A stretch of 63,917 bases of DNA from an uncultured Gammaproteobacteria bacterium (GTDB lineage: Bacteria > Patescibacteriota > Patescibacteriia > Magasanikbacterales > GWA2-37-8). Below the pieces are notes generated by a model that saw nothing but the letters and a program-made list of their open reading frames with translations, made no database searches and was not told where the DNA came from. Below, in pieces: positions 1-63,917 of this stretch; positions within the stretch are counted from its first letter, which is position 1, and every line of letters starts with the position of its first letter. The stretch is taken from the NCBI GenBank assembly GCA_964570525.1, contig CAZMYO010000007.1, forward strand, positions 1-63,917. The letters run 5' to 3'. Position numbers and translations under genes: made by a program.

Positions 1-121
1 TTAAAAATTTTTCTTTTCCCAAAAGCAGAATCGCCAACTGATTTTTTCGCCCAAAATTCAATACCAATTGGCCGCCGAGCGAAGCGAGACGAACCCTGTG
101 GATTTGACATTTCCCTTGTTG

Positions 122-192
122 TGGACCTGGCGAGAATCGAACTCGCGTTTCAGCAATGCGAATGCTATGTACTGCCACTGTACTACAGGCCC
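122..192 (-). tRNA. tRNA-Ala (anticodon CGC)
   Basis: The reverse complement folds as a cloverleaf. Acceptor GGGCCTG/CAGGTCC carries the G3:U70 Ala identity pair. Anticodon loop is TTCGCAT and T-arm is GCGAG-TTCGATT-CTCGC. No CCA is encoded. Confidence 0.85.
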
Positions 193-199
193 ATTATTA

Positions 200-271
200 G
201 TCGAAAGTTGAAAGTCCATAAAGTCTGTAAAGTCGAACTTTTGACTTTAGGGACTTTATGACTTTATAGAC
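200..271. repeat. AAAGTC short-repeat array forming a long imperfect hairpin (four GTCnnAAA-type units, then four inverted GACTTT units)
   Basis: gtcgaaagttgaaagtccataaagtctgtaaagtcgaa followed by cttttgactttagggactttatgactttatagac. It lies between two tRNA genes. Confidence 0.8.
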
Positions 272-280
272 TCCGTGTCG

Positions 281-352
281 TGCCCCCAGCACGAATCGAA
301 CGCACATCTGTCCCTTAGGATGGGAATGTTCTATCCATTGAACTATGGGGGC
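281..352 (-). tRNA. tRNA-Arg (anticodon CCT)
   Basis: The reverse complement has acceptor GCCCCCA/TGGGGGC, D-arm GTTC..GAAC, anticodon loop ATCCTAA and a TTCGATT T-loop. It is 72 nt with no encoded CCA. The T-stem has two G:U pairs. Confidence 0.8.
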
Positions 353-429
353 AGGATTCTCCGCATTGTATATAAAAAATTAGTTTCTGGCAAGCCCAGA
401 TCCTTGCTCATTTAGTATACTTATATTAC

Positions 430-535
430 ACTTGGGGGGCATTGTCCTCCCCTTACTAAGGGGAGGCTGGGAAGGGGTCTTAACGAAGACCTCCCCTCGC
501 CCCTCCTTGATAAGGAGGGGACAAATATAACCTGA
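430..535. repeat. GC-rich composite palindromic element (two CCTCC..GGAGG hairpins)
   Basis: cctccccttactaaggggagg and cccctccttgataaggagggg hairpins are separated by ~35 nt. Related elements occur at 14636-14705, 19035-19070, 20248-20270 and 29205-29257. Confidence 0.7.
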
Positions 536-543
536 CTACCTCT

Positions 544-1635
544 ATGCAACCTATCATACTTATTATACTAGCTATCTTGCTCGTTGTCGTCCTTGGCTTT
601 CTTGTTGCCCTCTACCAAAAACTTCAGCGCGCCGAACAGCCTAAACAAGGCGAGCAAAATCTATTTTTAATGATGCAAAATCAGATTCAGGAATTACAAA
701 GAGTTATTGACCAAAAAATTACCGATACCAACAAGGCGATGGGAGAAACTCAACAAAATCTGAATAAAACTATCCAAAACCAATTTGGCCAGAGCATGAA
801 AATTATTGCCGATGTAACGCAAGAGCTCACCAGCCTCAAAGAGACCAATAAGCAGGTGGTGGGTTTTACGGAACAGCTGCAAAATTTGCAAGATACCCTC
901 CAAAACTCCAAACAACGCGGAGTTCTGGGAGAATATTTTTTAGAGAATGTTTTAAAAAATGTATTTCCGGCGGGCAACTATCAAATGCAATACAAGTTCG
1001 ATGATGGTGACATTGTGGACGCGGTGGTATTCGTAAAAGACAAAATTATTCCCATCGATTCCAAGTTTAGTTTAGAAAACTATAACCGCGCCATTCAGGA
1101 GAAAGACCCGGCGCGTAAAGAAGAGCTGGAAAAAATGTTTAAATTGGATTTAAAAAAACGCATTGATGAAACCAGCAAATACATCAAACCCAAAGAAAAC
1201 ACCATGGATTTTGCCTTTATGTTCATTCCGGCCGAAGGCATTTACTATGATCTTATCATTAACCAAGAAGGCCCGCTTAAAACCAACACGCACGCTCTTA
1301 TTGAATACGCCTTTAAGGAAAAACGGGTTATTATTGTCTCGCCGACTTCGTTTCTCGCTTATCTCCAAACCGTAATGCAGGGGCTCCGCGCTTTACAAAT
1401 TGAGGATTCAGCCAAAGAAATTAGAAAGCGCGTGGAAGATTTGGGAAAACATATTGTGGCCTATGAAGAATATTACAAAAAACTGGGCGGCCATCTTTCT
1501 ACTACCGTGAACACATATAATCTGGCCTACAAAGAACTTGGCAAGATTGATAAGGATGTGGTGCGAATTACGGATGGCGAGAAGCGGATAGAACCGGTCC
1601 AAATTGAGCGGCCAAATCTTGAAGACGAGGACTAA
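544..1635 (+). CDS. rmuC: DNA recombination protein RmuC
   Basis: 363-aa ORF with an N-terminal TM helix, a Q/E/K-rich coiled coil and a C-terminal RmuC-type region (FMFIPAEGIYYDL, VIIVSPTSFLAYL). Confidence 0.85.
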   Translation: MQPIILIILAILLVVVLGFLVALYQKLQRAEQPKQGEQNLFLMMQNQIQELQRVIDQKITDTNKAMGETQQNLNKTIQNQFGQSMKIIADVTQELTSLKETNKQVVGFTEQLQNLQDTLQNSKQRGVLGEYFLENVLKNVFPAGNYQMQYKFDDGDIVDAVVFVKDKIIPIDSKFSLENYNRAIQEKDPARKEELEKMFKLDLKKRIDETSKYIKPKENTMDFAFMFIPAEGIYYDLIINQEGPLKTNTHALIEYAFKEKRVIIVSPTSFLAYLQTVMQGLRALQIEDSAKEIRKRVEDLGKHIVAYEEYYKKLGGHLSTTVNTYNLAYKELGKIDKDVVRITDGEKRIEPVQIERPNLEDED

Positions 1636-1664
1636 TTGACAAAAATTCAATCCAGTGCTATTTT
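1636..1664 (+). promoter_or_regulatory. sigma70-like promoter (TTGACA-N17-TATTTT)
   Basis: A consensus -35 starts directly after the rmuC stop. A -10-like hexamer lies 17 nt downstream, upstream of the 1709 orphan gene. Confidence 0.5.
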
Positions 1665-1708
1665 ATCACTACCCAATTTTGGGAAGACAACGAACGCAGG
1701 AGGAAACC

Positions 1709-2104
1709 GTGTCGACAAATAAATGGCTCAAAGCAGCCGAAAAGTATCGAATCAAGCAAGAAGACATCTCGGCAGAAAAGATCGCTCGCGCCCTCACAAA
1801 CTTCCTCAATAACGCAGAAGGTATGGCCGCTCTCGCGTTGCTAGCTGCAAGCAAACAGCAATTGTTCCTTGCCAGGAAATTCGATGCCAGGAAATCCGAT
1901 GTAACTGTAGAATATTACCTGACGGGAGATGGTCTTGTCGCAAGAGGGTTGTGCGGGGGCAGTGTGGACTCTACAGAAGCGGCGGCAAAAGCGGCGAATA
2001 TTGCTGAGATAGTTCATCAAAACCACGACACTGCCAACAAATTCCTCGAGGGTATACGCAAGCAGCTCAACAAGATCGCTGCCGCAGCGTTTAACGACGT
2101 ATAA
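1709..2104 (+). CDS. hypothetical protein (orphan; GTG start preferred over the ORF-track start at 1655)
   Basis: An in-frame GTG lies 5 nt after AGGAGG (caggaggaaaccGTG). The product is a 131-aa Ala-rich protein with no recognisable motif. A hairpin terminator follows. Confidence 0.6.
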   Translation: MSTNKWLKAAEKYRIKQEDISAEKIARALTNFLNNAEGMAALALLAASKQQLFLARKFDARKSDVTVEYYLTGDGLVARGLCGGSVDSTEAAAKAANIAEIVHQNHDTANKFLEGIRKQLNKIAAAAFNDV

Positions 2105-2123
2105 TGCGGCAACGCAAAATGAC

Positions 2124-2157
2124 GGCACCCCTCCTACGGGGTGCCATTCTTATTTCT
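2124..2157 (+). terminator. rho-independent terminator
   Basis: ggcacccc-tccta-cggggtgcc hairpin followed by attcttatttct. Confidence 0.7.
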
Positions 2158-2179
2158 GTGCCCTAACCGGCCCGGCCGC

Positions 2180-2208
2180 TTGACTTTTTCTCTAAAGTAA
2201 GTTAGTAT
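2180..2208 (+). promoter_or_regulatory. sigma70-like promoter (TTGACT-N17-TAGTAT) for rpsT
   Basis: Hexamers and spacing were read directly. It would give a ~150-nt leader before rpsT. Confidence 0.6.
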
Positions 2209-2236
2209 ATTCTCACTATAAACCGCTCTCATCCAT

Positions 2237-2326
2237 GTACGAAATACGAAAGCTGCTAAATCTACGAAAAAGTAACGATCGGATTAGTTGGATTTCGTAA
2301 TTTCGTATCGGTTCGTATATTCGTAC
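2237..2326 (+). repeat. TACGAAA heptamer array forming a long hairpin in the rpsT leader
   Basis: gtacgaaatacgaaag..tacgaaaaa on the left. The inverted tttcgtaatttcgtatcggttcgtatattcgtac is on the right. Confidence 0.7.
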
Positions 2327-2365
2327 ATACCAACGGAAATAATCTTACTACTAACTGCATCAGTT

Positions 2366-2626
2366 ATGCCCAATAAACAAGCTGGTAAAAAAGCTCTGCG
2401 CCAAAGTAAAAAACACGCGGCAGCCAACAAAATACGGCGCGACGCTTTTCGTGAAACCATCAAAAAAACCCTGAAAGCTGTTTCGCCCGACGAGGCCCTG
2501 AAATTCGCCCGTGAAGCGCAACAGGCCCTGGATAAAGCCGCCAAAGCCGGCACCATCAAAAAGAATACCGCGGCCCGAAGGCTTTCTCGCCTTATGAAAA
2601 AGGTCCACGCGATGACAAAAGCCTAA
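2366..2626 (+). CDS. rpsT: 30S ribosomal protein S20
   Basis: 86-aa basic protein MPNKQAGKKALRQSKKHAAANK...AARRLSRLMKKV. ATG at 2366 was chosen inside the longer track ORF 2288..2626. Confidence 0.9.
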   Translation: MPNKQAGKKALRQSKKHAAANKIRRDAFRETIKKTLKAVSPDEALKFAREAQQALDKAAKAGTIKKNTAARRLSRLMKKVHAMTKA

Positions 2627-2646
2627 AGAATAACTATCATAAAAAA

Positions 2647-2676
2647 CTCACCTTAAAGGGTGAATTTTTTATTTTG
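2647..2676 (+). terminator. rho-independent terminator
   Basis: ctcacc-ttaaa-gggtga hairpin followed by attttttatttt. Confidence 0.7.
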
Positions 2677-2716
2677 AATCGCGGGTCGTGCTGGTCAAAT
2701 CTTTTTTAAAAACTGG

Positions 2717-2754
2717 GATACACACCCCTACCCCTCTTTTTAGAGGGGAATTCG
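2717..2754. repeat. ACACnCCnACCCCTCTTTTTAGAGGGGA palindromic element, copy 1 of 3
   Basis: gatacacacccctacccctctttttagaggggaattcg. Near-identical copies occur at 29258-29294 and 49737-49774. Confidence 0.85.
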
Positions 2755-2766
2755 AATTGACCGGCG

Positions 2767-3729
2767 CTAAATACTCCCAACAAATAAATCGATCAGGAGT
2801 GACTGATCAGCCTGGCCGGTTTTTGTCTTAATATCAATATCAAGCAGGCGCTCGTACATTTGCTCAATTTTCCGGAGCGGATAGCGCTTGGCAATTGCCA
2901 TATTTTTTCTGGCCACAAACGGGTGGATGCCTAATTTTTTAGCCAGAATTTCACTGGAGACGGAGCCTTCCCGCTCCAGGGCATCGGCCATTTCCAAAAT
3001 AATTCTAAATTGCCATACCAGCAAACCAAACAAGCGCGACTCTTCTTCGCCCTGGCGGCGCTGTTCTTCTAATAATTTAAAGGCCAGCTTGTGGTTGCCG
3101 GCAACAATCGCGTCAACCATGTTAAAAGCATTGTCATCCACCTTCTCTTCCAAAAAAAGCTGGACAGCGGCAAAAGTAATAGCGCCGTTTCTCTGGTACG
3201 CAACTAGCTGATCGATGGTTGAATTTAAAAACCAGAGATCGTGTCCGCCGTTTTGGCAAAGATACGCGAGGGCTTGGTCTTCAATTTTTCCACCGCGCCC
3301 CTCGACTTCATTCTTTACCCAAGCCGATAATTTCGCTCCGGTAAGCGGGGCGAATTCCTGCGCGTACTTTTCTTTCGCCAAAATTCCTTGGAGCTCTTTG
3401 GCTTCTTTAACTTTACTCAAAGCCTCGCCCTGCCAAAAAATAATAATATTGCTCTCCGGCAGGCGATGGTTTTTAACGCGATCGGCAAGTTCTTGAAGCA
3501 GTTCTTTGTCGCTACTCGCTAAAACGTTATTCACAACCACCAAACGCCGCTCGGCCAAAAAAGGCGCGGCGACCATCTCACTCAAAATCCGCCCCGCTTT
3601 TTCTTTTTGCCCGTCTAGCAAAACCACGTTGTAGCCTTGCGGGTCGCGGTCGCGTTTGAACTTTTCAATAGATTGTCTAAGATACTGGCGGCTACGGAAA
3701 GTGTCGGCGCCGTGGAGAAAGATGATCAT
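2767..3729 (-). CDS. holA: DNA polymerase III delta subunit (HolA)
   Basis: 320-aa ORF beginning MIIFLHGADTFRSRQYL. Size and layout match clamp-loader delta. The call is by overall resemblance, not a strict motif. Confidence 0.7.
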   Translation of the reverse strand: MIIFLHGADTFRSRQYLRQSIEKFKRDRDPQGYNVVLLDGQKEKAGRILSEMVAAPFLAERRLVVVNNVLASSDKELLQELADRVKNHRLPESNIIIFWQGEALSKVKEAKELQGILAKEKYAQEFAPLTGAKLSAWVKNEVEGRGGKIEDQALAYLCQNGGHDLWFLNSTIDQLVAYQRNGAITFAAVQLFLEEKVDDNAFNMVDAIVAGNHKLAFKLLEEQRRQGEEESRLFGLLVWQFRIILEMADALEREGSVSSEILAKKLGIHPFVARKNMAIAKRYPLRKIEQMYERLLDIDIKTKTGQADQSLLIDLFVGSI

Positions 3730-3831
3730 AGCGTACTATAATATCTACTGTAGTCATTCTTACATCATAGTACTGTTTCGAGGGAGGAAAATCAACCCCG
3801 CACCAGACGCTTCATGTCGGTGCGTGGCGAG

Positions 3832-3886
3832 CTTAAAAAGAAAAGGCCCTCGAGCGAACGCACCGAAATGTGAACGCCCGAGGGCC
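3832..3886 (-). terminator. rho-independent terminator of the 3918..4151 orphan
   Basis: On the minus strand, GGCCCTCG...CGAGGGCC stem followed by TTTTCTTTTT. Confidence 0.65.
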
Positions 3887-3917
3887 CAAGTGACCAGACG
3901 AGAGAGTGCCGAGCGAC

Positions 3918-4151
3918 CTAGCTTTCCAGCTCCGCCACCCCCAGGAGGAAGAACCCGATGAAAATATGCGCGACCTCGTCGGATAGCAGAACCACGAAAG
4001 CGTTCTTCCCCGTGTTCCTTTGGGGAAGCAGGCTCCTGGCCAGCGCTTTTACTTTTCCCGGGTTATTATAGAGCACCAGACGTTCCTCCTCGGTGAGAAG
4101 GCCGCGGAGCATCTCCACAAAGCCAATTTCTGCTGGATTGCGATGTGCCAT
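3918..4151 (-). CDS. hypothetical small protein (77 aa, GC-rich orphan)
   Basis: ATG at 4151 lies 7 nt after AAGGAGG, giving MAHRNPAEIG.... The track ORF extends to 4211 without an SD site. Confidence 0.55.
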   Translation of the reverse strand: MAHRNPAEIGFVEMLRGLLTEEERLVLYNNPGKVKALARSLLPQRNTGKNAFVVLLSDEVAHIFIGFFLLGVAELES

Positions 4152-4258
4152 GGCAAACCCTCCTTTGTTAGAATAACATTCATTTATATTATATTTCAGG
4201 AGTTTTGTCAAGTGCTCGGCCTATGCTATACTTACGGCATATTTCTGTTTTTCAACCT

Positions 4259-5494
4259 ATGACTTCAGAACCACTCCACACCGATATTGCCATCCTCGGC
4301 GCCGGTATTGGCGGATTTGAAACTTTTCGCACGCTCGCGAAGCTCCTCAAAAGGCATGGCATCAATAAAACTATCACGATCATTGATCACAACGATTATT
4401 TTACCTTTACCCCGCTCCTCCATGAGGTAGCCTCCGGAGTAGTGGAGCCCAGCCACGCCGCCTTGCCGCTCCGAGAAATTATTTCCGGCACTCCGCATCG
4501 TTTTTTCAACGCTTCCGTTAAAAAAGTCTTTCCCGAAAAAAAACTTATTACCACCGATCGTGGCGATATCTCATACGATTATTGCGTAGTTGGAATCGGG
4601 AGCGGAGTAAATTATTATGGCCTTACGGGCGCGGAACAATTTTCCTTTAACGTCCGCACCCTGCCGGAGGCGACTCGTCTTCAAGAAGAGCTGGTGCGTA
4701 AACTGGAAAACAATGAAAAAAATATTGACCTGGTAGTGGTTGGCGGCGGCTTTAGCGGTGTTGAGGTGGCCGGACAGCTAGCCCACTTGGCTCGACACAG
4801 CCTAAAAAAACTCTACCCCCAATCCAGCCTTACCGTAAGCCTGGTCCAAAATGAGGCAACGCTTGTTTCTACGCTTCCCCCTCGAGCCCAACAACTAGTA
4901 ACCCGGCGGCTTAAAAAAATGAATGTGCGTATTTTTTTAAATAGCGCGGTAAAAGAAGTTACCGGCACAAACATCGCTTTGGCCGATGGCAAAACTATTC
5001 CGAGTACCATGACTATCTGGTGCGCCGGAGTTAAAAATGTCGGTGAATACATTTTAGACCCGAGTTATTGCGACCAGGGCCGGTTTCCGGTTACACAATA
5101 TTTGAATCAGGCTAAGGCCCCCGATCTTTACGGCGTCGGTGATATTATTCGCGGACAAAATATTGACAGCGCCATTCTTTACCCGCAATTAGGCGAGGCC
5201 GCTCATGCCGAGGGCAAATACGTGGCGCGCCACATTATCGCCAGCATAAGAAAGAAGAGTGTCGCTCCGTTTTATTTTAAATCCAAGGGGATGCTTATGC
5301 CGATTGGCGAACGCTATGGCGTGGCGGTAATTGGCCCCGTCGTATTCGGCGGCCTGTTTGCCTGGTGGCTTCGCCGCACGGCCTATCTTCTCTTTATGCC
5401 CGGACTGCTCTTGAAACTTAAAATTGTATTTGATTGGACATTGCGCTTGCTCGGCTTTAGGGATATAATGTACGTAGGAAAGAAACAAAGATAA
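4259..5494 (+). CDS. ndh: type II NADH dehydrogenase (NDH-2 family flavoprotein)
   Basis: Two dinucleotide-binding motifs (ILGAGIGGFE, VVVGGGFSGVE) and a C-terminal hydrophobic tail. ATG at 4259 (MTSEPLHTDIAILG) is preferred to the track start at 4205. Confidence 0.8.
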   Translation: MTSEPLHTDIAILGAGIGGFETFRTLAKLLKRHGINKTITIIDHNDYFTFTPLLHEVASGVVEPSHAALPLREIISGTPHRFFNASVKKVFPEKKLITTDRGDISYDYCVVGIGSGVNYYGLTGAEQFSFNVRTLPEATRLQEELVRKLENNEKNIDLVVVGGGFSGVEVAGQLAHLARHSLKKLYPQSSLTVSLVQNEATLVSTLPPRAQQLVTRRLKKMNVRIFLNSAVKEVTGTNIALADGKTIPSTMTIWCAGVKNVGEYILDPSYCDQGRFPVTQYLNQAKAPDLYGVGDIIRGQNIDSAILYPQLGEAAHAEGKYVARHIIASIRKKSVAPFYFKSKGMLMPIGERYGVAVIGPVVFGGLFAWWLRRTAYLLFMPGLLLKLKIVFDWTLRLLGFRDIMYVGKKQR

Positions 5495-5507
5495 TTTATT
5501 CTTAACA

Positions 5508-6089
5508 TTGCATTCTATGTGCAAAAGTTCGTGTGCTCACCCCACGATGAAAGCTGTCGGCCTTCTCGCTCTGCGACTGGCGATCGGTTTTATTTTCATC
5601 ATGATGGGTTACGGCAAACTTGGCCCCAACCACGCGGGTACGGTTGGGATGTTCACCAGCCTTAAATTCCCCGCACCGGCATTCTGGACCAACTTAGTAG
5701 GCGTAGCTGAACTCCTTGGCGGCGTCATGGTTCTCCTCGGCGTCTACGTGCGCTATGCGGCCACCTGGCTAGCGATAGTCATAATAGTGGCTTTGCTCTC
5801 GGTGCATTGGGGCGGCCCGCTATTTGGCTACTTCCTGCCGGTGGCGGTCTTAGGTGGGTGCCTGGCTCTTATGGGCGCGGGCGCCGGCCGTTGGCGGCTG
5901 GTAAAAACACAGTGCCATTGCCCCGGTTGCCAAGCGATGGCAGGTGATATGGGTGGCGGTTGCGGCGGGAGTTGTGGCGGAAGCTGTGGCGGGTCATGTG
6001 GCGCTCCAAAAATGCAGTGCGCTTGCAAATCCTGCTGTGGCGGCAATTGCGCCTGCGGCGGCCTGGGTGGCTGTGCCTGTTGCAAGTAA
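5508..6089 (+). CDS. DoxX-family membrane protein with a Cys/Gly-rich metallothionein-like C-terminal tail
   Basis: Four hydrophobic helices (LRLAIGFIFIMMGYGKL...). The tail is CHCPGCQAMAGDMGGGCGGSCGGSCGGSCGAPKMQCACKSCCGGNCACGGLGGCACCK. The start is uncertain (TTG 5508, ATG 5517 or ATG 5547). Confidence 0.7.
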   Translation: MHSMCKSSCAHPTMKAVGLLALRLAIGFIFIMMGYGKLGPNHAGTVGMFTSLKFPAPAFWTNLVGVAELLGGVMVLLGVYVRYAATWLAIVIIVALLSVHWGGPLFGYFLPVAVLGGCLALMGAGAGRWRLVKTQCHCPGCQAMAGDMGGGCGGSCGGSCGGSCGAPKMQCACKSCCGGNCACGGLGGCACCK

Positions 6090-6107
6090 TGGAAATTATT
6101 ACATACA

Positions 6108-6137
6108 AAAATCCTCCCGACATCGGGAGGATTTTTT
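6108..6137. terminator. bidirectional terminator between the DoxX-like gene and polA
   Basis: aaaaatcctcccgacatcgggaggatttttt: a perfect hairpin flanked by an A-run and a T-run. Confidence 0.8.
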
Positions 6138-6147
6138 AATCTCTGTG

Positions 6148-8862
6148 TTAGTTTTTCTCTCCCCAGTTTTTTACAATACTTACATGCGCTTCAATCGGTA
6201 CCCGAAGCTTGGCAACGTTTTCCATAACCTCCTTAACGATTTTACCGACCTCATCGGCCAATGATTTTTCTACTTCTAAAACCAGCTCATCGTGCACCTG
6301 CAAGATCATCTTAATCTTATCACTTTTGACTTTTGACTTTTGACTTTTGACTCTCCCATACACTTCTATCATACCCATCTTCATTAGATCGGCGGCTGTG
6401 CCCTGCACGGGGTGGTTAATGGCCATGCGCTCGGCAGCGCTCCGCAATTGAAAATTTTTTGAATTCAGTTCGGGAAGGTAACGACGACGACCGAATAGTG
6501 TCTCACAGTAGCCTTCTTTTTTGGTGAATTCGAGCGTTCGATCAATGTATTTTTTTACGCCGCTAAATTCTCTAAAATATTTCTCGATAAAAGCCTTGGC
6601 TTCGGCATGGCTAATCTCGGCCCGCCAACTCAATCCATAAGTACCCATGCCATACAGAATACCGAAGTTAACTTCTTTAGCGGCGCGGCGCATTTCCTTG
6701 GTAACCTTATCAAGCGGGACGTTGTTGATTGCCGCCGCTGTCGCCCGGTGAATGTCTTCGCCTCGCTCAAAAATCTCAATCATTTTTTTATCTTCCGCCA
6801 AGGAAGCCACGATACGAAGTTCAATTTGCGAATAGTCGGCGGAGACCAAAACATTCCCCGGCTCGGCGATAAAAGCCTCTCGAACTTCACGCCCAAGAGC
6901 CGTACGGATGGGAATATTTTGTAAATTGGGGTCGGAGCTGCTAAGTCTTCCGGTGGCGGTAACAACCTGGTTAAAAGTGGTGTGGATCCGACCGGTGGTT
7001 TTGTTGATAAGGGTAGGGATAACGTCAATATAGGTGTTTTGGAGCTTGCTAAGCTCTCGGTGTATTTCAATCTCATCGATAATGGGGTGAAGCCCGCGCA
7101 TTTTCTCGAGCTGCTCGGCCGACGTGGAAAGACCGGTTTTACCGCGCTTGATTCCCTCCACCGGAATATCCAGTTTCTCAAAAAGAATTTCCCGAAGCTG
7201 GAGCGGCGACGAAATGTTGAACTCTTGGCCAGCCAGCCGATAAATTTTCTCACTTACCTTTTTTATTTCCCCAGCTACCCGCCGCGACAGTTCAGCGAGC
7301 TTCTTTTCGTCAACCGCTACGCCATTAAGTTCCATCTCGGCCAAGACGGGGATGAGCGGCATCTCGACATTGGAAAACAGACCAAGGTTGTCTACTTTTA
7401 CAAGCTCGTGCCGCAGTTTTTCGCCGGCCTCGCTAATAAGCTCAAGCTCAACAGCGAGCGTCTTCGCGTCCAGGCCAAAAAGACTTTCTTGGCCGCTTCC
7501 CACTTTTAATTCTTTCCCCAAAATTTTTAAAACCACGCTTCCCATATCGTGCGCTCGGCTGCCGGGATTTAAGAGATACGAAGCGACCATTACATCAAAG
7601 AGTGTGTTTTTTACCACCACCTTTTCCCTGGCCATAATTTTAAAGAGTTGCTTCAGGTTATGGCCAACCAGCTCGATGTCTTTTTCCTCAAAAAGCTTGA
7701 GACAGGTTTTCACAGCCTCATCCTTCGCGTAAAAAGTTTCACGCCCCACCACCAACACCAGGCCGGTGAGATGACTGGTAAATAAATCGCCTCCCTCGGT
7801 AATGGCGCGGCCGGCAAATGATTTTTTCTCCTGAACTAATTTTATAAGTCGAATGGCTTCGGCAGAGGTTTTTATTTCGGAAAACTTGAGCTCCTGTTTG
7901 GGCAAGCGCCTCGGCGCTTTGGACTTTTTTTCTTCCGCTTCTATTTCCCCGCCTTTGCCCGGGACGCGTTTTAAAAGTGAAACAAATTCTAGTTTCTGAA
8001 ATAGTTTAGCCACCTTGGCGCGATCAAAATCTTTAAGGCGGCAGTCCTCCAGTTTAAAACGCAGGTCCGGCACATCGCAGTCAATGGCGGCAAGAGACTT
8101 GCTCATCAAAGCGCTCTCTTTGCCCGCTTCAAGCTTCTTAATTATTCCATCTTTAAATTTTGTTCGGAGTTCGGAGTTCGGAGTTCGGAGTTGTTTATAA
8201 ATTTCTTCAAGGCCGCCGACTTTTTGAATCAGCTCACTCCCGATTTTTTCTCCGATGCCGGGAACGCCGGGAATGTTGTCGGAGGCGTCACCGCGCAAAG
8301 CCTTGTAATCCACCATCAACTCCGGCCCAAAGCCATATCGCTGGGTAACAGCCGCGGCATCATACACCACCACATCACTCAACCCTTTGCGCAAGGTATA
8401 TACTTTCACGCCGTCCTTCACGAGCTGTAGCGTGTCCATGTCTCCGGTTACGATAAAGACTTCCAATTTATCGCTTTCGACTTTCGACTTTCGACTTTCG
8501 ACTTGTTCTACAATCGTCCCAATTACATCGTCCGCCTCATAGCCTTTCTTTTCATAAATAGGAAGATCAAAAACGCGTACCAAATCGTGCACGGTTGGAA
8601 TCTGATCGTAGAGTTCTTGGTCGGCTTTAACGCGAGTGGCTTTGTAGGCCTTAAATTTTTCCAAGCGCGCGGTGGAACCGCCGGCAACGTCAAAAGTTAC
8701 GGCAATGTGGGTGGGCCGCAGATCCTTCCATACTTTAAGAAGCATGCTGGCAAAACCATAAACCGCGTTTACGAGGTGGCCGTCTTTAGTCGTCATGGGC
8801 GGAAGAGCGTGGTAGGCCCGGTGGATGATGGCGTTGCCGTCTATTATGATGAGTCTTTCCAT
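6148..8862 (-). CDS. polA: DNA polymerase I
   Basis: 5'-nuclease N-terminus (IIDGNAIIHRAYHALPP) and family A motifs DYSQIELR, RRAAKEVNFGILYGM and QVHDELVLE. Start ATG 8862 (MERLIII) was chosen because the longer track ORF runs into tRNA-derived sequence. Confidence 0.95.
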   Translation of the reverse strand: MERLIIIDGNAIIHRAYHALPPMTTKDGHLVNAVYGFASMLLKVWKDLRPTHIAVTFDVAGGSTARLEKFKAYKATRVKADQELYDQIPTVHDLVRVFDLPIYEKKGYEADDVIGTIVEQVESRKSKVESDKLEVFIVTGDMDTLQLVKDGVKVYTLRKGLSDVVVYDAAAVTQRYGFGPELMVDYKALRGDASDNIPGVPGIGEKIGSELIQKVGGLEEIYKQLRTPNSELRTKFKDGIIKKLEAGKESALMSKSLAAIDCDVPDLRFKLEDCRLKDFDRAKVAKLFQKLEFVSLLKRVPGKGGEIEAEEKKSKAPRRLPKQELKFSEIKTSAEAIRLIKLVQEKKSFAGRAITEGGDLFTSHLTGLVLVVGRETFYAKDEAVKTCLKLFEEKDIELVGHNLKQLFKIMAREKVVVKNTLFDVMVASYLLNPGSRAHDMGSVVLKILGKELKVGSGQESLFGLDAKTLAVELELISEAGEKLRHELVKVDNLGLFSNVEMPLIPVLAEMELNGVAVDEKKLAELSRRVAGEIKKVSEKIYRLAGQEFNISSPLQLREILFEKLDIPVEGIKRGKTGLSTSAEQLEKMRGLHPIIDEIEIHRELSKLQNTYIDVIPTLINKTTGRIHTTFNQVVTATGRLSSSDPNLQNIPIRTALGREVREAFIAEPGNVLVSADYSQIELRIVASLAEDKKMIEIFERGEDIHRATAAAINNVPLDKVTKEMRRAAKEVNFGILYGMGTYGLSWRAEISHAEAKAFIEKYFREFSGVKKYIDRTLEFTKKEGYCETLFGRRRYLPELNSKNFQLRSAAERMAINHPVQGTAADLMKMGMIEVYGRVKSQKSKVKSDKIKMILQVHDELVLEVEKSLADEVGKIVKEVMENVAKLRVPIEAHVSIVKNWGEKN
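6324..6351. repeat. perfect heptanucleotide tandem repeat (ttttgac x4) inside polA
   Basis: Read directly from the sequence. It encodes KSQKSKVKSDK just upstream of motif C (QVHDE). Confidence 0.9.
8162..8192. repeat. perfect heptanucleotide tandem repeat (gttcgga x4 plus partial) inside polA
   Basis: Read directly from the sequence. It encodes QLRTPNSELRTK in the 5'-nuclease region. Confidence 0.9.
8474..8504. repeat. perfect heptanucleotide tandem repeat (ctttcga x4 plus partial) inside polA
   Basis: Read directly from the sequence. It encodes VESRKSKVESDK in the 5'-nuclease domain. Confidence 0.9.
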
Positions 8863-8865
8863 ATG

Positions 8866-8905
8866 AGGTCGCAGTGGGAATTGCACCCACGCATAGAGGT
8901 TTTGT
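8866..8905 (-). pseudogene. tRNA 3'-half remnant (T-arm plus acceptor 3' strand, tRNA-Cys-like)
   Basis: The reverse complement is ACAAAACCTCTATGC-GTGGG-TGCAATT-CCCAC-TGCGACC-T. There is no matching 5' acceptor strand or D-arm. It lies 22 nt downstream of intact tRNA-Cys. Confidence 0.5.
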
Positions 8906-8927
8906 CCCGATCTTTCCAAAAATTTAG

Positions 8928-9001
8928 AGGCCACGGCGGGATTCGCACCCGCGAATAGCGGTTTTGCAGACCGCAGTGTTAGGCTACTTCACCACGTGGC
9001 C
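8928..9001 (-). tRNA. tRNA-Cys (anticodon GCA)
   Basis: Acceptor GGCCACG/CGTGGCC, anticodon arm GCGGT-CTGCAAA-ACCGC, T-arm GCGGG-TGCGAAT-CCCGC and discriminator U. Confidence 0.85.
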
Positions 9002-9125
9002 ATTCTAAATTTTTGTCAAAAGATCGAGGATTTTTACTGCTTGCCTGCCCGCCTCTGGCGGGGCTATGCGACCGTTTTTTCATTCAAAGAGTACCATTTT
9101 CTAGAAAATTTTTCAAGGATTGTGC

Positions 9126-9154
9126 TTGACAAACCGTATAGTTGTAGTTAATAT
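9126..9154 (+). promoter_or_regulatory. sigma70-like promoter (TTGACA-N17-TAATAT)
   Basis: A perfect -35 with 17-nt spacing, about 35 nt upstream of the 9189 start. Confidence 0.6.
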
Positions 9155-9188
9155 TAACCGGCAGTCCCTTCCCTCAAAGGAGCAAGCC

Positions 9189-9683
9189 ATGACGACGCGG
9201 AAATCAATTCGGGAGCAGGCGGACGCCACAGCAAACTTGATTCGCGAATTTTGCCTGGAGCAACGCGCGCTGTGGTGTCAAGTTCCTGAACGGGCCCTTT
9301 TGAGCGACGGACGACATGGCTGGAATGATCAGCTTCGGCTGGCCTACATCGCTATGCTTTGGAGACCGCTCGACAACTCCAACTCACCGCTCTGGTATAG
9401 AGACGTGAGCTTTCGGCTAGCTGTTGATTTGGCTTCTGGCAGGCTCGTCGAGCTTGTTGGCGCCTATAATCGTGGCTCTTCGGCTAGCGAAGACAATATA
9501 CTGCGGCTGGCCTCCTGTCTAGATTCGATTGATGCGAAAAGGGTGCTTGCTCGCTTGAAATGCACTGTTAAGAGCGCAGTGGCGAGCTACCTGGGTCCAC
9601 ATGCGAAAGAGGCGAGGCAGCGTAACATCGAGAGTCATCACCCGCGTATAGAAGAGTTCCTGCGCCGCACGCAGGCCAAATAA
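9189..9683 (+). CDS. hypothetical protein (164 aa orphan)
   Basis: ATG lies after AAGGAGC (caaaggagcaagccATG). No recognisable motif. A terminator hairpin follows. Confidence 0.6.
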   Translation: MTTRKSIREQADATANLIREFCLEQRALWCQVPERALLSDGRHGWNDQLRLAYIAMLWRPLDNSNSPLWYRDVSFRLAVDLASGRLVELVGAYNRGSSASEDNILRLASCLDSIDAKRVLARLKCTVKSAVASYLGPHAKEARQRNIESHHPRIEEFLRRTQAK

Positions 9684-9701
9684 ATCGCGAGTCATCCTAT
9701 T

Positions 9702-9736
9702 GCAGTGTGTTAGGAACACACTGCTTTTCTTTTTTA
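9702..9736 (+). terminator. rho-independent terminator
   Basis: gcagtgtgt-tagga-acacactgc hairpin followed by ttttcttttttat. Confidence 0.7.
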
Positions 9737-11179
9737 TCTTACATACCCAAGCGGGTTCACGCGCTGGCCGTTTATCTGCACTTCAAAATGAATGTGAATG
9801 CCGGTAACACCACGAACCTTCCCGGTGTTTCCCATTAAAGCAACGGGTTGGCCGGCTTCAACATAGTCTCCGGGGGAAACCAAGAGTTGAGAGTTGTGTC
9901 CGTAAAGAGTCTTGACCCCGCCGCCATGGTTTATAATTACGTAACAGCCATATCCACGATTCCAGCCACATTGAGAAACCTCCACCACACCGGCTTTGGC
10001 GGCGTAATTTGGCGTCTGCCAGGGACCGGCGATATCAAGCGCGCGATGCCTAAAGGTAAAATATTGGGTAATGGCGCGGGCGCCGCTTGGCCACACGAAA
10101 CCGGAAGCTGAAGGGAGGAAACCGGCCGAAGGAGGAGCGGCCACGCGGCTAGCCAAGTTGCGCAAAGTTTGAGGGGCTCGGGTAATTCCTCTCTCTTTGG
10201 GTTTAACGCCGCCGGGAATCATTATTCTGTCCCCCACCAAAAGATCTCTGCCGTCTTCTTTAAGATGATTAAATCTAATGACGTCTTCTGCTTTTGCTTC
10301 ATACAAAGAAGCGATTTTCTTGATGGTTTCTTTCTTCTTTACCGTATGCATGATGCCGGTGGTAGGCGGAATTTTCAATGTATTTCCCGGTTTAATAATT
10401 GACCTAAGGTTGAGATTGTTTTCCCACATGATGGTGGGGATGCTGATACCGAAATTGTAGGCGATCCCGCCCAGGGAGTCGCCCGGCTCCACAATATATT
10501 CAATTATCCGATTTCTGGCAGAGCCCAAAGCAGAGCCGGGAATTAAAAATGGTTTGCTCAACGCGGTGCCGCCAGCTACTATCCCAGCCAATTCGTTGGT
10601 GGGAAACAGTGGAGTGCCGCCAGCTCCCACGAATTGGGTTTCTAGGGCGCCAATTTTCCACGATGGTGTCGCGTAGACCTCTTGTTTATCGCTTGAAATT
10701 ATCTCTTCGGTTTCAATCTCTTCGTCGGCGCCCAAAAATCCATAAATAATAGACTTTTGTCCGGCTGAAGCCAGGCCGGCCTTGGCAAGCAGCGTAGTCT
10801 CCGTAAGCCCGATCAAAAGCAGAACTAAAAAAACGACGCTTACCAAAAAATCCCGCTTAAAAAGTTTTTCCCGGATATTAGTTAAACCCGTTTTTCTAAC
10901 AAGATAGCTTGCCTTATAGTGAAGATAGATAACAAATCGCCCGGGAATACCAAAAATTTTGGCTAAAACAAAATAAATTCTGGCGCCAATCCACCAGAAA
11001 ATTCGTTTAAAATAAATGAGGATACGTAATAATTTTAGCAGTACTCTATACTTCATACCCTCTAGTTTCTTTCTACCTTTGACCCCGTCACCATAGCACC
11101 ATAGATTTCGGCTTTTCGTCTTAATTAAGCCATCAACCTGAACTTGGCTTCTGCTCCAGCTTTTTCGTTTGTTTGGCAA
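9734..11179 (-). CDS. LysM-domain M23 family peptidoglycan metallopeptidase
   Basis: One TM anchor and two LysM-like repeats (YIVEPGDSLGGIAYNFGI.., HTVKKKETIKKIASLYEA..). M23 motifs are YVIINHGGGVKTLYGHNS and GIHIHFEV. The start is uncertain (TTG 11179 or ATG 11056). Confidence 0.85.
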   Translation of the reverse strand: MPNKRKSWSRSQVQVDGLIKTKSRNLWCYGDGVKGRKKLEGMKYRVLLKLLRILIYFKRIFWWIGARIYFVLAKIFGIPGRFVIYLHYKASYLVRKTGLTNIREKLFKRDFLVSVVFLVLLLIGLTETTLLAKAGLASAGQKSIIYGFLGADEEIETEEIISSDKQEVYATPSWKIGALETQFVGAGGTPLFPTNELAGIVAGGTALSKPFLIPGSALGSARNRIIEYIVEPGDSLGGIAYNFGISIPTIMWENNLNLRSIIKPGNTLKIPPTTGIMHTVKKKETIKKIASLYEAKAEDVIRFNHLKEDGRDLLVGDRIMIPGGVKPKERGITRAPQTLRNLASRVAAPPSAGFLPSASGFVWPSGARAITQYFTFRHRALDIAGPWQTPNYAAKAGVVEVSQCGWNRGYGCYVIINHGGGVKTLYGHNSQLLVSPGDYVEAGQPVALMGNTGKVRGVTGIHIHFEVQINGQRVNPLGYVR

Positions 11180-11334
11180 TATGAAATCTAGAAAAGCCTG
11201 GCGCTTTTGGTGCGGGGTTGACTATTTTAACATTTTACCATACTATAGAGGACAAATCAATGTGGAATTCGGACCCGCCCGCCACGCAAGCCAGCTTGCT
11301 GGCGTTGCGGGCAGGTGTTTATTCTTAACTTTTC

Positions 11335-13329
11335 GTGACTATGGTTGTTGCTTTGTTCGCGTTACTGCCGGCTCTCTTGGCAGTGGTGTCTGGTGTTGTG
11401 CTCATTAGCTGGATTATGAAACAGCCGGCTGGGGACGAGCGTATGCAAGCCATTGCTCGCGCCATTCAAGAGGGCGCCAAGGCTTATTTAAAAAGGCAAT
11501 ATACCACCATCGCTTTGGTGGCCGCGGTAGTTTTTTTGTTAATCGGATTATTTATTGACTGGGTAACGGCTTTCGGTTTTGTCGCTGGGGCTTTCTTCTC
11601 TGGCCTCGCCGGAATTATCGGAATGAGTATTTCGGTGCGCGCCAATGTGCGCACAGCCGAAGCGGCCAAGAAAGGTTTTAAGGAAGCGATGACGCTGGCC
11701 GTCCGTGGCGGATCAATTACCGGTCTAATGGTAGCCGGACTTGGGCTCTTAAGCGTGGCCGGTTTTTATTTGATTACCAGCAAAGACCTGTCTGCCCTAA
11801 TCGGGCTTGGTTTTGGCGGAAGTTTAATCTCGGTTTTTGCCAGAATTGGCGGCGGCATCTACACCAAAGCGGCCGATGTGGGCGCGGATCTTGTTGGTAA
11901 AATAGAAAAAGGAATTCCCGAAGACGACCCGAGAAACCCGGCAGTTATCGCCGACAATGTTGGCGACAATGTGGGCGACTGCGCCGGAATGGCGGCCGAT
12001 CTTTTTGAAACTTACGCGATTACAATTATCGCCGCTATGGTTTTGGCCGGACTAATCTTTCCTGGCAACGAACGAGTGGTAATATATCCCTTAGTTTTGG
12101 GGGGCGCTTCTATTGTCGCTTCCATTCTTGGTGGATTCTTCATCCGTTTGGGCAAAACCAACAATGTAATGAATGCTCTCTACAAAGGTTTGGCCGCGGC
12201 TGGCGTTATTGCTCTTATTGCTTTTTACCCCATCACCAATTGGCTCGTCGCCGGTCTTGTTGGCTATACTGTAAGCGCGGTTTACCTTTCCGCGGTAATC
12301 GGGCTTATCCTCACAGCGGTCATGGTGCTTTTAACCGACTACTACACTTCCACGAAGTATAAACCGGTACAAAACATTGCCAAAGCCAGTGTTACCGGAC
12401 ACGGCACCAACATTATTGCCGGTTTGGCCGCTTCCATGCGCGCGACCGCTCTCCCGGTTATATTCATTCTGGCCGCAATGCTCGGGGCTTACTCCCTGGC
12501 GGGGATTTTTGGTATAGCGATCGCGGCGGTGAGCATGCTTTCGTTAACCGGTATTGTCGTGACCATTGATGCCTATGGACCAATCACCGATAATGCCGGT
12601 GGTATTGCCGAAATGGCTGATCTGCCGGAAAGCGTGCGCGCGGTTACCGATCCCTTGGATGCTGTCGGAAACACCACCAAAGCCGTGACTAAAGGCTACG
12701 CGATTGCCAGCGCCGCTTTGGCCTCCTTGGTTCTCTTTGCCGATTTTACGCACAAGCTTCCGCCAACAGTAACTTTCTTGATTAATGATCCAAAGGTGCT
12801 CACCGGGCTCTTTATTGGCGGGCTTTTGCCGTATCTGTTTGGCTCAATGCTGATGGAATCGGTGGGGAAAGTTGCTGGAAAAGTGGTGGAGGAGGTGCGC
12901 CGCCAATTTAGAGAAATCCCCGGCATTATGGAAGGCAGCGCCAAGCCGGATTACAGCAAAGCCTCGGACATTGTTACCAAAGATGCTATTCACCAGATGA
13001 TTTTACCTTCGCTCCTCCCGATAATTCTTCCCATTCTGGTCGGTAAATTTCTTGGAGTTGAGGCCTTGGGCGGGCTTTTGGTCGGCACGATTATTACCGG
13101 TTTATTCGTCGCCATCTCCATGACCACCGGCGGCGCCGCCTGGGACAACGCCAAAAAATTTATTGAAAAAGGAAATTACGGCGGCAAAGGTTCTTTGGCT
13201 CATCAGGCAGCCGTTACCGGCGACACAGTCGGCGACCCCTACAAGGACACGGCCGGCCCTTCCATCAACCCAATGATTAAAGTAGCCAACATTGTGGCGC
13301 TTCTGATTGTGGGACTTCTGATAAAATAG
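11335..13329 (+). CDS. hppA: membrane-integral proton/sodium-translocating pyrophosphatase
   Basis: 664-aa polytopic protein with [18 protein letters not shown] and [19 protein letters not shown] motifs. Confidence 0.93.
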
Positions 13330-13339
13330 GTTCTCTTGT

Positions 13340-13367
13340 GTAGGGACAGGTCGCGACCTGTCCCTAC
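13340..13367. repeat. 28-nt perfect palindrome GTAGGGACAGGTCGCGACCTGTCCCTAC
   Basis: Read directly from the sequence. It shares GTAGrGAC...GTCyCTAC termini with the palindrome at 59283-59310. Confidence 0.85.
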
Positions 13368-13383
13368 ATGAATATCGAAAATT

Positions 13384-13414
13384 AAAACCCTGCACCGTTC
13401 TGGTGCAGGGTTTT
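13384..13414. terminator. bidirectional terminator
   Basis: aaaaccctgcaccgttctggtgcagggtttt. Confidence 0.75.
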
Positions 13415-13446
13415 GAAAACCAGATGCTGCCGGGTGGAATCGGCTT

Positions 13447-14049
13447 CTATCGCTTCGGGGCAACCGGCGGTTTGCCCGGCGCCTCCGGCTCGGGGCATTT
13501 ACCAAAACGGAAAACAATTTCTTTCGTTACTTGATAAAAAAGGAAATTGCCACCGGCAATGGAGATGGTGCCGCGTTCTTTGCTTTCTGTCGCCTTCAAG
13601 AACACAATGCACTCATCTATCTTAACAACCAGCGCGGCTCCCCGACCACCGCTCTCTGGCGGCAGTTGCAGCTTGGTCAGGTACGGACTTACCGGCGGCA
13701 CATCAAAGATATAGCCGCCAGCGGGGGGCTGTTTCTCGCTAAGTTTAAGAAACAATGCCCTAAAATTCGTGTTGGATTTTCCCTTCTTAAGCAACAGGGC
13801 CGCTTTGGGAACTTTAGCGCTCTCCGTATTTTGCTCAATGAGCAAAAAATTTCCCCATTGGATGGCCTGGTCAATATTCCATCCGAAAATCTGCTTAACG
13901 CTTATTTGATCGCCGGCGTGGAAGCCGTGGACGCCGACATCGTAAGTTGTTTTTCGGAGCGTTGTCGTCGCCGTTGCCTTTTCCGTAGTGGCACAGCCGC
14001 TCAAAAACACCGTCAACAGAGAGGCTCCGAACAAACCATGCTTCCTCAT
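13447..14049 (-). CDS. hypothetical lipoprotein (200 aa, GC-rich orphan)
   Basis: The signal peptide carries a lipobox (LLTVFLSGC). ATG lies 5 nt after AAGGAGG. The overlapping plus-strand ORF 13531..14112 is treated as a shadow. Confidence 0.7.
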   Translation of the reverse strand: MRKHGLFGASLLTVFLSGCATTEKATATTTLRKTTYDVGVHGFHAGDQISVKQIFGWNIDQAIQWGNFLLIEQNTESAKVPKAALLLKKGKSNTNFRALFLKLSEKQPPAGGYIFDVPPVSPYLTKLQLPPESGGRGAALVVKIDECIVFLKATESKERGTISIAGGNFLFYQVTKEIVFRFGKCPEPEAPGKPPVAPKR

Positions 14050-14168
14050 TGGTTCCTCCTTTTTTTGTTTGTGGTTCTCACCCTGCTCACCTTAAAACCT
14101 TTATTAAAGTGAACAGATTGAGGGGGTTCTGTTTTTGAACCCCGGACTGGATTTGAGTTTAGCTGGAC

Positions 14169-14513
14169 TCACACTAGCTTTGGGGGCAGATTGAGCTGGG
14201 TAATGCTTGAGAAGAAAACCTCCAGCCGCTCGGCCCTGGCTTCGCGAGAAAGGTTCAAATCCCAGCGGTAATACCCGCGAGTTAGACGCTGTCGGGTTCG
14301 CCCCAGCACATTTGGCCTTTTGGCCCACCCGATGCCTTTCATCTTTCGATCCAAATAACCAATCACAACGATGTGGTCGTCTTTTATTTTGACTACCCGG
14401 CCCTTAACGAAATCGTCGAACTCCAAACGCATTGAGATAAGCGCCTTCTGTTTCTGCGCTTTCGCTAAACAGTAGCGCACGTACTTTCTCCAAAGTTCTT
14501 GGGTTCTAAGCAT
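14169..14513 (-). CDS. hypothetical protein (114 aa orphan)
   Basis: ATG lies 7 nt after AGGAGGG. The protein is basic with no recognisable motif. Confidence 0.6.
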   Translation of the reverse strand: MLRTQELWRKYVRYCLAKAQKQKALISMRLEFDDFVKGRVVKIKDDHIVVIGYLDRKMKGIGWAKRPNVLGRTRQRLTRGYYRWDLNLSREARAERLEVFFSSITQLNLPPKLV

Positions 14514-14580
14514 GATAGTTCCCTCCTCTTGTTAACTAACACTGTTTGAGATTTTTTGTCAACTTTTTAGGCTCGTTTTC

Positions 14581-14609
14581 TTGACATTCCCCGCTTTTTT
14601 CGCTACACT
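14581..14609 (+). promoter_or_regulatory. sigma70-like promoter (TTGACA-N17-TACACT) for tig
   Basis: Hexamers and spacing were read directly. Confidence 0.6.
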
Positions 14610-14721
14610 GGGGGCATCTATGAATTTGGGTGGCCAATGTTGACCAACATCCCCCTCGCCCCCCTCCCCTCGGCTTGAACTCGGGACGAAAGCAAGGGGG
14701 GACTTAATAAAGTTAAATCTT

Positions 14722-16002
14722 ATGACACATCAGCTTAAAAAATTAGAGCAATCGCAGGTGGAGTTGACGTTTACAATTGAACCGGCTGATTACAAAAAGG
14801 ATTTGGAAGCGGCCGCGGTGCGACTGTCGGAGCGCGCTGGCATTAAGGGTTTCCGGCCAGGCCACGCTCCTTACGAGGTGGTAAAGCAACAGGTGGGAGA
14901 AGCAAAAATAATGGAAGAAGCTTTGGAACATATTATACAAAAAACTTTTTTTATCGCGGTAAAGGAAGAAAAGATTGAAACTATCGGTATGCCGCAAATA
15001 GCGGTAGAAAAAATGGCGCCGGGCAACAATCTTGTGTACCGAGCGACGGTAGCCCTCCTCCCCAAAGTTACGCTGGCTGATTTTAATAAAATAAAGGTGG
15101 GGCGCAAGCCGATTGAGGCAGGTGAAAAGGAAGTTGGCGAGGCGCTGGAACATTTGCGAAAAATGCAGCCAAAAGAAATCGTTAAAGAGGGGTTGTCCGG
15201 CAAAGAAAACAAGGTAACGATTGACATGGACATGTTTATTGATAAAGTGCCGGTGGAAGGCGGCCAAACCAAAAACCACCAGGTCTATTTGAGCGAACCG
15301 CACTATATACCGGGCCTGGCCGAAGAGCTGGTTGGCTTGAAAAAGGCCGACACCAAAGAATTTACGCTAAAGTTTCCCAAGGAACATTACCAAAAACACC
15401 TGGCGGGGAGAGCGGTGGATTTCAAAATTAAAGTTAACGATGTTTTTGAATTAAACTACCCAGCTCTCGATGATGAGCTCGCTAAGATCTTGGGACAAGA
15501 GAATCTAGAAAAACTAAAAACGCTTTTACTGGCCAACCTTACCAGGGAAGCGGAAAGAAAAGAGGGTGAGCGCGTGGAAATCGCGCTTTTAGACGCGCTG
15601 ATTGAACAGAGCGAGTTTGAAACTATCCCCCAAGTTCTAATCGATGCTGAAAAAAGAAAAATGTTTTACGAATTAAAACACAGCCTGGACAATCAGGGCA
15701 TTGAGATGGAAAAATACTTGCGGGATATCAAAAAAACCGAAAAAGAAATTTTTGACGACTTCACGATACAAGCCGCCAAGCGCGCGAAGGCGGCTTTGCT
15801 TTCACGGCAAGTCGCGGCCACAAACAACATCGTCGTAGAAAAAGCCGAGCTGGACAAAGAAATTGCTTCAATTAAACAAGCTTACCCTGATGACAAAAAC
15901 GTGGAAGAGAATTTGAAGCGTCCCGAGGTTATTGACACCATCACCGCTACGGTACAAAATAGAAAGGTGCTGGAATTTCTTAAGAAAAAAATTTTGAACT
16001 AA
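14722..16002 (+). CDS. tig: trigger factor
   Basis: 426-aa acidic protein with the ribosome-binding signature GFRPGHAP near the N-terminus. Confidence 0.9.
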   Translation: MTHQLKKLEQSQVELTFTIEPADYKKDLEAAAVRLSERAGIKGFRPGHAPYEVVKQQVGEAKIMEEALEHIIQKTFFIAVKEEKIETIGMPQIAVEKMAPGNNLVYRATVALLPKVTLADFNKIKVGRKPIEAGEKEVGEALEHLRKMQPKEIVKEGLSGKENKVTIDMDMFIDKVPVEGGQTKNHQVYLSEPHYIPGLAEELVGLKKADTKEFTLKFPKEHYQKHLAGRAVDFKIKVNDVFELNYPALDDELAKILGQENLEKLKTLLLANLTREAERKEGERVEIALLDALIEQSEFETIPQVLIDAEKRKMFYELKHSLDNQGIEMEKYLRDIKKTEKEIFDDFTIQAAKRAKAALLSRQVAATNNIVVEKAELDKEIASIKQAYPDDKNVEENLKRPEVIDTITATVQNRKVLEFLKKKILN

Positions 16003-16009
16003 CAAACAT

Positions 16010-16327
16010 ATGGTCTCGGCGTGGCGTGCTCCAGAACGAATACTTCCAGACAAGGGTGATTTTGACCCGGAGGAAATGCGTGGAGAGCGGCTCCCCTCTT
16101 CGGAAGAGGTTGAGGCTCGTTTTAATGCGCTTGGCTTCAAAAAGGGCGATATTGTGGTTTCCACTTATGACCCGGAACGACAGTTGAAGATTGTCTCGTT
16201 TAATGTTTGGCATCGCGATCGTAAACCGTCTGAAATTTATATGATAACCGAACAAGTAATTGGCTTTGGGGGCAAAAGGATTTACTTGGAAGAGGTGGAA
16301 CGCAAATTAATAATAAAAAAGTCGTAG
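16010..16327 (+). CDS. hypothetical protein (105 aa)
   Basis: The ORF starts 8 nt after the tig stop. No clear SD site and no recognisable motif. Confidence 0.45.
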   Translation: MVSAWRAPERILPDKGDFDPEEMRGERLPSSEEVEARFNALGFKKGDIVVSTYDPERQLKIVSFNVWHRDRKPSEIYMITEQVIGFGGKRIYLEEVERKLIIKKS

Positions 16328-16339
16328 ATCGTTTTCTTT

Positions 16340-17179
16340 ATGTACTTCGGCGCGCATGTCTCTATCGCCGGCGGAATCTTTAATGCCCCGCTCAACGCGG
16401 CCGCTATTGGCTGCGAGGTGTTTCAAATGTTTACCCGCTCGCCGCGCGGCGGCCAGGTGAGCCCGCTTACCAAGGATGTTGTGGCTTTGTTTAAAAAAAA
16501 TTGTGAATTGACCGCGCAACGCGAGTGGTATATTCACACCCCCTACTTCATTCACTTTGCTTCCGGTAATAATCGTATTGCCTACGGTTCCATTTCGGTT
16601 GTTCGGGAAGAACTGGAACGCGGCACCATTCTCGGCGCTCGCTATGTGATGACACATCTCGGAAGTTATAAAGATTTGGGAAGAAAAAATGGTTTTATTC
16701 AGCTTGTTGGCGGCCTGGAGAAAACCCTGGCGGATTACCGCGGCAAGACCCGGCTCCTCATTGAAATTTCCACGGGATCGGGCGAAGTAATCGGCCGTTC
16801 GTTTGAAGAAATCGCCGAGATTGTTCATCATCCCAAACTAAAAAAGTATGACATTGGAGTGTGCCTGGATACCCAGCACGCCTTCGCGAGCGGCTACGAT
16901 ATTAGGACGCCGAAAGCGGTTAAGACAACGCTGGAAAAATTTGATGCCACCATTGGCCTCGATAAGCTGCGGCTATCGCACTGCAATGATTCTAAAGTAG
17001 AGTTTGAGTCTTACCGAGATCGCCACGAGCATCTTGGCGCTGGATTTATTGGGGAATCCGGTTTTGCCGCGCTTTTATCTAGCCCCCGGTTGCCGGATAT
17101 CAATTTTGTTTTGGAAACAGAGCCGGACGGAGTGCGCCAGGATTTAAAAATTTTAAAAGAAATCAGAAAAGTAATTTAA
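16340..17179 (+). CDS. nfo: endonuclease IV (AP endonuclease family 2)
   Basis: 279 aa with the pattern GAHVSIAGG, HTPYFIHFAS, THLGS, CLDTQHAF, LETEP, as in Nfo TIM-barrel enzymes. Confidence 0.9.
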   Translation: MYFGAHVSIAGGIFNAPLNAAAIGCEVFQMFTRSPRGGQVSPLTKDVVALFKKNCELTAQREWYIHTPYFIHFASGNNRIAYGSISVVREELERGTILGARYVMTHLGSYKDLGRKNGFIQLVGGLEKTLADYRGKTRLLIEISTGSGEVIGRSFEEIAEIVHHPKLKKYDIGVCLDTQHAFASGYDIRTPKAVKTTLEKFDATIGLDKLRLSHCNDSKVEFESYRDRHEHLGAGFIGESGFAALLSSPRLPDINFVLETEPDGVRQDLKILKEIRKVI

Positions 17180-17187
17180 AATAATTT

Positions 17188-17213
17188 GGCCCCCCGAAGT
17201 ACTTCGGGGGGCC
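17188..17213. terminator. bidirectional GC hairpin terminator
   Basis: ggccccccgaagtacttcggggggcc. Confidence 0.7.
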
Positions 17214-17228
17214 AGATTTGCGGCCGGA

Positions 17229-17459
17229 CTAAATGAAAATCTTCGGCCGCTGGAGGTAAAGGCGTTGATCAACGACTCGGTCGCCGCAGGCCATGCACAC
17301 CTGCTTCTTCCGGGCGCACTCGGCGCACCACTTCATCTTCGAATAAGGAGCGTTGTGCCCGCACAAGGCCGGACTCACTTGAGTGGTATACATATTGCCG
17401 CTACACGGCGGACAAAACCCCAATATCGACTTCTCTCCCTCGCTCCAGGTGCGTGCCAT
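17229..17459 (-). CDS. hypothetical zinc-ribbon protein (76 aa, GC-rich orphan)
   Basis: ATG at 17459 follows GGGAGG. Cys pairs are CPPC, CAEC and CMAC. Confidence 0.6.
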   Translation of the reverse strand: MARTWSEGEKSILGFCPPCSGNMYTTQVSPALCGHNAPYSKMKWCAECARKKQVCMACGDRVVDQRLYLQRPKIFI

Positions 17460-17566
17460 GTTGTGTCCTCCCGTTTTTTTGCTGATCTGTTCTGGCCGCC
17501 AGCTTCGCCCATCCACCAGCTGGCAGATTCGGGCTAACAATAATACAACTTGCTAAAATTGTCAAT

Positions 17567-17821
17567 ATGCCGGAAAAAATAATTAAAGTTCGCGTCCTCC
17601 CTCGCTCTTCAAAAAATGAGGTGGTCGGAATAATGGCCGATGGCTCGCTCAAAATCAAATTAACCGCGCCACCGGTAGACGGCAAAGCTAACGAAGCGTT
17701 AATTGAACTGTTGAGTGAACGCTTTAATGTCCCTAAAAATAAAATAACAGTCCGAAGAGGACTGCGAAGCAAGAATAAGGTGGTGGAGATACGCGCTGTC
17801 ATTGCGAGGAGCGAAGCATGA
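17567..17821 (+). CDS. DUF167 (YggU) family protein
   Basis: LKIKLTAPPVDGKANEALIELLSERF is the family signature. The last ~8 codons (AVIARSEA) are read out of a palindromic repeat element. Confidence 0.8.
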   Translation: MPEKIIKVRVLPRSSKNEVVGIMADGSLKIKLTAPPVDGKANEALIELLSERFNVPKNKITVRRGLRSKNKVVEIRAVIARSEA

Positions 17822-17882
17822 GCGACGAAGCAATCTCTTTGTCTGGGGGATTGCCGCGCTCCCTGCGGTCGCTCGCAATGAC
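17798..17882. repeat. ~85-nt palindromic element with GTCATTGCGAG...CTCGCAATGAC termini
   Basis: The terminal inverted repeats and the inner gcaatc/gattgc pairing were read directly. It belongs to the same family as 50794-50904. Confidence 0.8.
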
Positions 17883-17891
17883 ACTGCTGGT

Positions 17892-18173
17892 CTACGGAGC
17901 ATCTACCCCGCCTTTGCTCCATGGATTACATCGTAAAACTCTCCAAATAGTTTTTGGCAAGCCAACAAATAGGCCGTTTTTTTTTATTACTTGATAGCTG
18001 TACTCACTGCAGGTGGGGTAAAAGCGGCAGTAACCATGTGAAAAGAGCCTGCGCAACAGCCCATGGTCTGGTGAAATTGTTTTTTGATAAATTTTTATAA
18101 GCAATAAAATTGGCGTTCTTGGCAGAAATAAGAGAAATTTTATCACCTTGGTTACATTTTTCATAATTTCCAA
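17892..18173 (-). CDS. yidD: membrane protein insertion efficiency factor YidD
   Basis: CRFYPTCSEY signature and ...RCNPWSKGG. Confidence 0.9.
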   Translation of the reverse strand: MEIMKNVTKVIKFLLFLPRTPILLLIKIYQKTISPDHGLLRRLFSHGYCRFYPTCSEYSYQVIKKNGLFVGLPKTIWRVLRCNPWSKGGVDAP

Positions 18174-18240
18174 TATCTATTATCCAATAACCAATATCTT
18201 TCTGCTTAATTTTCCAAATATTGGACATTGGATATTGTTG

Positions 18241-18636
18241 CTAGACTACAAAAACCCCGCTTCTTTTCAATAATAATTCTACTTCTTGGCTAATTTCAGC
18301 AAAACTTTTTTCTAAAATGCTTGGGCGGGCAACGAACAATAGATAATAGCCTGCTTTTAGTTGGCCGTCTTTAATAAGAAGCCGTACTGCTTCTCGGAGC
18401 TGGCGCTTGGCGCGGTTTCTTTTTACCGCGCTTTTGGAAATTTTTAAACCAACCGTAAAGGCTAGTCTTAGCTGATTTTTGAACTTATCCGGGTCTTCGC
18501 GCGGCGGAAAATACTTTTGATTATTGCCTAAGTTAAGGGTCTTTACATCTAAAAACTGGCCGTTTATCCAGCGGCCATGTTTAATAATAAGATTAAAGTC
18601 GCGTACTTTAGCGAGTCGGTTTTCTTTTTGAAGCAT
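18241..18636 (-). CDS. rnpA: ribonuclease P protein component
   Basis: 131-aa basic protein with the KRNRAKRQLREA (RNR) motif. It lies directly downstream of rpmH, the usual order. Confidence 0.9.
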   Translation of the reverse strand: MLQKENRLAKVRDFNLIIKHGRWINGQFLDVKTLNLGNNQKYFPPREDPDKFKNQLRLAFTVGLKISKSAVKRNRAKRQLREAVRLLIKDGQLKAGYYLLFVARPSILEKSFAEISQEVELLLKRSGVFVV

Positions 18637-18696
18637 ATTCTTGGTGTATTATAACACACTAAACAAAACTACCCCTCGCGGGGCAGCTGTTGAGTC

Positions 18697-18876
18697 TTAC
18701 CTTTTATAGCGACGAAGTTTTCCGGTGATTTCGTCGGCAACCGTAAGCTTCTTCCTGCCCTTGGCGCGACGTCGAGACAGCACCGCTCTTCCTTGTTTGG
18801 TGCTCATGCGCTTTCTAAATCCGTGAGACCTGGCGCGTTTGCGTTTCTTTGGTTGATAAGTTCGTTTGGTAGACAT
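18697..18876 (-). CDS. rpmH: 50S ribosomal protein L34 (59 aa, below the ORF-track threshold)
   Basis: Hand translation gives [59 protein letters not shown]. Confidence 0.9.
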
Positions 18877-18903
18877 ACAGAGATTTATTAGAACAATGCT
18901 TAC

Positions 18904-18932
18904 ATACTACACTACTGACTTGAAAAAGTCAA
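18904..18932 (-). promoter_or_regulatory. sigma70-like promoter (TTGACT-N17-TAGTAT) for rpmH
   Basis: Read on the minus strand. The -10 lies ~27 nt upstream of the rpmH ATG. Confidence 0.6.
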
Positions 18933-18939
18933 CTCCGCC

Positions 18940-18968
18940 TTGACAGCCGTCCTACTTTCTGCTACACT
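18940..18968 (+). promoter_or_regulatory. sigma70-like promoter (TTGACA-N17-TACACT), divergent from rpmH
   Basis: Perfect -35 with 17-nt spacing. It would drive the 19166 orphan with a ~190-nt leader containing a CCTCCCC..GGGGAGG hairpin. Confidence 0.55.
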
Positions 18969-19165
18969 TTGTTGTTATGATAGTGTCAAAGTAGTAGTTC
19001 TTTTCACAATTTTCCCCAGTTTTCCTTATAGTTTACTTTAACGTCCTCCCCTAAAAGGGGAGGGAACTTTGAAAGTAAGTTGCAAGGAAGGCTGGGAATG
19101 GTTCCCTACCAACCGCCTGGAGAAAGTCTCGAGCTTTCCGCTTGAGATATGCCAAGGAGATGACC

Positions 19166-19600
19166 ATGGGAGAGAAGAAGATGGAGTCCGAGCCGGCCCC
19201 GAAGCGGTGCCTCTCGAGCGACATCGCCGCGAAGTACCGCTATACCGTTGTGGAGGATCTCGACGAGCCCACGAAGTTCCAGATGAGCGAGCTCGAGTAC
19301 ATCGGGTTCCTTGATGGCAGCAAGACGTACGTGAACGGCAAGACGATGCGCGAGCGCGCGAAGAAGCTCAAGGCGGAGTTCAGCCTGGTCGACGGCATCT
19401 ACATGCTGGAACACCAGGATAAGATCCCGGCGGAGATGCGTGGCAAGCAGTACATCGTCCTCTCCGGCACTCTTCTGCGGGGCTCGGGTGGCCGCCTGCG
19501 CATGGCCTGCCTCTACGGGGATGGCTCGCAGTGGAGGCTGCGCTTCTGCTGGATCAAGAACGACTGGTGCGGCTGCAGCCGTCTGCCGCGTCGCAAGTAG
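19166..19600 (+). CDS. hypothetical protein (144 aa, strongly GC-rich orphan between rpmH and dnaA)
   Basis: ATG lies 6 nt after AAGGAG. Third codon positions are G/C-rich. No recognisable motif. Several overlapping shadow ORFs are typical of a GC-rich insert. Confidence 0.65.
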   Translation: MGEKKMESEPAPKRCLSSDIAAKYRYTVVEDLDEPTKFQMSELEYIGFLDGSKTYVNGKTMRERAKKLKAEFSLVDGIYMLEHQDKIPAEMRGKQYIVLSGTLLRGSGGRLRMACLYGDGSQWRLRFCWIKNDWCGCSRLPRRK

Positions 19601-19677
19601 GCTCTGGGACACTCGGTACCTGGGCACTGTCACAAAACGGTGTCTCGGTCACTCGGGTCCCTTGGCCTTCGTTTCAA

Positions 19678-19740
19678 CCCGCACTGGTACGATTTCGACG
19701 ATGTTCGTCGGAGTCTGCCGGTGCGGGTGTTCTGTTTTTA
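19678..19740 (+). terminator. terminator-like long hairpin plus T-run
   Basis: cccgcac...gtgcggg stem with an inner tcgacg..cgtcgg pairing, followed by tgttctgttttta. Confidence 0.5.
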
Positions 19741-19843
19741 TACAAATGTTTCAAATTTTTTATAATCAATTTGTATCCAACCCAACCCGCAATACAACCT
19801 CGCCCTAGACAAGCGACGGCGCTTGGGGTACAGTGAGGTTCTG

Positions 19844-19863
19844 TTGTCCACAGTTTTTCCACA
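19844..19863. promoter_or_regulatory. two DnaA-box-like sites upstream of dnaA
   Basis: ttgtccaca and ttttccaca each match TTATCCACA at 8 of 9 positions. Confidence 0.55.
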
Positions 19864-19963
19864 TTTTTAGTTACTCTTTTAAACAAAAAATCTTTGTTTT
19901 TAAATGGGCCTGTGGTAGACTTACTTCACTATTGTTTTGCAATGTTTCTTCTCTTTTTACTTT

Positions 19964-21367
19964 ATGAACAACAACGAGCTTTGGCAGGCAGTCTTGGCTG
20001 AACTAGAACTTGCAATTTCCCGGGCTAATTTTGTTACCTGGTTCAAAAGCACGGGAATAGTCGCGAATCAACAGGGCCAAGTTATCTTGTGTGTTCCCAA
20101 TGCCTTTACCAGGGCCTGGCTCGAAAAAAAATATCACCAAATCATCATTAAATCTTTAGAGAGAATCACCGGTAAGCCCATTAAAAAAATCGAGTATAAA
20201 ATTGATAACATCAAAAATTTTATCGCTGAACAAGCTCTTGCTTCGACCCTCCCCTCCGGGGAGGGGGAGGGCCGCCCGGCCGAAGCCGCCTCCTACAGCC
20301 CGGCCGCCGCGGCCAAAAGCGCGCACAGCAACGGCGGATTTACTTTGAACCAAAAATATAACTTTGACAATTTCGTCGTGGGCAAGGGCAGCGAGCTCGC
20401 CTATGCTGCCGCGCAAGCGGTAGCCTCCCGCCCAGGAGAAGCCTACAATCCGCTATTCATCTACGGCGGAGTGGGACTGGGAAAAACCCATCTGCTTCAA
20501 GCGATTGGCAACGAAATCCTCAAAAAAAATCCCTCCGTTAACGTTATGTACGTGAGCGCCGAAAAATTCGGCAACGATTTTATTAGTTCCATACGCGACA
20601 AAACCGCTAAAGACTTCCAAACCCGCTACCGCCATATTGATGTGCTTCTAATTGACGATATTCAGTTCATTGCCGGCAAAGTAGAAACCCAAGAATCGTT
20701 TTTTCACACCTTTAACGAACTCCACCAACAAAATAAACAGGTTATTCTCACCTCCGATCGCCCGCCCAAAGCTATTCCGGCGCTTGAAGAGAGGCTTAAA
20801 TCACGGTTTGAGTGGGGTATGATTGCCGATGTTTCAGCTCCTGATTTTGAAACCAGGGTGGCTATCTTAGAGAAAAAATGCGCAGAAAAAAACTTTCCTT
20901 TGCCGATAAAAATTCTCCAAACCGTCGCTCTTACTGTTCAAAGCAATATCCGCGAACTTGAAGGCGCTCTCAATAAAATTATTGTCTTTCATCAGCTGAA
21001 GAATATTGAGCCTACGATTGAATCGGTGAAAAACCTTTTGATTAATTTGACCGCCTCTTCTCATCGCCAGTCGCTTACTCCCCTACAGCTTCTTGAGTCG
21101 GTGGGGAATTTCTACAGCCTTTCTCGCGATGAAATTTTAGGTAAAAATCGCGAAAAGAAAATCTCTCTGCCTCGCCAAATTATTATGTTCCTGATGCGCG
21201 AAGAGCTTAAAATGTCCTATCCCGCCATTGGCGAAGTGCTCGGCGGGCGAGATCACACCACTGCCATGCACGCCCATCAAAAAATTCTTAGAGAGACCGA
21301 GAATGACTTAAGGCTAAAACAGGAGCTTGAACTTTTAAAACAGCGTCTATACATAAACAACATTTAA
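19964..21367 (+). CDS. dnaA: chromosomal replication initiator DnaA
   Basis: Walker A GGVGLGKTHL, Walker B LLIDDIQF and the C-terminal DNA-binding helix region (GRDHTTAMHAHQKI). ATG at 19964 (MNNNELWQ) is preferred. Confidence 0.95.
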   Translation: MNNNELWQAVLAELELAISRANFVTWFKSTGIVANQQGQVILCVPNAFTRAWLEKKYHQIIIKSLERITGKPIKKIEYKIDNIKNFIAEQALASTLPSGEGEGRPAEAASYSPAAAAKSAHSNGGFTLNQKYNFDNFVVGKGSELAYAAAQAVASRPGEAYNPLFIYGGVGLGKTHLLQAIGNEILKKNPSVNVMYVSAEKFGNDFISSIRDKTAKDFQTRYRHIDVLLIDDIQFIAGKVETQESFFHTFNELHQQNKQVILTSDRPPKAIPALEERLKSRFEWGMIADVSAPDFETRVAILEKKCAEKNFPLPIKILQTVALTVQSNIRELEGALNKIIVFHQLKNIEPTIESVKNLLINLTASSHRQSLTPLQLLESVGNFYSLSRDEILGKNREKKISLPRQIIMFLMREELKMSYPAIGEVLGGRDHTTAMHAHQKILRETENDLRLKQELELLKQRLYINNI

Positions 21368-21641
21368 CTGTTCATAACTATGTGGGTGAACTGTCAACAA
21401 ATAACTGATAACCAGATAATTTTATTAGCTGAATTAATCCCAGATTTGAACGGTTGTCCACAACGATTACGAAAGACAAATTTTTTATCCACGATGTCTG
21501 CAACATTTGTCCAGAAGCAGACGCCGGCTGTGCACAACGCAAACCATCTTGGTTAGCGCAAAAACGAAGTTTTCCCCTTTGTCCACAGCCCTTATTATTA
21601 CTATTATTTTTATATATAATATAACACTCACGCCACCACAT
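21368..21641. other. candidate oriC (dnaA-dnaN intergenic region with DnaA boxes and an AT-rich unwinding stretch)
   Basis: Boxes ttgtccaca (21454), ttatccacg (21485) and ttgtccaca (21579). AT-rich run cttattattactattatttttatatataatataac at 21591-21626. Confidence 0.55.
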
Positions 21642-22766
21642 ATGAAAATTTCTTGTACTAAAGAAAACTTATCGCGAGCGCTATCCTTGGTAAGCGGCGT
21701 AACCGGAAAAAATGTCAACCTTCCCATTCTAAACAATGTGTTGCTTCGGGCAACGGAACAAAAAGTAGAGGTGGCAGCGACCAATCTTGAACTAGCCTTG
21801 GTTGTTTCTCTTCGATCAAAAATTGAAGAGCCGGGCGCGTTTACCGTGCCCGCCCGAACACTCACAGATTTTGTCAGTCTCTTGCCAAACGAAAAAATTG
21901 ACTTAGAATTGAAAGAAAACGAACTTTTGGTGCGTTGCGGAAAGTCATCTACTAAAATAAAGGGTTCCTCGGCCGAGGATTTTCCGGTTATTCCCACCAT
22001 GGAGGGTGGAGAAGGTTTTGTGGTAGAAGCCGTTGAGTTCAGAGAAGGCTTAAACAAGGTTTTGCCCGCCGCGGCCAAGAACGATATCCGCCCGGAACTG
22101 GCCGGCATATTCTTTGGTTTTAACAACCCCGATCGGCCGGGGCTCGTGATGGCGGCAACCGATAGTTACCGCTTAGCCGAGAAAAAGGTTGTTTTGAAAC
22201 AAGGGACGGGAGCGGTTAAGACGGTGGTGCCGGGCCGCACCGCTCAAGAGATGAGTCACATTTTAACGGTTACCGACGAATCGTTTCCGGAGACGAGCGC
22301 CCGCATTTTAGTGGGAGAAAACCAAATAATGGTAAATTACGGCAGCGCCCAGCTGATTTCACGTTTGGTTGAGGGGCAATATCCAGACTATACACAAATT
22401 ATCCCCAAAAGCTTTAAGACTACCGCCGAGATCAACACGGCCCAAATGGTAAAAGAAATGAAGGCGGCCGGCCTATTTACCACATCCGGCGTGAACGCGG
22501 TTTCTTTGGCTTTAAAGCCGGGAACGGGGACTATTGAGATTAACTCTACCTCAACCCAGACCGGGGAGTACGCTTCGGAAATATCCGCGGAAATTACCGG
22601 GGAAGAGAACACGGCGCTGTTAAACAATCGCTATGTGTTAGACGGCCTCAATAATATGAGTTCGGAAGAGGTTGTTTTAAAAATGATTAACGGCGACAGT
22701 CCCTGCATCTTAATGCCGAAAGACGATGATAATTATTTATATATTGTGATGCCGATACGGCAGTAA
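21642..22766 (+). CDS. dnaN: DNA polymerase III beta sliding clamp
   Basis: 374 aa, from MKISCTKENLSRALS... to ...YLYIVMPIRQ. Position directly after dnaA. ATG at 21642 was chosen because the track ORF start at 21507 would cover the oriC-like spacer. Confidence 0.92.
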   Translation: MKISCTKENLSRALSLVSGVTGKNVNLPILNNVLLRATEQKVEVAATNLELALVVSLRSKIEEPGAFTVPARTLTDFVSLLPNEKIDLELKENELLVRCGKSSTKIKGSSAEDFPVIPTMEGGEGFVVEAVEFREGLNKVLPAAAKNDIRPELAGIFFGFNNPDRPGLVMAATDSYRLAEKKVVLKQGTGAVKTVVPGRTAQEMSHILTVTDESFPETSARILVGENQIMVNYGSAQLISRLVEGQYPDYTQIIPKSFKTTAEINTAQMVKEMKAAGLFTTSGVNAVSLALKPGTGTIEINSTSTQTGEYASEISAEITGEENTALLNNRYVLDGLNNMSSEEVVLKMINGDSPCILMPKDDDNYLYIVMPIRQ

Positions 22767-22795
22767 CGATGGTGAAAGACTCAAAACCGGAAGAA

Positions 22796-22831
22796 TAAAA
22801 AAACATCCCGACTAAGCCGGGATGTTTTTTG
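22796..22831. terminator. bidirectional terminator between dnaN and nrdB
   Basis: aaaaaaacatcccgactaagccgggatgttttttg. Confidence 0.8.
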
Positions 22832-22842
22832 GTGTTATGATT

Positions 22843-23877
22843 TTACCAATCAAGCGTTCCACCGGTTTTGTATTCGGTAACGCGGGTTTCAAAGAAATTC
22901 TTTTCTTTATTTAGGTCGATGGCCTCGCTCATCCAGGGAAAAGGGTTGGGGGTGTTGTATTGAAGCGGAAGAGCCACGCGCGCCAGGCGCCGGTCGGCAA
23001 TGTACTCAATGTATTTGCGGAAACCGTCGGCGTTCATGCCAAAAATCCCTTTCGGGAAGACCTCGCTCGCAAATTTGGCTTCAAGGTCAACGGCTTGCCG
23101 CACCAGATCAATAGCGTGGGTTTGAAACTCGGGTGTCCAGAGTTCCGGCTGCTCTTCTTTGATAGTGTTGATGATGTTGATGCCAAAATTGAGGTGCTGG
23201 GACTCGTCGCGCATGATGTATTGGATTTGTTCGGCGCTGCCAATCATTTTGTTTTGGCGTTGGAAACCGAACATTACCGCAAACGAGCTGTAGAAGAATA
23301 TCCCTTCAAGCACCAACGAGAACACAATCATGTTTTCCAGGAATTTTTGGTCGTTGGCAAAGCTGCCGGTCTTAAAATCGGGGTTAAAGATTCCTTCGTT
23401 AAAACTCAAGATGAAAGCATCCTTGTCATAAATGGCATCCACCTCGCGGTACATGTTGAAAATTTCGCCTTCATTGAGCCCTAAACTTTCTACAATATAC
23501 TGATAAGAATGGGTGTGAATCGCTTCCTCATAGGCTTGGCGCAAAAGATACATGCGGCATTCCGGGGAAGAGATATGGCGGTACATGGCAAGGACGACGT
23601 TGTTCGCGGCAATAGAATCGGCGGTGGTAAAAAATCCCAAAACCGTTTTAAAGGCCTTGCGCTCGTCTTCGTTTAAAAAGGTGGGTGATTTCCACTGCTC
23701 GATATCTTTCTGCATGCTAACCTCGGTAGGGAGCCAATGGTTGGCGTTGCCGGCGTTGTAGGCGTCCCAAGCAAAGGTGTGGCGCATGGGGTAGAGCTGA
23801 ATCACATCGGCATCAACGCCATTAATGACACGGCGTTTGTTGATGTCAACTTTTTCGGTGGTTTTGGTGATGGGCAT
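22843..23877 (-). CDS. nrdB: ribonucleotide reductase class I beta subunit
   Basis: Ferritin-like di-iron ligand motifs (EEAIHTHSY, RDESQHLNF). It lies directly downstream of nrdA. Confidence 0.92.
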   Translation of the reverse strand: MPITKTTEKVDINKRRVINGVDADVIQLYPMRHTFAWDAYNAGNANHWLPTEVSMQKDIEQWKSPTFLNEDERKAFKTVLGFFTTADSIAANNVVLAMYRHISSPECRMYLLRQAYEEAIHTHSYQYIVESLGLNEGEIFNMYREVDAIYDKDAFILSFNEGIFNPDFKTGSFANDQKFLENMIVFSLVLEGIFFYSSFAVMFGFQRQNKMIGSAEQIQYIMRDESQHLNFGINIINTIKEEQPELWTPEFQTHAIDLVRQAVDLEAKFASEVFPKGIFGMNADGFRKYIEYIADRRLARVALPLQYNTPNPFPWMSEAIDLNKEKNFFETRVTEYKTGGTLDW

Positions 23878-23972
23878 ACGGTGAAGTATTATGAATTAAG
23901 AATTAAGGACGTGATCGAAACAGATTGATCGTGGTGTCGTTCGTTCCATAATTCATTATTCTTTATTCAAAA

Positions 23973-26774
23973 TTACCCTTGGCACGATTCACAGCTGGGG
24001 TCGTTGATAGCGCAGGCTTTTATATTACTCGCCGGAGTAGTCGCTGTGGCGGCGGTGACAAAGGCCTGGGCTGGCGCGTCGAATTTTCTGGTGTGGGTAG
24101 AGCCGTATTCAGCGGTGCTCACAGTGGATTTTTCTACTTGAGAAGCGGCGAGCGAGCGCAGGTAATAGGTGGTCTTGAGGCCCGTCTCCCAGGCGTACAT
24201 ATAAACATCGCTCAACTCTTTACCCGAGGTGCTCTTGAAGTAGATATTAAGAGACTGGCTTTGGTCAATCCATTTGGCGCGATGGGCGGCCGACTTAATG
24301 AGCCAGCGCGGGTTGATTTCAAAAACTTCTTTGTATTTGGCGCGAATGTGTTCGGGGATTTCGGAAATGCCGGCGATGCTTCCATCGTGGTATTTTATTT
24401 TACCGAGCATTTCAAAGTCCCACAGACCAAGGCCTTTAAGATCTTCTACCAAATACGGATTGATGACAATGAAGTCGCCGGCTTGGTTTGATTTTACGTA
24501 GATATTTTTGTAGATCGGTTCGATGGTAGGGATGCAGCCGACAATGTTGGCGGTGGTGGCGGTGGGAGCGATGGCCAAGCAGTTGGAGTTTCTCATGCCA
24601 TATTCTTTGATTGCCGCCCGAACCACGTTCCAATCCAACCTGCTTTCGCGCGAGACATCAATTCTCTCCCCCCGTTCTTGTTCCAAGAGGTCGATGGTAT
24701 CAAGCGGTAAGATTCCCCGGTCCCATTTTGAGCCACGGAAGGTCTGGTAAGCCCCCCGTTCTTTGGCGAGCTCGGTCGAGGCCAAAAGAGCGTAGTAGGA
24801 GACCACCTCCATACTATAGTCGGCAAAATGTACGCATTCGTCGGAATCAAAATTGACACCCAAAGCATACAGAGCATCTTGGAAGCCGCGGATACCAAGC
24901 CCGACCGGCCGGTGGCGCAGGTTGGAGCGGCGGGCATCAGCGGTGGGATAATAGTTAATATCAATCACGTTGTCGAGCAGGCGCATGGCAACAGCGACAA
25001 CCTCGGCCACCAAAGCGACATCAAATTGCTGGTTCGTAATAAATTTGGCGAAGTTAAGCGACCCCAAGTTACAGACCGCGGTTTCTTCTTCGGAAGTGTT
25101 CAGGGTAATTTCGGTGCACAGATTGGAATTATGAATAACCCCCACGTGATCTTGCGGAGAGCGGATGTTGGACGGGTCTTTGAAAGTAATCCAGGGGTGG
25201 CCGGTTTCAAAAAGCATGGCCAGCATTTTTTTCCAGAGATCCCGCGCCCTCATTTTTTTGAAAAGCGCGATTTTGCCCTCGGCGGCCAGCCGCTCATAGC
25301 GGTTGTAACGCTCCTCAAACTTTTTACCGTAAATATGGTGCAGGTCCGGAACTTCTTCCGGTGAAAAGAGCGTCCAATCGCCGTCTTCCCGAACCCGTTT
25401 CATAAACAAGTCGGGGATCCAGTTGGCGGTATCCATGTCATGAGTGCGGCGGCGCTCATCGCCAGTATTTTTGCGGAGCTCGAGAAAAGATTCGATATCG
25501 TAATGCCAGGTCTCCAGGTAAACACAAGCGGCTCCACGGCGACGGCCGCTTCGGTTGATGGCCACCGTAACGTCATTGGCAATTTTTAGGAATGGGATAA
25601 CGCCCTGGCTCTCGACGCCCGTACCCTGAATGAACGCTCCGGTACCGCGGATGTTAGTCCAGTCGGTGCCGATTCCTCCCGACCACTTGGATAGCTGGGC
25701 GTTGTCGGAGTAGGTTTTAAAGATGTTGTCTAAGGAATCGGAAACAGTGTTAAGGTAGCAGGAACTTAATTGGGGTTTAGGGGTGCCCGCGTGAAACAAG
25801 GTGGGAGTCGAAGGGGTGTAGAGCATCTTGGACATGATTTCGTAGAACTTTATGGTGTATTCGAGCCGGTTCTGTTTTTCGTCAATGGCCGTGCCCATGG
25901 CGATGCGCATCCAGAAAGCCTGGGGTGTTTCCAAGACTTGTTTAGTAGCGTAATCGGCTACAAAATAGCGATCGTATACCGTTTGGAGGCCCAAATATAT
26001 GAATAAGTCATCGCGTTCAATAACCAACGCTTGGCTAAGCCTTTCCAAATCAAAAGCCAGGAGCTTTGGGTCAAGCCGATTTATTTCTACGCCGCGCTTA
26101 ATGTTTTTGATGAAGGCTTCGCGATATTGTTTATCAAGTTCGGAGAAGCTTATGCGGTCTGGGCCGATTGCTTCGGTATAGTTAATATTAAGAAGAAGCC
26201 GAGCGGCTACCCTGGAGTAGGCCGGGTCCTGTTCAATCATGGCGCGGGTGGTGAGAATGAGGGCGCGGGCGATGTCGGTGGTTTTAATGCCCTCATAGAG
26301 CTCGGAACGGCACTGGGTGAGAATCGCTTCGCTATCAACACTCGCTTCGAGCCCGCGGACGGCAAAGCCGAGAGACTTTCTAAGCTTGTCCATAGAGAAG
26401 TTCTCGGTTTTTCCCGACCGCTTTATTACCGAGAGATCGTTTTTTTCAATTTTTTCTTGAATTTCTTTCTTTTTTTCTTCGCGCACTTTAGTATGTTCGT
26501 AGCGATAAAGGATGTAGGCTTTGGCGACATCAAAAAACCCCCCTTGCATGAGTTCCCGCTCCACAAAATCCTGAACGTTTTCTACCGCCGGTATATTCTC
26601 ATAAAAAAAACTTTCTAAATTTTTTATTACTCGTTCGGTTAACAGCGTAATTTTTTCAACGTCGGCGCTGCCGCGAGTTTCTTGAAAAGCTTTGTGTATG
26701 GCCAGGCTAATTTTATCTGGAGTAAAGTCAACGAGACTGCCGTTGCGCTTTTTAATTTTTTGAATGATTGCCAT
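23973..26774 (-). CDS. nrdA: ribonucleotide reductase class I alpha subunit
   Basis: N-terminal ATP-cone (IKKRNGSLVDF), active-site NSNLCTEI and a C-terminal Cys pair (CESC). Confidence 0.95.
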   Translation of the reverse strand: MAIIQKIKKRNGSLVDFTPDKISLAIHKAFQETRGSADVEKITLLTERVIKNLESFFYENIPAVENVQDFVERELMQGGFFDVAKAYILYRYEHTKVREEKKKEIQEKIEKNDLSVIKRSGKTENFSMDKLRKSLGFAVRGLEASVDSEAILTQCRSELYEGIKTTDIARALILTTRAMIEQDPAYSRVAARLLLNINYTEAIGPDRISFSELDKQYREAFIKNIKRGVEINRLDPKLLAFDLERLSQALVIERDDLFIYLGLQTVYDRYFVADYATKQVLETPQAFWMRIAMGTAIDEKQNRLEYTIKFYEIMSKMLYTPSTPTLFHAGTPKPQLSSCYLNTVSDSLDNIFKTYSDNAQLSKWSGGIGTDWTNIRGTGAFIQGTGVESQGVIPFLKIANDVTVAINRSGRRRGAACVYLETWHYDIESFLELRKNTGDERRRTHDMDTANWIPDLFMKRVREDGDWTLFSPEEVPDLHHIYGKKFEERYNRYERLAAEGKIALFKKMRARDLWKKMLAMLFETGHPWITFKDPSNIRSPQDHVGVIHNSNLCTEITLNTSEEETAVCNLGSLNFAKFITNQQFDVALVAEVVAVAMRLLDNVIDINYYPTADARRSNLRHRPVGLGIRGFQDALYALGVNFDSDECVHFADYSMEVVSYYALLASTELAKERGAYQTFRGSKWDRGILPLDTIDLLEQERGERIDVSRESRLDWNVVRAAIKEYGMRNSNCLAIAPTATTANIVGCIPTIEPIYKNIYVKSNQAGDFIVINPYLVEDLKGLGLWDFEMLGKIKYHDGSIAGISEIPEHIRAKYKEVFEINPRWLIKSAAHRAKWIDQSQSLNIYFKSTSGKELSDVYMYAWETGLKTTYYLRSLAASQVEKSTVSTAEYGSTHTRKFDAPAQAFVTAATATTPASNIKACAINDPSCESCQG

Positions 26775-26836
26775 ACAGTAATAAAAATTATAAATAGTGA
26801 TTTTGTTTCTTATTATTCAACCCTAGTAATTATAGC

Positions 26837-26884
26837 ACACACTATGGGTAGTGGTCTACCTGTGGATAACATACTACCCGTGTG
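26837..26884. promoter_or_regulatory. nrdAB upstream control region: perfect DnaA box flanked by an imperfect inverted repeat / NrdR-box-like site
   Basis: tgtggataa at 26861-26869 is the reverse complement of TTATCCACA. acactatgggtagtgg (26839-26854) matches about 12 of 16 positions of the NrdR-box consensus acaCwAtATaTwGtgt as I recall it. The arm cacac..gggtag is repeated inverted at 26874-26884. Confidence 0.45.
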
Positions 26885-26941
26885 ATTTTATGCCAGCAAG
26901 CTAAAAACGCCCCGATAGCCATCGGAGCGCCTTGTTTTTAA

Positions 26942-27646
26942 TCATTTTCCTAGGCGGCGTTCGGTTTTTTCAAAGTTTTTGAGGGCGGAGGCAAACTCTG
27001 TCTCGGAAAAATCCGGCCAGAGGTTGGGGCTAAAGTAGAGCTGGGCGTTGGCGGTATCCCACATCATGAATCCGGTAGAGAGATGCGACTCGTTGCCGGT
27101 TCTAATTACCAAATCAACTGGCGGCAAGTCCTTGGTGTACAGATTATCCTTAATAAGAGCTTCGGTAACTTCTGTTTTAGGACTTTCTTTTGCCAGACGG
27201 ACCATTTTTTTCACGGCCGAGGCCATTTCTTCGGTGCCATTGTAGGCCAGGAGAATAGTAAGCGTGTGTTTTTTATAGTTTTTGGTCGCGGCTGCAGCAA
27301 GTTTAATAGCTTCCCGGCATTCTTTAGGAAAATAACGCGGCCAGAGCCCCAGAACTTGGATTTTGACTTGATTTTGGTGGACAAGTTTTGCTTTAGCGAT
27401 TTTTTTAAAGTACAAGGTAAACAGTTTAAACAAAAAATTGATTTCCAGGGGCTCGCGTTTGGTTACGTTGTTTATGGAAGCGCCCCAAAAGGTAAGATAG
27501 GGAACCCCGAGTTTTATGGCCGCGGTTAAAATTTTTTCAGTAGTTTTTGCTCCGGCGCGATGGCCAAAAAAAGAGGGCAAGTTTTTTTTCTTTGCCCAGC
27601 GGCGGTTGCCGTCGGGGATAATGGCGATGTGGGTGGGGAGGGACAT
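26942..27646 (-). CDS. uppS: isoprenyl transferase (undecaprenyl diphosphate synthase family)
   Basis: HIAIIPDGNRRWAKK and RTGNESHLSTGFMMWDTANAQLYF motifs. ATG at 27646 was chosen because the track ORF extends into the tRNA-Ala gene. Confidence 0.9.
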   Translation of the reverse strand: MSLPTHIAIIPDGNRRWAKKKNLPSFFGHRAGAKTTEKILTAAIKLGVPYLTFWGASINNVTKREPLEINFLFKLFTLYFKKIAKAKLVHQNQVKIQVLGLWPRYFPKECREAIKLAAAATKNYKKHTLTILLAYNGTEEMASAVKKMVRLAKESPKTEVTEALIKDNLYTKDLPPVDLVIRTGNESHLSTGFMMWDTANAQLYFSPNLWPDFSETEFASALKNFEKTERRLGK

Positions 27647-27653
27647 AGAGTTG

Positions 27654-27726
27654 TGGACCGATGGGGATTCGAACCCCAGACCCCCGCGTTGCAAACGCGG
27701 TGCTCTACCAGCTGAGCTATCGGCCC
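27654..27726 (-). tRNA. tRNA-Ala (anticodon TGC)
   Basis: Acceptor GGGCCGA/TCGGTCC with G3:U70, anticodon arm CCGCG-TTTGCAA-CGCGG and T-arm CTGGGG?TTCGAATCCCC. 73 nt. Confidence 0.88.
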
Positions 27727-27729
27727 GTA

Positions 27730-27767
27730 ATAAGTCAAAAGTCTGTAAAGTCGAAAGTCCGTAAAGC
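27730..27767. repeat. AAAGTC short-repeat array
   Basis: taagtcaaaagtctgtaaagtcgaaagtccgtaaagcgg. Confidence 0.75.
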
Positions 27768-27830
27768 GGTGTGATTTACAGTCATAAGAATATACCACAA
27801 TTCACAGGTAAGTCAATGAATGATATACTA

Positions 27831-27868
27831 TGAAAGTCGAAAGTCTATAAAGTCTTAAAGTTAAAAGG
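27831..27868. repeat. AAAGTC short-repeat array
   Basis: tgaaagtcgaaagtctataaagtcttaaagttaaaagg, directly upstream of mgtC. Confidence 0.75.
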
Positions 27869-27876
27869 TAAAATGT

Positions 27877-28317
27877 ATGACCGAGCTTTATTTTTTGGGA
27901 CAATTGGTTCTGGCTGTTTTTTTGGGAGCCATTTTGGGGTGGCAGCGGGTGAGCCGAGGTAAGCCGGCCGGCCCGCGCACCTATGCCCTGGTTACCGCCG
28001 GAGCCGCGTTATTTACGATTCTTTCCGTCTCGGCGTTTAGTCTAAGCGACCCTTCTCGGGTGGCTTCGCAAATTGTGGTGGGAATCGGTTTTTTGGGAGC
28101 GGGAATTATTTTTAAAAAAGACAACCACACCGAAGGCCTCACAACTGCGGCCGGGCTTTGGATAACTGCCGCCATTGGAATGGCAGTGGGAGTGCACTAC
28201 TATCTTTTGGCTGGAGGAACCACGCTTATTATTTTTATTTTATTGACTCTTAACGACCAACGCTTTAAGAAGAGCAATGTGGTGCCGCCAGAAGATAGCG
28301 ACCAGACAGATCGGTAG
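27877..28317 (+). CDS. mgtC: MgtC/SapB family membrane protein
   Basis: 146 aa with four hydrophobic helices and LTTAAGLWITAAIGMAVG, typical of the family. Confidence 0.8.
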   Translation: MTELYFLGQLVLAVFLGAILGWQRVSRGKPAGPRTYALVTAGAALFTILSVSAFSLSDPSRVASQIVVGIGFLGAGIIFKKDNHTEGLTTAAGLWITAAIGMAVGVHYYLLAGGTTLIIFILLTLNDQRFKKSNVVPPEDSDQTDR

Positions 28318-28326
28318 GTTTCCCCC

Positions 28327-29682
28327 TCAAGGGTGGATTTGATCAGTCCCGAGCGGGCTGGTTTTTTCTTTGCGCGCGATGAGTACAAGCGCCGCGAGAA
28401 TCCACCAGAGCATTGCCAAATCGTTTTTAAAATACGGCACGTCAACTAGTCCGTGGATAATGATTGCGGTAAAAGCGGCGATGAGTCCCGCGCCGAGAAT
28501 TTTATTTTGGTGTCGGTAGATTTTGTAAGCAGTAAGCGCTAGGCAGTAAGCAATAAGCGTGAACGAGAGCATGCCGGCGAGGCCGGTTTCCGTCCAAAAG
28601 TTTAGGAAAATATTGTGCGGGTAGATGAGGCGCTCCAATTCCTTAACATTATAAAAAGGTTTTTGCACTTTGCGGAAAAATTGTCGAATACCCGTTCCCA
28701 AAATAAAATTTTTGGGTGAGGAAACAAGATAGGTCCCAGTATACGACCACAGAGCAAGGCGGTTAGCGCCAGATTGGTTTTTAGCGGTAAGAAGTTGTTG
28801 GGCCAGGGGTGTTAAGGAAAACAGAAGACAAAGAACCGTGAAGCCGCCAACGATTTTTTTATAACCAAGCAACCATCCAAATACCAACATCCCCGCGCCA
28901 ACACCAACCCAGGCCCCGATTGAACGGGAAAGAAGCAGGGTGATAAAGGAGAAGGTGAAGATGAGGCCAAGAATAATTTTTTTGTTTCGGTTATGCTCCC
29001 AGAGCAACAGATAGGCTATTAAGGGAACGATGGGTCCGAGGTAGAGCCCGACTGCGTTTGGCGAAAGAAAAAACGAGGTTACACGTCCGGTTTGAAGAGC
29101 CGTCCAATCAACATTGCCAATGTGCCAGCCGGTAAAGTGCTGGACGATGCCAAATAGCGAGATGCTGAACGTAGAAAGAGCGAGGAACCAGATGAGGTCG
29201 GAGACACTTAAATCCCTCCTAGTAAGGAGGGTGGGGAGGTGTTGGCTAACGCGTGTCGAACACACCCCCACCCTTCTTTCTAGAGGGGAATTTGTTCGGC
29301 CAAGCAACAGCACAAACACCGCCATCGGTTCTAAGAAGTAGGCTCGCCACTGGCCAAGTGACGCGTACCACATGTCGCTCACGAAGATGCTTGCGATTGA
29401 CGCGAGAAAAAACAAAAAACAAAAAACAAAAAAAACTTTGTTGTTGGAGATCAGGTATCGTATGGCGGGCCAGTCGGAGCGGGCGAATTTTATAAGCCAG
29501 ACGAGAAATAAAATTCCGAAAGAGACTTCAAGGAGAGTGGTGGGTAGCGCTCCGACACTGAAGCGGATTAGGTAGGTTGGGAGGGAAATAATAAAAAGTC
29601 CGACGGCAAAACGGAAGCTGTGCCAGGTCAGAGCAATAAGCAATAAGCAATAAGCAATAAGCAACGGGTAGAGAAGCGGCAT
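28327..29682 (-). CDS. O-antigen ligase (Wzy_C) family polytopic membrane protein
   Basis: 451 aa with ~11 hydrophobic helices and a large loop region. It contains an in-frame palindromic-repeat insert. Confidence 0.6.
   Translation of the reverse strand: MPLLYPLLIAYCLLLIALTWHSFRFAVGLFIISLPTYLIRFSVGALPTTLLEVSFGILFLVWLIKFARSDWPAIRYLISNNKVFFVFCFLFFLASIASIFVSDMWYASLGQWRAYFLEPMAVFVLLLGRTNSPLERRVGVCSTRVSQHLPTLLTRRDLSVSDLIWFLALSTFSISLFGIVQHFTGWHIGNVDWTALQTGRVTSFFLSPNAVGLYLGPIVPLIAYLLLWEHNRNKKIILGLIFTFSFITLLLSRSIGAWVGVGAGMLVFGWLLGYKKIVGGFTVLCLLFSLTPLAQQLLTAKNQSGANRLALWSYTGTYLVSSPKNFILGTGIRQFFRKVQKPFYNVKELERLIYPHNIFLNFWTETGLAGMLSFTLIAYCLALTAYKIYRHQNKILGAGLIAAFTAIIIHGLVDVPYFKNDLAMLWWILAALVLIARKEKTSPLGTDQIHP
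29205..29295. repeat. composite palindromic element inserted in frame in the O-antigen-ligase-like gene
   Basis: ccctcctagtaaggaggg hairpin followed by cgaacacacccccacccttctttctagaggggaatttg (copy 2 of the 2717/49737 element). It is translated as NSPLERRVGVCSTRVSQHLPTLLTRRDLS. Confidence 0.8.
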
Positions 29683-29744
29683 GTATTATGTATTATGTAT
29701 GTTGGCGGGATGGTTCACGATATTTAATACTTGATACATAATAC

Positions 29745-30293
29745 TTACCACTTAAATTCCCCGCGTTTCAACATCTCATTGAAGCGGATAATATCGTAGG
29801 AGATGAATTCGTTTTCAATGGTTCCATCAAGCGCCATTTCGACTGCTTTAGGAAGAGAGACAAAAACCGACTCAATGTCTTCGCCGCGGTCTTTGGGGAG
29901 AGGGCTCCAGAAAAGTTTTTTTGCGGCAAATAAATAGATCTCCCAAATGAGGGTGCTGGCCGGGGATTTTTTGCGAACCAACTTGATGGTTTTAGCCGAA
30001 TAGCCGGTTTCTTCACGCAGTTCGCGAAGGGCGGCTTTCTTTGGGGTGTCGCCGGGATGGTCCATCCGACCGCCGGGTAAGAACCAGACATTATATTTGT
30101 AGCCTGGGCGGCGCTCTTTAATCATTAAGAGTTCAGCGCGGTCGTTAAAAGCCAGGGTGCTGACGCTGGCTGGCCGTTCGCAGTATTCAAATACCGTGGC
30201 AGTGCCATTTGGCAATATTACGTCGCGTTGCTGTATGTTAAAAATTTTTCCCCGATAGGCGGTCGTAAGTCTGCCGAGTTTGATTTTTTTCAT
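29745..30293 (-). CDS. NUDIX hydrolase (ADP-ribose pyrophosphatase-like)
   Basis: Nudix box GGRMDHPGDTPKKAALRELREETGY. ATG at 30293 (MKKIKLGRL) is preferred. The alternative start is 30350. Confidence 0.85.
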   Translation of the reverse strand: MKKIKLGRLTTAYRGKIFNIQQRDVILPNGTATVFEYCERPASVSTLAFNDRAELLMIKERRPGYKYNVWFLPGGRMDHPGDTPKKAALRELREETGYSAKTIKLVRKKSPASTLIWEIYLFAAKKLFWSPLPKDRGEDIESVFVSLPKAVEMALDGTIENEFISYDIIRFNEMLKRGEFKW

Positions 30294-30321
30294 AGGTGAG
30301 TCAAAATGGCGGGGGTTATTT

Positions 30322-30522
30322 TCAGCCACCCCCGGGGCTACGTAGTCCATCTTTAATTCTTTGCCAGTCTCGGCGCGAGAGGCGGACGATTTGTTCGCGC
30401 CGGCAAAGAGAGCAGCGGATTGGCACTTCCAGGTGATTTTCCGAAGGCGCCTCTGGCAGTATTCCGTTAAAAGTTCTGGTCGCGCAGCATCCCGGGCAGT
30501 AGGAGCTCATGTTGAAGTTCAT
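30322..30522 (-). CDS. hypothetical zinc-ribbon protein (66 aa, GC-rich orphan)
   Basis: ATG at 30522 follows GGGGGG. Cys pairs are CPGCC and CSLC. Confidence 0.5.
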   Translation of the reverse strand: MNFNMSSYCPGCCATRTFNGILPEAPSENHLEVPIRCSLCRREQIVRLSRRDWQRIKDGLRSPGGG

Positions 30523-30642
30523 GGTCCCCCCTTTTTGACCGCTCAATCATGGTCGTTTAGAAGCTCTTGTTTAAAAGATGTGGGCAGCATTACCCACGCT
30601 TACTACAGTATCACAGACCAGCGCTCGTAGCCAGCTTGATTT

Positions 30643-31248
30643 TTATTTTTTTAAAGCTATTTTTTTGATAACGAAACCCGCGGTCAAAACCAGGGCCATA
30701 ATGACGGCCACAATTTCAATTTTTTTTATCCAAAATTGTATCCCGTCCCACACCTGTCCGAAAAAATAACCCAGCGTCAGATATACCGCCGCGCTCACAA
30801 AAGCGCCCAGGATATTAAAGAAGAAGAATTTTTTTGAGGACATTTTGGAAAGCCCGGCGATGACGGGAACAATCGGACGAATTGGCCCAATGAAACGAGC
30901 CAGAATAACGCTTTTGTCTCCATGTTGGTGAAAAAACTCTTCACCTTTTTTTAAGTATTCAAGTTTAAATATTTTATGATCTTCTCGGAACCAAGCCGCC
31001 CCCCGTTTTCCTAACAAGAAACTAAGGGTGTCGCCAATTATTCCACCCAAGGCCGCGACCCACAGCGCGTCGCCCGGATCAAGTATTTTTTGTGAAACCA
31101 AGAAACCGGTAAAAATAAGCACCGTCGTGCCAGGGACGGCGAGGCCGATGAAGGCGATTGATTCTAAAATACAAATAAATAAAATAAGCCAGTATATCCA
31201 CCGACCCCAGTGTTCAATCGTGGGGAGAAAATGGTTTAAAAATTCCAC
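30643..31248 (-). CDS. DedA family membrane protein
   Basis: GLAVPGTTVLIFTGFLV and ILARFIGPIRPIVPVIAGLSKM motifs. Confidence 0.85.
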   Translation of the reverse strand: MEFLNHFLPTIEHWGRWIYWLILFICILESIAFIGLAVPGTTVLIFTGFLVSQKILDPGDALWVAALGGIIGDTLSFLLGKRGAAWFREDHKIFKLEYLKKGEEFFHQHGDKSVILARFIGPIRPIVPVIAGLSKMSSKKFFFFNILGAFVSAAVYLTLGYFFGQVWDGIQFWIKKIEIVAVIMALVLTAGFVIKKIALKK

Positions 31249-31277
31249 ATTCAGTTGGTTTATTGTGTTATGAATAG

Positions 31278-31730
31278 TTACTTAGAAGATTCAAACGGTT
31301 GGAGCTTGGCGGCAATGCCAAAGGCCAAAGCAATGATGGCTAAATTTTTGATGATGTATTGTCCTTCTAGAGTAGGAACGAAAAGTCCTTGCCAGGTAAT
31401 GGAGGTAAGGAGAACGAGCGGTAAGAAAGTGGTAACCATATGCGGAACAAGCAAAGCGATTGCCACCCGTTCAGCCCGCGGTACCAGAAATAACACACCG
31501 ATAAGCATCTCATAGATACCGAACACAATAATAAAAGCATGAAAGGTAATAAAAGGCAGAGTTTTTGTGAGCAGGCCCTCAACCAGCGGATTGGCCGGGC
31601 TCACCAAAAAAAGTTTTAGCGCGCCGAACCAAAAAAAGACCACAAAAAGGGCGACGCGCGCCAAGGGACGGCTGTATTTTTTGAGAAAACGAATAATGGA
31701 GTAGTCCATTTTACCGAGCGAGGATGTCAT
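31278..31730 (-). CDS. small polytopic membrane protein (DUF417/YkgB- or DoxX-like)
   Basis: 150 aa with four hydrophobic helices. The assignment is by general resemblance only. Confidence 0.5.
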   Translation of the reverse strand: MTSSLGKMDYSIIRFLKKYSRPLARVALFVVFFWFGALKLFLVSPANPLVEGLLTKTLPFITFHAFIIVFGIYEMLIGVLFLVPRAERVAIALLVPHMVTTFLPLVLLTSITWQGLFVPTLEGQYIIKNLAIIALAFGIAAKLQPFESSK

Positions 31731-31761
31731 ATGATTATTATTTATTTTTAACGAGCCACCC

Positions 31762-32163
31762 TCATTCTCTTTTTAGTTTAAGAGAAGCGGAGTTGATGCA
31801 AAAGCGCTGGCCGGTAGGCTTGGGACCGTCTGGAAAAACATGGCCCAGGTGAGCGCCGCAGCGGCGGCAGACTACTTCGGTGCGTTCCATACCGAGAGTA
31901 TTATCGGGAACTGTTTCGATGGTATCGTTGTTCACGGGCTCAAAAAAACTCGGCCAGCCGCACCCGGCATCGTATTTGGCGTCGGATAAAAACAACTCCT
32001 GGCCGCAGTTGGAACAGGTATAGGCGCCCTTATCGGTCGTGTCCCAGTATTTGCCCGTGAAAGCAGGCTCGGTGCCTTTCTCCCTGGTAACGTGGTAGGT
32101 CTCGGGGTCTAGTTCCTTTTTCCATTCCTCGTTGGTTTTGGTAATTTTGTCGGGCTGGTTCAT
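31762..32163 (-). CDS. msrB: peptide-methionine (R)-S-oxide reductase
   Basis: Two CxxC zinc pairs (CSNCG, CRRCG) plus GWPSF and RFCINS catalytic motifs. Confidence 0.93.
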   Translation of the reverse strand: MNQPDKITKTNEEWKKELDPETYHVTREKGTEPAFTGKYWDTTDKGAYTCSNCGQELFLSDAKYDAGCGWPSFFEPVNNDTIETVPDNTLGMERTEVVCRRCGAHLGHVFPDGPKPTGQRFCINSASLKLKRE

Positions 32164-32203
32164 ACGGCAATCTTATCAGATTTTTATCTCTCGTGGCAAA
32201 TTT

Positions 32204-32245
32204 AAAAAGAAAAACCCCACGGCCAAACACAAGGTTTAGGTGGGG
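32204..32245 (-). terminator. rho-independent terminator after the 54-aa Cys-rich ORF
   Basis: On the minus strand, CCCCAC..GTGGGG stem followed by TTTTTCTTTTT. Confidence 0.6.
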
Positions 32246-32277
32246 GTGAGGAGGGGATTGGCTTCGTCTTAAGAAAT

Positions 32278-32442
32278 TTATTTTTTGTCCGGGCAGTTGC
32301 TGCAATGCTTATCGAAAAGAACTTCAATAATTTGCCGACCGCAGTGCGGACAAGGGTAACAACAGGGCACGACATGATTCACCTCTACCTCGTCATGACA
32401 AGAACAACGGCACTCATCAGGACTGGGCGTACAATCTTCCAT
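32278..32442 (-). CDS. hypothetical Cys-rich small protein (54 aa, not in the ORF track)
   Basis: Hand translation gives MEDCTPSPDECRCSCHDEVEVNHVVPCCYPCPHCGRQIIEVLFDKHCSNCPDKK. AAGGAG lies 8 nt upstream of the ATG and a terminator lies downstream. Confidence 0.55.
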   Translation of the reverse strand: MEDCTPSPDECRCSCHDEVEVNHVVPCCYPCPHCGRQIIEVLFDKHCSNCPDKK

Positions 32443-32534
32443 TTTATGTTCTCCTTTTGGTTGTTATCTCCCTGGACTTTACAACAATAAGGCGTTTTAG
32501 TCAATCTAAAAAGAAAACCGCGCTAAATGCAAAA

Positions 32535-33074
32535 TTAAACAAAACACTCGCGACAGACCGGTTTGTATTCAAAGGTGCCGTCGTCGGGGATGACCGAGGG
32601 CACCTCCTCGGTAACAGGCACGCCCAATCGCAGAGCCTGCGTATACACGGCATTCGGGTTTTTGCAGGTTTCGCACACGGCCCGCCGGTAGCGCACTTCT
32701 TTTGGGCCCAGCTCCAAAAGACGGCGCACAATGCCGAAAAGCCGGCCCTGGTGATCCATATCTAATGATGAGACGATTACTCGCGTGCCTTTTTTGAGAA
32801 GTTTTTCAACCACCTCGGCTTCGGCTTCGGCAAACATGTTGGCTTCGTCTATGCCAACGACGCCGTAGTTTTCGTTCAGCGCCTCTTGAAGCGTGCCTAC
32901 TTTTTTGGCTTCAATGGCGGCGCCATTGCGTGATTGAATCTGTTGATCGCGCACATTTTTTTCCGGCTGGTAGAGAACGAAGGGGATAGAAGTATATTTG
33001 AGCGGCGCGAAGTGGCTGATTAGTTCATACGATTTGCCGCTTTTCATCGGTCCAAGAATGAGAGTAAGGTCCAT
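32535..33074 (-). CDS. tdk: thymidine kinase
   Basis: P-loop GPMKSGKS and C-terminal zinc ligands CETC...CREC. Confidence 0.92.
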   Translation of the reverse strand: MDLTLILGPMKSGKSYELISHFAPLKYTSIPFVLYQPEKNVRDQQIQSRNGAAIEAKKVGTLQEALNENYGVVGIDEANMFAEAEAEVVEKLLKKGTRVIVSSLDMDHQGRLFGIVRRLLELGPKEVRYRRAVCETCKNPNAVYTQALRLGVPVTEEVPSVIPDDGTFEYKPVCRECFV

Positions 33075-33283
33075 AGAAACAAATTAAGACAAGTATTTTT
33101 GGTTTGGGACATGGTGCATTTTTTCGAGCCCCTCGCCATCATATAACAGTTTTGCTTTTCTGAAAAGAGCAAAATTGGTACACGAGGGTGATGTTTCGAA
33201 GTTGAGCGCTTAGGCGTGGTTGACTGCCTCCTATCAATTTGTTACCCTGGTTATAATCGGCATACTGCCGAAGGAGGAAATTC

Positions 33284-33937
33284 ATGGGCCACCATACCTT
33301 TTTCGCCTCTTTCTTCACTGCCTTGGTAATTTCTACCTGTGGCTGCGGCGCCAGCTACTCCGTGGACGCAGCCGATATGGAGAAAAAGGATCAAGGTGAC
33401 GGCGGATCGGATCTGGAGACGAGCCTCACGTTCGATGCGCTCCCACCGGCAAAAGACCTGACGCCGTGGACAGCGCCACTATATGTGCGCTGTGACTATC
33501 GAATTTTTGAGCCGGCGCAAAATGGCGGCGGCACCGTCTATGATGAACTGTTCGAGGCCGTTCTTACTGACCGTGTCTGGCTGGAATGTCGTACCAGCCG
33601 CACTCAACAGTTCAACAACTGGCAAGATGACGGGATAGGATACTTCAACAAGCGAGCCGCAGATGAACTGAAGATTGTGAACAATGGTGTGGCCGGGCTC
33701 TATACTGTCTTTGAATCCAAAGACGGGAACGGCAATATTGTTATGTTGATGATAACGCCGCTCAATGGCGTTTGGCAACCGGGCGCCCTAGATATCGATT
33801 GGTCGGAGATACTAATCGAGGCCGACAGCAAAGGACGCCAAGGTCCATTCGTCGGCTGCTCGGTTCGGCGTGCAATGGTCATGATTACAACGACGGCAGA
33901 CCGTGTCAAACAGCATGTTCCGCTAATTTGCCAATAA
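33284..33937 (+). CDS. hypothetical secreted/lipoprotein (217 aa, GC-rich orphan)
   Basis: ATG lies 6 nt after GGAGGA. The signal sequence FFTALVISTCGC is lipobox-like. A terminator follows. Confidence 0.65.
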   Translation: MGHHTFFASFFTALVISTCGCGASYSVDAADMEKKDQGDGGSDLETSLTFDALPPAKDLTPWTAPLYVRCDYRIFEPAQNGGGTVYDELFEAVLTDRVWLECRTSRTQQFNNWQDDGIGYFNKRAADELKIVNNGVAGLYTVFESKDGNGNIVMLMITPLNGVWQPGALDIDWSEILIEADSKGRQGPFVGCSVRRAMVMITTTADRVKQHVPLICQ

Positions 33938-33986
33938 GCGACAATGGCCCTCCCGGTTGACGAGGGAGCGCGTCGCATCAACCCAC

Positions 33987-34019
33987 GCTGCCCCACCCCG
34001 GGGCAGCTTTTTCTTTTTT
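33987..34019 (+). terminator. rho-independent terminator
   Basis: gctgcccc-accc-ggggcagc hairpin followed by tttttctttttt. Confidence 0.8.
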
Positions 34020-34119
34020 AATGAACTCATAGCGAATCTCGCCAATTGTTGAGCCAACCATAGAAATAACTCGTTATCAGTTCAATGAAAGGAATGGTGA
34101 GCCCCCAGCGTTGCTTGGG

Positions 34120-34148
34120 TTGACCAAACGATTTTTTTCTGATATAGT
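34120..34148 (+). promoter_or_regulatory. sigma70-like promoter (TTGACC-N17-TATAGT)
   Basis: Read directly from the sequence, about 30 nt upstream of the ABC-F start. Confidence 0.6.
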
Positions 34149-34177
34149 TATTTTTTCTTAGCTCATCCCCATAAATT

Positions 34178-35692
34178 ATGAATCACGGAGACGTTATCAT
34201 CCGTTTTGATGAAGTTACCTTTAACTACAGTCACAACAAGCCCGTTCTTGATGGGGCTAGTTTTAGCGTGCGTGAAAATGCCAAGATTACCATCATGGGC
34301 CAAAACGGCGCTGGAAAGAGCACGATTTTTAAAATGATCACCGGAGAGCTTAAGCCGGACGGCGGCAAGGTGAGCCTTAGGTTGGGGGCTACTATCGCGA
34401 TCGCCACCCAGGTGATGAAGCCGGAGAATTTGGAAAAAACCATTGAAGAGTTTTTTGCCCAGGCGTTTAATAAAAAAATGTACGATCTGCCGAAAAAAAT
34501 TAAAAATATTACGGCGGTCGTGCGTCTCGTGGCGCCTCTAGATAAAAAAATTAAACAATACTCCGGCGGCCAACAGGCGCGGCTGCTTTTGGCACTGGCC
34601 CTTATTCAGGAACCGGATATTTTGCTCCTTGATGAGCCGACCAACAATTTGGACGCGCCGGGCATTGAGCACCTTACCCAATTTTTGATTGAGTATCCTA
34701 AAACGTGTCTGGTGATTTCGCACGACGCGAATTTTTTAAACGCCTTTACCCACGGAGTCTTGTATCTGGATTCCCACACTCACAAAGTGGAGCAGTACCT
34801 CGGCGATTATTACAACGTGCTATATGAAATTGAAGCCCAGATTGAGCGCGAGCGCGCCAAGAACGCCCAGCTCAAGCGCAGCATCCAGGACCGCAAAGAT
34901 AAAATAAACTTTTTCTCGCACAAGGGCGGCAAGATGCGCAAATTGGCGAGCAAGCTCAAAGACCAGGTGGAAGAAGCCGAGGAGGAAATGGTGGATGAAC
35001 GCCAGGAAGATAAAACAATACGCGAGTTCACGCTACCGGCGCAAACCGATATGGTCGGGCCGGTGGTGGAGATTAATTCGGTTGGCGTGATGGTGGATCA
35101 TGAACCAGTAAGAAAAATTCTAACCGCACCAATTTCTCTTCGTAAAAAACAAAGGCTTTTGGTAAAAGGCCCGAACGGTATCGGTAAGAGTACTTTTTTA
35201 GCGGCTCTGGCCATGGGAACAGAAGAAGGCGCGGCAATCTCGCAAGATGTTAGAGTTGGTTACTATAGGCAGGATTTTTCCGGGTTGGATTTTGAGAAAA
35301 CGGCGTACCAGGCGCTGGCGGAAATGATGGAGAATCCCGATTTTGCTAGGGCGCAAAATCGAGGATCCGCGATTCCGGCGAACCGGAATCGGGACAATCA
35401 AGAAATTTACGCGACCGCGGCGCAATTTTTGTTATCGGCGGAAACATTAAAAAACAACGTGGGGGCGCTGTCAGAAGGACAGAAAGGACTCTTGTGTTAC
35501 GCGCGGTTTGTTTTGCAAAAGCCGGGACTCTTGATTATGGATGAGCCAACTAACCATATTAATTTTCGCCATTTACCCATCATCGCCAAGGCGCTCGCTG
35601 AATTTGAGGGCGCGGTGATTTTAGTGAGCCACGCGCCCGAGTTTGTGGAGCAGATTAACATTGACCAGATACTGGATTTGGGAACATTGTAA
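34178..35692 (+). CDS. ABC-F family ATPase (two ABC cassettes, no membrane domain)
   Basis: Walker A GQNGAGKST and GPNGIGKST. ABC signatures YSGGQQARL and LSEGQKGL. Confidence 0.9.
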   Translation: MNHGDVIIRFDEVTFNYSHNKPVLDGASFSVRENAKITIMGQNGAGKSTIFKMITGELKPDGGKVSLRLGATIAIATQVMKPENLEKTIEEFFAQAFNKKMYDLPKKIKNITAVVRLVAPLDKKIKQYSGGQQARLLLALALIQEPDILLLDEPTNNLDAPGIEHLTQFLIEYPKTCLVISHDANFLNAFTHGVLYLDSHTHKVEQYLGDYYNVLYEIEAQIERERAKNAQLKRSIQDRKDKINFFSHKGGKMRKLASKLKDQVEEAEEEMVDERQEDKTIREFTLPAQTDMVGPVVEINSVGVMVDHEPVRKILTAPISLRKKQRLLVKGPNGIGKSTFLAALAMGTEEGAAISQDVRVGYYRQDFSGLDFEKTAYQALAEMMENPDFARAQNRGSAIPANRNRDNQEIYATAAQFLLSAETLKNNVGALSEGQKGLLCYARFVLQKPGLLIMDEPTNHINFRHLPIIAKALAEFEGAVILVSHAPEFVEQINIDQILDLGTL

Positions 35693-35697
35693 TTTTT

Positions 35698-37860
35698 TTA
35701 CTTTGTAGCACTCAATTTGCAATACTCAAGAACAGCTTTAATTTCGGCGTAACTTATTTCATCGCCCAAAGCAAACTTGAGCGGAGCAAGAAGTTGATTT
35801 CCGTGTTTTTCTATCGCCTCCATAATGCGGGGAATTTTATCGGCGGGAACGAACTCCTTCAATTCAATTTGGCCGGTGCCGACGCACTGGGCGAGGTGGT
35901 TTTCAATCGTTCCCGGCGAGAGATCGCGCCTGGCGGCGATATTCGCAATGGAATTTCCTTCTCGGTAGAGTTCGAGCGTTGTCGTGGTAGTGGTTGTCGC
36001 TCGGGGCGCGGATTTTCGTTCACGCTTTGGTATCTTTTCGGCAATGCGCGTGGCGCAATTATGGGCGGTTGAGTAAGCCTGAACCGTATTTAGAAACTGT
36101 TCGCCGTAGCGAGCGGTTTTATTTTCTCCAAAACCGGAAATTTTACGCAGGTCGATTATAGTCTGCGGCAAGTACGTGGCCAGTTCAAGTAACGTGGCAT
36201 CTGAAAAAATAATATAGGCCGGCACTTGCTCGGCCGCGGCTATTGCCGCGCGAATAGATTTGAGGTTTATGAACAAATCTTTTTCGTATGGCAGCTCCGC
36301 CTTCGCTAAAGCTTCGGCGGGCACGTCGGCCAATTCTTTTTTGGTTGCCACTGCCACCAACATTACTTTTTCACTGCCACCGAGCACCGCTTCACTCTTT
36401 TTGGTAAGTTTAATAATAGGAAACTCGACCCCGCTTTGCTCTAGATATCCCCGGCCGATTAAATTTTTGATATGGTGAAACCAATCATCTTTCGAAATAT
36501 CAGCCCCAATGCCATAGGTTTTGAGTTCTTTATGCCACGATTTTATTTTTTCCGCTTTGGAACCCCGTAAAAAATCTACCAGATACGTGAGGCCGTGACT
36601 TCCGCCCAGGCGCGCGACGGCGGACAGCGCCTTTTGCGCGATAATGGTGCCGTCAAATTGTTCATGGTTACTAAGGCAGACATCACAGCTTTTGCAATTA
36701 TCACTTTCTGTGGTTTCCCCAAAATAGGCAAGAATTTTTTGGCGGCGGCACACCGACATTTCGCACAAGTCGGCCATTTGGGAAAGTTTGCGCAACATGA
36801 TATTGGATTGCTGCTGGTTGCCATCAATCGCAGCAAATTTTTTGAGCTTCATCACATCGCCGCCGCTATAAAAAAGGAGAGCCTCGCTTTTAAGCCCATC
36901 GCGGCCGGCGCGGCCGGTTTCTTGGTAATAGCTTTCGATATTTTTTGGCAAATCAGCGTGCACCACAAACCGAACGTTGGATTTATTGATACCCATGCCA
37001 AAAGCAATGGTGGCCACAATAATTTTTATTTCATCTTTTAGAAATAAGGTCTGGTGGCGACCGCGCTTTTCAAGCGGGAGGCCGGCGTGATAGGGAAGCG
37101 CCGGAAAGCCATCGGCGGTTAACTTGCGGGCCAAATCTTCGGTTGATTGTCGTGATAACGCGTAAATAATTCCCGCGTCATCACGGTGTTTATTTAAATA
37201 ATTCAAGAGCCGTTTATACATATTTCTTTTTGGCTCGATATAATAGTAAATGTTTTCCCGATCGAAGCTCGAAATAAAAGTTTGCGGATTTTGTAAAGCA
37301 AGTTTTTCCACAATATCATCGGCCGTGAGCTTGTCGGCGGTGGCGGTGAGAGCAATGGTTGGCACGCCGGGAAATTCTTTTTTAAGCCGGGCGAGCTCAC
37401 GATATTCCGGCCGGAAGTCATGCCCCCAGGAAGAAATACAATGCGCTTCATCGATCGCGAACAGTGAAATGGGATATTTTTTTATAAACGTCAAAAACTG
37501 CTCCCCGCCAAACAGCCGTTCGGGAGCGATGTAAAGAAGTTTGAGCCGTCCGGCTTCGAGCGCCTGATAAATAGCCGAGCGGTCTTCGGTGGAGCTCATT
37601 GAATTGAGATAAGCCGCTTCAATTCCGTTCAGGCGCAAGGCATCGACCTGATCTTTCATAAGGGCGATGAGCGGCGAAATTACCACGGTGAGGCCAGGAA
37701 AAAGAAGAGCGGGAATCTGGTAGCACAGCGATTTGCCTCCGCCGGTCGGCATGAGCACAAAGGAATCGCCTTGGTTTAATACCCGGGTAATGATTTCTTC
37801 TTGATTGGCGCGAAAAGCGTTATAGCCAAATTTGTTTTGGAGGATATCGAGGGGAGTCAT
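35698..37860 (-). CDS. recQ: ATP-dependent DNA helicase RecQ (with HRDC and an extra C-terminal HTH-like region)
   Basis: MPTGGGKSLCYQ, FAIDEAHC (DEAH) and the zinc-binding Cys cluster CRRQ..C..C..C. ATG at 37860 is preferred to TTG at 37878. Confidence 0.93.
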   Translation of the reverse strand: MTPLDILQNKFGYNAFRANQEEIITRVLNQGDSFVLMPTGGGKSLCYQIPALLFPGLTVVISPLIALMKDQVDALRLNGIEAAYLNSMSSTEDRSAIYQALEAGRLKLLYIAPERLFGGEQFLTFIKKYPISLFAIDEAHCISSWGHDFRPEYRELARLKKEFPGVPTIALTATADKLTADDIVEKLALQNPQTFISSFDRENIYYYIEPKRNMYKRLLNYLNKHRDDAGIIYALSRQSTEDLARKLTADGFPALPYHAGLPLEKRGRHQTLFLKDEIKIIVATIAFGMGINKSNVRFVVHADLPKNIESYYQETGRAGRDGLKSEALLFYSGGDVMKLKKFAAIDGNQQQSNIMLRKLSQMADLCEMSVCRRQKILAYFGETTESDNCKSCDVCLSNHEQFDGTIIAQKALSAVARLGGSHGLTYLVDFLRGSKAEKIKSWHKELKTYGIGADISKDDWFHHIKNLIGRGYLEQSGVEFPIIKLTKKSEAVLGGSEKVMLVAVATKKELADVPAEALAKAELPYEKDLFINLKSIRAAIAAAEQVPAYIIFSDATLLELATYLPQTIIDLRKISGFGENKTARYGEQFLNTVQAYSTAHNCATRIAEKIPKRERKSAPRATTTTTTTLELYREGNSIANIAARRDLSPGTIENHLAQCVGTGQIELKEFVPADKIPRIMEAIEKHGNQLLAPLKFALGDEISYAEIKAVLEYCKLSATK

Positions 37861-37928
37861 AGACCAGGCATTATACAAGGGAGTGAGGGGAAATAAAACA
37901 CAGAGTCAAGGGACCCTGTGTTTTATGA

Positions 37929-37970
37929 ACTGCCCGCCTTCGCTAAAAAGCTACGGCGAGGTGAAAGCGG
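37929..37970. repeat. 42-nt direct repeat, copy 1 (distal end of the Doc/HTH cassette)
   Basis: actgcccgccttcgctaaaaagctacggcgaggtgaaagcgg is identical to 38841-38882. Confidence 0.9.
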
Positions 37971-37994
37971 TGTGTCGTCAACGGTATCCGAACT

Positions 37995-38414
37995 TTATTT
38001 TAACTTTTTGAGGTTTCTTTTAAGAAATTCAGCGGTAGCTTGGACTACCTGCTTTTTTACTTCCGGATCAGAGGCAGCGACCCAGTTAGCAAAATTATAC
38101 AATTTAACATTGTCTACTTCTATCCACTTACCATTTTTGTATAAAAAAACTAACAATGTCGTCATAGCAATTCGCTTGTTTCCATTTTGGAATGGGTGGT
38201 TTTTAATCATCAGATAAAACAGCATCGCTGACTTTTCAGTCAGCCCTTTATATAAAACTTTATTATCAAATTTTAAAAAGGGAGTAATGATGCAGCTCTC
38301 CAATTTATTCGGAAAACGCGTATTAAATTCAGGAATCGGTTCATCCCATTTCATTGTCTTCCTAGCCAAATCATAGGCTATGTATTCTACCTCTTTTAGA
38401 GTAATATCTTTCAT
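37995..38414 (-). CDS. doc: Doc (death-on-curing) / Fic family toxin
   Basis: Doc-type Fic motif HPFQNGNKR in a 139-aa protein. It lies 5 nt downstream of a small HTH gene. Confidence 0.85.
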   Translation of the reverse strand: MKDITLKEVEYIAYDLARKTMKWDEPIPEFNTRFPNKLESCIITPFLKFDNKVLYKGLTEKSAMLFYLMIKNHPFQNGNKRIAMTTLLVFLYKNGKWIEVDNVKLYNFANWVAASDPEVKKQVVQATAEFLKRNLKKLK

Positions 38415-38419
38415 AAAAA

Positions 38420-38680
38420 TTACTCTTTTGCTAACAAACGCAGAGTTTCACCATAGTCATGCACAGTCTTGTCAACCGCGCTGTCAATTATTTTTTTGTC
38501 ATTATCTGATAATTTGTTGCTCAAACCGGATACGTCAGCAATCTTGATTAAATAATTACGGCCTTTTTTAGTGGCTTTAATTTCTCCTTTTTGTATTTTT
38601 TTAAATACAGCAATACGGCTAACTCCTAATAAAGTAGCTAATTTTGTGGTTGATATGTATTTATCGTTTTGTTTTATCAT
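38420..38680 (-). CDS. excisionase/MerR-type helix-turn-helix protein, probable antitoxin
   Basis: ISTTKLATLLGVSRIAVFKKIQKGEIKATKKGRNYLI. 86 aa, immediately upstream of doc. Confidence 0.7.
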   Translation of the reverse strand: MIKQNDKYISTTKLATLLGVSRIAVFKKIQKGEIKATKKGRNYLIKIADVSGLSNKLSDNDKKIIDSAVDKTVHDYGETLRLLAKE

Positions 38681-38840
38681 ACGTAGTTATTGTAAGCTAT
38701 GTTAACCACTTTGTCAACAGTTAACATGGATAAAAAATAATTGGCAAAAATAAGCCAATTATTTTGCTTGGCGGACTTTGTCACGCTGAAACCTCGCCCT
38801 ATCTTAAGAGAGAATAGACAGTAGAATTATTGCTAAAATT

Positions 38841-38882
38841 ACTGCCCGCCTTCGCTAAAAAGCTACGGCGAGGTGAAAGCGG
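38841..38882. repeat. 42-nt direct repeat, copy 2 (abuts and overlaps the 3' end of tRNA-Ser-CGA by 3 nt)
   Basis: Identical to 37929-37970. Confidence 0.9.
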
Positions 38883-38964
38883 AGAGGGTGGGATTCGAAC
38901 CCACGAGGCCTTGCGGCCTACCGCTTTTCGAGAGCGGCACTTTCGACCACTCAGACACCTCTCC
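38880..38964 (-). tRNA. tRNA-Ser (anticodon CGA)
   Basis: 85-nt type II tRNA with acceptor GGAGAGG/CCTCTCC, anticodon arm CCGCT-CTCGAAA-AGCGG, long variable arm GGCCGCAAGGCC and T-arm GTGGG-TTCGAAT-CCCAC. Confidence 0.88.
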
Positions 38965-39044
38965 ATTGAAAATATACTTGGTATGCATGGCACAGCCGTC
39001 AGGCGAAGCCAAGCCACCTCTTAAGAATTGATATCTAAAACAAA

Positions 39045-39095
39045 GCGGAAGGGGTGAGATTCGAACTCACGGTACCTTTTGGGTACGACAGTTTT
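39045..39095 (-). pseudogene. exact duplicate of the 3' ~50 nt of tRNA-Ser-TGA (anticodon-loop 3' side to acceptor end)
   Basis: gcggaaggggtgagattcgaactcacggtaccttttgggtacgacagtttt is identical to 39143-39193. No 5' half is attached. Confidence 0.85.
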
Positions 39096-39096
39096 T

Positions 39097-39125
39097 CCGC
39101 CCAAGGCGGACCCGCCTTGGGCGGG
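39097..39125. repeat. CCGCCCAAGGCGG / CCGCCTTGGGCGG palindromic element
   Basis: Read directly from the sequence. It fills the spacer between intact tRNA-Ser-TGA and its 3'-half copy. A related copy is at 39520-39548. Confidence 0.8.
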
Positions 39126-39143
39126 CAAGACTTCACAGTAGAG

Positions 39144-39229
39144 CGGAAGGGGTGAGATTCGAACTCACGGTACCTTTTGGGTACGACAGTTTTCAAGACT
39201 GTTGCCTTAAACCGCTCGGCCACCCTTCC
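39144..39229 (-). tRNA. tRNA-Ser (anticodon TGA)
   Basis: 86-nt type II tRNA with acceptor GGAAGGG/CCCTTCC, anticodon arm ACAGT-CTTGAAA-ACTGT, variable arm GTACCCAAAAGGTAC and T-arm GTGAG-TTCGAAT-CTCAC. Confidence 0.88.
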
Positions 39230-39246
39230 GTTCTACTGTAAAATTT

Positions 39247-39498
39247 TTATTTTAAAATATTTTTTAATAACCACTTAATCCTCTCCCGCCCTCTTCCACT
39301 TTTTAAAAATAGTTCTTCCCGTCTCGCATCGTTTTTTGATAGAAATGCTTCGTAGTAAATCAGTTTCCACGGACAACCATGTTTAGTTGCACTTACTTTT
39401 CCTGAATTGTGATAAGAGAGCCTGTTTTTGAGATCCTCGGTGCTGCCTTTATAAAGCTCTTTGGTTTTTGTACTTTTGAGTATGTAGACGTAGTGCAT
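39247..39498 (-). CDS. GIY-YIG nuclease family protein (83 aa)
   Basis: YVYILKS...ELYKGSTEDLKNRLSYHN is the GIY..YIG pattern. It lies between a tRNA 5' fragment and intact tRNA-Ser-TGA. Confidence 0.75.
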   Translation of the reverse strand: MHYVYILKSTKTKELYKGSTEDLKNRLSYHNSGKVSATKHGCPWKLIYYEAFLSKNDARREELFLKSGRGRERIKWLLKNILK

Positions 39499-39519
39499 GT
39501 TAAGATAAAGTATGCCTTT

Positions 39520-39548
39520 CCGCCCTAGGCGGATCAGCCTTGGGCTGA
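39520..39548. repeat. CCGCCCTAGGCGG-type palindromic element
   Basis: ccgccctaggcggatcagccttgggctg is related to 39097-39125. It directly abuts the tRNA 5' fragment. Confidence 0.7.
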
Positions 39549-39571
39549 AAACCGCTCTCGCACCCCTCCGC
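39543..39571 (-). pseudogene. tRNA-Ser-like 5' fragment (acceptor 5' strand plus degenerate D-arm)
   Basis: The reverse complement GGAGGGGTGCGAGAGCGGTTTTCAGCC matches about 20 of 26 positions of the 5' end of tRNA-Ser-TGA. The D-stem no longer pairs and there is no anticodon arm. Confidence 0.45.
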
Positions 39572-39688
39572 TCTGTTGCGGGAGATAATCAGTAAAATAT
39601 CATAATTAACTTTAAAAATCAACCCCGCCCCATATAGCTCACATATAAAGATAAACCAGCCCGGTGAAGTGGGCTGGTTGTAGCCGGT

Positions 39689-40039
39689 TTACTTGGTGTT
39701 CGAGATGGGCAGCTCTTTCATCCGGAGCAGGGTCACGGTGCGTACGTGGTAAACACCGTCTATCTCCGCGTTCCAGATGACGAGAAAATCACCGCCAACC
39801 AAACGAGTGTACCAGAACCAGAATTTGTCTCCTACTTTCTCTTTGGATTCCTTCCACATTACAACCTCGCCATCTCCTCTCCAGCTAACTATTTGAGCCG
39901 AATCTACCTCTATCGGAAGCGAGAATGGATGGCCCACTTGGACCCAGGCGCCGCCGGAATGAGTCATCTTCAGATGGAGATCGGGCGCGTGTCCGAGCTC
40001 CCCCCGAGGAGTTTCGTATTTCCCTTTGATCACGGTCAT
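39689..40039 (-). CDS. hypothetical protein (116 aa orphan downstream of the LTD protein)
   Basis: ATG at 40039 lies 4 nt after GGAGG. A hairpin terminator (ccagccc..gggctgg) lies at 39661-39684. Confidence 0.6.
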   Translation of the reverse strand: MTVIKGKYETPRGELGHAPDLHLKMTHSGGAWVQVGHPFSLPIEVDSAQIVSWRGDGEVVMWKESKEKVGDKFWFWYTRLVGGDFLVIWNAEIDGVYHVRTVTLLRMKELPISNTK

Positions 40040-40105
40040 GTTGCCTCCGGTTTGGGTAGTTTCACTTAGAATAGCAAGGTTAGGCAGAGAAGTCAATCCG
40101 CCAGA

Positions 40106-43100
40106 CTATCTAATTTTATTTTTTTTAATGAAGCCTGCAGCTAAAGACACAATCTTTTTTAGACCGTCTTTCACCAAGAGTCCGCGCGCTCGGGCGAGAA
40201 ATCCAAGGAAAAGCGCGGTAATTCCTCCGGCGGTCGCGGCCAGATATTTTTTTCGTTCCGCCCGGGCGTTGTTTGCTTCAAGCAGGGCCCGTTCTTGTGC
40301 CGCGGTTTCCGAGAGGCCAAGCTCTTTGATATCATCGTTCCCGCGCGGCCACAGTTGCCAACCCGCTTGGCTTTGTTCCAGAATCCCCGTAATTTCTACT
40401 CGTTGCCCCAGAGCAAATTGCTGCCGACCAATATGCGCGCCTTGTTTAAAATATATTTTGAGCTCGCCCGATCCATCATCCAGATAGACAAAGTTACTTT
40501 TTATTTCGGTAATTTCTCCGGTCACTTTAATTAGCGTCCCGAGCACTTCTTCGCTAAGATTATCAAGCGTGATCTGGTTTGGTTCTCCCGTGTTTGGCGC
40601 GGCGATGGCCAAAATATCTATGGCGGTCTTGTCTTTTATTCTCAAGCGTTTCGTCCCGTTAGCGGCACTTATGATGCCAACCGCCTGAACGTAGTCGCCG
40701 AGAGCGAGCTCGGGAAAATCTTTTTTATTTTGATAAATTTGGAGGCCGCCGTTGTCGTCGCTTAAATAAAAATATTGGGCGCTAAAGGTATTGGGGAGCG
40801 CGGTAACAAGGCCGCGCACGGTGAGGTAGGCTCCTTTTTCGATCGTCCGAGCATCGGCCAGGGCGAAGCGACCCCGCGAGGCTACGCGCGGAGAAATTAT
40901 TGCGGTGATTTTTTTACCGGCAACTTGTTGCGGCGCTTGAGTGTTGGCGCGGCCGGGTGTGGGAGTGTTCACCCAATTAAACTCACCGTTCATGAGGGCA
41001 AAGCTTTGCCCCGGCGAGCTTTGGGATAATTTGACGAGATCAACCGGGCGGCGATCGGCGGAGGATAATTCTACCTTATCGCCGGCATTATTAAGATGTA
41101 GACGGGTGGCCAAGCTAAAGAAAGTTAAAAATTCATGCGGCGGCATAATTGTTTTTTCGGGAACGGTGAAAGTTTTTCCATTTTTAATGCCAATCTGCCA
41201 GCCGCTCACGTTCACAGTGCTTGAGCTGTCATTGTAGAGCTCAATGAATTCATTACTATCAACGCCGGCCGGGTTCGGGAAAACTTCATTTATGACTACC
41301 GCGTCGTTGGTGGCTCCATTCCAACCGATTGCAACAGCGAGTTGTTTTTCATCAGCCGTGCCGGCGGAGCTGGTGGCGAAAATGGTGATTGCATAGAGTC
41401 CGGAGGTGGCGAAAGCACGGCTAATTTTTTCTCCCGGGAAGGTAGAGCTGGTATCGCTAAAGTTCCAGAGAAAATGTAGCTCCCCGCCGCGCGGATCGGC
41501 AGTTCCAGCAGCGTCAAAAGTCAACAGTTCTCCGGGTTCGCCGCTAGCTGGCGCGGTAATTTTCCAGAATAAATTTATAGTATCGGGAGTGTCAATGATA
41601 TTCGGCTGGTTTTTGGTAACTTCTTCACTCCAGTGCCAGCCGTTGCTGTCGCGGCTATAGCTCAAACCCTCAAGCGCTTTAAGATAGCTTGCGATATCGG
41701 CAATATCCCCCGCGGGATTATGGAGGCGAATTTCTTCGGCGGTGTTATTCAGCGAGAGGCCGGTTTTGGTTCTTTCCCAGGCCGCAACTTCTCCCGGATT
41801 GATGCTGCCGGTAAGCTTAAATTTTTTAGCCGCGTCGGCTAGGCTCCAGCCGGCCAGGTCAACCGTTGCCGAAGAAATATTTTTAATTTCAATAAATTCA
41901 TCTTCCAGATCTGGTCCCGGCGGATTAGGATAGAGCTCGTTTAAAATAAGTGGCGAGGTAGAGGTGGCAAGACGCGTTTCCGAGGCAACGATTTTTTCTC
42001 CGGCTATTTGTGGAGTAATCGCGGATCCCGATGAGGAGGGTGAAGAGCCGGTTGACGACCCGCCTCCGCTACTACGCTCAACGACTGATGGTGAGACGAT
42101 TGTGTTGGCTAGTCCTGGCGTTGGCTTAATCGTAATCGCCCAGTCGGAATCGCTGCCACTGTCGCGCCCGTCAATTTTTCTGGCGAGAACCAGCCCCTTA
42201 GCGGGAATTAAATTTCCACTGTAGTTGATTTGGTTTATCGTGGCTCCACCAGGATTTTTTAAAGAAACAATGTCTCCGCTATTATTTAAATAACTGTCAG
42301 TCAAAAGATCAACCACGAGCCACCCGCCGGCCGCGATAGTGTTGCCAAGAACTTTGCAGGTGGAGGTGGTATTCCTGGCGTCACAGAGGATTCCGCCGGT
42401 AAGATCGAGATTTTCGGATGAATTGTTATAGAGTTCCACCCACTCATTGCCGGAAGCAGGGTTGGGCAGGAGCTCATTGATTTTTATTTTTAACCATGTT
42501 TCGGAGGTGTTAGGCAAGGAAGTGGCCGGGGACGATGGGCTAGTTGTCGTTGGAGTGGCAGTTACGGCAGCGGCAATGGAGAAATTACTATTGATGAACC
42601 CAAGCGTGTTGCCGGACGCGTGTTCCTGCCAGTTGGCGCTTGTGTAATCGATGAGATTCGGATCGCGGCGCTCCAGTGAAAATTTAGTTGTTGGGAGGTA
42701 AGTAAATTTTTCGATAAAATTGCCACTCGAATCTTTGAGACCGATTTCTTCGCCGTTTTCGCTTAAACTCGTCCAGGACGAATCAAAAACCGATCCGCCG
42801 AATGCCGGATGATCGGCGATGAAGGTGGCGGCGTTCTGGCAGATAGCGGCATATTCGCCTGGGAGAACGATGCTATCCGAGCCCGTCGCGTTGAGGCCAT
42901 GGTTGGTATTATTTTCCCAGAATTTCCAGCCGGTGAGATCGACCGGTTCGTTTCCTTTATTCCAAATTTCAACCCACTCATGCGTGCTCGTGGGGTAGGC
43001 GCCGATTTCGTTAATAATTATGTCGGCGGGGGCGGAGAAAACAGCGGTGAAAACAAAAAAGCCGCCGAAGAGAACGACAGTTAACCAGATTATTATCCTG

Positions 43101-43144
43101 CGGGTGATCCCTCGTAAGGGGAAAAACTTATAGTGTGTGGGCAT
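40106..43144 (-). CDS. large surface protein with four lamin-tail-domain (LTD) repeats, a PKD-like domain and two OB-fold-like modules
   Basis: LTD signatures are IINEIG..EWVEIWN..DLTGW, INELLPNP..EWVELYN..DLTGG, LNELYPNP..EFIEIKN..DLAGW and INEVFPNP..EFIELYN..VSGW. The PKD-like segment is FDAAGTADPRGGELHFLWNFSD. N-terminal and C-terminal hydrophobic anchors are present. Confidence 0.8.
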   Translation of the reverse strand: MPTHYKFFPLRGITRRIIIWLTVVLFGGFFVFTAVFSAPADIIINEIGAYPTSTHEWVEIWNKGNEPVDLTGWKFWENNTNHGLNATGSDSIVLPGEYAAICQNAATFIADHPAFGGSVFDSSWTSLSENGEEIGLKDSSGNFIEKFTYLPTTKFSLERRDPNLIDYTSANWQEHASGNTLGFINSNFSIAAAVTATPTTTSPSSPATSLPNTSETWLKIKINELLPNPASGNEWVELYNNSSENLDLTGGILCDARNTTSTCKVLGNTIAAGGWLVVDLLTDSYLNNSGDIVSLKNPGGATINQINYSGNLIPAKGLVLARKIDGRDSGSDSDWAITIKPTPGLANTIVSPSVVERSSGGGSSTGSSPSSSGSAITPQIAGEKIVASETRLATSTSPLILNELYPNPPGPDLEDEFIEIKNISSATVDLAGWSLADAAKKFKLTGSINPGEVAAWERTKTGLSLNNTAEEIRLHNPAGDIADIASYLKALEGLSYSRDSNGWHWSEEVTKNQPNIIDTPDTINLFWKITAPASGEPGELLTFDAAGTADPRGGELHFLWNFSDTSSTFPGEKISRAFATSGLYAITIFATSSAGTADEKQLAVAIGWNGATNDAVVINEVFPNPAGVDSNEFIELYNDSSSTVNVSGWQIGIKNGKTFTVPEKTIMPPHEFLTFFSLATRLHLNNAGDKVELSSADRRPVDLVKLSQSSPGQSFALMNGEFNWVNTPTPGRANTQAPQQVAGKKITAIISPRVASRGRFALADARTIEKGAYLTVRGLVTALPNTFSAQYFYLSDDNGGLQIYQNKKDFPELALGDYVQAVGIISAANGTKRLRIKDKTAIDILAIAAPNTGEPNQITLDNLSEEVLGTLIKVTGEITEIKSNFVYLDDGSGELKIYFKQGAHIGRQQFALGQRVEITGILEQSQAGWQLWPRGNDDIKELGLSETAAQERALLEANNARAERKKYLAATAGGITALFLGFLARARGLLVKDGLKKIVSLAAGFIKKNKIR

Positions 43145-43274
43145 AGAAACCGCTCATTAGCCCCTCCCGGAGAAAACTGATTTCAGTATAGCAAAAGCGT
43201 TTAGGGAGTCAACTCCGATTGTTTAGAAAAAGCCCCCGGCGTTATGCCGGGGGGTACTCGTTGTTCGAGATTTT

Positions 43275-43913
43275 TTACTTCCCGAAAAGGCCGAAGTGGC
43301 CTTGGGACGGGATGAACACCGGGTGCTCGTCGCCGATCGCTTTCAGAACTTCTTCCGTCTCCTGGCGCCAGCGCAGGTCGGAGGGCATGAGATCTTCGGT
43401 AAGAAAGCAGTCGTCAGCGCCAGCCCTGGTAAGGAACAGGGCGACAACCGGAGAAGTGTGCCCGCCATGGAAGAATTCGTTTACTTCTTCGGCGCGCTCT
43501 CGGCGAGTTCGTTCCTGGCCCAAGAAGTCGGCACCGTGGTCGTAGAGCTGGAGGCCGGCTTTGGTAATGCCAACCAGGCTTCCTCCGGCCAGACAGCGAC
43601 CGATGGTGATTCCGCTCTCACCACGCAGAGCGATTTTTGTTACTACCGGCTTGTGGCCCGGCGGGCCACAATTTACCCGATAGACTGATCGCGAGTGGGA
43701 GCTCACTGTTACTGCAAAAAACTCTTGGAGCGGAAGCGGCTTTGGCGTGCCATGCTTGGCATAGTAGATGTTCCGTTCCTGCCAGCACTCGGCGCAGTTT
43801 TTTATGGTGACGCCGGTGGGAGCGAGCGGCCCCCAGTGTCGGATCGTGACACCCTGCTTGCCGCAGTCGATACAGGATCTTCTCGGCCAGTCCCCGCGCA
43901 ACGTGTCAGCCAT
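43275..43913 (-). CDS. hypothetical protein with N-terminal zinc ribbon (212 aa, GC-rich orphan)
   Basis: ATG lies 5 nt after GGAGG. Cys pairs are CIDCG and CAECW. It has its own promoter. Confidence 0.65.
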   Translation of the reverse strand: MADTLRGDWPRRSCIDCGKQGVTIRHWGPLAPTGVTIKNCAECWQERNIYYAKHGTPKPLPLQEFFAVTVSSHSRSVYRVNCGPPGHKPVVTKIALRGESGITIGRCLAGGSLVGITKAGLQLYDHGADFLGQERTRRERAEEVNEFFHGGHTSPVVALFLTRAGADDCFLTEDLMPSDLRWRQETEEVLKAIGDEHPVFIPSQGHFGLFGK

Positions 43914-43942
43914 GGCAGCCTCCGTGGTTGTTGGATAACGCT

Positions 43943-43971
43943 ATTAAAGCAGAGAAGAGCTGTTTTGTCAA
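43943..43971 (-). promoter_or_regulatory. sigma70-like promoter (TTGACA-N17-TTTAAT) for the 43913 orphan
   Basis: Read on the minus strand, immediately after the pncB terminator. Confidence 0.55.
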
Positions 43972-43974
43972 TCC

Positions 43975-44009
43975 CAAAAAAGAAAGCCCCGAACGTGCTA
44001 GCTCGGGGC
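43975..44009 (-). terminator. rho-independent terminator of pncAB
   Basis: On the minus strand, GCCCCGAGCTAGCACGTTCGGGGC followed by TTTCTTTTTT. Confidence 0.8.
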
Positions 44010-44028
44010 ATTGTTTCTAAAAAATAAA

Positions 44029-45294
44029 TCAAGAGAGGCACTCGGCCGTTTCGGTACAGGTGTAACCAGCGGCTCGTTTGTAACGCTCGATCTCTTGAGG
44101 ATCACCCATGGCTTTTGCCGGGTTATCGCTCAATTTTACCGTCGATCGGCCATCCGCTTTAGAGATTTTTACCACAATCGAAATTGGCTTCAGTCCGAGA
44201 TCGTTAGTCAGGTTTGTGCCAACGCCGAAAGTATGACCGATTCGTCCGCCAAGGCGGCGGTGTAAGTCGATCATTAATTCAACATGTAGCTGATCGCTGA
44301 AAACGATGAGTTTATTTTCCGGTTGAACGCCATGCCGACGGTACCACTCTATCGCTTTTTCGCTGTAGTCGCTTGGATCGCCAGAATCTTGGCGCGTACC
44401 CTTCCAATCGCGCGCCACATCAGCTGGCGCAGTTCTGAAAAAGAAGTCGCTTCCGAAGGTATCGACAAGTGCGATGGAAAGACCAGAGCCATACAGACCA
44501 TACCAGCCGCGGAGAACTTCGTTTTGTGCGTCGCTCAAGATCTCCGAATCCGGTCGATCTCCGTTGGCCCCCGCAAACGCACGAGCCGCAATAACCACTG
44601 GAAGTTCGTGGGCAGAAGTCCCCATCGGCAGCAAACCATGCTTCATGGCATAGAGCACGTTGGAAGTACCTCGCAGCTGATGTGGCAACTCCTCTTTAAG
44701 AACACCAATCACGTAGTCATGCCATAGGCCGCTGAAGCGGCGGCGAGTGCCAAAATCACTCAAGGTGATGTCGGGATGCTGGCGCAAAGCTTGGATTTTT
44801 TGCAGCAATCGAGCGGTGCCGTCGGCATACACAGCATCTCGTTCAAAACGACTTCTATTTTCGAGCTGGGCTCGATAATAGAGCTCGTTGATGATGGAAA
44901 GGGCTATTGTTTCCCAATACATCACCTTCGGCCACGGGCCGGAAAACTCCAGCCGGTAATCGTCTCCGACTCGCTCGAGATCGTAGGGCGGCAACTCCAT
45001 ATCACGCAAGAATTGCAGAAAATCCTCGCCGAACATTCTATCGCCATATTCATTGGTTCCGCGAAGATAGTGTAGCTCGCTGTTGTTGAGGTGGAGTTTC
45101 CGCACATGATCCAATTCTCTCCGCAAATCGCTTCCGCGGATACACCGAGCAAGAGGCACCCCGGAGCGATTGATGAGACTAAACACAACTTTTATGTCTC
45201 GATAGCAACGGAAAACCAATTGTCCCATTGTAAACTTATAAAAGTCGATGTCCAGCAGCGACTGAATAATCGGATCATCACGCGTCCACTTCAT
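44029..45294 (-). CDS. pncB: nicotinate phosphoribosyltransferase
   Basis: 421 aa with an N-terminal LLDIDFYKFTMGQ signature. Its start overlaps the pncA stop by 17 nt. Confidence 0.88.
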   Translation of the reverse strand: MKWTRDDPIIQSLLDIDFYKFTMGQLVFRCYRDIKVVFSLINRSGVPLARCIRGSDLRRELDHVRKLHLNNSELHYLRGTNEYGDRMFGEDFLQFLRDMELPPYDLERVGDDYRLEFSGPWPKVMYWETIALSIINELYYRAQLENRSRFERDAVYADGTARLLQKIQALRQHPDITLSDFGTRRRFSGLWHDYVIGVLKEELPHQLRGTSNVLYAMKHGLLPMGTSAHELPVVIAARAFAGANGDRPDSEILSDAQNEVLRGWYGLYGSGLSIALVDTFGSDFFFRTAPADVARDWKGTRQDSGDPSDYSEKAIEWYRRHGVQPENKLIVFSDQLHVELMIDLHRRLGGRIGHTFGVGTNLTNDLGLKPISIVVKISKADGRSTVKLSDNPAKAMGDPQEIERYKRAAGYTCTETAECLS

Positions 45295-45835
45295 TGAGCA
45301 CCTCTTTGGTAGTTACGATTCCCGCGCCAGCATTTCGCATTTCTTCGATGGCTTTTTCGCCATCAGCTGGCTTGAGGTTCACAGCCCGACACGCATCAAG
45401 CATAAGAATGACGCGGTATCCCAACTCAAGCGCCTTTTTCACCGTCCAGAGCACGCAATAATCGGTGGCCAGTCCGCCGATGTAAAGCCGTGTCGCTTCC
45501 GGTCTCATCCCGCCATCAAAGGCGGAATAGTCATCGGCATCTCCCAGCCCCTTGGAAATTACTTGAAATTTGGGATAGTTCACGGGTAAACGGAGATTGG
45601 GGTGAAACTCGGCACCCGGTGTATTCTGTACGCAATGTACCGGCCATTTTTCGAAATGCCTCGTTTTAGCAGGATGCCAATCGCGGGAAGCGTAGATTTC
45701 CCAGCCCTGTTGCGCCGCGAAATCAATCATGCGATTGAGCGGGTCGATGACGTGATCGCCGTTCGGCACAGCAAGTGAACCGCCGGGACAAAAATCTTTC
45801 TGAACATCAACTACTACCAGCGCTTTCTTCGCCAT
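45278..45835 (-). CDS. pncA: nicotinamidase / isochorismatase family hydrolase
   Basis: MAKKALVVVDVQKDFCPGGSLAV and the catalytic Cys context GGLATDYCV. The start is at Met-110 of the track ORF. The upstream 109 codons have no family resemblance. Confidence 0.85.
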   Translation of the reverse strand: MAKKALVVVDVQKDFCPGGSLAVPNGDHVIDPLNRMIDFAAQQGWEIYASRDWHPAKTRHFEKWPVHCVQNTPGAEFHPNLRLPVNYPKFQVISKGLGDADDYSAFDGGMRPEATRLYIGGLATDYCVLWTVKKALELGYRVILMLDACRAVNLKPADGEKAIEEMRNAGAGIVTTKEVLNEVDA

Positions 45836-46003
45836 GACGCCGTCTCCTTTTTGGAAGGTTGTCCCAACAAATCTATGGCGTATTATACACACCTCCAAAA
45901 TAAGCGCAAGTTTTTTCTTGAAAATTACTCTTGAAAATTTTTTTGTTTTGCTGTACAAAGACTGTGGCTCTTTCCAACCAAAGACATTGCCAAGGAGGAC
46001 CAG

Positions 46004-46885
46004 ATGAGCATCCGACTGATCAACTTTGAGAGTCTGCCCTGCTGGTACGAGCTCTCGTGGCAAAAACTCGGAACCATGATCTTGCTCCGGGTACATGAAG
46101 ATTTCATCAAGCACGCGGGGAACATCCCCGCCGACTACTCGCTGGTTGCCGAGCTCCAGCAAAATTTCAGCTTCGTCAGCTTTGCCGGCAGCTTTGATAA
46201 AGACTTTGGCTTCAGCCGCTCTTTTATCCGCCGAGAAAAAAATAATGGCTTCGTGACCTTCGCGATCCCGGTGCCGCTGGTTAGAAAATTAACCGGCAAA
46301 CCCTGCGAAATTTGCGGTGACATCTATGATGTGCGGAAGGGACTCTGCCTGTTTTGTGGTGGAGTCGGAAAAGGGCACACTCTCGACTGGCCAACGGCTT
46401 TCGCGATTTCAGCGAGCTTCACAGTCTTTTTTAGCTGGGCGCAACTTTTCCAGAAAATCACCTCTGCCAAAAGAACCCAGCTCTTCACCGTGGAAACCGC
46501 CGCCAGAAGCGGTATGAACGGCGGTTCCTTAAGCGGAACCTACAGCATCCCGCTAACCAAGTGGCTTGGTTCTCGCGAAATTGGAAAAAATATTCCCGAA
46601 TTGATCGAGGCCATGAGCGCCACCTATCAACGCCTGTTCGGTCCAAACTTCGCGCCGGTCGCGGACGAACTTCAGGCGTATGTAGCCGACAAAAGGGGTT
46701 GGCTCAACGTCATCGGCCCACACCGCTGTTCTCTTTGCCCCTCGGAAACAACAATGATGGCGGAATGTGGCTACGACTTCACTTGCCACAATGTGGATTC
46801 GCCCATGCAACAGCTGGTATTGCTCGCGGGTCTTTCCGCCCTCCATGACCTCGCGCGGCGCGAGGGAGTGGGAACGCTAATCTAA
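46004..46885 (+). CDS. hypothetical protein with CxxC pairs (293 aa, orphan divergent from pncA)
   Basis: ATG lies 5 nt after AGGAGG. Cys pairs are CEICG, CLFCGG and CSLC. No family is recognisable. Confidence 0.65.
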   Translation: MSIRLINFESLPCWYELSWQKLGTMILLRVHEDFIKHAGNIPADYSLVAELQQNFSFVSFAGSFDKDFGFSRSFIRREKNNGFVTFAIPVPLVRKLTGKPCEICGDIYDVRKGLCLFCGGVGKGHTLDWPTAFAISASFTVFFSWAQLFQKITSAKRTQLFTVETAARSGMNGGSLSGTYSIPLTKWLGSREIGKNIPELIEAMSATYQRLFGPNFAPVADELQAYVADKRGWLNVIGPHRCSLCPSETTMMAECGYDFTCHNVDSPMQQLVLLAGLSALHDLARREGVGTLI

Positions 46886-46938
46886 AAAAGGCCCCCCGAC
46901 GTTCCGCCAACCGGCGGAGTCTGGGGGCTTTCTTTTTT
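46885..46938. terminator. bidirectional compound hairpin terminator
   Basis: aaaaaaggcccccc..ccgccaaccggcgg..gggggctttctttttt. Confidence 0.7.
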
Positions 46939-48371
46939 TACTTCACCTCCAACAAATCATGCGGGCCGCTTTCGCGCGCCCCGGCGGTAGTAATCTGAAC
47001 GAACTCAACATTATTTTGAAGCTCCGCGATGGTGTGTGAATTGGTGTAGCTCATACCGGATTTGAGGCCGCCGATGAGTTGCCCGATAAGATCGGTTACC
47101 GGGCCTTTGTAGGGCACCACCGACTCGGTGCCTTCGGGCACGACCTCGCTCAAGTTTTTTGTTTCTTGTTGAAGAGTTTTTCGGCGCTGGGCCACGGCAA
47201 AGCTCGCGCTGCCGCGGCAGACTTTGTATTTTTTATCGCCGCGGGTCATTACCACTCCCGGGCTTTCCTTGGTTCCAGCCAAGAGGCCGCCCAGCATTAC
47301 CGTATCCGCGCCGGCGCCGAGCGCTTTTACAATATCACCGGATTTTTGAATACCGCCGTCGGCAATTACCGGAACACCATATTTTTTCGCTACTTCAGCG
47401 GTTTCTAACACGGCCGTAAGCTGGGGTACGCCGCAGCCCGTAACCAGGCGGGTAATACAGGTAGTTCCCGGGCCAACTCCGACTTTAATAGCATCCACGC
47501 CAGCCTCGCAGAGTTCGCGCGCCGCCGCGGCGGTGGCAATGTTGCCGGCGATGAGCTGGGCGTTAGGGCAGGCTTCGCGCAAACGCACAATCGCGTTAAA
47601 CATAATATCGGAGTGCCCATGAGCGATATCAATAACCAGAACATCGGCGCCGGCGCGGGAGAGTTCTAGCGCCCGTTCTACATAGTCGCCCTGCACGCCA
47701 ACCGATCCGCCGACCATTAATCGTCCGGCGACATCAATATTAGCCAGCGGGTAGTCGATTAAATTTTTAATATCCGCCGCGGTGATGAGACCGACGATAA
47801 CATCGTTTTCATCGACGAGCGGCAGTTTTTCTATTTTATTTTGCCCCATTTTCTCTCTAGCTTCTTTAAAGGTGGTGGCGCGGTGGCCAACGACAACTTT
47901 CTCGCGCGGCGTCATCACGTATTCAATAAGCTGGCCATCATCTCGCGCGAACAAGAGGTCGCGGCTCGAGAGCACGCCCCGCAGTCGGCAGTCGCCGTTC
48001 GCGACGAGTAAACCGCCTACCCCATAGTGCGCGATAAATTTTTTGGCTTCGCCAATGGTTTTGGTGGGGGCGATGGTGTAGGGGTCGGCGATAATAAAAT
48101 TTTGGGCGCGCTTCACGCGTTTAATTTCTTCCACATTTTCTTCAATCGTCATGAAACGGTGAATAATGCTGATGCCGCCGAGGCGCGCCAAGGCGATAGC
48201 CATTTCAGATTCGCTCACCGTGTCCATATTGGCGCTCACGATTGGGATTTTGAGAAAAACCTTTTTAGTTAAACGCGCCGTGGTAACGGCTTCATTGCGT
48301 GAAATAAGGGTAGATCGTTTAGGTACAACCAGTACATCGTCGTAAGTGAGAGCCAGCGGGATAGAACGCAT
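46938..48371 (-). CDS. guaB: IMP dehydrogenase
   Basis: 477 aa with catalytic loop [11 protein letters not shown], a CBS pair in the N-terminal half and [18 protein letters not shown]. Confidence 0.93.
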
Positions 48372-48624
48372 AAAATTTGTTTAAAGCTAAATTCCACACC
48401 TTGGGGATTATATCACTAGTATCAGGGCGCTGCCAACTCTGTCTCGATGCCCATCGGAATGAGGTTAGAATGTTTCTGGGAAATCCGCCAGAGGCGGATT
48501 GTTATTCCCAACAAAATTTACTGCGTCTAACGACTTATAAATTTTGGGCGAGTAACAAAAAGAAAAAGCCCGCCGGTGTTTTACCGAGCGGGCGGATTAT
48601 TTGGGAGTGTAGCTTACTTGCTCA

Positions 48625-49044
48625 CTACTCTTTTTCAGCTTCTTCAGCTTTAGCGGCGGGGGTCGTGTACGAGCTGCTCTTGACGTTGTAGAGACGTTCA
48701 CGGATCACACCGCAGGCCTCTTTGGTCAGACCCAGCTCCTTGAACGCGTTGTTCCAATTCCCGCCCACGACCTGCACACGGTTGTACAGACCAGAGATGT
48801 GAACGAGGTTGCCGGTACCGTTTTCTTTCCAGTAAATGCCGTCGGATTGCGGCTCATTATCGATCGAGGTGTCCTGGAGCGCCCAACAGCGGAATGGCCG
48901 TCCTTCGAGATCCATCTGCACCACGACCCAGTCGGCGCCGAAATTCTCGGCTTGGCAGGATGAGCACGATCGGCTAATCCCCGCGCACCCGACGAGCAGG
49001 AGTGCGTACATGGCGGTCAAACTGCTGAAACGTCGCTTTTTCAT
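48625..49044 (-). CDS. hypothetical lipoprotein (139 aa, GC-rich orphan)
   Basis: Lipobox LLLVGC after a basic N-terminus. ATG lies 4 nt after GGAGGG. Confidence 0.7.
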   Translation of the reverse strand: MKKRRFSSLTAMYALLLVGCAGISRSCSSCQAENFGADWVVVQMDLEGRPFRCWALQDTSIDNEPQSDGIYWKENGTGNLVHISGLYNRVQVVGGNWNNAFKELGLTKEACGVIRERLYNVKSSSYTTPAAKAEEAEKE

Positions 49045-49086
49045 TGGTCCCTCCGTGTTGCCCGTAAGTCTGTACGGGATAAAAAC

Positions 49087-49115
49087 ATACTAGCTTTTTG
49101 ATTATAATTTGTCAA
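49087..49115 (-). promoter_or_regulatory. sigma70-like promoter (TTGACA-N17-TAGTAT) for the 49044 lipoprotein gene
   Basis: Read on the minus strand. Confidence 0.55.
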
Positions 49116-49163
49116 TAGCTAACACTACGATAGTCGATATGCAGTTAAATTAAAATTATTTTT

Positions 49164-49185
49164 TGTATACACTACTCTAGACAAA
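49164..49185. repeat. direct repeat tgtatacactactctagacaaa (copy 1)
   Basis: Similar to 49277-49298 (tgtgtatactagtgtagacaaa). Confidence 0.6.
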
Positions 49186-49186
49186 C

Positions 49187-49195
49187 TGTGGATAA
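49187..49195. promoter_or_regulatory. perfect DnaA box (tgtggataa)
   Basis: It is the reverse complement of TTATCCACA (9 of 9) in an ORF-free AT-rich region. Confidence 0.5.
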
Positions 49196-49276
49196 CTTTG
49201 TGCATAGACATCAAAAACTGGGTATAAGTTTAGTATCACAAGGTATATTTTTCTTTTATTTTAGCCAAAATTAATT

Positions 49277-49298
49277 TGTGTATACTAGTGTAGACAAA
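49277..49298. repeat. direct repeat tgtgtatactagtgtagacaaa (copy 2)
   Basis: See 49164-49185. Confidence 0.6.
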
Positions 49299-49374
49299 TT
49301 TTTTAGCAAAATCGAGTGGTTTTTAGTAATTTTTTGGCTAACCCAAGCTATTTTTTTGCTAAAATTGCTTACTA

Positions 49375-49403
49375 TTGACAAATTCACCAATCTATGTTAT
49401 ACT
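49375..49403 (+). promoter_or_regulatory. sigma70-like promoter (TTGACA-N17-TATACT) with no ORF downstream
   Basis: Perfect -35, 17-nt spacer and a near-consensus -10. Confidence 0.6.
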
Positions 49404-49409
49404 TAATAA

Positions 49410-49722
49410 TGTAGTTCATTTTATTAGGCTATACGTCTCCTAACTACGAAGATTCTTGGAAGAAAAGGGCTTACAGTTGCTCTCATCAATGCAAAAGGGC
49501 AGCGGCTAGTCCATCTCCTTGTCTGGTAACCTCATTATTTTGCTTCCCCAAGCTTCGGCGCGGGGCAGCAACGAGGAAATACCTTCAAGTGGTTGAGACG
49601 TTTTCTGTTACAGTGTCAGTAATCACCTCGTCGACATCGACGAAGTGCATTCTCGCTGTACAGTCTTAAACGGCGAGAACCTTTTATTAATTATAATCGG
49701 GTTAACCCGCCGTTTTTTTATT
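49410..49722 (+). ncRNA. candidate structured non-coding RNA of unknown class (~300 nt)
   Basis: No ORF of 60 aa or more on either strand. A consensus promoter lies upstream. Several local hairpins are present (ccccaagc-ttcg-gcgcgggg, tcgtcg-acat-cgacga, ttctcgc..gcgagaa). The 3' end is cgggttaacccg followed by ccgttttttt. Confidence 0.45.
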
Positions 49723-49736
49723 ACACGGATTATTGG

Positions 49737-49774
49737 CCAACACATCCCTACCCCTCTTTTTAGAGGGGATTACC
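49737..49774. repeat. ACACnCCnACCCCTCTTTTTAGAGGGGA palindromic element, copy 3 of 3
   Basis: ccaacacatccctacccctctttttagaggggattacc. Confidence 0.85.
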
Positions 49775-49801
49775 GAGTGAAGCCAAACCACAGCCTGTTT
49801 C

Positions 49802-49831
49802 TTGACTAGTTTATGTTAAATCTAGTATAAT
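49802..49831 (+). promoter_or_regulatory. sigma70-like promoter (TTGACT-N18-TATAAT)
   Basis: Read directly from the sequence, upstream of the DksA/TraR-type gene. Confidence 0.6.
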
Positions 49832-49857
49832 GATTCAATACTATATAGTTACCTTCT

Positions 49858-50277
49858 ATGAATATGTCTAGAAATACCCCTAAAAAGACCGTGGCCGCAG
49901 CCTCTTCTCCAGAGTTTCTCAAAAAAGTTAAGGTAACGTTGCTTGAACAAAAGGCAACGCTCGAAGGAGGCTTGGCTAAATTTGCAAAAAAAGATAAGCG
50001 CGCCGCCACTACGGACTACGACGCCACGTTCCCCAATTATGGCGACTCCGAAGAGGATAATGCGCGCGAGGTAGCCGACTATGAAGCTAATTTATCGATT
50101 GAGCACGACATGGAAAAAACTCTGCGCGACGTGGATGCCGCCATCCGGAGAATCGCTAAGGGAACTTATGGCGTTTGCAAATATTGCGGGAAACCAATTG
50201 ACGCAAAGCGCATGTTGGCCAGGCCAACCTCCAGCGCTTGCGTGGAATGCAAGAAGACTATTCAACAAGAGGTGTAG
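49858..50277 (+). CDS. DksA/TraR family C4-type zinc-finger protein
   Basis: CKYCGKPIDAKRMLARPTSSACVECK follows a coiled-coil-like acidic region. Confidence 0.8.
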   Translation: MNMSRNTPKKTVAAASSPEFLKKVKVTLLEQKATLEGGLAKFAKKDKRAATTDYDATFPNYGDSEEDNAREVADYEANLSIEHDMEKTLRDVDAAIRRIAKGTYGVCKYCGKPIDAKRMLARPTSSACVECKKTIQQEV

Positions 50278-50322
50278 ATTAGTCCGTAAAGTCATAAAGT
50301 CTATAAAGTCGGAAAGTTTTTA
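50275..50322. repeat. AAAGTC short-repeat array
   Basis: tagattagtccgtaaagtcataaagtctataaagtcggaaagttttt. Confidence 0.75.
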
Positions 50323-50365
50323 AAATGATTGAAACATTTGTAAAGTTTCAAGAGTAAAGTCACCT

Positions 50366-50854
50366 ATGCTTAATAAGAAGCCTACACTGATATTTATGAC
50401 GTGCGGGCTTTTTTTATTGCTGGATCAATTTTTAAAATGGCAAGCTCTCCGCGATTGGCAGAACCCTGTTCTGCCGCATAAATTTTTTGGCTGGTATCCT
50501 TTTTTGAATTCCGGCATGGCTTTTAGTTTGCCCGCGCCAAACTGGCTGGTGGCGGTGCTTTCTTTGCCGATTATTGGTTTGGTGTACTATTTGTCCGGGA
50601 GAATGTATCATATCGGAGAGTTTCGGAAAGCTTGGGGGTTGGCATTCATTTTTACCGGGGCTTTGTCTAATTTGATAGACCGGATAATGTATCAAAAGAC
50701 GGTAGACTATATTCGTTTGTTTACCGGTGTCATTAATGTGGCGGATGTTCTGATCATTGCGGGATTTGTGATTTATATATTTGTTAAATCCGATTGTCAT
50801 TTCGAGCACATTCGCTGCGCTCAGTGTAAACTCCGTGAGAAATCTCTGTCTTAA
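50366..50854 (+). CDS. lspA: lipoprotein signal peptidase (signal peptidase II)
   Basis: NSGMAFSL and VDYIRL..VINVADV motifs with four TM helices. The last ~20 codons (SDCHFEHIRCAQCKLREKSLS) are read out of a palindromic repeat element. Confidence 0.85.
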   Translation: MLNKKPTLIFMTCGLFLLLDQFLKWQALRDWQNPVLPHKFFGWYPFLNSGMAFSLPAPNWLVAVLSLPIIGLVYYLSGRMYHIGEFRKAWGLAFIFTGALSNLIDRIMYQKTVDYIRLFTGVINVADVLIIAGFVIYIFVKSDCHFEHIRCAQCKLREKSLS

Positions 50855-50904
50855 ACGACGCAACGGACAGAGATCCCTCGTCGTCCCTCGCTTGAGATGA
50901 CAAA
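50794..50904. repeat. ~110-nt palindromic element with TGTCATTTCGAGC...GCTTGAGATGACA termini
   Basis: The terminal inverted repeat plus the inner gagaaatctctgtc/gacagagatccctc pairing. Same family as 17798-17882. Confidence 0.8.
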
Positions 50905-50931
50905 AGGTTGGATTAGAATTTTCTTGTTTAT

Positions 50932-52449
50932 ATGTTTATTAAGTTAAACTCGGCTGCCGTCGTGGGGCTGGAATGCGTGCCGGTGGAGGTGGAAGTAGAT
51001 ATTCATAAAGGCCAGACGAATTTTAATATCGTGGGGCTGGCGGACACTTCCATCAAAGAAGCTAAAGACCGAATTTATGCCGCTTTGAAAAATTCGGATT
51101 TTTCATATCCGTTTAATTTTCGCATTTTGGTAAACTTGGCGCCGGCCGACACCAGTAAAGAAGGGTCGGCCTACGACCTCCCGATGGCCGTTGGCATTAT
51201 CGCTATCAGCAATGATTTGAAACTCAATTTAGAGGACGCTCTTTTGGTTGGTGAGCTCGCGCTTGATGGGCTGGTACGTCACGTCGCCGGTATTTTACCG
51301 CTCGCGTTGTACGCGAAGAGACAGGGTTGGCGGCGGTTGTTTGTACCCGAGGCCGATGCGATGGAGGCGGCGCTGGTGGAAGGCGTTGAGGTATATCCGG
51401 TGAAAAATTTGAAGCAAATTATGGCGCATATAACCGGCGGAGAAGCAATTGCTCCGTTTCATCGCCCTGACAACTGGAATAGTTTTGAACCACCAAGTTA
51501 CGAAATGGATTTGGCGCTCGTCAAAGGCCAGGAGTTTGCCAAGCGGGCTTTGGAGATCGCGGCGAGCGGAGCGCACAATATCCTCATGAGCGGGCCGCCC
51601 GGATCCGGCAAAACTCTTCTCGCGCGCACCCTGCCCTCCATTTTACCGCGGCTTACCCAGGAAGAAGCTATTGAGGTTACGAAAATTTATTCGGTGGCTG
51701 GTCTTTTACATAATAGTTTTATCAAAACCAGGCCGTTTCGTTCTCCGCACCACACAGCTTCCGGAGCGGCGTTGGTCGGCGGCGGCCGAGTTCCTCGGCC
51801 GGGCGAAATTTCTTTGGCGCACCGCGGTGTTTTATTTCTGGATGAGTTTCCGGAATTTCCGCGGTTTGTGATTGAGAGTTTGCGCCAGCCGCTTGAGGAC
51901 GGAACCATTACCGTGTCTCGCGCCCAGGGAACCGTTACGTTTCCGGCGCATTTTATTTTGGTCGCGAGCCAAAACCCATGCCCCTGCGGTTATTCTTCCG
52001 ATCCGGATCACCCGTGTACCTGTAGCCCCATTCAGATCATCCGCTATCAAAAGAAAATTAGCGGGCCTCTGCTCGACCGGATTGATCTTCATGTGGAGGT
52101 GCCTCGGGTGAAGTTTGATAAACTGTCCTCGCCCGATCTAGCCGAGCCTTCTGTCCGAGTGCGGGAGCGCGTGGAAGCGGCCTGCGCCATCCAAACCCGG
52201 CGGTTTAAAGATTCGCCGGTTCACGCCAATAGCGAAATGCGCAATGCCGAGATTCGAGAATTTTGTAAGGTTGACGCGCAATCGCTGGAACTTTTGCGGG
52301 CGGCTGTAACGCAACTTCATCTTTCGGCGCGCGGGTATAATCGTATTTTAAAATTAAGCCGGACGATTGCCGACCTCGCGCAAAGTGAGCAGATTGCTCT
52401 TGAGCACATCAGCGAAGCGCTGCAATTTAGAACGAGAGTGGAGAACTAA
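50932..52449 (+). CDS. comM: YifB/ComM family Mg-chelatase-like AAA ATPase
   Basis: Walker A GPPGSGKT and Walker B VLFLDEFPEF. Lon-protease-like N-terminal domain. 505 aa. Confidence 0.9.
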   Translation: MFIKLNSAAVVGLECVPVEVEVDIHKGQTNFNIVGLADTSIKEAKDRIYAALKNSDFSYPFNFRILVNLAPADTSKEGSAYDLPMAVGIIAISNDLKLNLEDALLVGELALDGLVRHVAGILPLALYAKRQGWRRLFVPEADAMEAALVEGVEVYPVKNLKQIMAHITGGEAIAPFHRPDNWNSFEPPSYEMDLALVKGQEFAKRALEIAASGAHNILMSGPPGSGKTLLARTLPSILPRLTQEEAIEVTKIYSVAGLLHNSFIKTRPFRSPHHTASGAALVGGGRVPRPGEISLAHRGVLFLDEFPEFPRFVIESLRQPLEDGTITVSRAQGTVTFPAHFILVASQNPCPCGYSSDPDHPCTCSPIQIIRYQKKISGPLLDRIDLHVEVPRVKFDKLSSPDLAEPSVRVRERVEAACAIQTRRFKDSPVHANSEMRNAEIREFCKVDAQSLELLRAAVTQLHLSARGYNRILKLSRTIADLAQSEQIALEHISEALQFRTRVEN

Positions 52450-52474
52450 ATATTTGTTTGATTTCGCAACTCAA

Positions 52475-52515
52475 CAAAAAATATCCTCCGCCTAGGCGGA
52501 GGATATTTTTCTTTT
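52475..52515. terminator. bidirectional terminator
   Basis: aaaaaatatcctccgcctaggcggaggatatttttctttt. Confidence 0.85.
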
Positions 52516-53068
52516 ACTTCTTAGCTAACTCTTTCGGAGCTTTCTTGGTGTAATATACTTCGACATTCACCCGCTTGACTCCAAATTTGAAAGCTTCGCC
52601 TTTCTCGGAATCAAACCAGATATCCATTCGGCCATAGCCATAGCGGGAGTTCATGCGGTCTTCAACAACGAAAACCTTTTCGCCGTAGAGCGAAGGAATT
52701 TTTATTTTAGTGCCGAAGGGCAGCCAGTTGGCGGCAATCATACCATCATGGACGCGTTTACCCGTAGCGGCGATAAAGGGGCTGTCGTCGGTTTGGTCCG
52801 GGGTGCTGGTATAGGCAGTGATGACTGCTTTTACCACCTTGTCGGCGTCGTTTACGCGGTTTTCTAGCGTAGTGCGGGGGAACATATTACCCTCAACAGA
52901 TTCTCGGATTACCGTATCTTGGGGAAGGAGAGAGGTTGGATCGGTAGCCTTGGCATAGGCAAAGTTTGGTCGGACAACATTGGCTAAAAGTGTAATTAAA
53001 GCCAAAACATTAATTCCATAGCGCACCCAATCCTTGGCAGCCATTTGTTTGAATAAGTTCATAGTCAT
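52514..53068 (-). CDS. 3D-domain (MltA/RlpA-like DPBB) protein with N-terminal membrane anchor
   Basis: ITAYTSTPDQTDDSPFIAATGKRVHDGMIAAN..VVEDRMNSRYG..MDIWF is the 3D-domain pattern. Confidence 0.8.
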   Translation of the reverse strand: MTMNLFKQMAAKDWVRYGINVLALITLLANVVRPNFAYAKATDPTSLLPQDTVIRESVEGNMFPRTTLENRVNDADKVVKAVITAYTSTPDQTDDSPFIAATGKRVHDGMIAANWLPFGTKIKIPSLYGEKVFVVEDRMNSRYGYGRMDIWFDSEKGEAFKFGVKRVNVEVYYTKKAPKELAKK

Positions 53069-53090
53069 TAGGCGTTAACAACCCGCCAAA

Positions 53091-53162
53091 GGCGGATTGT
53101 TACTGCTAGTGAAAACATGTTCGTCCGCTGAGGCGAACTCCACGTTTTCAAGCCAGTAACAA
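53091..53162. repeat. long-hairpin repeat, copy A (GGCGGATTGTTACTGCTAGT ... TTTTCAAGCCAGTAACAA)
   Basis: The shared ~25-nt 5' and ~20-nt 3' ends match 53329-53381. It folds into a ~30-bp stem and lies in the predicted 5' UTR of the 3D-domain gene. Confidence 0.75.
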
Positions 53163-53203
53163 AAAGTACCTTATTGAGGTACTGTCGCTTCTAGGCAACG
53201 AAT

Positions 53204-53233
53204 TAGTATATCACAAAACCGGTTCTTTGTCAA
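53204..53233 (-). promoter_or_regulatory. sigma70-like promoter (TTGACA-N18-TATACT) for the 3D-domain gene
   Basis: Read on the minus strand. Confidence 0.5.
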
Positions 53234-53328
53234 GGCCTTAGAGGAGTTTTTTGGCTAATTTTAGCTATTTATGTAGGTAACCACTCTGGCTTTTGAGGTA
53301 AAAAGAATCCTCCTTCGCTAAAGCTTCG

Positions 53329-53381
53329 GCGGATTGTTACTGCTAGTAAAAATATATCCATATTTTCAAGCCAGTAACAAT
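53329..53381. repeat. long-hairpin repeat, copy B
   Basis: ggcggattgttactgctagtaaaaatatatccatattttcaagccagtaacaa. Confidence 0.75.
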
Positions 53382-53387
53382 AAGAAA

Positions 53388-53409
53388 GGCCCCCGATGTT
53401 CCGGGGGCC
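53388..53409 (-). terminator. rho-independent terminator of the 913-aa gene
   Basis: On the minus strand, GGCCCCCGGAACATCGGGGGCC followed by TTTCTTATT. Confidence 0.7.
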
Positions 53410-53474
53410 AAGACGCTCCGAAGGAGCGTTAGTGGGGAAAATTACAAGTTATTTAGTTAGGACTGCGGTCCTTC

Positions 53475-56216
53475 TTACTTTTTTCGGGCCGCACCCAGCT
53501 TGTTGTCTACCGCATACTTCGCCTCGACTTTCATCGAGGCCAAGCCAATCGCGCGCATGTGCTCCATGGGGATGGTCATCTTGAAATACCGTCCCGGCTG
53601 GGTATAGACACAGAGGTCCACACCGGCCGTCCGCGGCAAACCGCCATAGGCGAGTTCGGTTGCTGACACTCGCTGTGTGCACGGTTTTTGGTCGATGAAC
53701 CGACCCATGTTATCACCGCTCTTATCAACGGCCAAGTACGACTCGTGCGTATGGCCTGCCTTGATAACATCGGCGTCCTGATTACGCGCCTTATTTAAGA
53801 TGGCGTTTGGTTCGTGAGTAAGCCCGAGCCGGTACGTTTTCTGGACCAGGAGCTTGCCATCATGCCCCATACCGTATCGTTCAATAATTCCTTGCCGGCC
53901 AACGCTGTAACCGCCCAAATGCACAACCATTTCTGGCTTGACTGCATCTGACTGGTAGTACTGCGGTTCACCGCCGGCCAGGATCTTCAGAGGGAACGGC
54001 TTGCGCCACTCCGCCGGAAAATCTTCGTGCGCGGTTTTCAGCGCCAAGAGCCAATCCTCAAAGGCATTATGCTCTTGAATACCGACATCACGCACGGCGT
54101 TGGCAAAGTGATTTCCTTCCAACACGGCCAAAATGTCCATCAGCCGGGTCGGACTAAGATTAAGAATGCTCAAGAACTTCTCTTTAAGGAACAGGAGAAC
54201 AGCTCTCATGGTGAGCTTCATGTTCTCGTTTGCTCCGCCCATCATGTCGTTAAGGAAGAAAAGAGAAGTTTTCAGCACGGCGTTATAGTCCGTCGTGTCC
54301 GTGGCCACCAGGCGCGCGGATACTTCTTTAGCTTCCTCCATCCACTGACGACGGAATTTAGTCGCTTCTTTCCAGGCCTTAGAATTGGCTTCGGCCAAAT
54401 CACCCAAGTTAAGGATGCCGCCGAGATAAACCTTTTGCCCGTACAGCTCGAGCGGATTCTTCATGAGCTGTTTAACCATGGCAAAGGTACCAAGCGTACC
54501 CATCGGATCCATCTCGGGAGAATTCAGGTGATTATCCGAGTCGTCCTGGCTCATTACGGCCTTAAACGGCTCCAGCACCTGCTTATTACGGAACAGCCGG
54601 TACATAATGGGTTCAACGGACATCAGTCCATGCCGGTGTTTACGAATCATGGTCACACCAGACACCGACCTTTTGGAATTCCGAATGAACACCGGATGAG
54701 AAGCGCTGGCAATCGGTTTGCCACCGCGCGTCCGGCCCGGCTTCTCTCGGTTAAGATACTTAGCGATGTTATCCTGCGGTTCAAAAGGCATACCGGCCAG
54801 AAACAGCACGTGCTTCACGCCGTCACTGTTGCCGGTATAAAAAGTATTGACGTGCTGCATGCGAATTTCTTCCGCGGTAATATTGAGCCGCTGCCACCGA
54901 GCAAGGAATTCCCCGTGGTGTCCGCTCTCCATTACCACGTCAATATCGCTAGCCGAAGCTTCCAGCTCCGTCAACACCGCCGCGAGGTTTTCACGGTAAT
55001 CGGTCATGAGTCCATGATACGATTCCGCCAGCCGACGCACGCGCCGCATCGGTTGCCAGGTGCGTCCGCGGTCGTGGGCGTAGTCAATGACGAGCGAGCC
55101 GAAGACAATGACTTCCGGCTTGGTGACGATCCGGATGTCGTGCTTGCCTCCAAGCTCGTAAAACCGCTTATACATCTGGCGGACATGCTCGGCCACGCGA
55201 CGCTGGTACGCCGGGCTCGTTTCCGGTTCACGATAGTTCTTGAACTCTTCCGCGAGCTTTTCATTTTTAGCCGTGAGGCGCTCGACCTTACTTTTGATAA
55301 GCTCAATCTCTTCTTTACACTTCTTGATTTCTGCGTCAAGCGCGTCACGTTCGTCCTTTTTGCCCACGACCTTACTCAAGAGCTTTCGTTCCGCGGTCAG
55401 GGTATTCAAGTTATTGACGAGGCCATGTTCCTTCTTACCAAGAAGGCGCTTTACCGCCGCGAGCTCCGCGTCGATTTCTTGGAGACGCTTTTCGTTTCCC
55501 GCCTCCTTGAAAGCCTTCCGCTCAGTTTCGAACTCGCCCTGTTTGGCGATGAGGGCGATATCGGCTTTGACTTCGGCGATCTCTCGATTGGTAGCCGCGA
55601 CGCGTTTTTTGGCGCGTTCCTCCACCTGCTTGGCGAGTTTGGCTTCAAGTTTGCGCAGCCGATCCTGAAGGTCGGTTTCCTTGAGCTTGCCCAAGCCATG
55701 GAGCGCTTTTTGCAGGTTTTTGATTTCCTCTTCCAGACTTTTCTGGGAGGCCGCCACCTTTACCTTGGCCGACTGAACAATGACGCGAAGCATGCGTTCG
55801 CAGTTGCTGTGGAAGTCATCGGAATCAACCGAGTAAACGATTTTGACCTTGGGCAACGCCGCGCGGAACATTCCGAGCAACTCATCTTGGATCTTCATGA
55901 GTTCGTTGAAAATCCAGTGAACGTGCTCGTGCCGCGGGACATCTTCGAGGTGCTTGAGCATCTCTTCTTCCGTGCGGTTATAGAACGCCACGCGGTCGGC
56001 GAGAATGCCGGGGCGATGGACGCTCGTGAGGCCGTCCAGGAGAACACCGGTGAGATCCGGCGTCTTTTGGAGGTGCGCGATGAGCGTCTTGACATCTTCG
56101 GCGTCATAGTACTCGGTCCCGGGCGAAAGCTCGCTCACGTGAGCGACGCAGTCCACGACCGAAAGGTCGCAGAGATCCTTGAGCTCCTCTTCGGGATCCT
56201 TCTTCTTGTCCGACAT
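53475..56216 (-). CDS. 913-aa coiled-coil protein with a C-terminal calcineurin-like metallophosphoesterase motif set (GC-rich orphan)
   Basis: Ordered motifs are DSDNH, LGDLAEA, LEGNHF and AGHTHES in the C-terminal ~350 aa. About 190 aa of K/E/L/A-rich heptad-like sequence lies near residues 150-345. The 756-aa plus-strand ORF 54027..56297 is treated as a shadow. Confidence 0.7.
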   Translation of the reverse strand: MSDKKKDPEEELKDLCDLSVVDCVAHVSELSPGTEYYDAEDVKTLIAHLQKTPDLTGVLLDGLTSVHRPGILADRVAFYNRTEEEMLKHLEDVPRHEHVHWIFNELMKIQDELLGMFRAALPKVKIVYSVDSDDFHSNCERMLRVIVQSAKVKVAASQKSLEEEIKNLQKALHGLGKLKETDLQDRLRKLEAKLAKQVEERAKKRVAATNREIAEVKADIALIAKQGEFETERKAFKEAGNEKRLQEIDAELAAVKRLLGKKEHGLVNNLNTLTAERKLLSKVVGKKDERDALDAEIKKCKEEIELIKSKVERLTAKNEKLAEEFKNYREPETSPAYQRRVAEHVRQMYKRFYELGGKHDIRIVTKPEVIVFGSLVIDYAHDRGRTWQPMRRVRRLAESYHGLMTDYRENLAAVLTELEASASDIDVVMESGHHGEFLARWQRLNITAEEIRMQHVNTFYTGNSDGVKHVLFLAGMPFEPQDNIAKYLNREKPGRTRGGKPIASASHPVFIRNSKRSVSGVTMIRKHRHGLMSVEPIMYRLFRNKQVLEPFKAVMSQDDSDNHLNSPEMDPMGTLGTFAMVKQLMKNPLELYGQKVYLGGILNLGDLAEANSKAWKEATKFRRQWMEEAKEVSARLVATDTTDYNAVLKTSLFFLNDMMGGANENMKLTMRAVLLFLKEKFLSILNLSPTRLMDILAVLEGNHFANAVRDVGIQEHNAFEDWLLALKTAHEDFPAEWRKPFPLKILAGGEPQYYQSDAVKPEMVVHLGGYSVGRQGIIERYGMGHDGKLLVQKTYRLGLTHEPNAILNKARNQDADVIKAGHTHESYLAVDKSGDNMGRFIDQKPCTQRVSATELAYGGLPRTAGVDLCVYTQPGRYFKMTIPMEHMRAIGLASMKVEAKYAVDNKLGAARKK

Positions 56217-56404
56217 GGGACACCTTTGCCTTCTCTGCCTTTTCGGCAGTTTGTTGGTTGTTTAGCACAATTGTTAAAGAGCCTAATTATATTGTAAGAA
56301 TAGAACATCTATATTCATTTGTCTAGAAAAGTCAAGGGGAGCCAACAACTGGAAAAAATTTGGCAGTTGAGCTATAATGGCGATATTATCAGAGATTTTG
56401 TTAT

Positions 56405-59263
56405 ATGCCTATCCCAAAGCTAACTAAGCGCTCTAGCCGTGTTTATGGAGCGGTTTTTATTCCCGAACGGCGCCTGCCTGCCGGCAGACAGGGCCCTCCC
56501 CGCGCTCGTTTTTCTGTGTCTAAAGTAAAGAGCCTGGTCTGGCTCACGCTCGTGGGCGCAGGGATCCTTGTTATAGGCGGTACAATCGCGGTCGCGATTA
56601 TTAGTCGGGATTTACCCGACCCCAATCATTTGGCCGATCGCCAGGTAGCCCAAAGCACAAAAATTTATGATCGTACCGGCGAACATCTTCTCTACGAAGT
56701 GTATCAGAACCAAAAGAGAACAATTGTCGGCCTGGATCAAATTTCTCCCCAGGCAATTCAGGCTACCGTGGCGATTGAAGACAAATATTTTTATGAGCAT
56801 AAAGGCATTCGCTTGCTAAGTATTTTACGAGCCGGTTTTAATAACCTGATCGGTCGACGCGCCGGATCGGGAGGGGCATCCACTCTCACCCAACAGCTTA
56901 TTAAAAATGCCGTGGTGGGCAACGAGCGCAGCTTTTTTCGTAAAGTAAAAGAGGCCATACTTGCTCTACAGCTAGAAAAAAAGTATTCCAAGGATGAAAT
57001 TCTTAAATTATATCTCAATGAAATTCCGTACGGTTCAACTAACTACGGCATTGAAGCGGCGGCGCAAAGTTATTTTCATAAGAGCGCCAAAGATTTAACG
57101 CTTCCGGAAGCGGCAACGCTCGCGGCCTTACCCAAAGCGCCCAGCCGGTATTTAAATAATTTGAACAGTCTGCGCGATCGGCGCGACGCGGTTCTGCGGC
57201 TGATGGCCGAGCAGGGATATATCACCGAAGCAGAAAAAAATGAAGCGCAGAACGCGGCTTTGCGCCTCTATCGCAATAACGGAATTTTGGACGCGCCGCA
57301 TTTCGTTCTGTACGTGAAACAGCTTTTAGCCGACCAGTTTGGGGAGACGCTCATAGACACCGGCGGATTTAAAGTCATCACTTCGTTGGATTACGATAAG
57401 CAAAAACTCGCGGAAAAAGTGGTAAAAGAAAATGGCGACCGTTTTGCCAAAGAGGCCAATGCCAACAACGCCGCTTTGGTTGCTCTTGATCCAAAGACAG
57501 CCCAGATTTTGGCGATGGTGGGTTCGCGCGACTATGAGAACGAAGACATTGACGGTCAATTTAATGTCGCGGTACTTGGAAAAAGACAGCCGGGCTCATC
57601 ATTTAAACCATTTGTCTATACGGCGGCTTTTGAGAAGGGTTACACGCCCGAGACGGTGCTTTATGACGTGACTACCGATTTTGATTTGCGCGCCGGAGAA
57701 GAAAAGTATAGCCCGAAAAATTATGATGACAAAGAGCATGGGCTTGTGACCATGCGCAAGGCTTTGCAGGGGTCGCTTAACATTCCCGCGGTGAAGACGC
57801 TTTATTTGGTTGGCATCAACAAAGCGATTGAATTCGCCAAACGATTTGGCTATACCACCTTTACCGGTGATTATGGATTAAGTTTGGTGTTGGGCGGCGC
57901 CGAAGTCAATCTCTTGGAGCACACCAACGCGTATGCCACCTTAGCCGATAATGGCGTTTATCATACGCCCGTGAGCATTCTTAAGGTAACAAACGATAAG
58001 GGCACATTTTTGGAGTGGAAAGAATCAGAGGGCGCGGAGGCAGTAAAGCCAGAACTCGCGGCCATCATTACTAATGTTTTGAGCGACAATGCTTCGCGAG
58101 CTTTTATTTTTGGCGTCAACAGCACACTCGTTTTGCCCGATCGGCCGGCGGCCGTCAAAACCGGTACGACTAACGACAATAAAGATGCTTGGACACTGGG
58201 CTACACACCTTCCCTTACCGCTGGCGTGTGGGTAGGCAACACCAAACCATCCCCCATGAAAGCGGGGGGGAATAAATTGGCCGGCGTAATTTGGAATCAG
58301 TTTATGCGCGAGGCTTTGAAGAATACTCCGGCGGAAGAGTTTCCCGCGCCGCCCGCGAATGATGCCGAGAAACCGGTGTTGCGGGGCGCGAGCGATGGAA
58401 TTAAACTGCCGATCAACCGGCTTACCGATAAAATCGCCACCTCATCCACGCCGGACAATTTGATAATTGAGAAAGTTTATTTGCCGCCGCACGATATTCT
58501 TCACTATGTGAATAAAGATGACCCGCGCGGCGCGGCACCCGTTAATCCCGGCGACGATCCGCAATATCAGAATTGGGAAAATGCTTTACAAGATTGGGTG
58601 GTGAGGCAGCAGCAGGCGGGAGTGGCCTTGGCTCTTGAGGAACCGCCGACCGGGTATGATACCGCGCAATCGGTTGAGCTAGAACCGGTTTTGGAAGTTA
58701 TTTCACCGACAGAGAACCAAGTGCTCGCGAGCCGAAACATAACGATTCAAGTTAAAGCGTCGGCTCCGCGCGGCGTGGCGCAGGTTTTGTATTATCTTGA
58801 TGGGTTGAGTATTGGCGCGAGCAGCCAATTCCCTTTTACGTTTAATTACTATGCTCAAAAATTAGCCAAGGGCCCGCACACCCTCAAAGTAATGGCCCAG
58901 GATGATACGGGCAACAGCGCGGTTAAGGAAATTTTTTTTGCTCTTCAGGCGGATTTTGACGCCCCCACATTTGACTGGTTTGATGCTTCGCCCTTGTCTA
59001 TCAAAGGCGACGCGTATCCCAGAACTTTTTATCTCGCGCCTTTTCGCTGGGAGGATGTTAAAGAGATAAAAATATTTTTGAAATCGGACGCGAACGAGAA
59101 ATGGATTTATACCTTTAATCATGCCGAGGATAAATTGTTCAACAATCAACTTATGTTTACGTGGCAACGCAGCCCCGGAGCGGGGAGCTACACCCTGCGC
59201 GCGGTGATGACGGATGCGTTGAATAATGTAATAGCAAAAGATTTGAATGTGGTTGTGCAATAA
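56405..59263 (+). CDS. class A penicillin-binding protein (PBP1A type; glycosyltransferase plus transpeptidase)
   Basis: GT51 motifs EDKYFYEHKG and GASTLTQQL. Transpeptidase motifs SSFKP, SLN and KTGTTND. A C-terminal Ig-like extension is present. Confidence 0.92.
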   Translation: MPIPKLTKRSSRVYGAVFIPERRLPAGRQGPPRARFSVSKVKSLVWLTLVGAGILVIGGTIAVAIISRDLPDPNHLADRQVAQSTKIYDRTGEHLLYEVYQNQKRTIVGLDQISPQAIQATVAIEDKYFYEHKGIRLLSILRAGFNNLIGRRAGSGGASTLTQQLIKNAVVGNERSFFRKVKEAILALQLEKKYSKDEILKLYLNEIPYGSTNYGIEAAAQSYFHKSAKDLTLPEAATLAALPKAPSRYLNNLNSLRDRRDAVLRLMAEQGYITEAEKNEAQNAALRLYRNNGILDAPHFVLYVKQLLADQFGETLIDTGGFKVITSLDYDKQKLAEKVVKENGDRFAKEANANNAALVALDPKTAQILAMVGSRDYENEDIDGQFNVAVLGKRQPGSSFKPFVYTAAFEKGYTPETVLYDVTTDFDLRAGEEKYSPKNYDDKEHGLVTMRKALQGSLNIPAVKTLYLVGINKAIEFAKRFGYTTFTGDYGLSLVLGGAEVNLLEHTNAYATLADNGVYHTPVSILKVTNDKGTFLEWKESEGAEAVKPELAAIITNVLSDNASRAFIFGVNSTLVLPDRPAAVKTGTTNDNKDAWTLGYTPSLTAGVWVGNTKPSPMKAGGNKLAGVIWNQFMREALKNTPAEEFPAPPANDAEKPVLRGASDGIKLPINRLTDKIATSSTPDNLIIEKVYLPPHDILHYVNKDDPRGAAPVNPGDDPQYQNWENALQDWVVRQQQAGVALALEEPPTGYDTAQSVELEPVLEVISPTENQVLASRNITIQVKASAPRGVAQVLYYLDGLSIGASSQFPFTFNYYAQKLAKGPHTLKVMAQDDTGNSAVKEIFFALQADFDAPTFDWFDASPLSIKGDAYPRTFYLAPFRWEDVKEIKIFLKSDANEKWIYTFNHAEDKLFNNQLMFTWQRSPGAGSYTLRAVMTDALNNVIAKDLNVVVQ

Positions 59264-59266
59264 AAC

Positions 59267-59310
59267 GTAGAGACGTAGCGCTGTAGAGACGTAGCGCGCT
59301 ACGTCTCTAC
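59267..59310. repeat. 28-nt perfect palindrome GTAGAGACGTAGCGCGCTACGTCTCTAC preceded by an extra half copy
   Basis: Read directly from the sequence. It lies between the convergent PBP1A and ruvB genes. Confidence 0.85.
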
Positions 59311-59319
59311 GGTGATTAT

Positions 59320-60357
59320 TTATAATAACGTCTGCGCCTTTGGCGCATCAAACCCAAGATGGGCATAGGCCGCGGATGTGGCTTTGCGGCCGCGCGGCGT
59401 GCGCTCCAAAAATCCGATCCGCAGTAAAAAAGGTTCGTAGATGGTTTCAATCGTGTCCATTTCTTCCGAGATGGCGGCGGCGAGCGTATTGAGGCCGACG
59501 GGGCCGCCTTTGAATTTTTCGATGAGAGCCGAGAGCAGCCGCCGATCAATTTCATCCAGACCATGTTCATCGATACCGAGCATACCTAGAGCTTTTTGGG
59601 CGATTTTTTTGTCTATTTTTCCTTCGCCCTCCACTTCCGCCACATCGCGGATGCGTTTTAAGAGGCGGTTGGCGATTCGGGGGGTGCGGCGGGCGCGAGC
59701 GGCGATCAGGGCGAGCGGTTCGTCAACGAGCGCAACCTTTAGAATAGTGGCGTTGCGGCGAAGAATTTGTTCAATGTCCTGATTTTCGTAAAAATTTAGA
59801 TGATATGTGTGGCCAAAACGGTCGCGCAACGGGCCGGAAAGGAGACTTAATTTGGTGGTGGCGCCGATTAAAGTAAAATGATTGAGCGGCATCCTGATAG
59901 TGCGGGCGGCCGGGCCATGTCCAAGAATAATGTCCAAGGAATAATCTTCGAGCGCCGGATAAAGCACTTCTTCAATGGTTTTGTTGAGGCGATGAATTTC
60001 ATCAATAAATAAAATTTCTCCTTCGTTCAGATTGGAAAGAATAGCCGCCAGGTCGCCGACTTTTTCCAGAGCCGGGCCGGAAGTAACTCTGATGGAGGCA
60101 GCCATTTCTTTAGCGATGATGTGCGCGAGCGTGGTTTTGCCGAGTCCCGGATTGCCGTATAAAAGGACATGCTCCAGCGCCTCGTTGCGTTTTTTGGCGG
60201 CCTCAATCGAGATAGAGAGATTTTGTTTAATCTGTTCTTGGCCGACAAAATCAGCCAGCTGCGCCGGGCGCAGGGTGACATCAAGTTTTACCTCCTCTTC
60301 TTGAGTGGCTGGCTCAACAAGTCGTTCGGTACTGTTCAGTTGAATTTCTTCTTTCAT
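59320..60357 (-). CDS. ruvB: Holliday junction branch migration helicase RuvB
   Basis: Walker [10 protein letters not shown] and Walker [11 protein letters not shown]. 345 aa. Confidence 0.95.
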
Positions 60358-60428
60358 AGCGCTGATATTGTAGTATAGAAATTGAATGGTGTAAAGATTT
60401 TATTTTTTAGATCTGATCTACGATAAAA

Positions 60429-60457
60429 TTGACTAAATCAAGTTTTTTTGATAAAAA
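60429..60457 (+). promoter_or_regulatory. sigma70-like promoter (TTGACT-N17-TAAAAA)
   Basis: Read directly from the sequence. The -10 is weak. Confidence 0.4.
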
Positions 60458-60490
60458 ATAGAGAGGATTTAACCAAGAAAGGGGGAAACC

Positions 60491-61642
60491 ATGGCTCGAA
60501 CCAAGGATGCGCTGGCGGGCTACCGGCGTCCCCGGTGGAGCATTCGCCAAGTAAACGGTTTCGATATCCGCAATCGCTATCCCGATTGGGACGTGGTCGA
60601 AACTTATTTTTCGGTGGACGATGCTTTGGCGCCGTTTGTCCCGCGCGGCGAAGCGTGGATAGACCGTAGATTTTGGCGCGAGCGGGATCATTTGCTCGAT
60701 GTTCATTGGCGCGAACAAATGTTGCATAAGCGAGGATGGCCGCCAAGCCGGATTCGCTCTTATCTTAAGACGCGGCTGACGAAAGCGGGGCCAGCGCCGG
60801 AGTTCGTGGTGCGAACTCGGCAGCAGGACGGCCTCAAAATTTGTTACGTCCGCGGCGATATCGTGCGCGCCTATATTGATCCCGGATTCATCTTTGGCGG
60901 ACATGATCTGGTTTACCGAGATTACATTCCGGCTGGTGAGGTCTGGATCGATATTAGGCAAGACGCGCGGGAAATTAAGTATACGCTGTTCCATGAACTG
61001 TTTGAGCGGCGGTTGATGGCGCGCGGCCTGCGTTATACTCGGGCGCATGAATTGGCGACGGAGGCGGAGAAAAAATTGCGGAGCAAAGAACTTCGCAAGC
61101 CACAGCCGTTGAAGATTAAGGCGTTCGGTCAAAAGGCAGACTTTTGCGGCCCGGCCGCTCTGCGAATCGTGGCCAATTATTTCGGCAATAAAAAGGCCGA
61201 AAATGACCTAGGCGAGCTGTGCGGCACGAAAGTTCCGGACGGAACCGAGCATGCCGGGCTCATTCAAGGCGCGAAAGCCATCGGCGCCGCTGTTTTTACC
61301 AAGGACAGCGGATCGCTCAATGAATTGCGCCACTTCATTCATAAGCAGCGCTTGCCGGTGATTGTGGGCTGGTGGTCGGGACCGGACTACACTCGGGAAG
61401 AAGTTCTTGGCAATCGCGAGCTGGATCAAGGACATTTTTCCGCGGTTTATCACCTGACCAGCCGCTACATTTATTTGATGGATCCGGAGACGGAAACCGG
61501 CCAGCGTAAAATTACGCTCCAGAAATTCCTGGCGAAATGGTGGGATTTGGACACGCCGGAATACAATCGAGTGGATCGCTGGTATCTGGTCATTAATTTT
61601 GACCGTAAGACCTTTAAGGTCCCTGGTGGTTCGAATCATTAA
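60491..61642 (+). CDS. hypothetical protein with a C-terminal papain-like (peptidase C39-like) domain (GC-rich orphan)
   Basis: The C-terminal half has QKADFCGPAALRIVANYF (candidate catalytic Cys) and QGHFSAVYHL (candidate His). The N-terminal half shows an internal duplication (..IRNRYPDWD..PRGEAWIDRRF / ..VRAYIDPGF..PAGEVWIDIRQ). ATG follows AAGGGGGA. Confidence 0.6.
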   Translation: MARTKDALAGYRRPRWSIRQVNGFDIRNRYPDWDVVETYFSVDDALAPFVPRGEAWIDRRFWRERDHLLDVHWREQMLHKRGWPPSRIRSYLKTRLTKAGPAPEFVVRTRQQDGLKICYVRGDIVRAYIDPGFIFGGHDLVYRDYIPAGEVWIDIRQDAREIKYTLFHELFERRLMARGLRYTRAHELATEAEKKLRSKELRKPQPLKIKAFGQKADFCGPAALRIVANYFGNKKAENDLGELCGTKVPDGTEHAGLIQGAKAIGAAVFTKDSGSLNELRHFIHKQRLPVIVGWWSGPDYTREEVLGNRELDQGHFSAVYHLTSRYIYLMDPETETGQRKITLQKFLAKWWDLDTPEYNRVDRWYLVINFDRKTFKVPGGSNH

Positions 61643-61646
61643 TTTT

Positions 61647-61676
61647 GCCCTCCGCTATTACAACGGAGGGCTTTTC
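61647..61676 (+). terminator. rho-independent terminator
   Basis: gccctccg-ctattacaa-cggagggc hairpin followed by tttt. Confidence 0.7.
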
Positions 61677-61780
61677 AATTGACTAAAAATTAACAACCAA
61701 GGTTTGCTAGTTATTTTAAGAAATGATATTATAAGCGAAGCTTGAAATTGCGGCAGGTCTCACAAATTTTAACCTAGTTT

Positions 61781-62257
61781 ATGTCGTCCGAATTTGAGAA
61801 AAATCAAGAGGCGCGGCGGCGAAGAAATTCCCTCGAGGGGGCGGAGGCAAGTCTTGAGGCGAAAGAGAAACAAGCAGAAGAAGTGGAAAAGAAAATGGCG
61901 GCCAAGGAGAGGATTGAGGCAGTGGGTAAAGAGGTAAAAAGCACAAAAAATCAAATTCAGAACATTGTGGCTAATATGGCGGCTGTGGTAAAAGCGGTGG
62001 CCGCAATTCGGGCGCAGCTTCAGATTCAGCATGATGAGGAGATACCGTCGCTGAAGCACGATACAAAGGCGCTGGAAGCTTTAAAGAAAAAATTAGCCAA
62101 CTTGTATAGCGAAATTAAAGATTTAAAGGCCGCGCTCCTCGCCGAAGAAGCCAAGAGTGTTCGAGAAGAGCATAAAGATTGGCCGGACAAGGCGGTAGCC
62201 GAAGAAGCCAAAGAGCGCGTGGCAGAAATTTTGCGTAGACTCGGCCTAGAAAATTAA
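61781..62257 (+). CDS. hypothetical coiled-coil protein (158 aa)
   Basis: K/E/A-rich heptad-like sequence throughout. No enzymatic motif. Confidence 0.55.
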   Translation: MSSEFEKNQEARRRRNSLEGAEASLEAKEKQAEEVEKKMAAKERIEAVGKEVKSTKNQIQNIVANMAAVVKAVAAIRAQLQIQHDEEIPSLKHDTKALEALKKKLANLYSEIKDLKAALLAEEAKSVREEHKDWPDKAVAEEAKERVAEILRRLGLEN

Positions 62258-62274
62258 AAGATGGATAAAATACT

Positions 62275-62700
62275 ATGACTCCACACGCATTGCTGTTTAC
62301 CTTGGCCGCTATCGGCATCAGCGAGACAGTGTACCTTATTCGCAAACGAACGGTTCAAGAAAAACCGGTCTGCATTATCGGCGAAACGTGTCACATAGTC
62401 CTCGAGAGTAAATATAGTAAAATGTTTGGTATTCCCAACGATGTTTTGGGCCTGCTCTTTTACCTCATGATCTCTGCCATCACCGCTTTTTTGGTTATTG
62501 GCATTGAGCCTGTTATCTGGCTGGACAGACTGGCAAAGGTTTTAGTTCTGGGAGCGGCGACACTGTCATTGTATCTTATTTATCTCCAATGGCGCGTACT
62601 TAAGGCGTGGTGTTTTTGGTGCCTGATGTCCGCCACGACTGTTTTCTTAATGGCGGCCATTGTTTTATTAACCAATCTTCGTATTTTAAGTTATTTATAA
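62275..62700 (+). CDS. vitamin K epoxide reductase (VKOR) family protein
   Basis: Four TM helices with a loop Cys pair (PVCIIGETC) and the active-site CFWC in the last helix region. Confidence 0.75.
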   Translation: MTPHALLFTLAAIGISETVYLIRKRTVQEKPVCIIGETCHIVLESKYSKMFGIPNDVLGLLFYLMISAITAFLVIGIEPVIWLDRLAKVLVLGAATLSLYLIYLQWRVLKAWCFWCLMSATTVFLMAAIVLLTNLRILSYL

Positions 62701-62706
62701 TTATCT

Positions 62707-63102
62707 ATGTTTATGAAAAAATCCGCGCATCATATTTTACGCGTCGGCCTGGCGATAACTTTTTTGTGGATCGGCATTCTTATTTTTCGCGAACCGGAAG
62801 GCTGGGGCAGCATTCTTCAGCCGTGGGCGGCTAATCTTTTGCCGATTCCTTTGAAAGAAGCGATGATTGGCACGGCTATACTCGATATGGTTATCGGGCT
62901 GCTGCTTCTTATTGATGTGGTGACGTGGCTCGCGGCCTTGGTCGGCGCGGCGCACCTGGTTATTGTTCTTACGGTTACCGGCATTACCGGCATTACAGTT
63001 CGCGATATCGGTTTGCTCACCGGGCTTCTGGCGCTTATGGTAACCGCCTGGCCGGAAAAGTTTTATTTTTGGAAGAAAAAGAATAAGGCAATACCGAATT
63101 AG
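62707..63102 (+). CDS. small polytopic membrane protein (DoxX-like)
   Basis: 131 aa with four hydrophobic helices. It starts 7 nt after the VKOR gene stop. Confidence 0.5.
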   Translation: MFMKKSAHHILRVGLAITFLWIGILIFREPEGWGSILQPWAANLLPIPLKEAMIGTAILDMVIGLLLLIDVVTWLAALVGAAHLVIVLTVTGITGITVRDIGLLTGLLALMVTAWPEKFYFWKKKNKAIPN

Positions 63103-63118
63103 TTTCTTAGATCAGAAT

Positions 63119-63152
63119 AAAAAAACGATTCTTAAACAAGAACCGTTTTTTT
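63119..63152. terminator. bidirectional terminator
   Basis: aaaaaaacgattcttaaacaagaaccgttttttt. Confidence 0.7.
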
Positions 63153-63159
63153 ATTAGTA

Positions 63160-63221
63160 ACTGGACTGCTCTCGTCTGAAGCGTAGAAACTAAACTTCAA
63201 ACGAGATGTGAGCAGTCCAGT
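63160..63221. other. 62-nt long hairpin of unknown role
   Basis: actggactgctc..tcgtctgaag...cttcaaacgaga..gagcagtccagt. Confidence 0.5.
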
Positions 63222-63266
63222 AGACCTACTCTCACCTCGCCCCTTGGTTGGGGAGAAGGCTGTAGG

Positions 63267-63917
63267 CTACTTGCCGCCCGCCTTACCCTTCGGCGATAGG
63301 AGCAGCGAAGGGTTTGGCGCCGTGATCACCAGGTTGCCGTTCTTGCCGGCTTCCTCGTAGATCTTCGGCATCTTGGTCTGCATGTCGAATTGGAGGTACT
63401 CCGGGTTGCGCCGGAGCGCCGCCCCGATCTGGTTGATCTTGACCGCCTCGACTTGGCCTTCCTTCTCCGACAGCTGGCGGCGCATGTCCATGGTCTTGGT
63501 CTCCGCCTCGACTTTCTCGCGTTCGGCGATGGCCTTGTCCTTGAGGACGCCCTGGACCGCGCGCTCGGTGTTGGCGTGGTTCATCTCCTCCGGGAACTGC
63601 AGGTTGGAGAGAATGACCTCGTTGACCTGCACCGCCTTCTCCTTCTTCTCCATGCTCTCGACGAAGCGCTTGCGGATGGTGACGAGGATCTCCTCGCGCT
63701 GGTCGTTGACGTCGTTGGCGCGGTAGGGCGAGACTGTCTCGCGGACCGCCTCACCGATGGCCGGCCGGACGTAGGTGTCATAGAGCTGCTGGCTGGAAAC
63801 GGTGTTGTCCTTGCCAGCCGAGAGCGTCGTCAGCAGCCTCTCGACCGAGGCGTCCGTGCAGTCGGCGCCGTAGCGGATGTAGACGTCCAGGCCGAACTGC
63901 ACACCGTCCTTGGTCAG
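63267..63917 (-). CDS. SPFH/band-7 (prohibitin-like) domain protein, 5' end beyond the window (GC-rich)
   Basis: The frame is open to the window edge. SPFH-like core (..GLDVYIRY.., EVILSNLQFPEE) is followed by a coiled coil and a Lys/Gly tail. Confidence 0.65.
   Translation of the reverse strand: MTKDGVQFGLDVYIRYGADCTDASVERLLTTLSAGKDNTVSSQQLYDTYVRPAIGEAVRETVSPYRANDVNDQREEILVTIRKRFVESMEKKEKAVQVNEVILSNLQFPEEMNHANTERAVQGVLKDKAIAEREKVEAETKTMDMRRQLSEKEGQVEAVKINQIGAALRRNPEYLQFDMQTKMPKIYEEAGKNGNLVITAPNPSLLLSPKGKAGGK

Follow-up and report, generated by a model that had tools for sequence, protein, structure and literature searches.

Four-copy heptamer repeats in the polA gene of a Magasanikbacteria-like bacterium look like ordinary products of a lineage-wide repeat tendency rather than on/off switches

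Why should a gene for DNA polymerase I (PolI) carry three perfect tandem repeats of a 7-nt unit within its reading frame? The question is raised by a 63.9-kb stretch of DNA (hereafter 'the window', meaning the whole of the stretch analysed), whose source contig is Magasanikbacteria-like (CPR/Patescibacteria). A first-pass annotation had regarded such tracts as the hallmark of phase-variable contingency loci, and not of polymerases; on the evidence set out below, the three 4-copy repeats look like what a lineage-wide bias towards heptamer repeats would ordinarily produce, and not like on/off switches.

The polA product (Table 1) carries the Pfam domains 5_3_exonuc_N, 5_3_exonuc, DNA_polI_exo1 and DNA_pol_A (the last with an E-value of 4e-154). 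The true start of the gene is the ATG at 8862, not the predicted GTG at 8934; this alternative start overlaps tRNA-Cys (8927-9001), and PolI homologues begin MxKxVIIDGN. As delimited by Tandem Repeats Finder and in the sequence itself, each of the three tracts is 31 nt long, 100% perfect, of period 7 and of 4.43 copies; the initial description of three perfect 7-nt x 4 repeats is therefore confirmed, with coordinates that agree to within 2 nt and all three tracts lying in one 2.7-kb minus-strand ORF.

Table 1. Coordinates of polA, its heptamer tracts and the other repeat-bearing features of the window
Feature	Position (unit)	Strand	Details
polA, full-length DNA polymerase I	6148..8862	-	904 aa; Pfam match
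polA tract 1	8474-8504 (CTTTCGA)	-	coding strand (GTCGAAA) x4.43; peptide VESRKSKVES; VESRKSKVESDK at PolI residues 121-132; 5'-nuclease domain
polA tract 2	8162-8192 (GTTCGGA)	-	coding strand (CTCCGAA) x4.43; peptide LRTPNSELRT; QLRTPNSELRTK at PolI residues 224-235
polA tract 3	6322-6352 (ACTTTTG)	-	coding strand (GTCAAAA) x4.43; peptide VKSQKSKVKS; KSQKSKVKSDK at PolI residues 839-849
AAAGTC array	203..265	.	intergenic, tRNA-Ala to tRNA-Arg; 4-5 copies on +, then 3 copies on -; copy spacing 7-9 nt; contains GTCGAAAGTTGAAAGTC
AAAGTC array	27733..27759	+	intergenic, adjoins tRNA-Ala(tgc); contains AAGTCAAAAGTC and AAAGTCGAAAGTC
AAAGTC array	27833..27854	+	intergenic, ~20 nt upstream of the ATG of ORF 27877; AAAGTCGAAAGTCTATAAAGTC
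AAAGTC array	50288..50310	+	intergenic, 8-9-nt spacing, upstream of ORF 50366
Wzy_C (O-antigen-ligase-like) membrane-protein ORF	28327..29682	-	Pfam PF04932; further heptamer tracts, hydrophobic peptides
Wzy_C ORF tract	29632..29664	-	coding strand (TATTGCT) x4.71; encodes LLIAYCLLLIA, mean hydropathy +2.98
Wzy_C ORF tract	29407..29433	-	coding strand (GTTTTTT) x3.86; encodes FFVFCFLFF, mean hydropathy +3.03
Wzy_C ORF decayed heptamer tract	28525..28558	-	GTAAGCA x4.9, 74% matches; encodes LIAYCLALTAYKIY
Non-coding heptamer run	29681..29700	.	ATGTATT x2.9; overlaps the Wzy_C ATG (29680-29682), extends upstream

The tracts had also been proposed to encode in-frame hydrophilic inserts, and this holds: the peptides quoted are present, their hydropathy runs from -1.5 to -2.1 and, relative to Taq PolI, tracts 1, 2 and 3 add 7, 8 and 7 residues, respectively. 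In the predicted structure all three sit at helix ends or in coils, two of them in low-confidence regions, and thus in surface loops, a placement that the first-pass annotation had proposed to check. Tract 1 covers the end of helix 110-125 and the coil that follows (pLDDT <50 at residues 127-130), tract 2 lies between helices 218-225 and 231-235, and tract 3 covers the end of helix 804-842 and a coil ahead of strand 850-856 (block pLDDT of 63), its peptide forming the loop immediately ahead of motif C (QVHDE). Computation also bears out the prediction that gain or loss of a single unit would frameshift the gene: PolI would be terminated 2-14 codons from each tract, with products of 133-135, 237-238 or 849 aa in place of 904, the 849-aa form being without motif C.

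RNA structure at the polA tracts was in no case significant against shuffles (z-scores of -0.9 to +0.8); the units GTCAAAA, CTCCGAA and GTCGAAA contain no G-runs that might form a G-quadruplex, with folding energies the same as those of shuffles; and the mobile palindromic (RPE/MITE-like) architecture is absent from the tracts, which are direct repeats without hairpin potential. Palindromic elements are present separately in the window, at 442-524 and at 29210-29292 (inside the Wzy_C ORF), and RPE-type palindromic inserts sit, in relatives, in the PolI loops that are the tract sites here.

The preference for seven extends well beyond polA. A scan of the window, set to periods of 4-12 and to a minimum of 3 copies and 18 nt, returned five perfect tandem repeats, all of period 7, of which three are those of polA and two lie in the Wzy_C ORF; 50 dinucleotide-preserving shuffles of the window gave none. 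The same ORF holds a decayed tract whose GTAAGCA unit is 1 nt away from AGCAATA. In a census of 1.70 Mb, made up of the window and related loci fetched through polA, perfect runs of at least 4 copies numbered 25 for period 7, two for period 8, one for period 6 and none for any other period, and 56 near-perfect heptamer tracts were found in the 1.6 Mb of related loci; these counts are not independent, since retrieval via polA biases the sample and the tracts at the first two polA sites are partly orthologous. Other hosts include TsaD, ValS, LigA, Fpg and FemAB-family genes, so that the notion of tracts foreign to polymerases fails in this lineage, where PolI relatives and other housekeeping enzymes carry them alike. 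The encoded peptide suits its local context, being hydrophilic in soluble enzymes and hydrophobic (+3.0) in the Wzy_C membrane protein.

Run lengths differ between coding and non-coding DNA. Period-7 runs in genes are bimodal, with 35 of 16-20 nt, only four of 21-27 nt and 24 of 28-35 nt, that is, a gap at three copies and a peak at four; the long runs have their mode at 31 nt (n=10) and 32 nt (n=6), with none above 35 nt, and genic period-8 tracts likewise have 4 copies. Outside long ORFs (14% of the sequence), runs of 2-2.99 copies number 33 for period 7, against 2, 2, 11 and 13 for periods 5, 6, 8 and 9, and the density of such heptamer runs is ~5x that in coding DNA; non-coding heptamer runs then fall off as 33 : 2 : 1, the only one with at least 4 copies having 4.43 (locus L022). 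On viral contigs, identical units span 4.1 to 11.6 copies continuously. The tract set is thus of the heptameric SSR/STRR type: head-to-tail 7-nt repeats at many loci, with period 7 over-represented. Its tandem structure, the partial unit of 3-4 nt and the concerted evolution described below point to replication slippage as the probable origin.

Comparison of PolI orthologues adds a history to this picture. All 22 near-perfect heptamer tracts found in them lie in frame within intact ORFs (where polA is complete on its contig, the open frame is ~870-950 aa), and none of these 22 tracts showed an off-frame allele or a variable unit number; their lengths range from 22 to 35 nt and none exceeds 5.0 copies. 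The tracts are built from many different units and cluster at common loops (query residues ~125, ~230, ~318, ~385, ~415 and ~838), and at tract sites in many relatives there are decayed peptides with a 7-aa periodicity. At site 1 (that of tract 1) the insert is absent in most relatives, the loop having 24-25 residues as against 30-31. Site 2 carries near-perfect tracts in nine other PolI genes; its loop measures 30-34 aa in 114 of 120 relatives (29-34 aa in 115 of 120, 36-53 in the others), a length that outlasts decay or replacement of the DNA repeat, and a short form or 1-copy state was seen in none of the 120. The loop before motif C, at site 3, varies from 23 to 64 aa. That the inserts are lineage-specific, as first proposed, is therefore only partly true, sites 1 and 2 being recurrent or orthologous across Magasanikbacteria and beyond.

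The closest relative found shares 80% aa identity and 74% nucleotide identity with the query polA (third-position identity only 49%), and no strain-level relative was found for a comparison of copy number. This relative has an octamer x4 at site 3 and, at site 2, (ATCCGAA) x4 at the very codons that hold CTCCGAA x4.4 here; every copy differs by one base, which demonstrates concerted evolution. In a second pair (82% nucleotide identity), sites 1 and 2 hold tracts in one member and non-repetitive DNA in the other. At site 2 the tract can thus stand in for non-repetitive DNA of nearly equal length.

Synthesising these observations, we propose, with a probability of roughly 0.6, that the tracts are heptanucleotide slippage microsatellites that have been filtered by reading frame and peptide tolerance, and then trapped at four copies. 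A lineage-wide duplication process of slippage type, highly specific for steps of 7 nt, with some of 8 nt, would act across the genome and, in non-coding DNA, would leave mostly 2-copy runs. Within genes, one or two extra units would shift the frame and be purged by selection, so that only '1 + 3' units (+21 nt, or +7 codons) would become visible. Such an addition of three heptamers would be read in all three frames, and would survive only where the unit is stop-free and the 7-residue peptide fits its surroundings; the permitted sites would be hydrophilic loops of soluble enzymes and hydrophobic segments of membrane proteins. At four copies, any single-unit change inactivates the gene, and the tract would therefore be trapped, or 'frame-locked'. 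Its fate might then be either decay by point mutation, to a remnant with 7-aa periodicity, or renewal through in-frame contraction and re-expansion or conversion between units, by which young tracts would stay perfect while the unit sequence drifts jointly in all copies. The modal length of 31-32 nt further suggests seeding by a microhomology of 3-4 nt, and the inserts are probably near-neutral for PolI function.

Several points count against this account. Slippage combined with a frame filter does not explain period 7 itself. The step from one copy to four needs either one three-unit event or two frameshifted intermediates in a probably essential gene, and neither was observed in the loci surveyed. 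Coding 4-copy tracts far exceed what the non-coding fall-off predicts, so that trapping, or else positive selection, must be invoked. The replacement at site 2, without a gain of 21 nt, runs counter to 1 + 3 addition, and the AAAGTC core common to six arrays of the window is not something that pure local slippage predicts.

Positive selection at the protein level, whereby the repeats would supply nucleic-acid enzymes with loops or linkers that are flexible and charged, is unlikely. K, S, Q, E and R abound in the peptides, which lie in loops of DNA- or RNA-binding enzymes; the loop length at site 2 is maintained, as noted above; there is the coding excess of 4-copy tracts over non-coding DNA; and Borg tandem repeats are reportedly selected to create disordered regions (PMC9879509). 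Nonetheless, the site-1 insert is missing in most relatives, the peptide sequence is unconserved and dictated by the heptamer, and the units, unlike in-ORF repeats of Borgs, are not divisible by 3. Given the hydrophobic versions in a membrane protein, a tolerance filter fits better than a specific function.

That polA is phase-variable in the manner of a contingency locus, with one-unit slippage switching PolI off to give a reversible repair-deficient or mutator subpopulation (or, in the case of tract 3, a polymerase-dead protein keeping only its 5'-nuclease), we consider quite improbable. In its favour, 7 nt is not a whole number of codons, a one-unit change at any tract stops translation within the few codons given above, each tract has 24 nt of self-homology, concerted evolution makes tract turnover evident, and heptamer SSRs reportedly drive phase variation at hmw1A and hmw2A in H. 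influenzae (PMC8262952). Against this, the tracts have only ~4 units, none surpassing 5.0 copies, and all 22 tracts in PolI orthologues are in frame. Phase-variable SSRs are enriched near the protein N-terminus (PMC3315296), whereas these tracts begin at residues 121, 224 and 839 of 904, mid-protein or close to the C-terminus, in insertion-tolerant loops; and their hosts (PolI, TsaD, ValS, LigA, Fpg) are housekeeping genes rather than surface, host-interaction or restriction-modification genes. In three sequencing runs (X1-X3; depth 7-12x) no unit-short contig was seen, although this refers to Logan contigs of k = 31 only, which break inside the tracts and so give no independent confirmation of copy number. 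The contingency-locus interpretation of the first-pass annotation is, on these grounds, not upheld.

Very unlikely, too, is a process, dedicated or templated, that adds some four heptamers in a single step, with the copy number not caused by selection on frame; candidates would be microhomology-primed reiterative repair synthesis, re-annealing of Okazaki flaps, or conversion from other tract loci. In an equally improbable and more specific form, a one-step CPR process would write ~four heptamers from a 10-nt seed (7 nt plus a 3-nt microhomology), the 4-copy state would be its mechanistic signature, surface loops of core enzymes would be remodelled continually, and slips ahead of motif C would yield a reversibly polymerase-dead PolI; such writing might occur by reiterative synthesis in repair or Okazaki-flap processing by PolI itself, and perhaps in other heptamer-rich lineages too. 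Yeast rad27 mutants and E. coli polA 5'-nuclease mutants accumulate duplications flanked by direct repeats of 3-12 nt, which we count in favour of this, together with the modal length of 4 units plus 3-4 nt, the one tract that replaces non-repetitive DNA of nearly equal length, and the presence of related units in a single genome (ATCCGAA and GTCCGAA in L087). The 4.43 copies of the non-coding L022 tract, and the preference for four units among non-coding heptamer SSRs of Xanthomonas and Nostoc (PMC4692102), lend further weight and imply that the frame filter is perhaps not the sole cause of 'four'. However, the viral contigs show a continuous range of copy numbers, non-coding runs mostly have two copies, and no candidate enzyme was identified; a single template is ruled out by the presence of at least five unrelated units within 64 kb.

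Still less probable is a role as cis-acting DNA or RNA arrays, with sites for a heptad-reading protein and kinship to the intergenic AAAGTC arrays; TAACTGA 5'-UTR repeats and plasmid heptad operators would be the comparisons. Six arrays in the 64 kb of the window have a common AAAGTC core; the intergenic ones combine a conserved core with a variable spacing of 7-9 nt and immediately precede start codons or tRNA genes, and TAACTGA repeats upstream of start codons are proposed binding sites for a regulator (PMC4679880). As first noted, the AAAGTC-type units are indeed shared, GTCAAAA and GTCGAAA also occurring as 2-copy runs inside the intergenic arrays. Yet the AAAGTC count is only modestly raised (54 against an expected 40 +/- 6.6, a value reached by 2 of 100 shuffles), the polA tracts are perfect tandem copies as opposed to the variable spacers of the arrays, there is no RNA structure at the tracts, and no single binder fits units that differ between polA tracts, genes and orthologous sites. 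The suggested 'repeat family colonising coding DNA' is partly right, but is more aptly seen as a heptamer-specific duplication process that works throughout the genome and is sifted by selection than as a mobile family; the units differ within the genome and between orthologous sites.

Lastly, collapse of longer or variable repeats by a k-mer assembler would accord with Logan contigs (k = 31) breaking exactly at 31-nt tracts, but is scarcely credible. The 904-aa reading frame of PolI runs unbroken through all three tracts and includes all the catalytic motifs; contigs with comparable in-frame tracts at identical codons come from many assemblies and projects that are independent of each other; the identical protein (P0002) was recovered from two separate samples; and 31 nt falls below both the length of a sequencing read and the final k that assemblers usually reach.

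Several known systems resemble what we describe. Rickettsia palindromic elements are in-frame gene insertions, in which short repetitive DNA is tolerated in surface loops of essential proteins; the inserts here are tolerated in loops likewise, but are tandem, not palindromic, and show no sign of mobility. Rehm et al. 2015 (PMC4692102) cite a 2007 report of over-represented heptameric SSRs in bacteria. These repeats, which include the tandem heptanucleotides (STRR) of heterocystous cyanobacteria, are alike in being tandem direct heptamers at many loci per genome, with period 7 outstanding and slippage proposed; they are mainly intergenic and belong to large genomes, whereas here the repeats are in frame in core genes of a small CPR genome, locked at ~4 copies in orthologous loops, and evolve in concert. 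The GGGNATC repeats of Xanthomonas and Nostoc (PMC4692102) share inverted array pairs with the window (at 203-265), but are G-rich, form G-quadruplexes, have 2-26 units and are under-represented in ORFs, in contrast to an A-rich coding strand without G-runs or structure and an ORF enrichment at 4 copies. Beggiatoaceae, cyanobacteria and Bacteroidetes have TAACTGA direct repeats (PMC4679880), heptamers in 2-6 copies that lie just upstream of start codons, as do the AAAGTC arrays, with occasional in-ORF copies tolerated, mainly at the protein periphery, as here; those repeats have one dominant unit per genome with stops in all forward frames, while in our case the units are many, lack stops on the coding strand and are found within conserved enzymes. 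At H. influenzae hmw1A/hmw2A (PMC8262952; PMC2651432) the unit is also a heptamer and a one-unit change reportedly alters expression or frame, but loci of this type are described as long, polymorphic in copy number and situated in surface or adhesin genes or promoters, as against a fixed number of ~4 copies here, in housekeeping genes and without exception in frame among relatives. Borg repeats (PMC9879509), as reported, are likewise perfect, young and fast-evolving, and add hydrophilic, probably disordered segments within ORFs; their in-ORF units are longer and divisible by three, where those here are of 7 or 8 nt and keep the frame only via 3n+1 copies.

What the tracts illustrate, then, is how the proteins of the smallest bacterial genomes are moulded by mutational bias and reading frame together: duplication in 7-nt steps enters genes only as +21 nt, and in this way 7-residue loops are added to essential enzymes, which would account for part of the unusual insertions in CPR proteins. 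The rule of 3n+1 copies for units not divisible by 3 yields a prediction for any genome, and caution is warranted in annotation against calling such tracts contingency loci on sequence alone. The tracts also mark fragile sites, at which a single slip would truncate PolI. Finally, the 7-nt specificity, common to cyanobacteria and Xanthomonas, is a long-standing question, and one that the dense repeats of the numerous CPR genomes could help to answer.

The three heptamer tracts of polA are real and non-random. Scanning the window for perfect tandem repeats (periods 4-12, at least three copies, at least 18 nt) returned five in 63.9 kb, every one of period 7, and none in 50 dinucleotide-preserving shuffles; with one mismatch permitted there are five tracts of period 7, one of period 9 and one of period 12, and none of periods 4-6, 8, 10 or 11. 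The coordinates and peptides given in the first-pass annotation hold; its observation is confirmed, and its interpretation (a polA contingency locus, and a repeat family colonising coding DNA) is upheld only in part. We rejected assembly collapse on two grounds: all three tracts preserve the frame, and independent assemblies are concordant.

Coordinates of tracts, arrays and other repeat features in the window and at loci of relatives (L-numbers)
Feature	Locus	Coordinates	Unit or sequence	Remarks
polA tract 1 (site 1)	window	8474-8504	CTTTCGA (coding strand GTCGAAA)	perfect period-7, 4.43 copies, 31 nt
polA tract 2 (site 2)	window	8162-8192	GTTCGGA (coding strand CTCCGAA)	perfect period-7, 4.43 copies, 31 nt
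polA tract 3 (site 3)	window	6322-6352	ACTTTTG (coding strand GTCAAAA)	perfect period-7, 4.43 copies, 31 nt
Intergenic array	window	203-265	AAAGTC core	7-9-nt spacing
Intergenic array	window	27733-27759	AAAGTC core	7-9-nt spacing
Intergenic array	window	27833-27854	AAAGTC core	7-9-nt spacing
Intergenic array	window	50288-50310	AAAGTC core	7-9-nt spacing
Second motif array	window	2238-2325	TACGAA(A) x3, then inverted TTCGTA x4	intergenic, before ORF 2767-3729
Palindromic element	window	29210-29292		34-nt arms, 79% complementary; in frame within Wzy_C ORF
Related hairpin element	window	442-524		intergenic
12-nt repeat	window	5959-5993		within ORF 5508-6089
Perfect 16-nt direct repeat	window	59267-59297	GTAGAGACGTAGCGCT x1.9	directly after stop codon of PBP1 gene (56405-59263)
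Region of dnaA (Pfam Bac_DnaA)	window	19937-21367; 17168-18198		AT-rich short repeats upstream
Octamer tract, site 3	L121	3350-3383	GAAATCAA x4	
Octamer tract, site 3	L123	8493-8523	GAAATTAA, four copies	no heptamer
Non-coding tract	L022	3594-3624	TTTAGGA, 4.43 copies	stops in all frames
Non-coding cluster	L020 (CPR)	15506-15636		several adjoining arrays of different heptamers
Non-coding cluster	L036 (CPR)	9830-9936		several adjoining arrays of different heptamers; directly upstream of polA

All three tracts sit in a single minus-strand ORF, for which we take ATG 8862 as the true start, since a start at GTG 8934, as proposed by the ORF tool, would overlap tRNA-Cys. It encodes a full-length DNA polymerase I of 904 aa that comprises 5'-nuclease, vestigial 3'-5' exonuclease and family A polymerase domains; its nearest homologues are labelled Candidatus Magasanikbacteria or Patescibacteria, with a top identity of 80%. 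Judged by its other genes (dnaA, RecQ, ribonucleotide reductase, PBP1 and H+-pyrophosphatase), the window is ordinary chromosomal DNA of a CPR bacterium. It probably contains the replication origin, some 11 kb from polA. The ORF neighbouring polA has a terminal tail rich in Cys and Gly (GGGCGGSCGGSCGGSCG...CACKSCCGGNCACGGLGGCACCK), part of which is encoded by the 12-nt repeat; in L121, the ORF in the equivalent position belongs to the DoxX family.

Each tract is in frame, despite a unit that is not a multiple of three, because four copies exceed one copy by 21 nt, which makes seven additional codons in which each of the three frames of the unit is read. Mapped onto an AlphaFold model of PolI (120 homologues as input, mean pLDDT 84.8), the tracts are placed at helix ends, coils and loops: tract 1 (aa 121-132) occupies the end of helix 110-125 together with the coil that follows, with pLDDT below 50 at 127-130; tract 2 (aa 224-235) lies between helices 218-225 and 231-235; and tract 3 (aa 839-849) occupies the end of helix 804-842 together with the coil preceding the motif-C strand (block pLDDT 63). 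The encoded peptide fits its protein surroundings, mean hydropathy being -1.5 to -2.1 for the PolI tracts and +3.0 for the peptides FFVFCFLFF and LLIAYCLLLIA encoded by tracts in the Wzy_C membrane protein. The polA tracts are also real ‘fragile sites’, since a one-unit change at any of them is computed to end translation within 2-14 codons, with predicted products of 133-135, 237-238 or 849 aa, the last without motif C; polA itself is probably essential.

When 120 PolI homologues (62-80% identity) are aligned, it is the three tract-bearing loops that vary. Alignment upholds in part the expectation that the segments would be lineage-specific insertions: relative to Taq PolI they add 7, 8 and 7 residues, but heptamer-type peptides recur in the loops of relatives, many of which carry 7-residue-periodic peptides that back-translate to other heptamers (IKNQKSKIKN, IRNPKSEIRN, VRSPKSEVRS and VQSPKSKVQS are examples). 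Across the 120 PolI loci, drawn from genome and metagenome contigs, there are 22 near-perfect period-7 tracts within polA, clustered at query residues ~125 (6 loci), ~230 (9 loci), ~318, ~380-389, ~414-417 and ~838, with such units as ATCAAAA, ATCCGAA, GTCCGAA, CTCAGAA, ATCAAGA, ATCAGAA, CTCGAAA, ATATCCA and AATTTCC. The ORF is intact around all 22, with open frames of ~870-950 aa where the whole gene is on the contig. Outside polA, tracts of at least four copies occur in TsaD (three genomes), ValS, LigA, Fpg and a FemAB-family gene, and the non-polA tracts of the window itself lie in the Wzy_C membrane protein. Strain-level relatives were absent from the genome and metagenome contigs, where the best identity is 70%, as against 80% via the protein index.

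The closest relative, L121 (PolI identity 80% for protein, 74% for nucleotides and 49% at third codon positions), has tracts at all three PolI sites. At site 2, the identical codons hold (ATCCGAA) x4 in L121 and (CTCCGAA) x4.4 in the window, with the same base changed in every copy; site 1 carries a decayed AAGGGTG-type tract, and site 3 an octamer in four copies. L123, another relative, likewise has a four-copy octamer at site 3, so that the ‘1 + 3 units’ rule extends to 8-nt units. L123 and L124 form a pair with 82% nucleotide identity, in which (AAATCAA) x4.4 at site 1 and (GCAATAA) x~4 at site 2 of L123 face non-repetitive DNA in L124, shorter by five codons and by only one codon, respectively. 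A clean +21-nt insertion is a valid description against Taq but fails between close relatives (5 aa at site 1 and 1 aa at site 2 in this pair), and the tracts are not always plain insertions of that kind. The tracts are thus repeatedly renewed or homogenised over species-divergence time, and between renewals they decay to 7-aa-periodic remnants.

We then consider the spectrum of periods and copy numbers in a pool of 1.70 Mb, made up of the window and every locus retrieved up to this stage; open frames of 150 aa or longer cover ~86% of it. Perfect runs with four or more copies number 25 for period 7, two for period 8, one for period 6 and none for others, counts that do not represent independent events, as the loci were retrieved via polA and there is partial orthology among the tracts at sites 1 and 2. 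Coding period-7 runs are bimodal in length (35 of 16-20 nt, 4 of 21-27 nt and 24 of 28-35 nt), with the mode at 31 nt (n = 10) and 32 nt (n = 6) and a maximum of 35 nt; octamer tracts within genes are likewise four-copy. The non-coding 14% of the pool holds 33 period-7 runs of 2-2.99 copies, against 2, 2, 11 and 13 for periods 5, 6, 8 and 9, at ~5 times the coding density of such heptamer runs; non-coding heptamer runs of three copies or more are rare (two with three copies, one with at least four). This spectrum is the expectation of a 7-nt-specific, mostly one-unit duplication together with the purging of frameshifts from genes.

Synthesising these findings, we favour, at a probability of roughly 0.6, an account in which the tracts are frame-locked heptamer microsatellites. 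Units would be duplicated genome-wide by a slippage-type process that moves in steps of 7 nt, occasionally 8 nt; the modal run of four units plus 3-4 nt suggests that it is seeded by microhomology of 3-4 nt. In genes, only +3-unit products would survive, provided that the unit contains no stop and its peptide is tolerated. Since single-unit change is impossible for it, a four-copy tract would then persist, decay or be renewed. The preference for four copies is also seen in one long non-coding tract, that of L022.

The proposal of a repeat family that colonises coding DNA stands in part. An AAAGTC core is common to six arrays in 64 kb, four intergenic and two in polA, and exact two-copy GTCGAAA and GTCAAAA runs occur inside the intergenic arrays; against this, unrelated units make up the third polA tract, the tracts in the membrane protein and those of relatives, the AAAGTC total is only modestly above expectation (54 versus 40 +/- 6.6), and the intergenic arrays are variably spaced and resemble motif clusters. 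The NTC..AA resemblance among polA units would, from the genetic code, be due in part to constraint, since a purine-rich unit stays free of stop codons in three frames only if each T has C or T after it. One intergenic AAAGTC array, flanked by two tRNA genes, is arranged as an inverted pair, and two finish no more than a few tens of nt from a start codon; these arrays may be regulatory motif clusters, and their position is similar to that of the TAACTGA repeats.

Contig depth in the source metagenome reaches 881, 616 and 342 in the three tract bins, versus ~7-12 over the rest of polA, and many different flanks are attached to the tract sequences; the same tract words are therefore present at many other places in that community. 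Viral contigs with exact four-copy polA-type tracts number 9, 31, 6 and 32, against 0, 4 and 3 for composition-matched controls, differences that we leave uninterpreted, drawing no conclusion as to a ‘cosmopolitan vocabulary’, because the hits include related phages. The tracts in the viral contigs, most of which avoid long ORFs, form a continuum of 4.1 to 11.6 copies, so the ~4-copy limit is not intrinsic to these units.

That polA is a phase-variable contingency locus finds little in its favour, the defining traits of such loci being absent in every test made. The tracts have only ~4 units, they sit in loops of housekeeping genes and not towards the N-terminus, the region in which phase-variable SSRs concentrate (PMC3315296), and none of the 22 tract-bearing orthologues is an off-frame or length-variant allele. 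The k = 31 contigs of the 2021 runs are interrupted at the tracts and free of indels at 7-12x depth, which is uninformative on extra-unit variants; we found no evidence for regulation of polA via the tracts. A single templating unit or mobile element was rejected, there being at least five unrelated units in 64 kb and different units at orthologous sites. Structured RNA or G4 was likewise rejected, the tracts folding no better than shuffles; an Rfam scan of the window returned tRNAs only.

Palindromic elements form a separate class of repeat. That within the Wzy_C ORF encodes NSPLERRVGVCSTRVSQHLPTLLTRRDLSV, and shares with its intergenic relative a hairpin, CCTCCT..AGGAGG (2 occurrences versus 0.01 expected); it looks like an RPE- or MITE-type insertion tolerated in a gene. 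In PolI, P0026, P0034, P0050, P0074, P0098, P0100, P0111, P0117 and other homologues of alignment A1 have longer in-frame inserts in the tract-hosting loops, reading CHPERSEGS..., VIARSEATKQS...GDRHASLAMT and similar. These are typical translations of palindromic repeat elements, and as they share loops with the heptamer tracts, the PolI loops are general landing sites for repetitive DNA.

Heptameric SSRs are reported to be over-represented in many bacteria, although few detailed studies of them exist; a tentative explanation is that 7 nt corresponds to the stretch of DNA that the polymerase active site accommodates (PMC4692102). Most of the cases described are intergenic: the GGGNATC repeats of Xanthomonas and Nostoc, which range from 2 to 26 units and favour four, form G-quadruplexes and are under-represented in ORFs (PMC4692102), and the TAACTGA repeats of Beggiatoaceae and cyanobacteria lie upstream of start codons, with rare ORF copies at the protein periphery (PMC4679880). 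Borg tandem repeats create disordered regions from units divisible by three (PMC9879509), whereas the polA tract units are of 7 nt. Our literature search found no account of heptamer tracts in CPR/Patescibacteria. Heptamer microsatellites as such are known; what appears new is their coding-region, frame-locked and concertedly evolving form, here in CPR core enzymes. The tracts are of mechanistic interest on two counts: they represent a rule of genome evolution, and they are fragile sites.

Follow-up and report, generated by a model that had tools for sequence, protein, structure and literature searches.

How does a short palindromic repeat that is dispersed between genes come to lie inside an open reading frame that it leaves uninterrupted, and what kind of element is it? 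The question is raised by the window analysed here, a 63,917-nt stretch of DNA that represents contig C7 of a 1.06-Mb genome assembled in 67 contigs (48% GC). The initial annotation had reported a ~38-nt element occurring three times in the window, twice between genes and once within an ORF on the minus strand (Table 1). Indeed, a 20-nt core, ACCCCTCTTTTTAGAGGGGA, is found at positions 2730, 29270 and 49750, as compared with 0.02 occurrences expected from shuffled sequences, and an independent repeat-family search of the window returned the identical three copies (family D4). Both intergenic copies were recovered, with their boundaries refined as listed in Table 1, and the third is read through without a stop as NSPLERRVGVCSTRVSQHLPTLLTRRDL, which is exactly the peptide given originally. 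A CCCTCC..GGAGGG hairpin said to precede the third copy is present, but is not a separate hairpin, being the inverted half-unit B of the same composite, which is supported by nhmmer and covariance model (CM) matches. The hairpins at 430-535, to which it had been likened, are similar to the extent that the segment 446-520 belongs to a related subfamily, whose stem arms measure 7 nt (CCTCCCC/GGGGAGG and CCCCTCC/GGAGGGG), and has the same succession of pyrimidine tail, 2-3 nt linker and hairpin as the 29209-29292 element, but they constitute a different element.

Table 1. Host gene and palindromic units in the window, numbered from its first nucleotide
Feature	Coordinates	Strand	Details
Host gene, 451-aa Wzy_C / O-antigen-ligase (WaaL-like) polytopic membrane protein, intact	28327..29682	-	Pfam PF04932 1.6e-13
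In-frame composite element	29209..29292	-	28 codons N131-L158 of host ORF; inverted B, 12-nt spacer, A
Half-unit A, CGAACACACCCCCA-CCCTTC-TTTCTA-GAGGGG-AATT	29257..29292	+	CM R1 51.6 bits, E 6e-10
Half-unit B, CAACACCTCCCCA-CCCTCC-TTACTA-GGAGGG-ATTT	29210..29244	-	CM R1 54.1 bits, E 1.5e-10
Solo A half-unit, intergenic	2720..2752	+	15 nt downstream of stop of ORF 2767-3729(-)
Solo A half-unit, intergenic	49737..49771	+	between divergent ORFs
Related head-to-head composite, other subfamily, intergenic	446..520	.	adjoins tRNA genes

The basic unit is about 36 nt in length (12 codons) and consists of C(G/C)AACAC followed by a pyrimidine tail, of a 7-bp hairpin joined to this tail by 2-3 nt of linker, and of A(A/T)T, with the hairpin made up of a 6-nt pyrimidine arm, its purine complement and a closing T-A pair around a 4-nt loop. 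Subtype A has the tail ACACACCCC and stem arms CCCCTC/GAGGGG, subtype B has the tail ACACCTCCC and stem arms CCCTCC/GGAGGG, and a minor third subtype has stem arms CCCCCC/GGGGGG. In an alignment of 28 units, 98.5% of the stem cells are paired, and three of the seven stem pairs show compensatory double changes between subtypes; such covariation was matched by none of 500 shuffles. Genome-wide, the units are found either solo or as A+B doublets, the latter being arranged head-to-head (inverted B, spacer, A) or tail-to-tail (A, 3 nt, inverted B). Since B is inverted relative to A in the host gene, the insert constitutes a head-to-head doublet, 84 nt or 28 codons in length. As RNA, it is predicted to form a single, imperfectly paired hairpin with a stem of about 30 bp (-44.3 kcal/mol, z = -3.5), and its two arms of ~35 nt pair with each other, yielding the terminal inverted repeats characteristic of MITEs. 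The closest copy of the insert, at C22:11785-11867, is 92% identical, and the spacer CYAACGCGTGT is common to both, indicating that the doublet was copied as a unit. Consensus units are open in four of the six frames, while the two closed frames contain the TAA/TAG of the loop. Screening against Rfam at the gathering score recovered tRNAs only, with far-sub-threshold matches of the insert to generic miRNA hairpins, and assignment to a known RNA family was rejected.

In most subtypes, the tail is a mirror image, rather than a complement, of the 5′ stem arm, as in CCTCCC-TA-CCCTCC, CCCCCC-TA-CCCCCC and, in the A type of a relative, CTCCCC-AA-CCCCTC. The window subfamily at 446-520 provides another case, CCTCCCC-TCG-CCCCTCC at 490-506, and in this genome's own A type a purine stands where the mirror would have T (29260-29276 in the window; the B type is at 29213-29231). 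This layout of tail and stem corresponds to the classical intramolecular pyrimidine-purine-pyrimidine triplex arrangement, and the mirrored tail would endow the element with a potential for triplex (H-DNA-like) or G4/i-motif formation. In some doublets, an additional internal module, the hairpin CTCCGATTCGCATCGGAG, separates the B hairpin from its tail; doublets with extra or longer modules were seen at C65:13077-13130, C23:1411-1480 and C5:18900-18930, and a longer doublet variant with the spacer GTGAGCTGCCGAGAG...CGCATCC is common to the relative G113. The extra hairpin module and the longer spacer variant indicate that the elements are modular.

The host protein has 2173 homologues, with 64% identity for the best; the top homologues carry the labels Candidatus Magasanikbacteria/Patescibacteria, and the gene order Wzy_C-MgtC-UppS is conserved on orthologous contigs. 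An AlphaFold2 model built with a 120-orthologue alignment has a pLDDT of 91.3 and a pTM of 0.92, and its top fold match in the PDB is WaaL (7tpg_B, E 1.6e-7, TM 0.58/0.64). Residues N307, R308, P355 and H356, invariant across the 120 orthologues, are placed on a periplasmic loop, and the ORF thus combines the Pfam domain, the WaaL-like polytopic fold and the conserved periplasmic His/Arg loop of a Wzy_C/O-antigen ligase. Residues 131-160 are modelled mostly as coil (block pLDDT 64, 50 and 68) flanked by helices 105-128 and 160-184, so the placement of the insert between two hydrophobic segments, noticed at the outset, corresponds in the model to a low-confidence coil (pLDDT 50-68) linking two transmembrane helices. 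Judging from the helix count back from the periplasmic loop with the invariant residues, and from the positive-inside rule, this loop would be cytoplasmic. Most likely, the 84-nt doublet is transcribed and then translated as a disordered loop of 28 residues, rich in Arg, which, lying between two transmembrane helices and away from the periplasmic catalytic loop, should be tolerated rather than useful.

Comparison with orthologues bears out the expectation of a lineage-specific insert: the loop bounded by the conserved GR and DL residues comprises 7 residues in 73 and 5 residues in 6 of the 120 orthologues, and 32 residues here. About 40 of the 120 have loops of 12-53 residues, filled with peptides resembling translated palindromes of several families (SPLERR/PLGRGG, SPSYQEGVGGV, VIPAKAGI...FRRND and CHSHNNGNP...SRFGGEDR). 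We inspected the DNA of three syntenic orthologues at this site. In P0008, the codon position that corresponds to the insert is occupied by two A units, the first of them inverted, on either side of a 60-nt spacer; a single unit is present in P0001, and P0006 has a differing arrangement. A switch from an A to a B unit at the same position was also noted. It had been reasoned that the idea of an insertion would fail if orthologues lacking the DNA repeat still had the same peptide segment, and this was not found, as the longer-loop orthologues hold their own palindromes at the site. The first 22 nt of the P0008 and window copies are identical, including two derived changes, and this left-arm identity extends to synonymous positions, although the two proteins are only 56-57% identical. 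Such identity, which pure neutral decay of an old insertion does not predict, points to nucleic-acid constraint, gene conversion or re-insertion at the site. From the sequences compared, the insertion site appears either to be old and occupied or to have been hit repeatedly. As regards a target-site duplication, the AAT/ATT bordering the insert is part of the inverted repeat, and the nearest homologue for an empty-site comparison is 64% identical. In addition, orthologues P0005, P0007, P0010 and P0017 have peptides of the IASEAKQSR... type in a second variable loop (host residues ~228-236, alignment columns 270-300), which represents another permissive loop with another in-frame palindrome family.

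Successive regular-expression, nhmmer and covariance model searches of the 1.06-Mb genome revealed 39 half-units at 25 loci. Twelve of these loci are located wholly within ORFs, and in all 12 the frame is kept and contains no stops, in agreement with the initial annotation. Pfam or PDB evidence backs the identification of LigA, SecA, TsaD, PPDK/PEP synthase, an ELP3-like radical-SAM enzyme and an RlmI-like methyltransferase as hosts; LigA has two doublets, one of them in the zinc-finger loop, and TsaD has one doublet and one solo unit. The inserts are missing from the solved homologues, namely E. coli LigA (2owo), M. tuberculosis SecA1 (1nkt) and E. coli TsaD (4ydu). Nine of the 13 loci that are not fully intragenic are found at a stop codon or no more than 24 nt after it, and at four of these nine the TAA is provided by the element itself. 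The five solo units at gene 3′ ends all share the same polarity on the mRNA strand. A mostly extragenic, 3′-end placement holds for solo units and for those nine loci, while 9 of the 14 doublets (about two thirds) are intragenic. Copies in stop-containing frames occur only at gene ends. Overall, in a genome with a coding density of ~0.89, copies survive in three places: between genes, at the extreme 3′ ends of genes, and at stop-free in-frame sites within genes. A role as an uptake signal was rejected in view of ~39 copies per Mb and patchy occurrence.

The element is unevenly represented among relatives. A search with the exact pattern yielded 19 copies in this genome versus 0-1 in each of 60 relatives, and, of 100 genomes belonging to the same GTDB family, 24 contained covariance model matches and 76 had none; this genome had 37 matches, and three relatives had 40, 14 and 11. 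The distribution is thus patchy, with bursts in a few genomes. In element-bearing relatives, doublets are likewise in frame within long ORFs, and SecA of one relative contains two inserts, one of them at the position occupied in SecA of this genome, but arranged head-to-head instead of tail-to-tail. LigA proteins were compared across 30 family genomes; about 20 of them show the short basal form at both insertion sites, and the remainder have palindrome-like peptides of several unrelated families at those same two sites. The relative G081 contains a 131-nt MITE with perfect terminal inverted repeats of ~20 bp (GTAACTATTCAGTTCTTTCC) and a central doublet of the same superfamily, present in at least five identical copies with unrelated flanks (L006:1490-1619, with L007, L008 and L009). 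These identical copies were rejected as proof of transposition of the doublet, which in this case is cargo of the 131-nt TIR-MITE.

A RAYT transposase was considered for the mobilising activity and rejected. The sole Y1_Tnp/RAYT-like gene of the genome, on contig C62 (PF01797, 5.7e-9), has canonical GTAG palindromes on its flanks; these, GTAGAGACG...CGTCTCTAC, constitute a family apart, with ten copies. The presence of Y1_Tnp showed no correlation with element load across 100 relatives. Three copies of the GTAGAGACG...CGTCTCTAC family surround this gene (C62:53935-54611), and a tandem copy is found in the window at 59267-59310. Neither a cognate RAYT gene flanked by units of the element nor any other gene bracketed by a pair of units, as would be the case for an autonomous parent or a parent IS with the same ends, was found in this genome. 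The motif C(T/C)AC immediately precedes the stem on its 5′ side, and the 5′ end of the stem-loop does not bear GTAG/GTGG (or CGTC); this places GT(A/G)G on the 3′ side, in a polarity which is the reverse of that in GTAG REPs. The resident transposase with its own GTAG REP, the lack of correlation with load, the lack of a bracketed gene and the reversed polarity together put the element outside of the REP-RAYT family.

We consider it very likely that the insert represents a single copy of a non-autonomous palindromic repeat, dispersed and REP/BIME-like (or REPIN/MITE-like), which is filtered for reading frame when copies fall into genes. Insertion would be blind to genes, and selection would subsequently purge copies that land elsewhere or in the two stop-containing frames, leaving survivors in spacers, at extreme 3′ ends in any frame, and in permissive loops in open frames only. 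Since the unit is open in four of six frames and its length is a multiple of three, many insertions into permissive loops should be harmless, and intragenic survival of such selfish DNA would require placement that is stop-free, frame-preserving and confined to a permissive loop. The spread itself may proceed through hairpin-dependent single-strand transposition or recombination, supplied in trans. Among the observations that count against this reading are the failure to tie a transposase to the element and the left-arm identity between distant orthologues. A more specific proposal, which we regard as rather unlikely, is that the elements are recognised by hairpin-directed, possibly triplex-directed, machinery common to Patescibacteria, which inserts, replaces or homogenises units at occupied codon-level sites. 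It would explain why the Wzy_C, LigA and SecA loops hold different arrangements and families in different genera, as well as the synonymous-site identity of the arm between orthologues ~56-57% identical, the stem covariation, and the mirroring of the stem arm by the tail.

Could the hairpin instead be a selected nucleic-acid signal, such as an mRNA 3′-end stabiliser or terminator, a protein-binding site or a triplex/G4 structure, with the intragenic copies being useful in themselves? The compensatory changes which preserve the stems, the uniform polarity of all five 3′-end solo units, several of them no more than 24 nt from the stop, the identity of the 22-nt arm at synonymous positions between distant orthologues, and the mirrored pyrimidine tail in most subtypes all fit such a signal, but 76 of 100 family genomes, and most orthologues at every occupied site, lack the element. 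Moreover, unrelated palindrome families occupy the identical permissive loops in other genera, both polarities coexist within intragenic doublets, and a genome contains merely ~39 units, so that we view a selected signal as improbable.

Selection might act on the peptide rather than on the nucleic acid, making the 28 residues an adaptive lineage-specific loop of the O-antigen-ligase-like enzyme, possibly exapted from the repeat. An Arg-rich segment on the presumed cytoplasmic side agrees with the positive-inside rule, and occupation of the site by an element seems to go far back in the clade; nevertheless, the same peptide classes appear in the unrelated soluble LigA, SecA, TsaD, PPDK and ELP3-like proteins, most orthologues do without the segment, and AlphaFold2 models it with low confidence, mostly as coil, all of which renders this explanation very unlikely. 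Even less probable is an intervening sequence that is cut from the mRNA or bypassed by the ribosome and never appears in the protein. Ribosomal bypassing is exemplified by T4 gene 60 and by mitochondrial ‘byp’ elements, Patescibacteria are known for intervening sequences in their rRNA genes, and a strong hairpin in a coding region would suit either process. However, a sequence that is removed or bypassed needs to be neither stop-free nor in frame, and all 12 intragenic loci are both, an outcome with a chance probability of ~2e-6 for the frame alone at 1/3 per locus; furthermore, copies with a stop-containing frame are restricted to gene ends. The notion of a dead or mis-assembled ORF with accidental read-through, including the pseudogene split at this point that the initial annotation had allowed for, is practically negligible despite the 67 contigs of the assembly, because the protein is full-length and retains all 34 columns invariant across 120 orthologues, the fold is confident, synteny is conserved, and orthologous contigs from independent samples hold elements at the same site.

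A dispersed repeat filtered for frame, the reading we prefer, has several counterparts among known systems. The closest in behaviour are the Rickettsia palindromic elements (RPEs), which lie in frame in many genes (Ogata et al. 2000, as summarised in PMC10969869 and PMC3733652). To the extent that these summaries describe them, they share with the present element the dispersed palindromic repeat in a small genome, the many in-frame stop-free copies in unrelated housekeeping genes, and the reading as additional loops compatible with the fold, and differ from it in host phylum and in length, which is 100-150 bp for RPEs, as opposed to 36-nt units and 75-93-nt doublets here. The polypyrimidine/polypurine hairpins and the solo units acting as ordinary 3′-end REPs are further differences. 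As multicopy dispersal, in-frame copies in unrelated conserved ORFs and a permissive-loop insert missing from orthologues are all observed, the element displays RPE-type behaviour, and, because its length and composition differ from those of RPE-1 to RPE-10, the likeness is claimed for behaviour only. The RPE-like behaviour proposed in the initial annotation is thereby supported, but in-frame palindromic repeats are known beyond Rickettsia too: intragenic REP dimers encoding 20-30 residues were described in Opitutus terrae, Thauera and others, with DNA ligase among the hosts (Di Nocera et al. 2013, PMC3733652).

In organisation, the element resembles REP/BIME/REPIN sequences (PMC3733652; Bertels and Rainey 2011, PMC3116915) in its 20-40-nt hairpin units, which occur as singles and as inverted dimers of two subtypes, and in favouring positions just past stop codons, a known preference of REPs (PMC3733652), with the element at times providing the stop. 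Like intragenic GTAG and CGTC REPs, its dimers within genes encode 20-30 residues and have DNA ligase among their hosts. It departs from canonical GTAG REPs in its reversed polarity, with C(T/C)AC 5′ of the stem, and from REP-RAYT systems in having no RAYT flanked by these units, the resident RAYT-like gene being associated with the GTAGAGACG family. With bacterial MITEs, which were reviewed in PMC10969869 and are capable of in-frame fusions, it shares small size, lack of coding capacity, terminal inverted repeats, multiple copies and patchy occurrence among relatives; unlike MITEs, it has no parent IS with the same ends that could be found here, and its unit also occurs solo and in the permuted tail-to-tail order typical of REPs. 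We therefore file it as REP/BIME-like in organisation and RPE-like in behaviour. In-frame selfish palindromes are already known from RPEs and REPs, and a literature search found no published description of such elements in Patescibacteria/CPR.

The presence of selfish DNA inside protein-coding genes of Rickettsia is usually regarded as an oddity. Here, RPE-type behaviour is seen in a second, unrelated lineage with reduced genomes, that of an ultra-small Patescibacteria/CPR bacterium, where it affects core enzymes such as DNA ligase in its zinc-finger loop, SecA and TsaD, and where the same protein loops are reused across genera by several unrelated repeat families. If this is general, much of the protein length variation in Patescibacteria would consist of translated repeats, with a bearing on gene annotation, alignments, trees and structure prediction, and it would help to explain how repeat DNA comes to be tolerated or recruited where genomes are tiny and selection is weak. 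The inserts also represent tractable natural loop-insertion experiments in essential proteins.

Further palindrome-like peptides were noted in frame in other places of this genome: VIASKAKQSPSRS...NKGIAASADANRFPRNDK in the RlmI-like ORF (C5:13699-15057), LRAERSNPPEIAMSVVSSNLLAMTE in an ORF at C9:3193-4338, LLRRSFSEAS, present twice, in a SufC-like ORF (C54:21958-22938), and QTTDYRLQQTTNKTVVRSPS in TsaD (C15:4285-5469). Their occurrence in genes hosting the element indicates that several repeat families colonise genes in this genome. Two other kinds of repeats were encountered in the window. A hairpin, TCCTCCGCCTAGGCGGAGGA, with flanking A/T runs is located at 52484-52503 and recurs at C13:16744, C56:1019, C65:9309, C62:44924 and C29:787; it looks like a shared bidirectional intrinsic terminator. 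Short direct repeats of the AAAGTCNNTAAAGTC type (families D3 and D5), which may be promoter or regulatory repeats, are found near tRNA genes at 204-242, 27731-27862 and 50279-50318.

What the first reader, a model, noticed from the sequence alone, without database searches (positions are those of the whole stretch)
39045..39571. Scrambled tRNA-Ser locus: intact gene, exact 3'-half duplicate, decayed 5' fragment and a GIY-YIG gene, with palindromic elements at every junction
On the minus strand the order is as follows. First a tRNA-Ser-like 5' fragment (39571-39543). Then a palindromic element (39548-39520), a GIY-YIG nuclease gene (39498-39247) and intact tRNA-Ser-TGA (39229-39144). Then a second palindromic element (39125-39097). 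Last comes an exact 51-nt copy of the tRNA 3' half (39095-39045). The fragment breakpoints coincide with the anticodon arm and with the CCGCC..GGCGG palindromes. One reading is that a unit bounded by the palindromes inserted into the anticodon region of an older tRNA-Ser gene. That unit would carry the GIY-YIG gene and its own intact tRNA-Ser. GIY-YIG domains are used by homing endonucleases. Alternatively these are integrase att scars.
Basis: partly seen in the sequence, partly recalled or inferred. Interest (0 to 1): 0.65.

Follow-up and report, generated by a model that had tools for sequence, protein, structure and literature searches.

The report
Nuclease-hairpin cassette splitting a tRNA-Ser gene
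A small nuclease gene, preceded by a conserved 30-base double hairpin, sits inside a broken serine-tRNA gene next to an intact replacement tRNA, and the same three-part module lies beside tRNA genes in about 80 other ultra-small (CPR) bacterial genomes, so it looks like an apparently undescribed selfish element that colonises tRNA genes without destroying tRNA function.

Summary
On the minus strand lie a 21-nt tRNA-Ser 5' piece, a 30-nt double hairpin (PE1), an 83-aa GIY-YIG gene and an intact tRNA-Ser(UGA). A second double hairpin (PE2) and an exact 52-nt copy of the tRNA 3' part follow.

The old tRNA is almost complete but cut three times. PE1 sits at 20|21, PE2 at 35|36, and a 380-nt unit (GIY-YIG plus intact tRNA) sits between positions 26 and 29. 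A relative (L095) carries the same two-hairpin pseudo-tRNA uninterrupted.

The locus is not a one-off. In 76 of 80 genomes, homologues (57-77% identical) lie directly upstream of a tRNA gene, mostly tRNA-Ser. In nearly all, a tRNA 5' fragment interrupted by the same double hairpin precedes the gene. Hairpin stems covary strongly. Five loci with the same upstream gene have tRNA-Ser(UGA) but no cassette. The protein is a minimal Slx1/UPF0213-type nuclease under purifying selection. No integrase is nearby.

My best reading is a mobile or selfish nuclease-hairpin cassette. It would colonise tRNA genes by break-induced homologous repair and be transcribed from the tRNA promoter. The closest analogues are phage SegB and the GIY-YIG inserts in CPR rRNA genes. 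The cutting and copying mechanism is inferred, not shown.

The parts
39549..39569 (-). Old tRNA-Ser 5' piece, tRNA positions 1-20b (ggaggggtgcgagagcggttt); its D-stem strand is of the C10-G11-A12 type
   Evidence: sequence; D4; (17/21 identical to the intact tRNA); the same type occurs in L030 and L056
39519..39548 (-). PE1: 30-nt double hairpin (tcagcc-caa-ggctga / tccgcc-tag-ggcgga) inserted at old-tRNA position 20b|21
   Evidence: D2, I1; two hairpins on both strands, z -4.3 and -5.1; family covariation
39513..39518 (-). tRNA piece 'aaggca' (positions 21-26), of the G10-C11-C12 type like the intact tRNA
   Evidence: compared with the L095 pseudo-tRNA 'aaaggcagcagtcttg'
39499..39512 (-). Spacer between the tRNA piece and the ATG; too short for its own promoter, and no promoter-like site was found
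39247..39498 (-). GIY-YIG nuclease gene, 83 aa, minimal Slx1/UPF0213-type domain
   Evidence: PF01541, E=6.6e-15; invariant Y3, Y5, Y16, G18, R26, H30, N31, E61, E62
39230..39246 (-). Spacer and leader of the intact tRNA; 'acagtaga' pairs with trailer 'tctactgt'
   Evidence: I3, 25-nt arms, 84% complementary
39144..39229 (-). Intact tRNA-Ser(UGA)
   Evidence: ARAGORN; Rfam tRNA, 60 bits
39133..39143 (-). Trailer of the intact tRNA (ctctactgtga); right end of the inserted 380-nt unit (39512-39133)
   Evidence: (I3)
39126..39132 (-). Old tRNA piece 'agtcttg' (positions 29-35)
   Evidence: comparison with L095
39096..39125 (-). PE2: 30-nt double hairpin (cccgcc-caa-ggcggg / tccgcc-ttg-ggcgga) at old-tRNA position 35|36, inside the anticodon
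   Evidence: (D2, I7); identical to the PE of L034
39044..39095 (-). Old tRNA 3' part (positions 36-73 plus 'ct'), an exact 52-nt copy of 39142-39193; its trailer 'ctttgtt' pairs with the old leader 'aacagag' (39577-39571)
   Evidence: D1, 100%; partial-model matches; leader and trailer pairing read
38880..38964 (-). Neighbouring tRNA-Ser(CGA); context only, not part of the cassette

Best explanation
The locus holds one copy of a modular genetic element that is widespread in CPR/Patescibacteria. The module has three parts: a 30-nt double hairpin (PE), an 80-85-aa Slx1/UPF0213-type GIY-YIG nuclease gene, and a tRNA gene that stays intact beside it.

Shown:
- The module sits inside a resident tRNA-Ser(UGA) gene. 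Pieces 1-20, 21-26, 29-35 and 36-73 of that gene survive around it.
- PE1 and PE2 occupy the D loop and the anticodon loop of the old gene.
- The GIY-YIG gene plus a complete tRNA-Ser(UGA) lie between positions 26 and 29.
- The same layout recurs next to tRNA genes across CPR.
- Five loci with the same upstream gene lack the module.

Inferred:
- The nuclease gene has no promoter of its own. It is co-transcribed with the intact tRNA from the resident tRNA promoter, and the tRNA is released by normal processing.
- The nuclease makes breaks at or a few nucleotides from structured DNA. Candidate sites are the loop-coding positions of tRNA genes and the PE itself.
- Homologous repair from a cassette-bearing copy, with the tRNA sequence as homology arm, copies the cassette. 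This duplicates part of the tRNA, so one functional tRNA always remains.
- Repeated rounds give stacked or nested arrangements such as the one in the window.
- Where the resident gene ends up broken, the cassette-linked tRNA becomes indispensable. That would protect the cassette from loss.
For: Recurrence:
- 76 of 80 loci with homologues (57-77% identity) have a same-strand tRNA within 130 nt, and 72 have one within 50 nt. Three of the other four are cut by contig ends.
- The tRNAs are Ser (69 loci, all four anticodon types found), Tyr, Asp and Cys. Paralogues at 41-48% identity lie next to Glu, Thr and Trp.

Architecture:
- Most loci carry an exact or near-exact copy of the tRNA 5' end about 40-60 nt upstream of the ATG.
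- That copy is interrupted by a PE in 79 of 83 gene copies.
- PE positions fall in unpaired parts of the cloverleaf: 8, 12/13, 20/21, 35/36 and the T loop.
- The tRNA piece after the PE has a median length of 7 nt.

PE structure:
- The two-hairpin model is 99.7% paired. 10 of 12 pairs show compensatory changes, and 0 of 500 shuffles reach this.
- A single long palindrome performs no better than shuffles.

Mobility:
- The window, L081 and L082 have the cassette at the LTD-gene/tRNA-Ser(UGA) site. L084, L085, L090, L093 and L094 have only the tRNA.
- Some loci carry two or three cassettes (L004, L024, L032). Others show 1.5-unit arrangements (L005, L076, L081).
- The nearest GIY relative shares the PE position class in 43 of 66 cases (28 expected) but often differs in anticodon.
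- In L020 the fragment matches the genome's other tRNA-Ser genes, while the intact tRNA is of a foreign type.
- In L071 and L010 only the D arm differs.

Protein:
- Catalytic motifs are invariant.
- dN is 0.16-0.23 with synonymous sites saturated.
- The AlphaFold model has pLDDT 94. Best structural matches are UPF0213 and then Slx1, at TM 0.63-0.69.

Window-specific:
- L095 has the contiguous two-PE pseudo-tRNA.
- The old leader and trailer are complementary.
- No promoter-like site lies between PE1 and the ATG.

Precedent: SegB cleaves inside tRNA genes and drives HR-dependent duplication of segB plus tRNA (PMC2330249, PMC13096335).
Against: - No cleavage activity, target or transcript has been observed. 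The break-and-repair steps are inference.
- The protein lacks any DNA-binding domain, so sequence-specific homing is unlikely.
- The regenerated intact tRNA would remain a target if the nuclease recognised tRNA gene sequence alone.
- Presence and absence were seen only between distantly related genomes (flanking protein 37-48% identical). Ancient gain followed by vertical descent and loss is therefore not excluded.
- One protein cluster seen on many contigs always had the same context.
- No relatives were found in viral contigs, so no vector for transfer is known.
- How the PE itself gets into loops is unexplained.
- G-T versus A-C counts in PE stems (6 versus 2) do not tell DNA-level from RNA-level function.
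Confidence: 0.6

Rival explanations
1. Host-function reading. The small GIY-YIG protein is a vertically inherited partner of tRNA operons in CPR, for example an RNA- or DNA-processing factor acting on the PE hairpins or on pre-tRNA. The tRNA fragments would be by-products of old local duplications, and the module would not be mobile.
For: - Strong purifying selection and invariant catalytic residues.
- Very wide distribution, with 4465 clusters at 50% identity at E<=1e-10.
- Constant placement upstream of a tRNA, implying co-transcription.
- One cluster always appears in the same context.
- A prokaryotic Slx1-like domain fused to a TrmH-type tRNA methyltransferase has been noted (PMC1564403).
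Against: - The module is absent from loci in related genomes that share the upstream LTD gene.
- Some loci carry two or three cassettes, next to different tRNAs.
- Truncated tRNA copies, nested PEs and stacked cassettes are hallmarks of insertion events.
- In L020 the fragment is of the genome's own tRNA type while the tRNA beside the nuclease gene is of a foreign type.
- GIY relatives often switch isoacceptor.
Confidence: 0.15
2. PE-first reading. The double hairpin is an independent miniature element that inserts into loop-coding sites of structured-RNA genes. The GIY-YIG gene only follows it, either homing next to PEs or being retained there. The two are separable elements rather than one cassette.
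For: - PEs occur without GIY: PE2 in the window, two in L095, and copies in L051, L005, L076 and L027.
- PEs occur inside other PEs (L014, L022).
- The GIY ORF always starts a few nucleotides beyond the PE rather than abutting it.
- The PE position class is only partly linked to the GIY phylogeny.
Against: - PEs are almost confined to GIY/tRNA loci. Only two double hairpins occur in this 64-kb window, both at this locus.
- 79 of 83 GIY copies have a PE upstream.
- No other enzyme that could move PEs is linked to them.
Confidence: 0.15
3. Integrase att scars. The 52-nt repeat and the fragments would be attL and attR remnants of an integrative element that used the tRNA-Ser gene as its attachment site and has since been deleted.
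For: - A direct repeat of the tRNA 3' part is the classical att signature.
- The neighbouring tRNA-Ser(CGA) does carry a 912-bp module bracketed by a 42-nt exact repeat.
Against: - No integrase or recombinase lies within about 7 kb.
- Only 46 nt lie between the repeats.
- The same PE/GIY/fragment layout recurs in about 80 genomes without integrases in the fetched flanks.
- 5'-side duplications are not expected from 3'-end att sites.
Confidence: 0.03
4. Independent decay products of tandem tRNA duplications, with a chance GIY-YIG neighbour.
For: tRNA-Ser genes are often clustered in these genomes.
Against: - The GIY-tRNA linkage holds in 76 of 80 loci.
- PE stems covary.
- Breakpoints fall at defined cloverleaf positions.
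- The pieces of the old tRNA fit together without overlap.
Confidence: 0.02

Closest known systems
Phage T4/T6 SegB, a free-standing GIY-YIG homing endonuclease in the tRNA gene cluster (PMC2330249; PMC13096335)
   Same: - A GIY-YIG nuclease gene lies next to tRNA genes.
- SegB cleaves inside tRNA genes, with a T-loop-like motif RAWTSGAAC.
- It promotes inheritance of its gene and HR-dependent segmental duplication of nuclease gene plus tRNA.
- Partial and tandem tRNA/nuclease duplications are seen here too.
   Different: - SegB is a phage protein with a C-terminal DNA-binding part. This one is an 83-aa chromosomal domain-only protein of the Slx1/UPF0213 clade.
- It matches no PHROG family and has no relatives in viral contigs.
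- SegB loci have no PE double hairpin and no interrupted tRNA copy.
GIY-YIG-encoding intervening sequences in CPR rRNA genes (PMC11270868)
   Same: - Same host clade.
- GIY-YIG ORFs lie in insertions that are neither group I nor group II introns.
- Insertions sit mostly at the tops or bases of stem-loops of a structured RNA gene.
- Here the insertions sit in loop positions of tRNA genes.
   Different: - That study does not mention tRNA genes (0 occurrences).
- rRNA tolerates excision or fragmentation, whereas here function is kept by a duplicated intact tRNA.
- Homology of the proteins and presence of PEs in the rRNA inserts were not tested.
Slx1 / UPF0213 (BH0048, EF2693) stand-alone GIY-YIG nucleases
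   Same: - Best sequence matches are 1ZG2 (E=2e-10) and 1YWL.
- Best fold matches after 1ZG2 are Slx1, at TM 0.63-0.69 and 30-32% identity.
- Slx1 is a structure-specific nuclease acting on branched and stem-loop DNA (established knowledge). This fits a hairpin-associated role.
   Different: - Eukaryotic Slx1 needs Slx4 and has a RING domain.
- In the literature I searched I found no tRNA-gene linkage or hairpin partner reported for bacterial UPF0213 proteins.
tRNA-gene-targeting integrative elements that carry a replacement tRNA part
   Same: The insertion leaves a truncated tRNA copy and regenerates an intact gene, and a direct repeat of tRNA sequence flanks the insert.
   Different: There is no integrase. 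The duplication is usually of the 5' part, and the element is only about 0.35-0.4 kb.
REP/RAYT-type and MITE-type palindromic repeats
   Same: A short GC-rich hairpin element is associated with one enzyme gene.
   Different: - PEs are not dispersed: two per 64 kb, both at this locus.
- The partner is a hydrolytic nuclease, not a HUH transposase.
- PEs sit in tRNA loop positions.

Membership tests
GIY-YIG nuclease superfamily | GIY and YIG motifs about 10-11 residues apart, a conserved Arg and a catalytic Glu | tested here: met
   Pfam PF01541 E=6.6e-15. Y3/Y5, Y16-x-G18, R26, H30, N31 and E61/E62 are invariant in 31 sequences.
GIY-YIG nuclease superfamily | Three-stranded sheet plus helices fold | tested here: met
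   AlphaFold model with pLDDT 94. Foldseek hits are 1ZG2, Slx1, I-TevI and UvrC nuclease domains.
Slx1 / UPF0213 stand-alone clade | Closer to UPF0213/Slx1 than to I-TevI or UvrC, with no auxiliary domain | tested here: met
   1ZG2 E=2e-10, 1YWL 4e-06, SLX1 0.0025. Slx1 TM is 0.63-0.69 against 0.58 for I-TevI and 0.56 for UvrC. Length is 83 aa.
Slx1 / UPF0213 stand-alone clade | Structure-specific cleavage of branched or hairpin DNA | not testable with these tools
   Needs biochemistry.
Free-standing homing endonuclease (I-TevI / Seg type) | Nuclease gene located in or next to its presumed target gene | tested here: met
   Lies inside or beside tRNA genes in 76 of 80 loci.
Free-standing homing endonuclease (I-TevI / Seg type) | Presence/absence polymorphism at homologous sites | tested here: met
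   The window, L081 and L082 carry it. L084, L085, L090, L093 and L094 do not. These are distant relatives only.
Free-standing homing endonuclease (I-TevI / Seg type) | Separate DNA-binding domain giving a long recognition site | tested here: not met
   Only the 83-aa catalytic domain is present. TIGR01453 scores 16.8 bits against a cut-off of 56. No PHROG family matches.
Free-standing homing endonuclease (I-TevI / Seg type) | Cleavage of the cassette-free allele and co-conversion of flanks | not testable with these tools
   Needs an enzyme assay or crosses. Chimeric tRNAs are only suggestive.
Integrase-mediated island at a tRNA att site | Tyrosine or serine recombinase gene within the element | tested here: not met
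   Pfam scans of ORFs from 31.7 to 46.2 kb found none.
tRNA intron (group I or protein-spliced) | A full-length tRNA interrupted by a removable insert, with an intron RNA fold | tested here: not met
   No intron family in Rfam. ARAGORN in intron mode finds none. The PE-bearing tRNA copies inspected are truncated and lie beside an intact gene.
REP/MITE-type dispersed palindromic repeats | Many dispersed genomic copies | tested here: not met
   Only two double hairpins occur in 63.9 kb, both here. They are rare outside GIY/tRNA loci in 80 loci.
GIY-YIG intervening sequences of CPR rRNA genes | Homologous GIY-YIG ORF inserted at stem-loop tips of a structured RNA gene | not tested
   Described in PMC11270868. 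No rRNA gene is in the window, and the sequences were not compared.

The most novel reading that the evidence does not exclude
The PE plus the minimal Slx1-like GIY-YIG nuclease would form a previously unrecognised class of mobile element that targets structure rather than sequence.

- The nuclease would cut DNA at hairpin or loop-forming positions: tRNA D, anticodon and T loops, other PEs, and perhaps rRNA stem-loop tips.
- The element would be copied in by homologous repair.
- It would secure its retention by breaking the resident essential tRNA gene while supplying or regenerating the only functional copy. That is a form of tRNA gene replacement, or addiction.
Probability: 0.3. Interest if true: 0.85.

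Novelty: new variant of a known kind. Interest (0 to 1): 0.72.

Why it matters
If the reading is right, CPR bacteria carry an abundant selfish module that lives inside tRNA genes. These bacteria have tiny genomes and few recognised mobile elements.

- It would explain why small 'GIY-YIG nuclease family protein' genes are so common in these genomes. This subfamily has more than 4,000 clusters at 50% identity.
- It would explain why tRNA-Ser loci there are littered with gene fragments, and why gene callers produce odd N-terminal extensions.
- It would give a chromosomal counterpart to phage SegB and a sister case to the unexplained GIY-YIG inserts in CPR rRNA genes.
- It would offer a minimal nuclease (about 83 aa) with a defined 30-nt structured partner, which can be tested directly in vitro.
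- It also bears on tRNA gene turnover and horizontal replacement of tRNA genes.

Tried and rejected
- Exact-protein look-up of the window's GIY gene found no record.
- Rfam at permissive threshold on 37.5-41 kb found only the two tRNAs plus sub-threshold partial matches caused by the tRNA 3' copies. No intron or known sRNA was found.
- Rfam on eight related loci found only tRNAs.
- ARAGORN in intron mode on all loci found no PE-interrupted tRNA.
- A single long palindrome as the PE structure was rejected by covariation.
- Using G-T versus A-C pairs to assign the PE to one strand or to RNA was inconclusive, at 6 versus 2.
- A viral-contig scan for relatives found none. PHROGs and PADLOC gave no hit for the nuclease.
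- The look-up of a multi-contig cluster (P0082) to catch one protein in different contexts showed the same context on all ten places shown (24 contigs read).
- Leader-trailer complementarity is not a general cassette feature. It is present in only 4 loci.
- Literature searches found no description of a GIY-YIG/tRNA/hairpin module in CPR. The library is incomplete, so prior description cannot be excluded.
- I could not reconstruct a unique order of events for the window. Campbell-type recombination of a small circle, ends-in break repair and unequal recombination between PEs all fit.
Full report

- ARAGORN and Rfam find tRNA-Ser(UGA) at 39229-39144 and tRNA-Ser(CGA) at 38964-38880.
- ORF 39498-39247 encodes an 83-aa protein matching Pfam GIY-YIG at E=6.6e-15.
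- The 3' part of the tRNA is duplicated exactly over 52 nt: 39193-39142 = 39095-39044.
- Two related GC-rich palindromic elements lie at 39548-39519 (PE1) and 39125-39096 (PE2). They are 90% identical.
- Such sequences are over-represented in the window, with 14 matches against 2.0 expected, but the double form occurs only here.
- The 5' fragment (39569-39549) covers tRNA positions 1-20b and is 17/21 identical to the intact gene.

**Refined anatomy.** Each PE is two adjacent hairpins of 6 bp with 3-nt loops.

- After PE1 the sequence continues with 'aaggca', which is tRNA positions 21-26.
- Before PE2 lies 'agtcttg', which is positions 29-35.
- After PE2 the tRNA runs from position 36 to the end.
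- The old tRNA-Ser gene is therefore nearly complete but interrupted three times. PE1 sits in the D loop (20b|21). PE2 sits inside the anticodon (35|36). A 380-nt unit (39512-39133) sits between positions 26 and 29.
- That unit consists of a spacer, the GIY-YIG gene, an intact tRNA-Ser(UGA) and its short leader and trailer.
- The leader of the old gene ('aacagag') and the trailer after the 3' piece ('ctttgtt') are complementary. This supports the view that the outer pieces once formed one gene (read).
- The old 5' piece has a C10-G11-A12 D-stem strand, as in functional tRNA-Ser genes elsewhere (L056, L030). The piece after PE1 and the intact gene are of the G10-C11-C12 type. The fragment is therefore a different allele, not a decayed copy, and the junction at PE1 is chimeric.

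**Related loci.** The protein has hundreds of close homologues in CPR/Patescibacteria metagenomes. A profile finds 4465 clusters at 50% identity at E<=1e-10. I fetched 80 loci from one-genome-per-species contigs.

- 76 have a same-strand tRNA gene within 130 nt downstream of the GIY gene, and 72 have one within 50 nt. Three of the remaining four are cut by contig ends. The fourth (L058) has the mirror arrangement.
- The tRNAs are Ser(GCU) 24, Ser(UGA) 23, Ser(CGA) 12, Ser(GGA) 10, Tyr 4, Asp 2 and Cys 1.
- More distant paralogues (41-48% identity) sit beside tRNA-Glu, -Thr and -Trp with the same layout.
- In most loci an exact or near-exact copy of the 5' end of the adjacent tRNA lies about 40-60 nt upstream of the ATG.
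- That copy is interrupted by a PE in 79 of 83 gene copies.
- The PE position falls into classes 12/13 (about 45 loci), 35/36 (about 15), 20/21 (the window, L001 and L067; L081 by inspection), 8 (six copies) and the T loop (tRNA-Asp loci; L058 Tyr by inspection). All are unpaired or junction positions of the cloverleaf.
- After the PE the tRNA sequence continues for a median of 7 nt before the spacer and ORF.
- PEs also occur inside other PEs (L014, L022).

**The PE is a selected structure.** I aligned 60 distinct PEs. Only their GCC...GGC cores had been used to find them.

- The two-hairpin model is 99.7% paired. 10 of 12 pairs show changes on both sides (127 cells), and 0 of 500 shuffles reach these values. 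Slid controls collapse.
- A single long hairpin is paired in only 80.6% of cells, no better than shuffles.
- The loops are CNA in the first hairpin and TNG in the second, which are reverse complements. The element therefore looks the same on both strands.
- That symmetry, taken with the covariation, points to a DNA-level structured site such as a cruciform or single-stranded hairpins. Wobble-pair counts (6 G-T against 2 C-A) cannot exclude an RNA role.

**Evidence for gain, loss and movement.** The window's upstream neighbour is a large LTD-domain protein gene (40106-43144).

- Relatives with the same neighbour fall into two groups. L081 (GIY 80% identical) and L082/L001 (77%) have the cassette. 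L084, L085, L090, L093 and L094 have the LTD gene followed directly by an uninterrupted tRNA-Ser(UGA), with no GIY and no PE.
- L095 has an intact tRNA followed by a pseudo-tRNA: 'ggtttt-PE-aaaggcagcagtcttg-PE-aaaaactgtcg...'. The PEs are at the same two positions as in the window, but contiguous and without GIY. This is the structure into which the window's unit appears inserted.
- Other loci show PE-flanked units (L034, L027), PEs on both sides of the ORF (L081), and 1.5-unit or stacked cassettes (L005, L076, L004). L051 has a fragment-PE-tRNA arrangement lacking GIY.
- The nearest GIY relative shares the PE position class in 43 of 66 cases (28 expected, 0/1000 shuffles). It shares the anticodon in 29 of 66 (16 expected). 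The cassette therefore evolves as a unit but often changes isoacceptor.
- In L020 the truncated fragment matches the genome's other tRNA-Ser genes, while the intact tRNA beside GIY is of another type.
- In L071 and L010 the fragment and the intact tRNA differ only in the D arm. There are 10-11 largely compensatory differences, and none in the acceptor or anticodon-arm 5' strands. This is expected if a 5' part was imported and must still pair with a resident 3' part.
- No integrase or recombinase lies within about 7 kb of the window locus.

**The protein.**

- Catalytic motifs are invariant.
- dN is 0.16-0.23 while synonymous sites are saturated.
- Sequence searches of solved structures hit UPF0213 proteins BH0048 (E=2e-10) and EF2693, and weakly SLX1.
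- A confident model (pLDDT 94) matches BH0048 and then Slx1 nuclease domains (TM 0.63-0.69, 30-32% identity). These rank ahead of I-TevI (0.58) and UvrC (0.56).
- It is a domain-only, Slx1-like nuclease without a DNA-binding module.
- It is absent from PHROGs, PADLOC and viral contigs.

**Mechanism (inference).**

- A terminator-like hairpin ends the upstream ORF at 39679-39654.
- No promoter-like site lies between PE1 and the ATG.
- An AT-rich 'ttatgatat' motif lies 27-29 nt upstream of the old tRNA start in both the window and L082.
- I therefore infer transcription from the resident tRNA promoter through fragment, PE, GIY and the intact tRNA.
- Breakpoints lie at loop positions and at a nearly fixed 6-9 nt from PEs, and the protein is of the Slx1 type. 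Both suggest a nuclease that cuts structured DNA.
- Repair from a cassette-bearing template, using tRNA sequence as homology, would copy the cassette and duplicate part of the tRNA. SegB does this in T-even phages, where nuclease activity and UvsX/UvsY are needed for duplication of segB plus tRNA-Tyr.
- Campbell-type recombination of a small circle, or ends-in repair, both reproduce the standard layout and the PE-flanked variants. I could not choose between them.

**Comparison and novelty.**

- The closest known systems are SegB (PMC2330249, PMC13096335), the GIY-YIG-encoding non-intron insertions at stem-loops of CPR rRNA genes (PMC11270868) and stand-alone Slx1/UPF0213 nucleases (PMC1564403).
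- None of the papers found describes a tRNA-linked GIY-YIG/double-hairpin module in CPR.
- I file it as a new variant of a known kind: a nuclease-driven selfish cassette at tRNA genes.
- The structure-targeting and tRNA-replacement reading is the most novel possibility not excluded.

**Verdict.** Interest is high because the single locus opens onto a widespread and apparently undescribed module. The cutting and copying steps remain untested.

Noticed in passing
window 37929-37970 and 38841-38882: An exact 42-nt direct repeat starts at the last bases of tRNA-Ser(CGA). It brackets a 912-bp module encoding an HTH_17 (excisionase-like) protein (38420-38680, -) and a Fic/Doc protein (37995-38414, -; PADLOC PDC-S23, 1.7e-18). 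It looks like a small islet inserted at the tRNA 3' end.
   Followed up: partly
window about 9045-9080 (-), upstream of tRNA-Cys 8927-9001: 'ggtcgcatag', a tRNA-Ser-type 5' piece, is followed by a single hairpin cccgcc-aga-ggcggg. It may be a relic of a fragment-hairpin unit without a nuclease gene.
   Followed up: no
window 193-279 and 27727-27790 (-): Similar 'gactttacagactt / ggactttcgactt' repeat motifs lie upstream of tRNA-Ala(CGC) and tRNA-Ala(UGC).
   Followed up: no
L009 2859-3041, L014 2125-2307, L022 2833-2999, L031 1158-1305, L032 2847-3070, L045 2860-3061, L078 2514-2699, L095 7441-7597: A different insert of about 120-210 nt follows the tRNA. It has a terminator-like hairpin, an inverted copy of the T arm ('gggattcgaa') and a core 'caaactgctttg'. 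A duplicated tRNA 3' end of 14-22 nt comes after it. No Rfam family matches.
   Followed up: partly
L014 1690-1777, L022 2405-2500, L032 2420-2500, L061 2420-2500, L068 2424-2500: Compound or nested double hairpins occur, with a PE inserted within or beside another PE. This suggests repeated rounds of insertion at the same spot.
   Followed up: partly
L071 2501-2746: The GIY gene has TGA at the otherwise invariant Trp44 codon. It is either a pseudogene or TGA is read as an amino acid in that genome.
   Followed up: no
window 39231-39240 with 39133-39142; L034, L043, L005: Leader and trailer around the intact tRNA are complementary over 10-12 nt in only four loci, and the sequences differ between loci. 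This may be a processing helix for a tRNA embedded in a longer transcript.
   Followed up: partly
P0021, P0022 and many entries: Database proteins of this family often carry 20-48-aa N-terminal extensions such as '..GSALGGKT..'. These are translations of the PE and the tRNA fragment, so they are gene-calling artefacts.
   Followed up: partly
window 39689-40096 (-): A 135-aa ORF with no family match lies between the LTD gene and the cassette. L081 and L082 have no ORF at that place.
   Followed up: no
window 48485-48497 and 53083-53095: Single hairpins 'aacaatccgccNNNggcgg' share a 5' flank. They may be terminators or another small repeat family.
   Followed up: no
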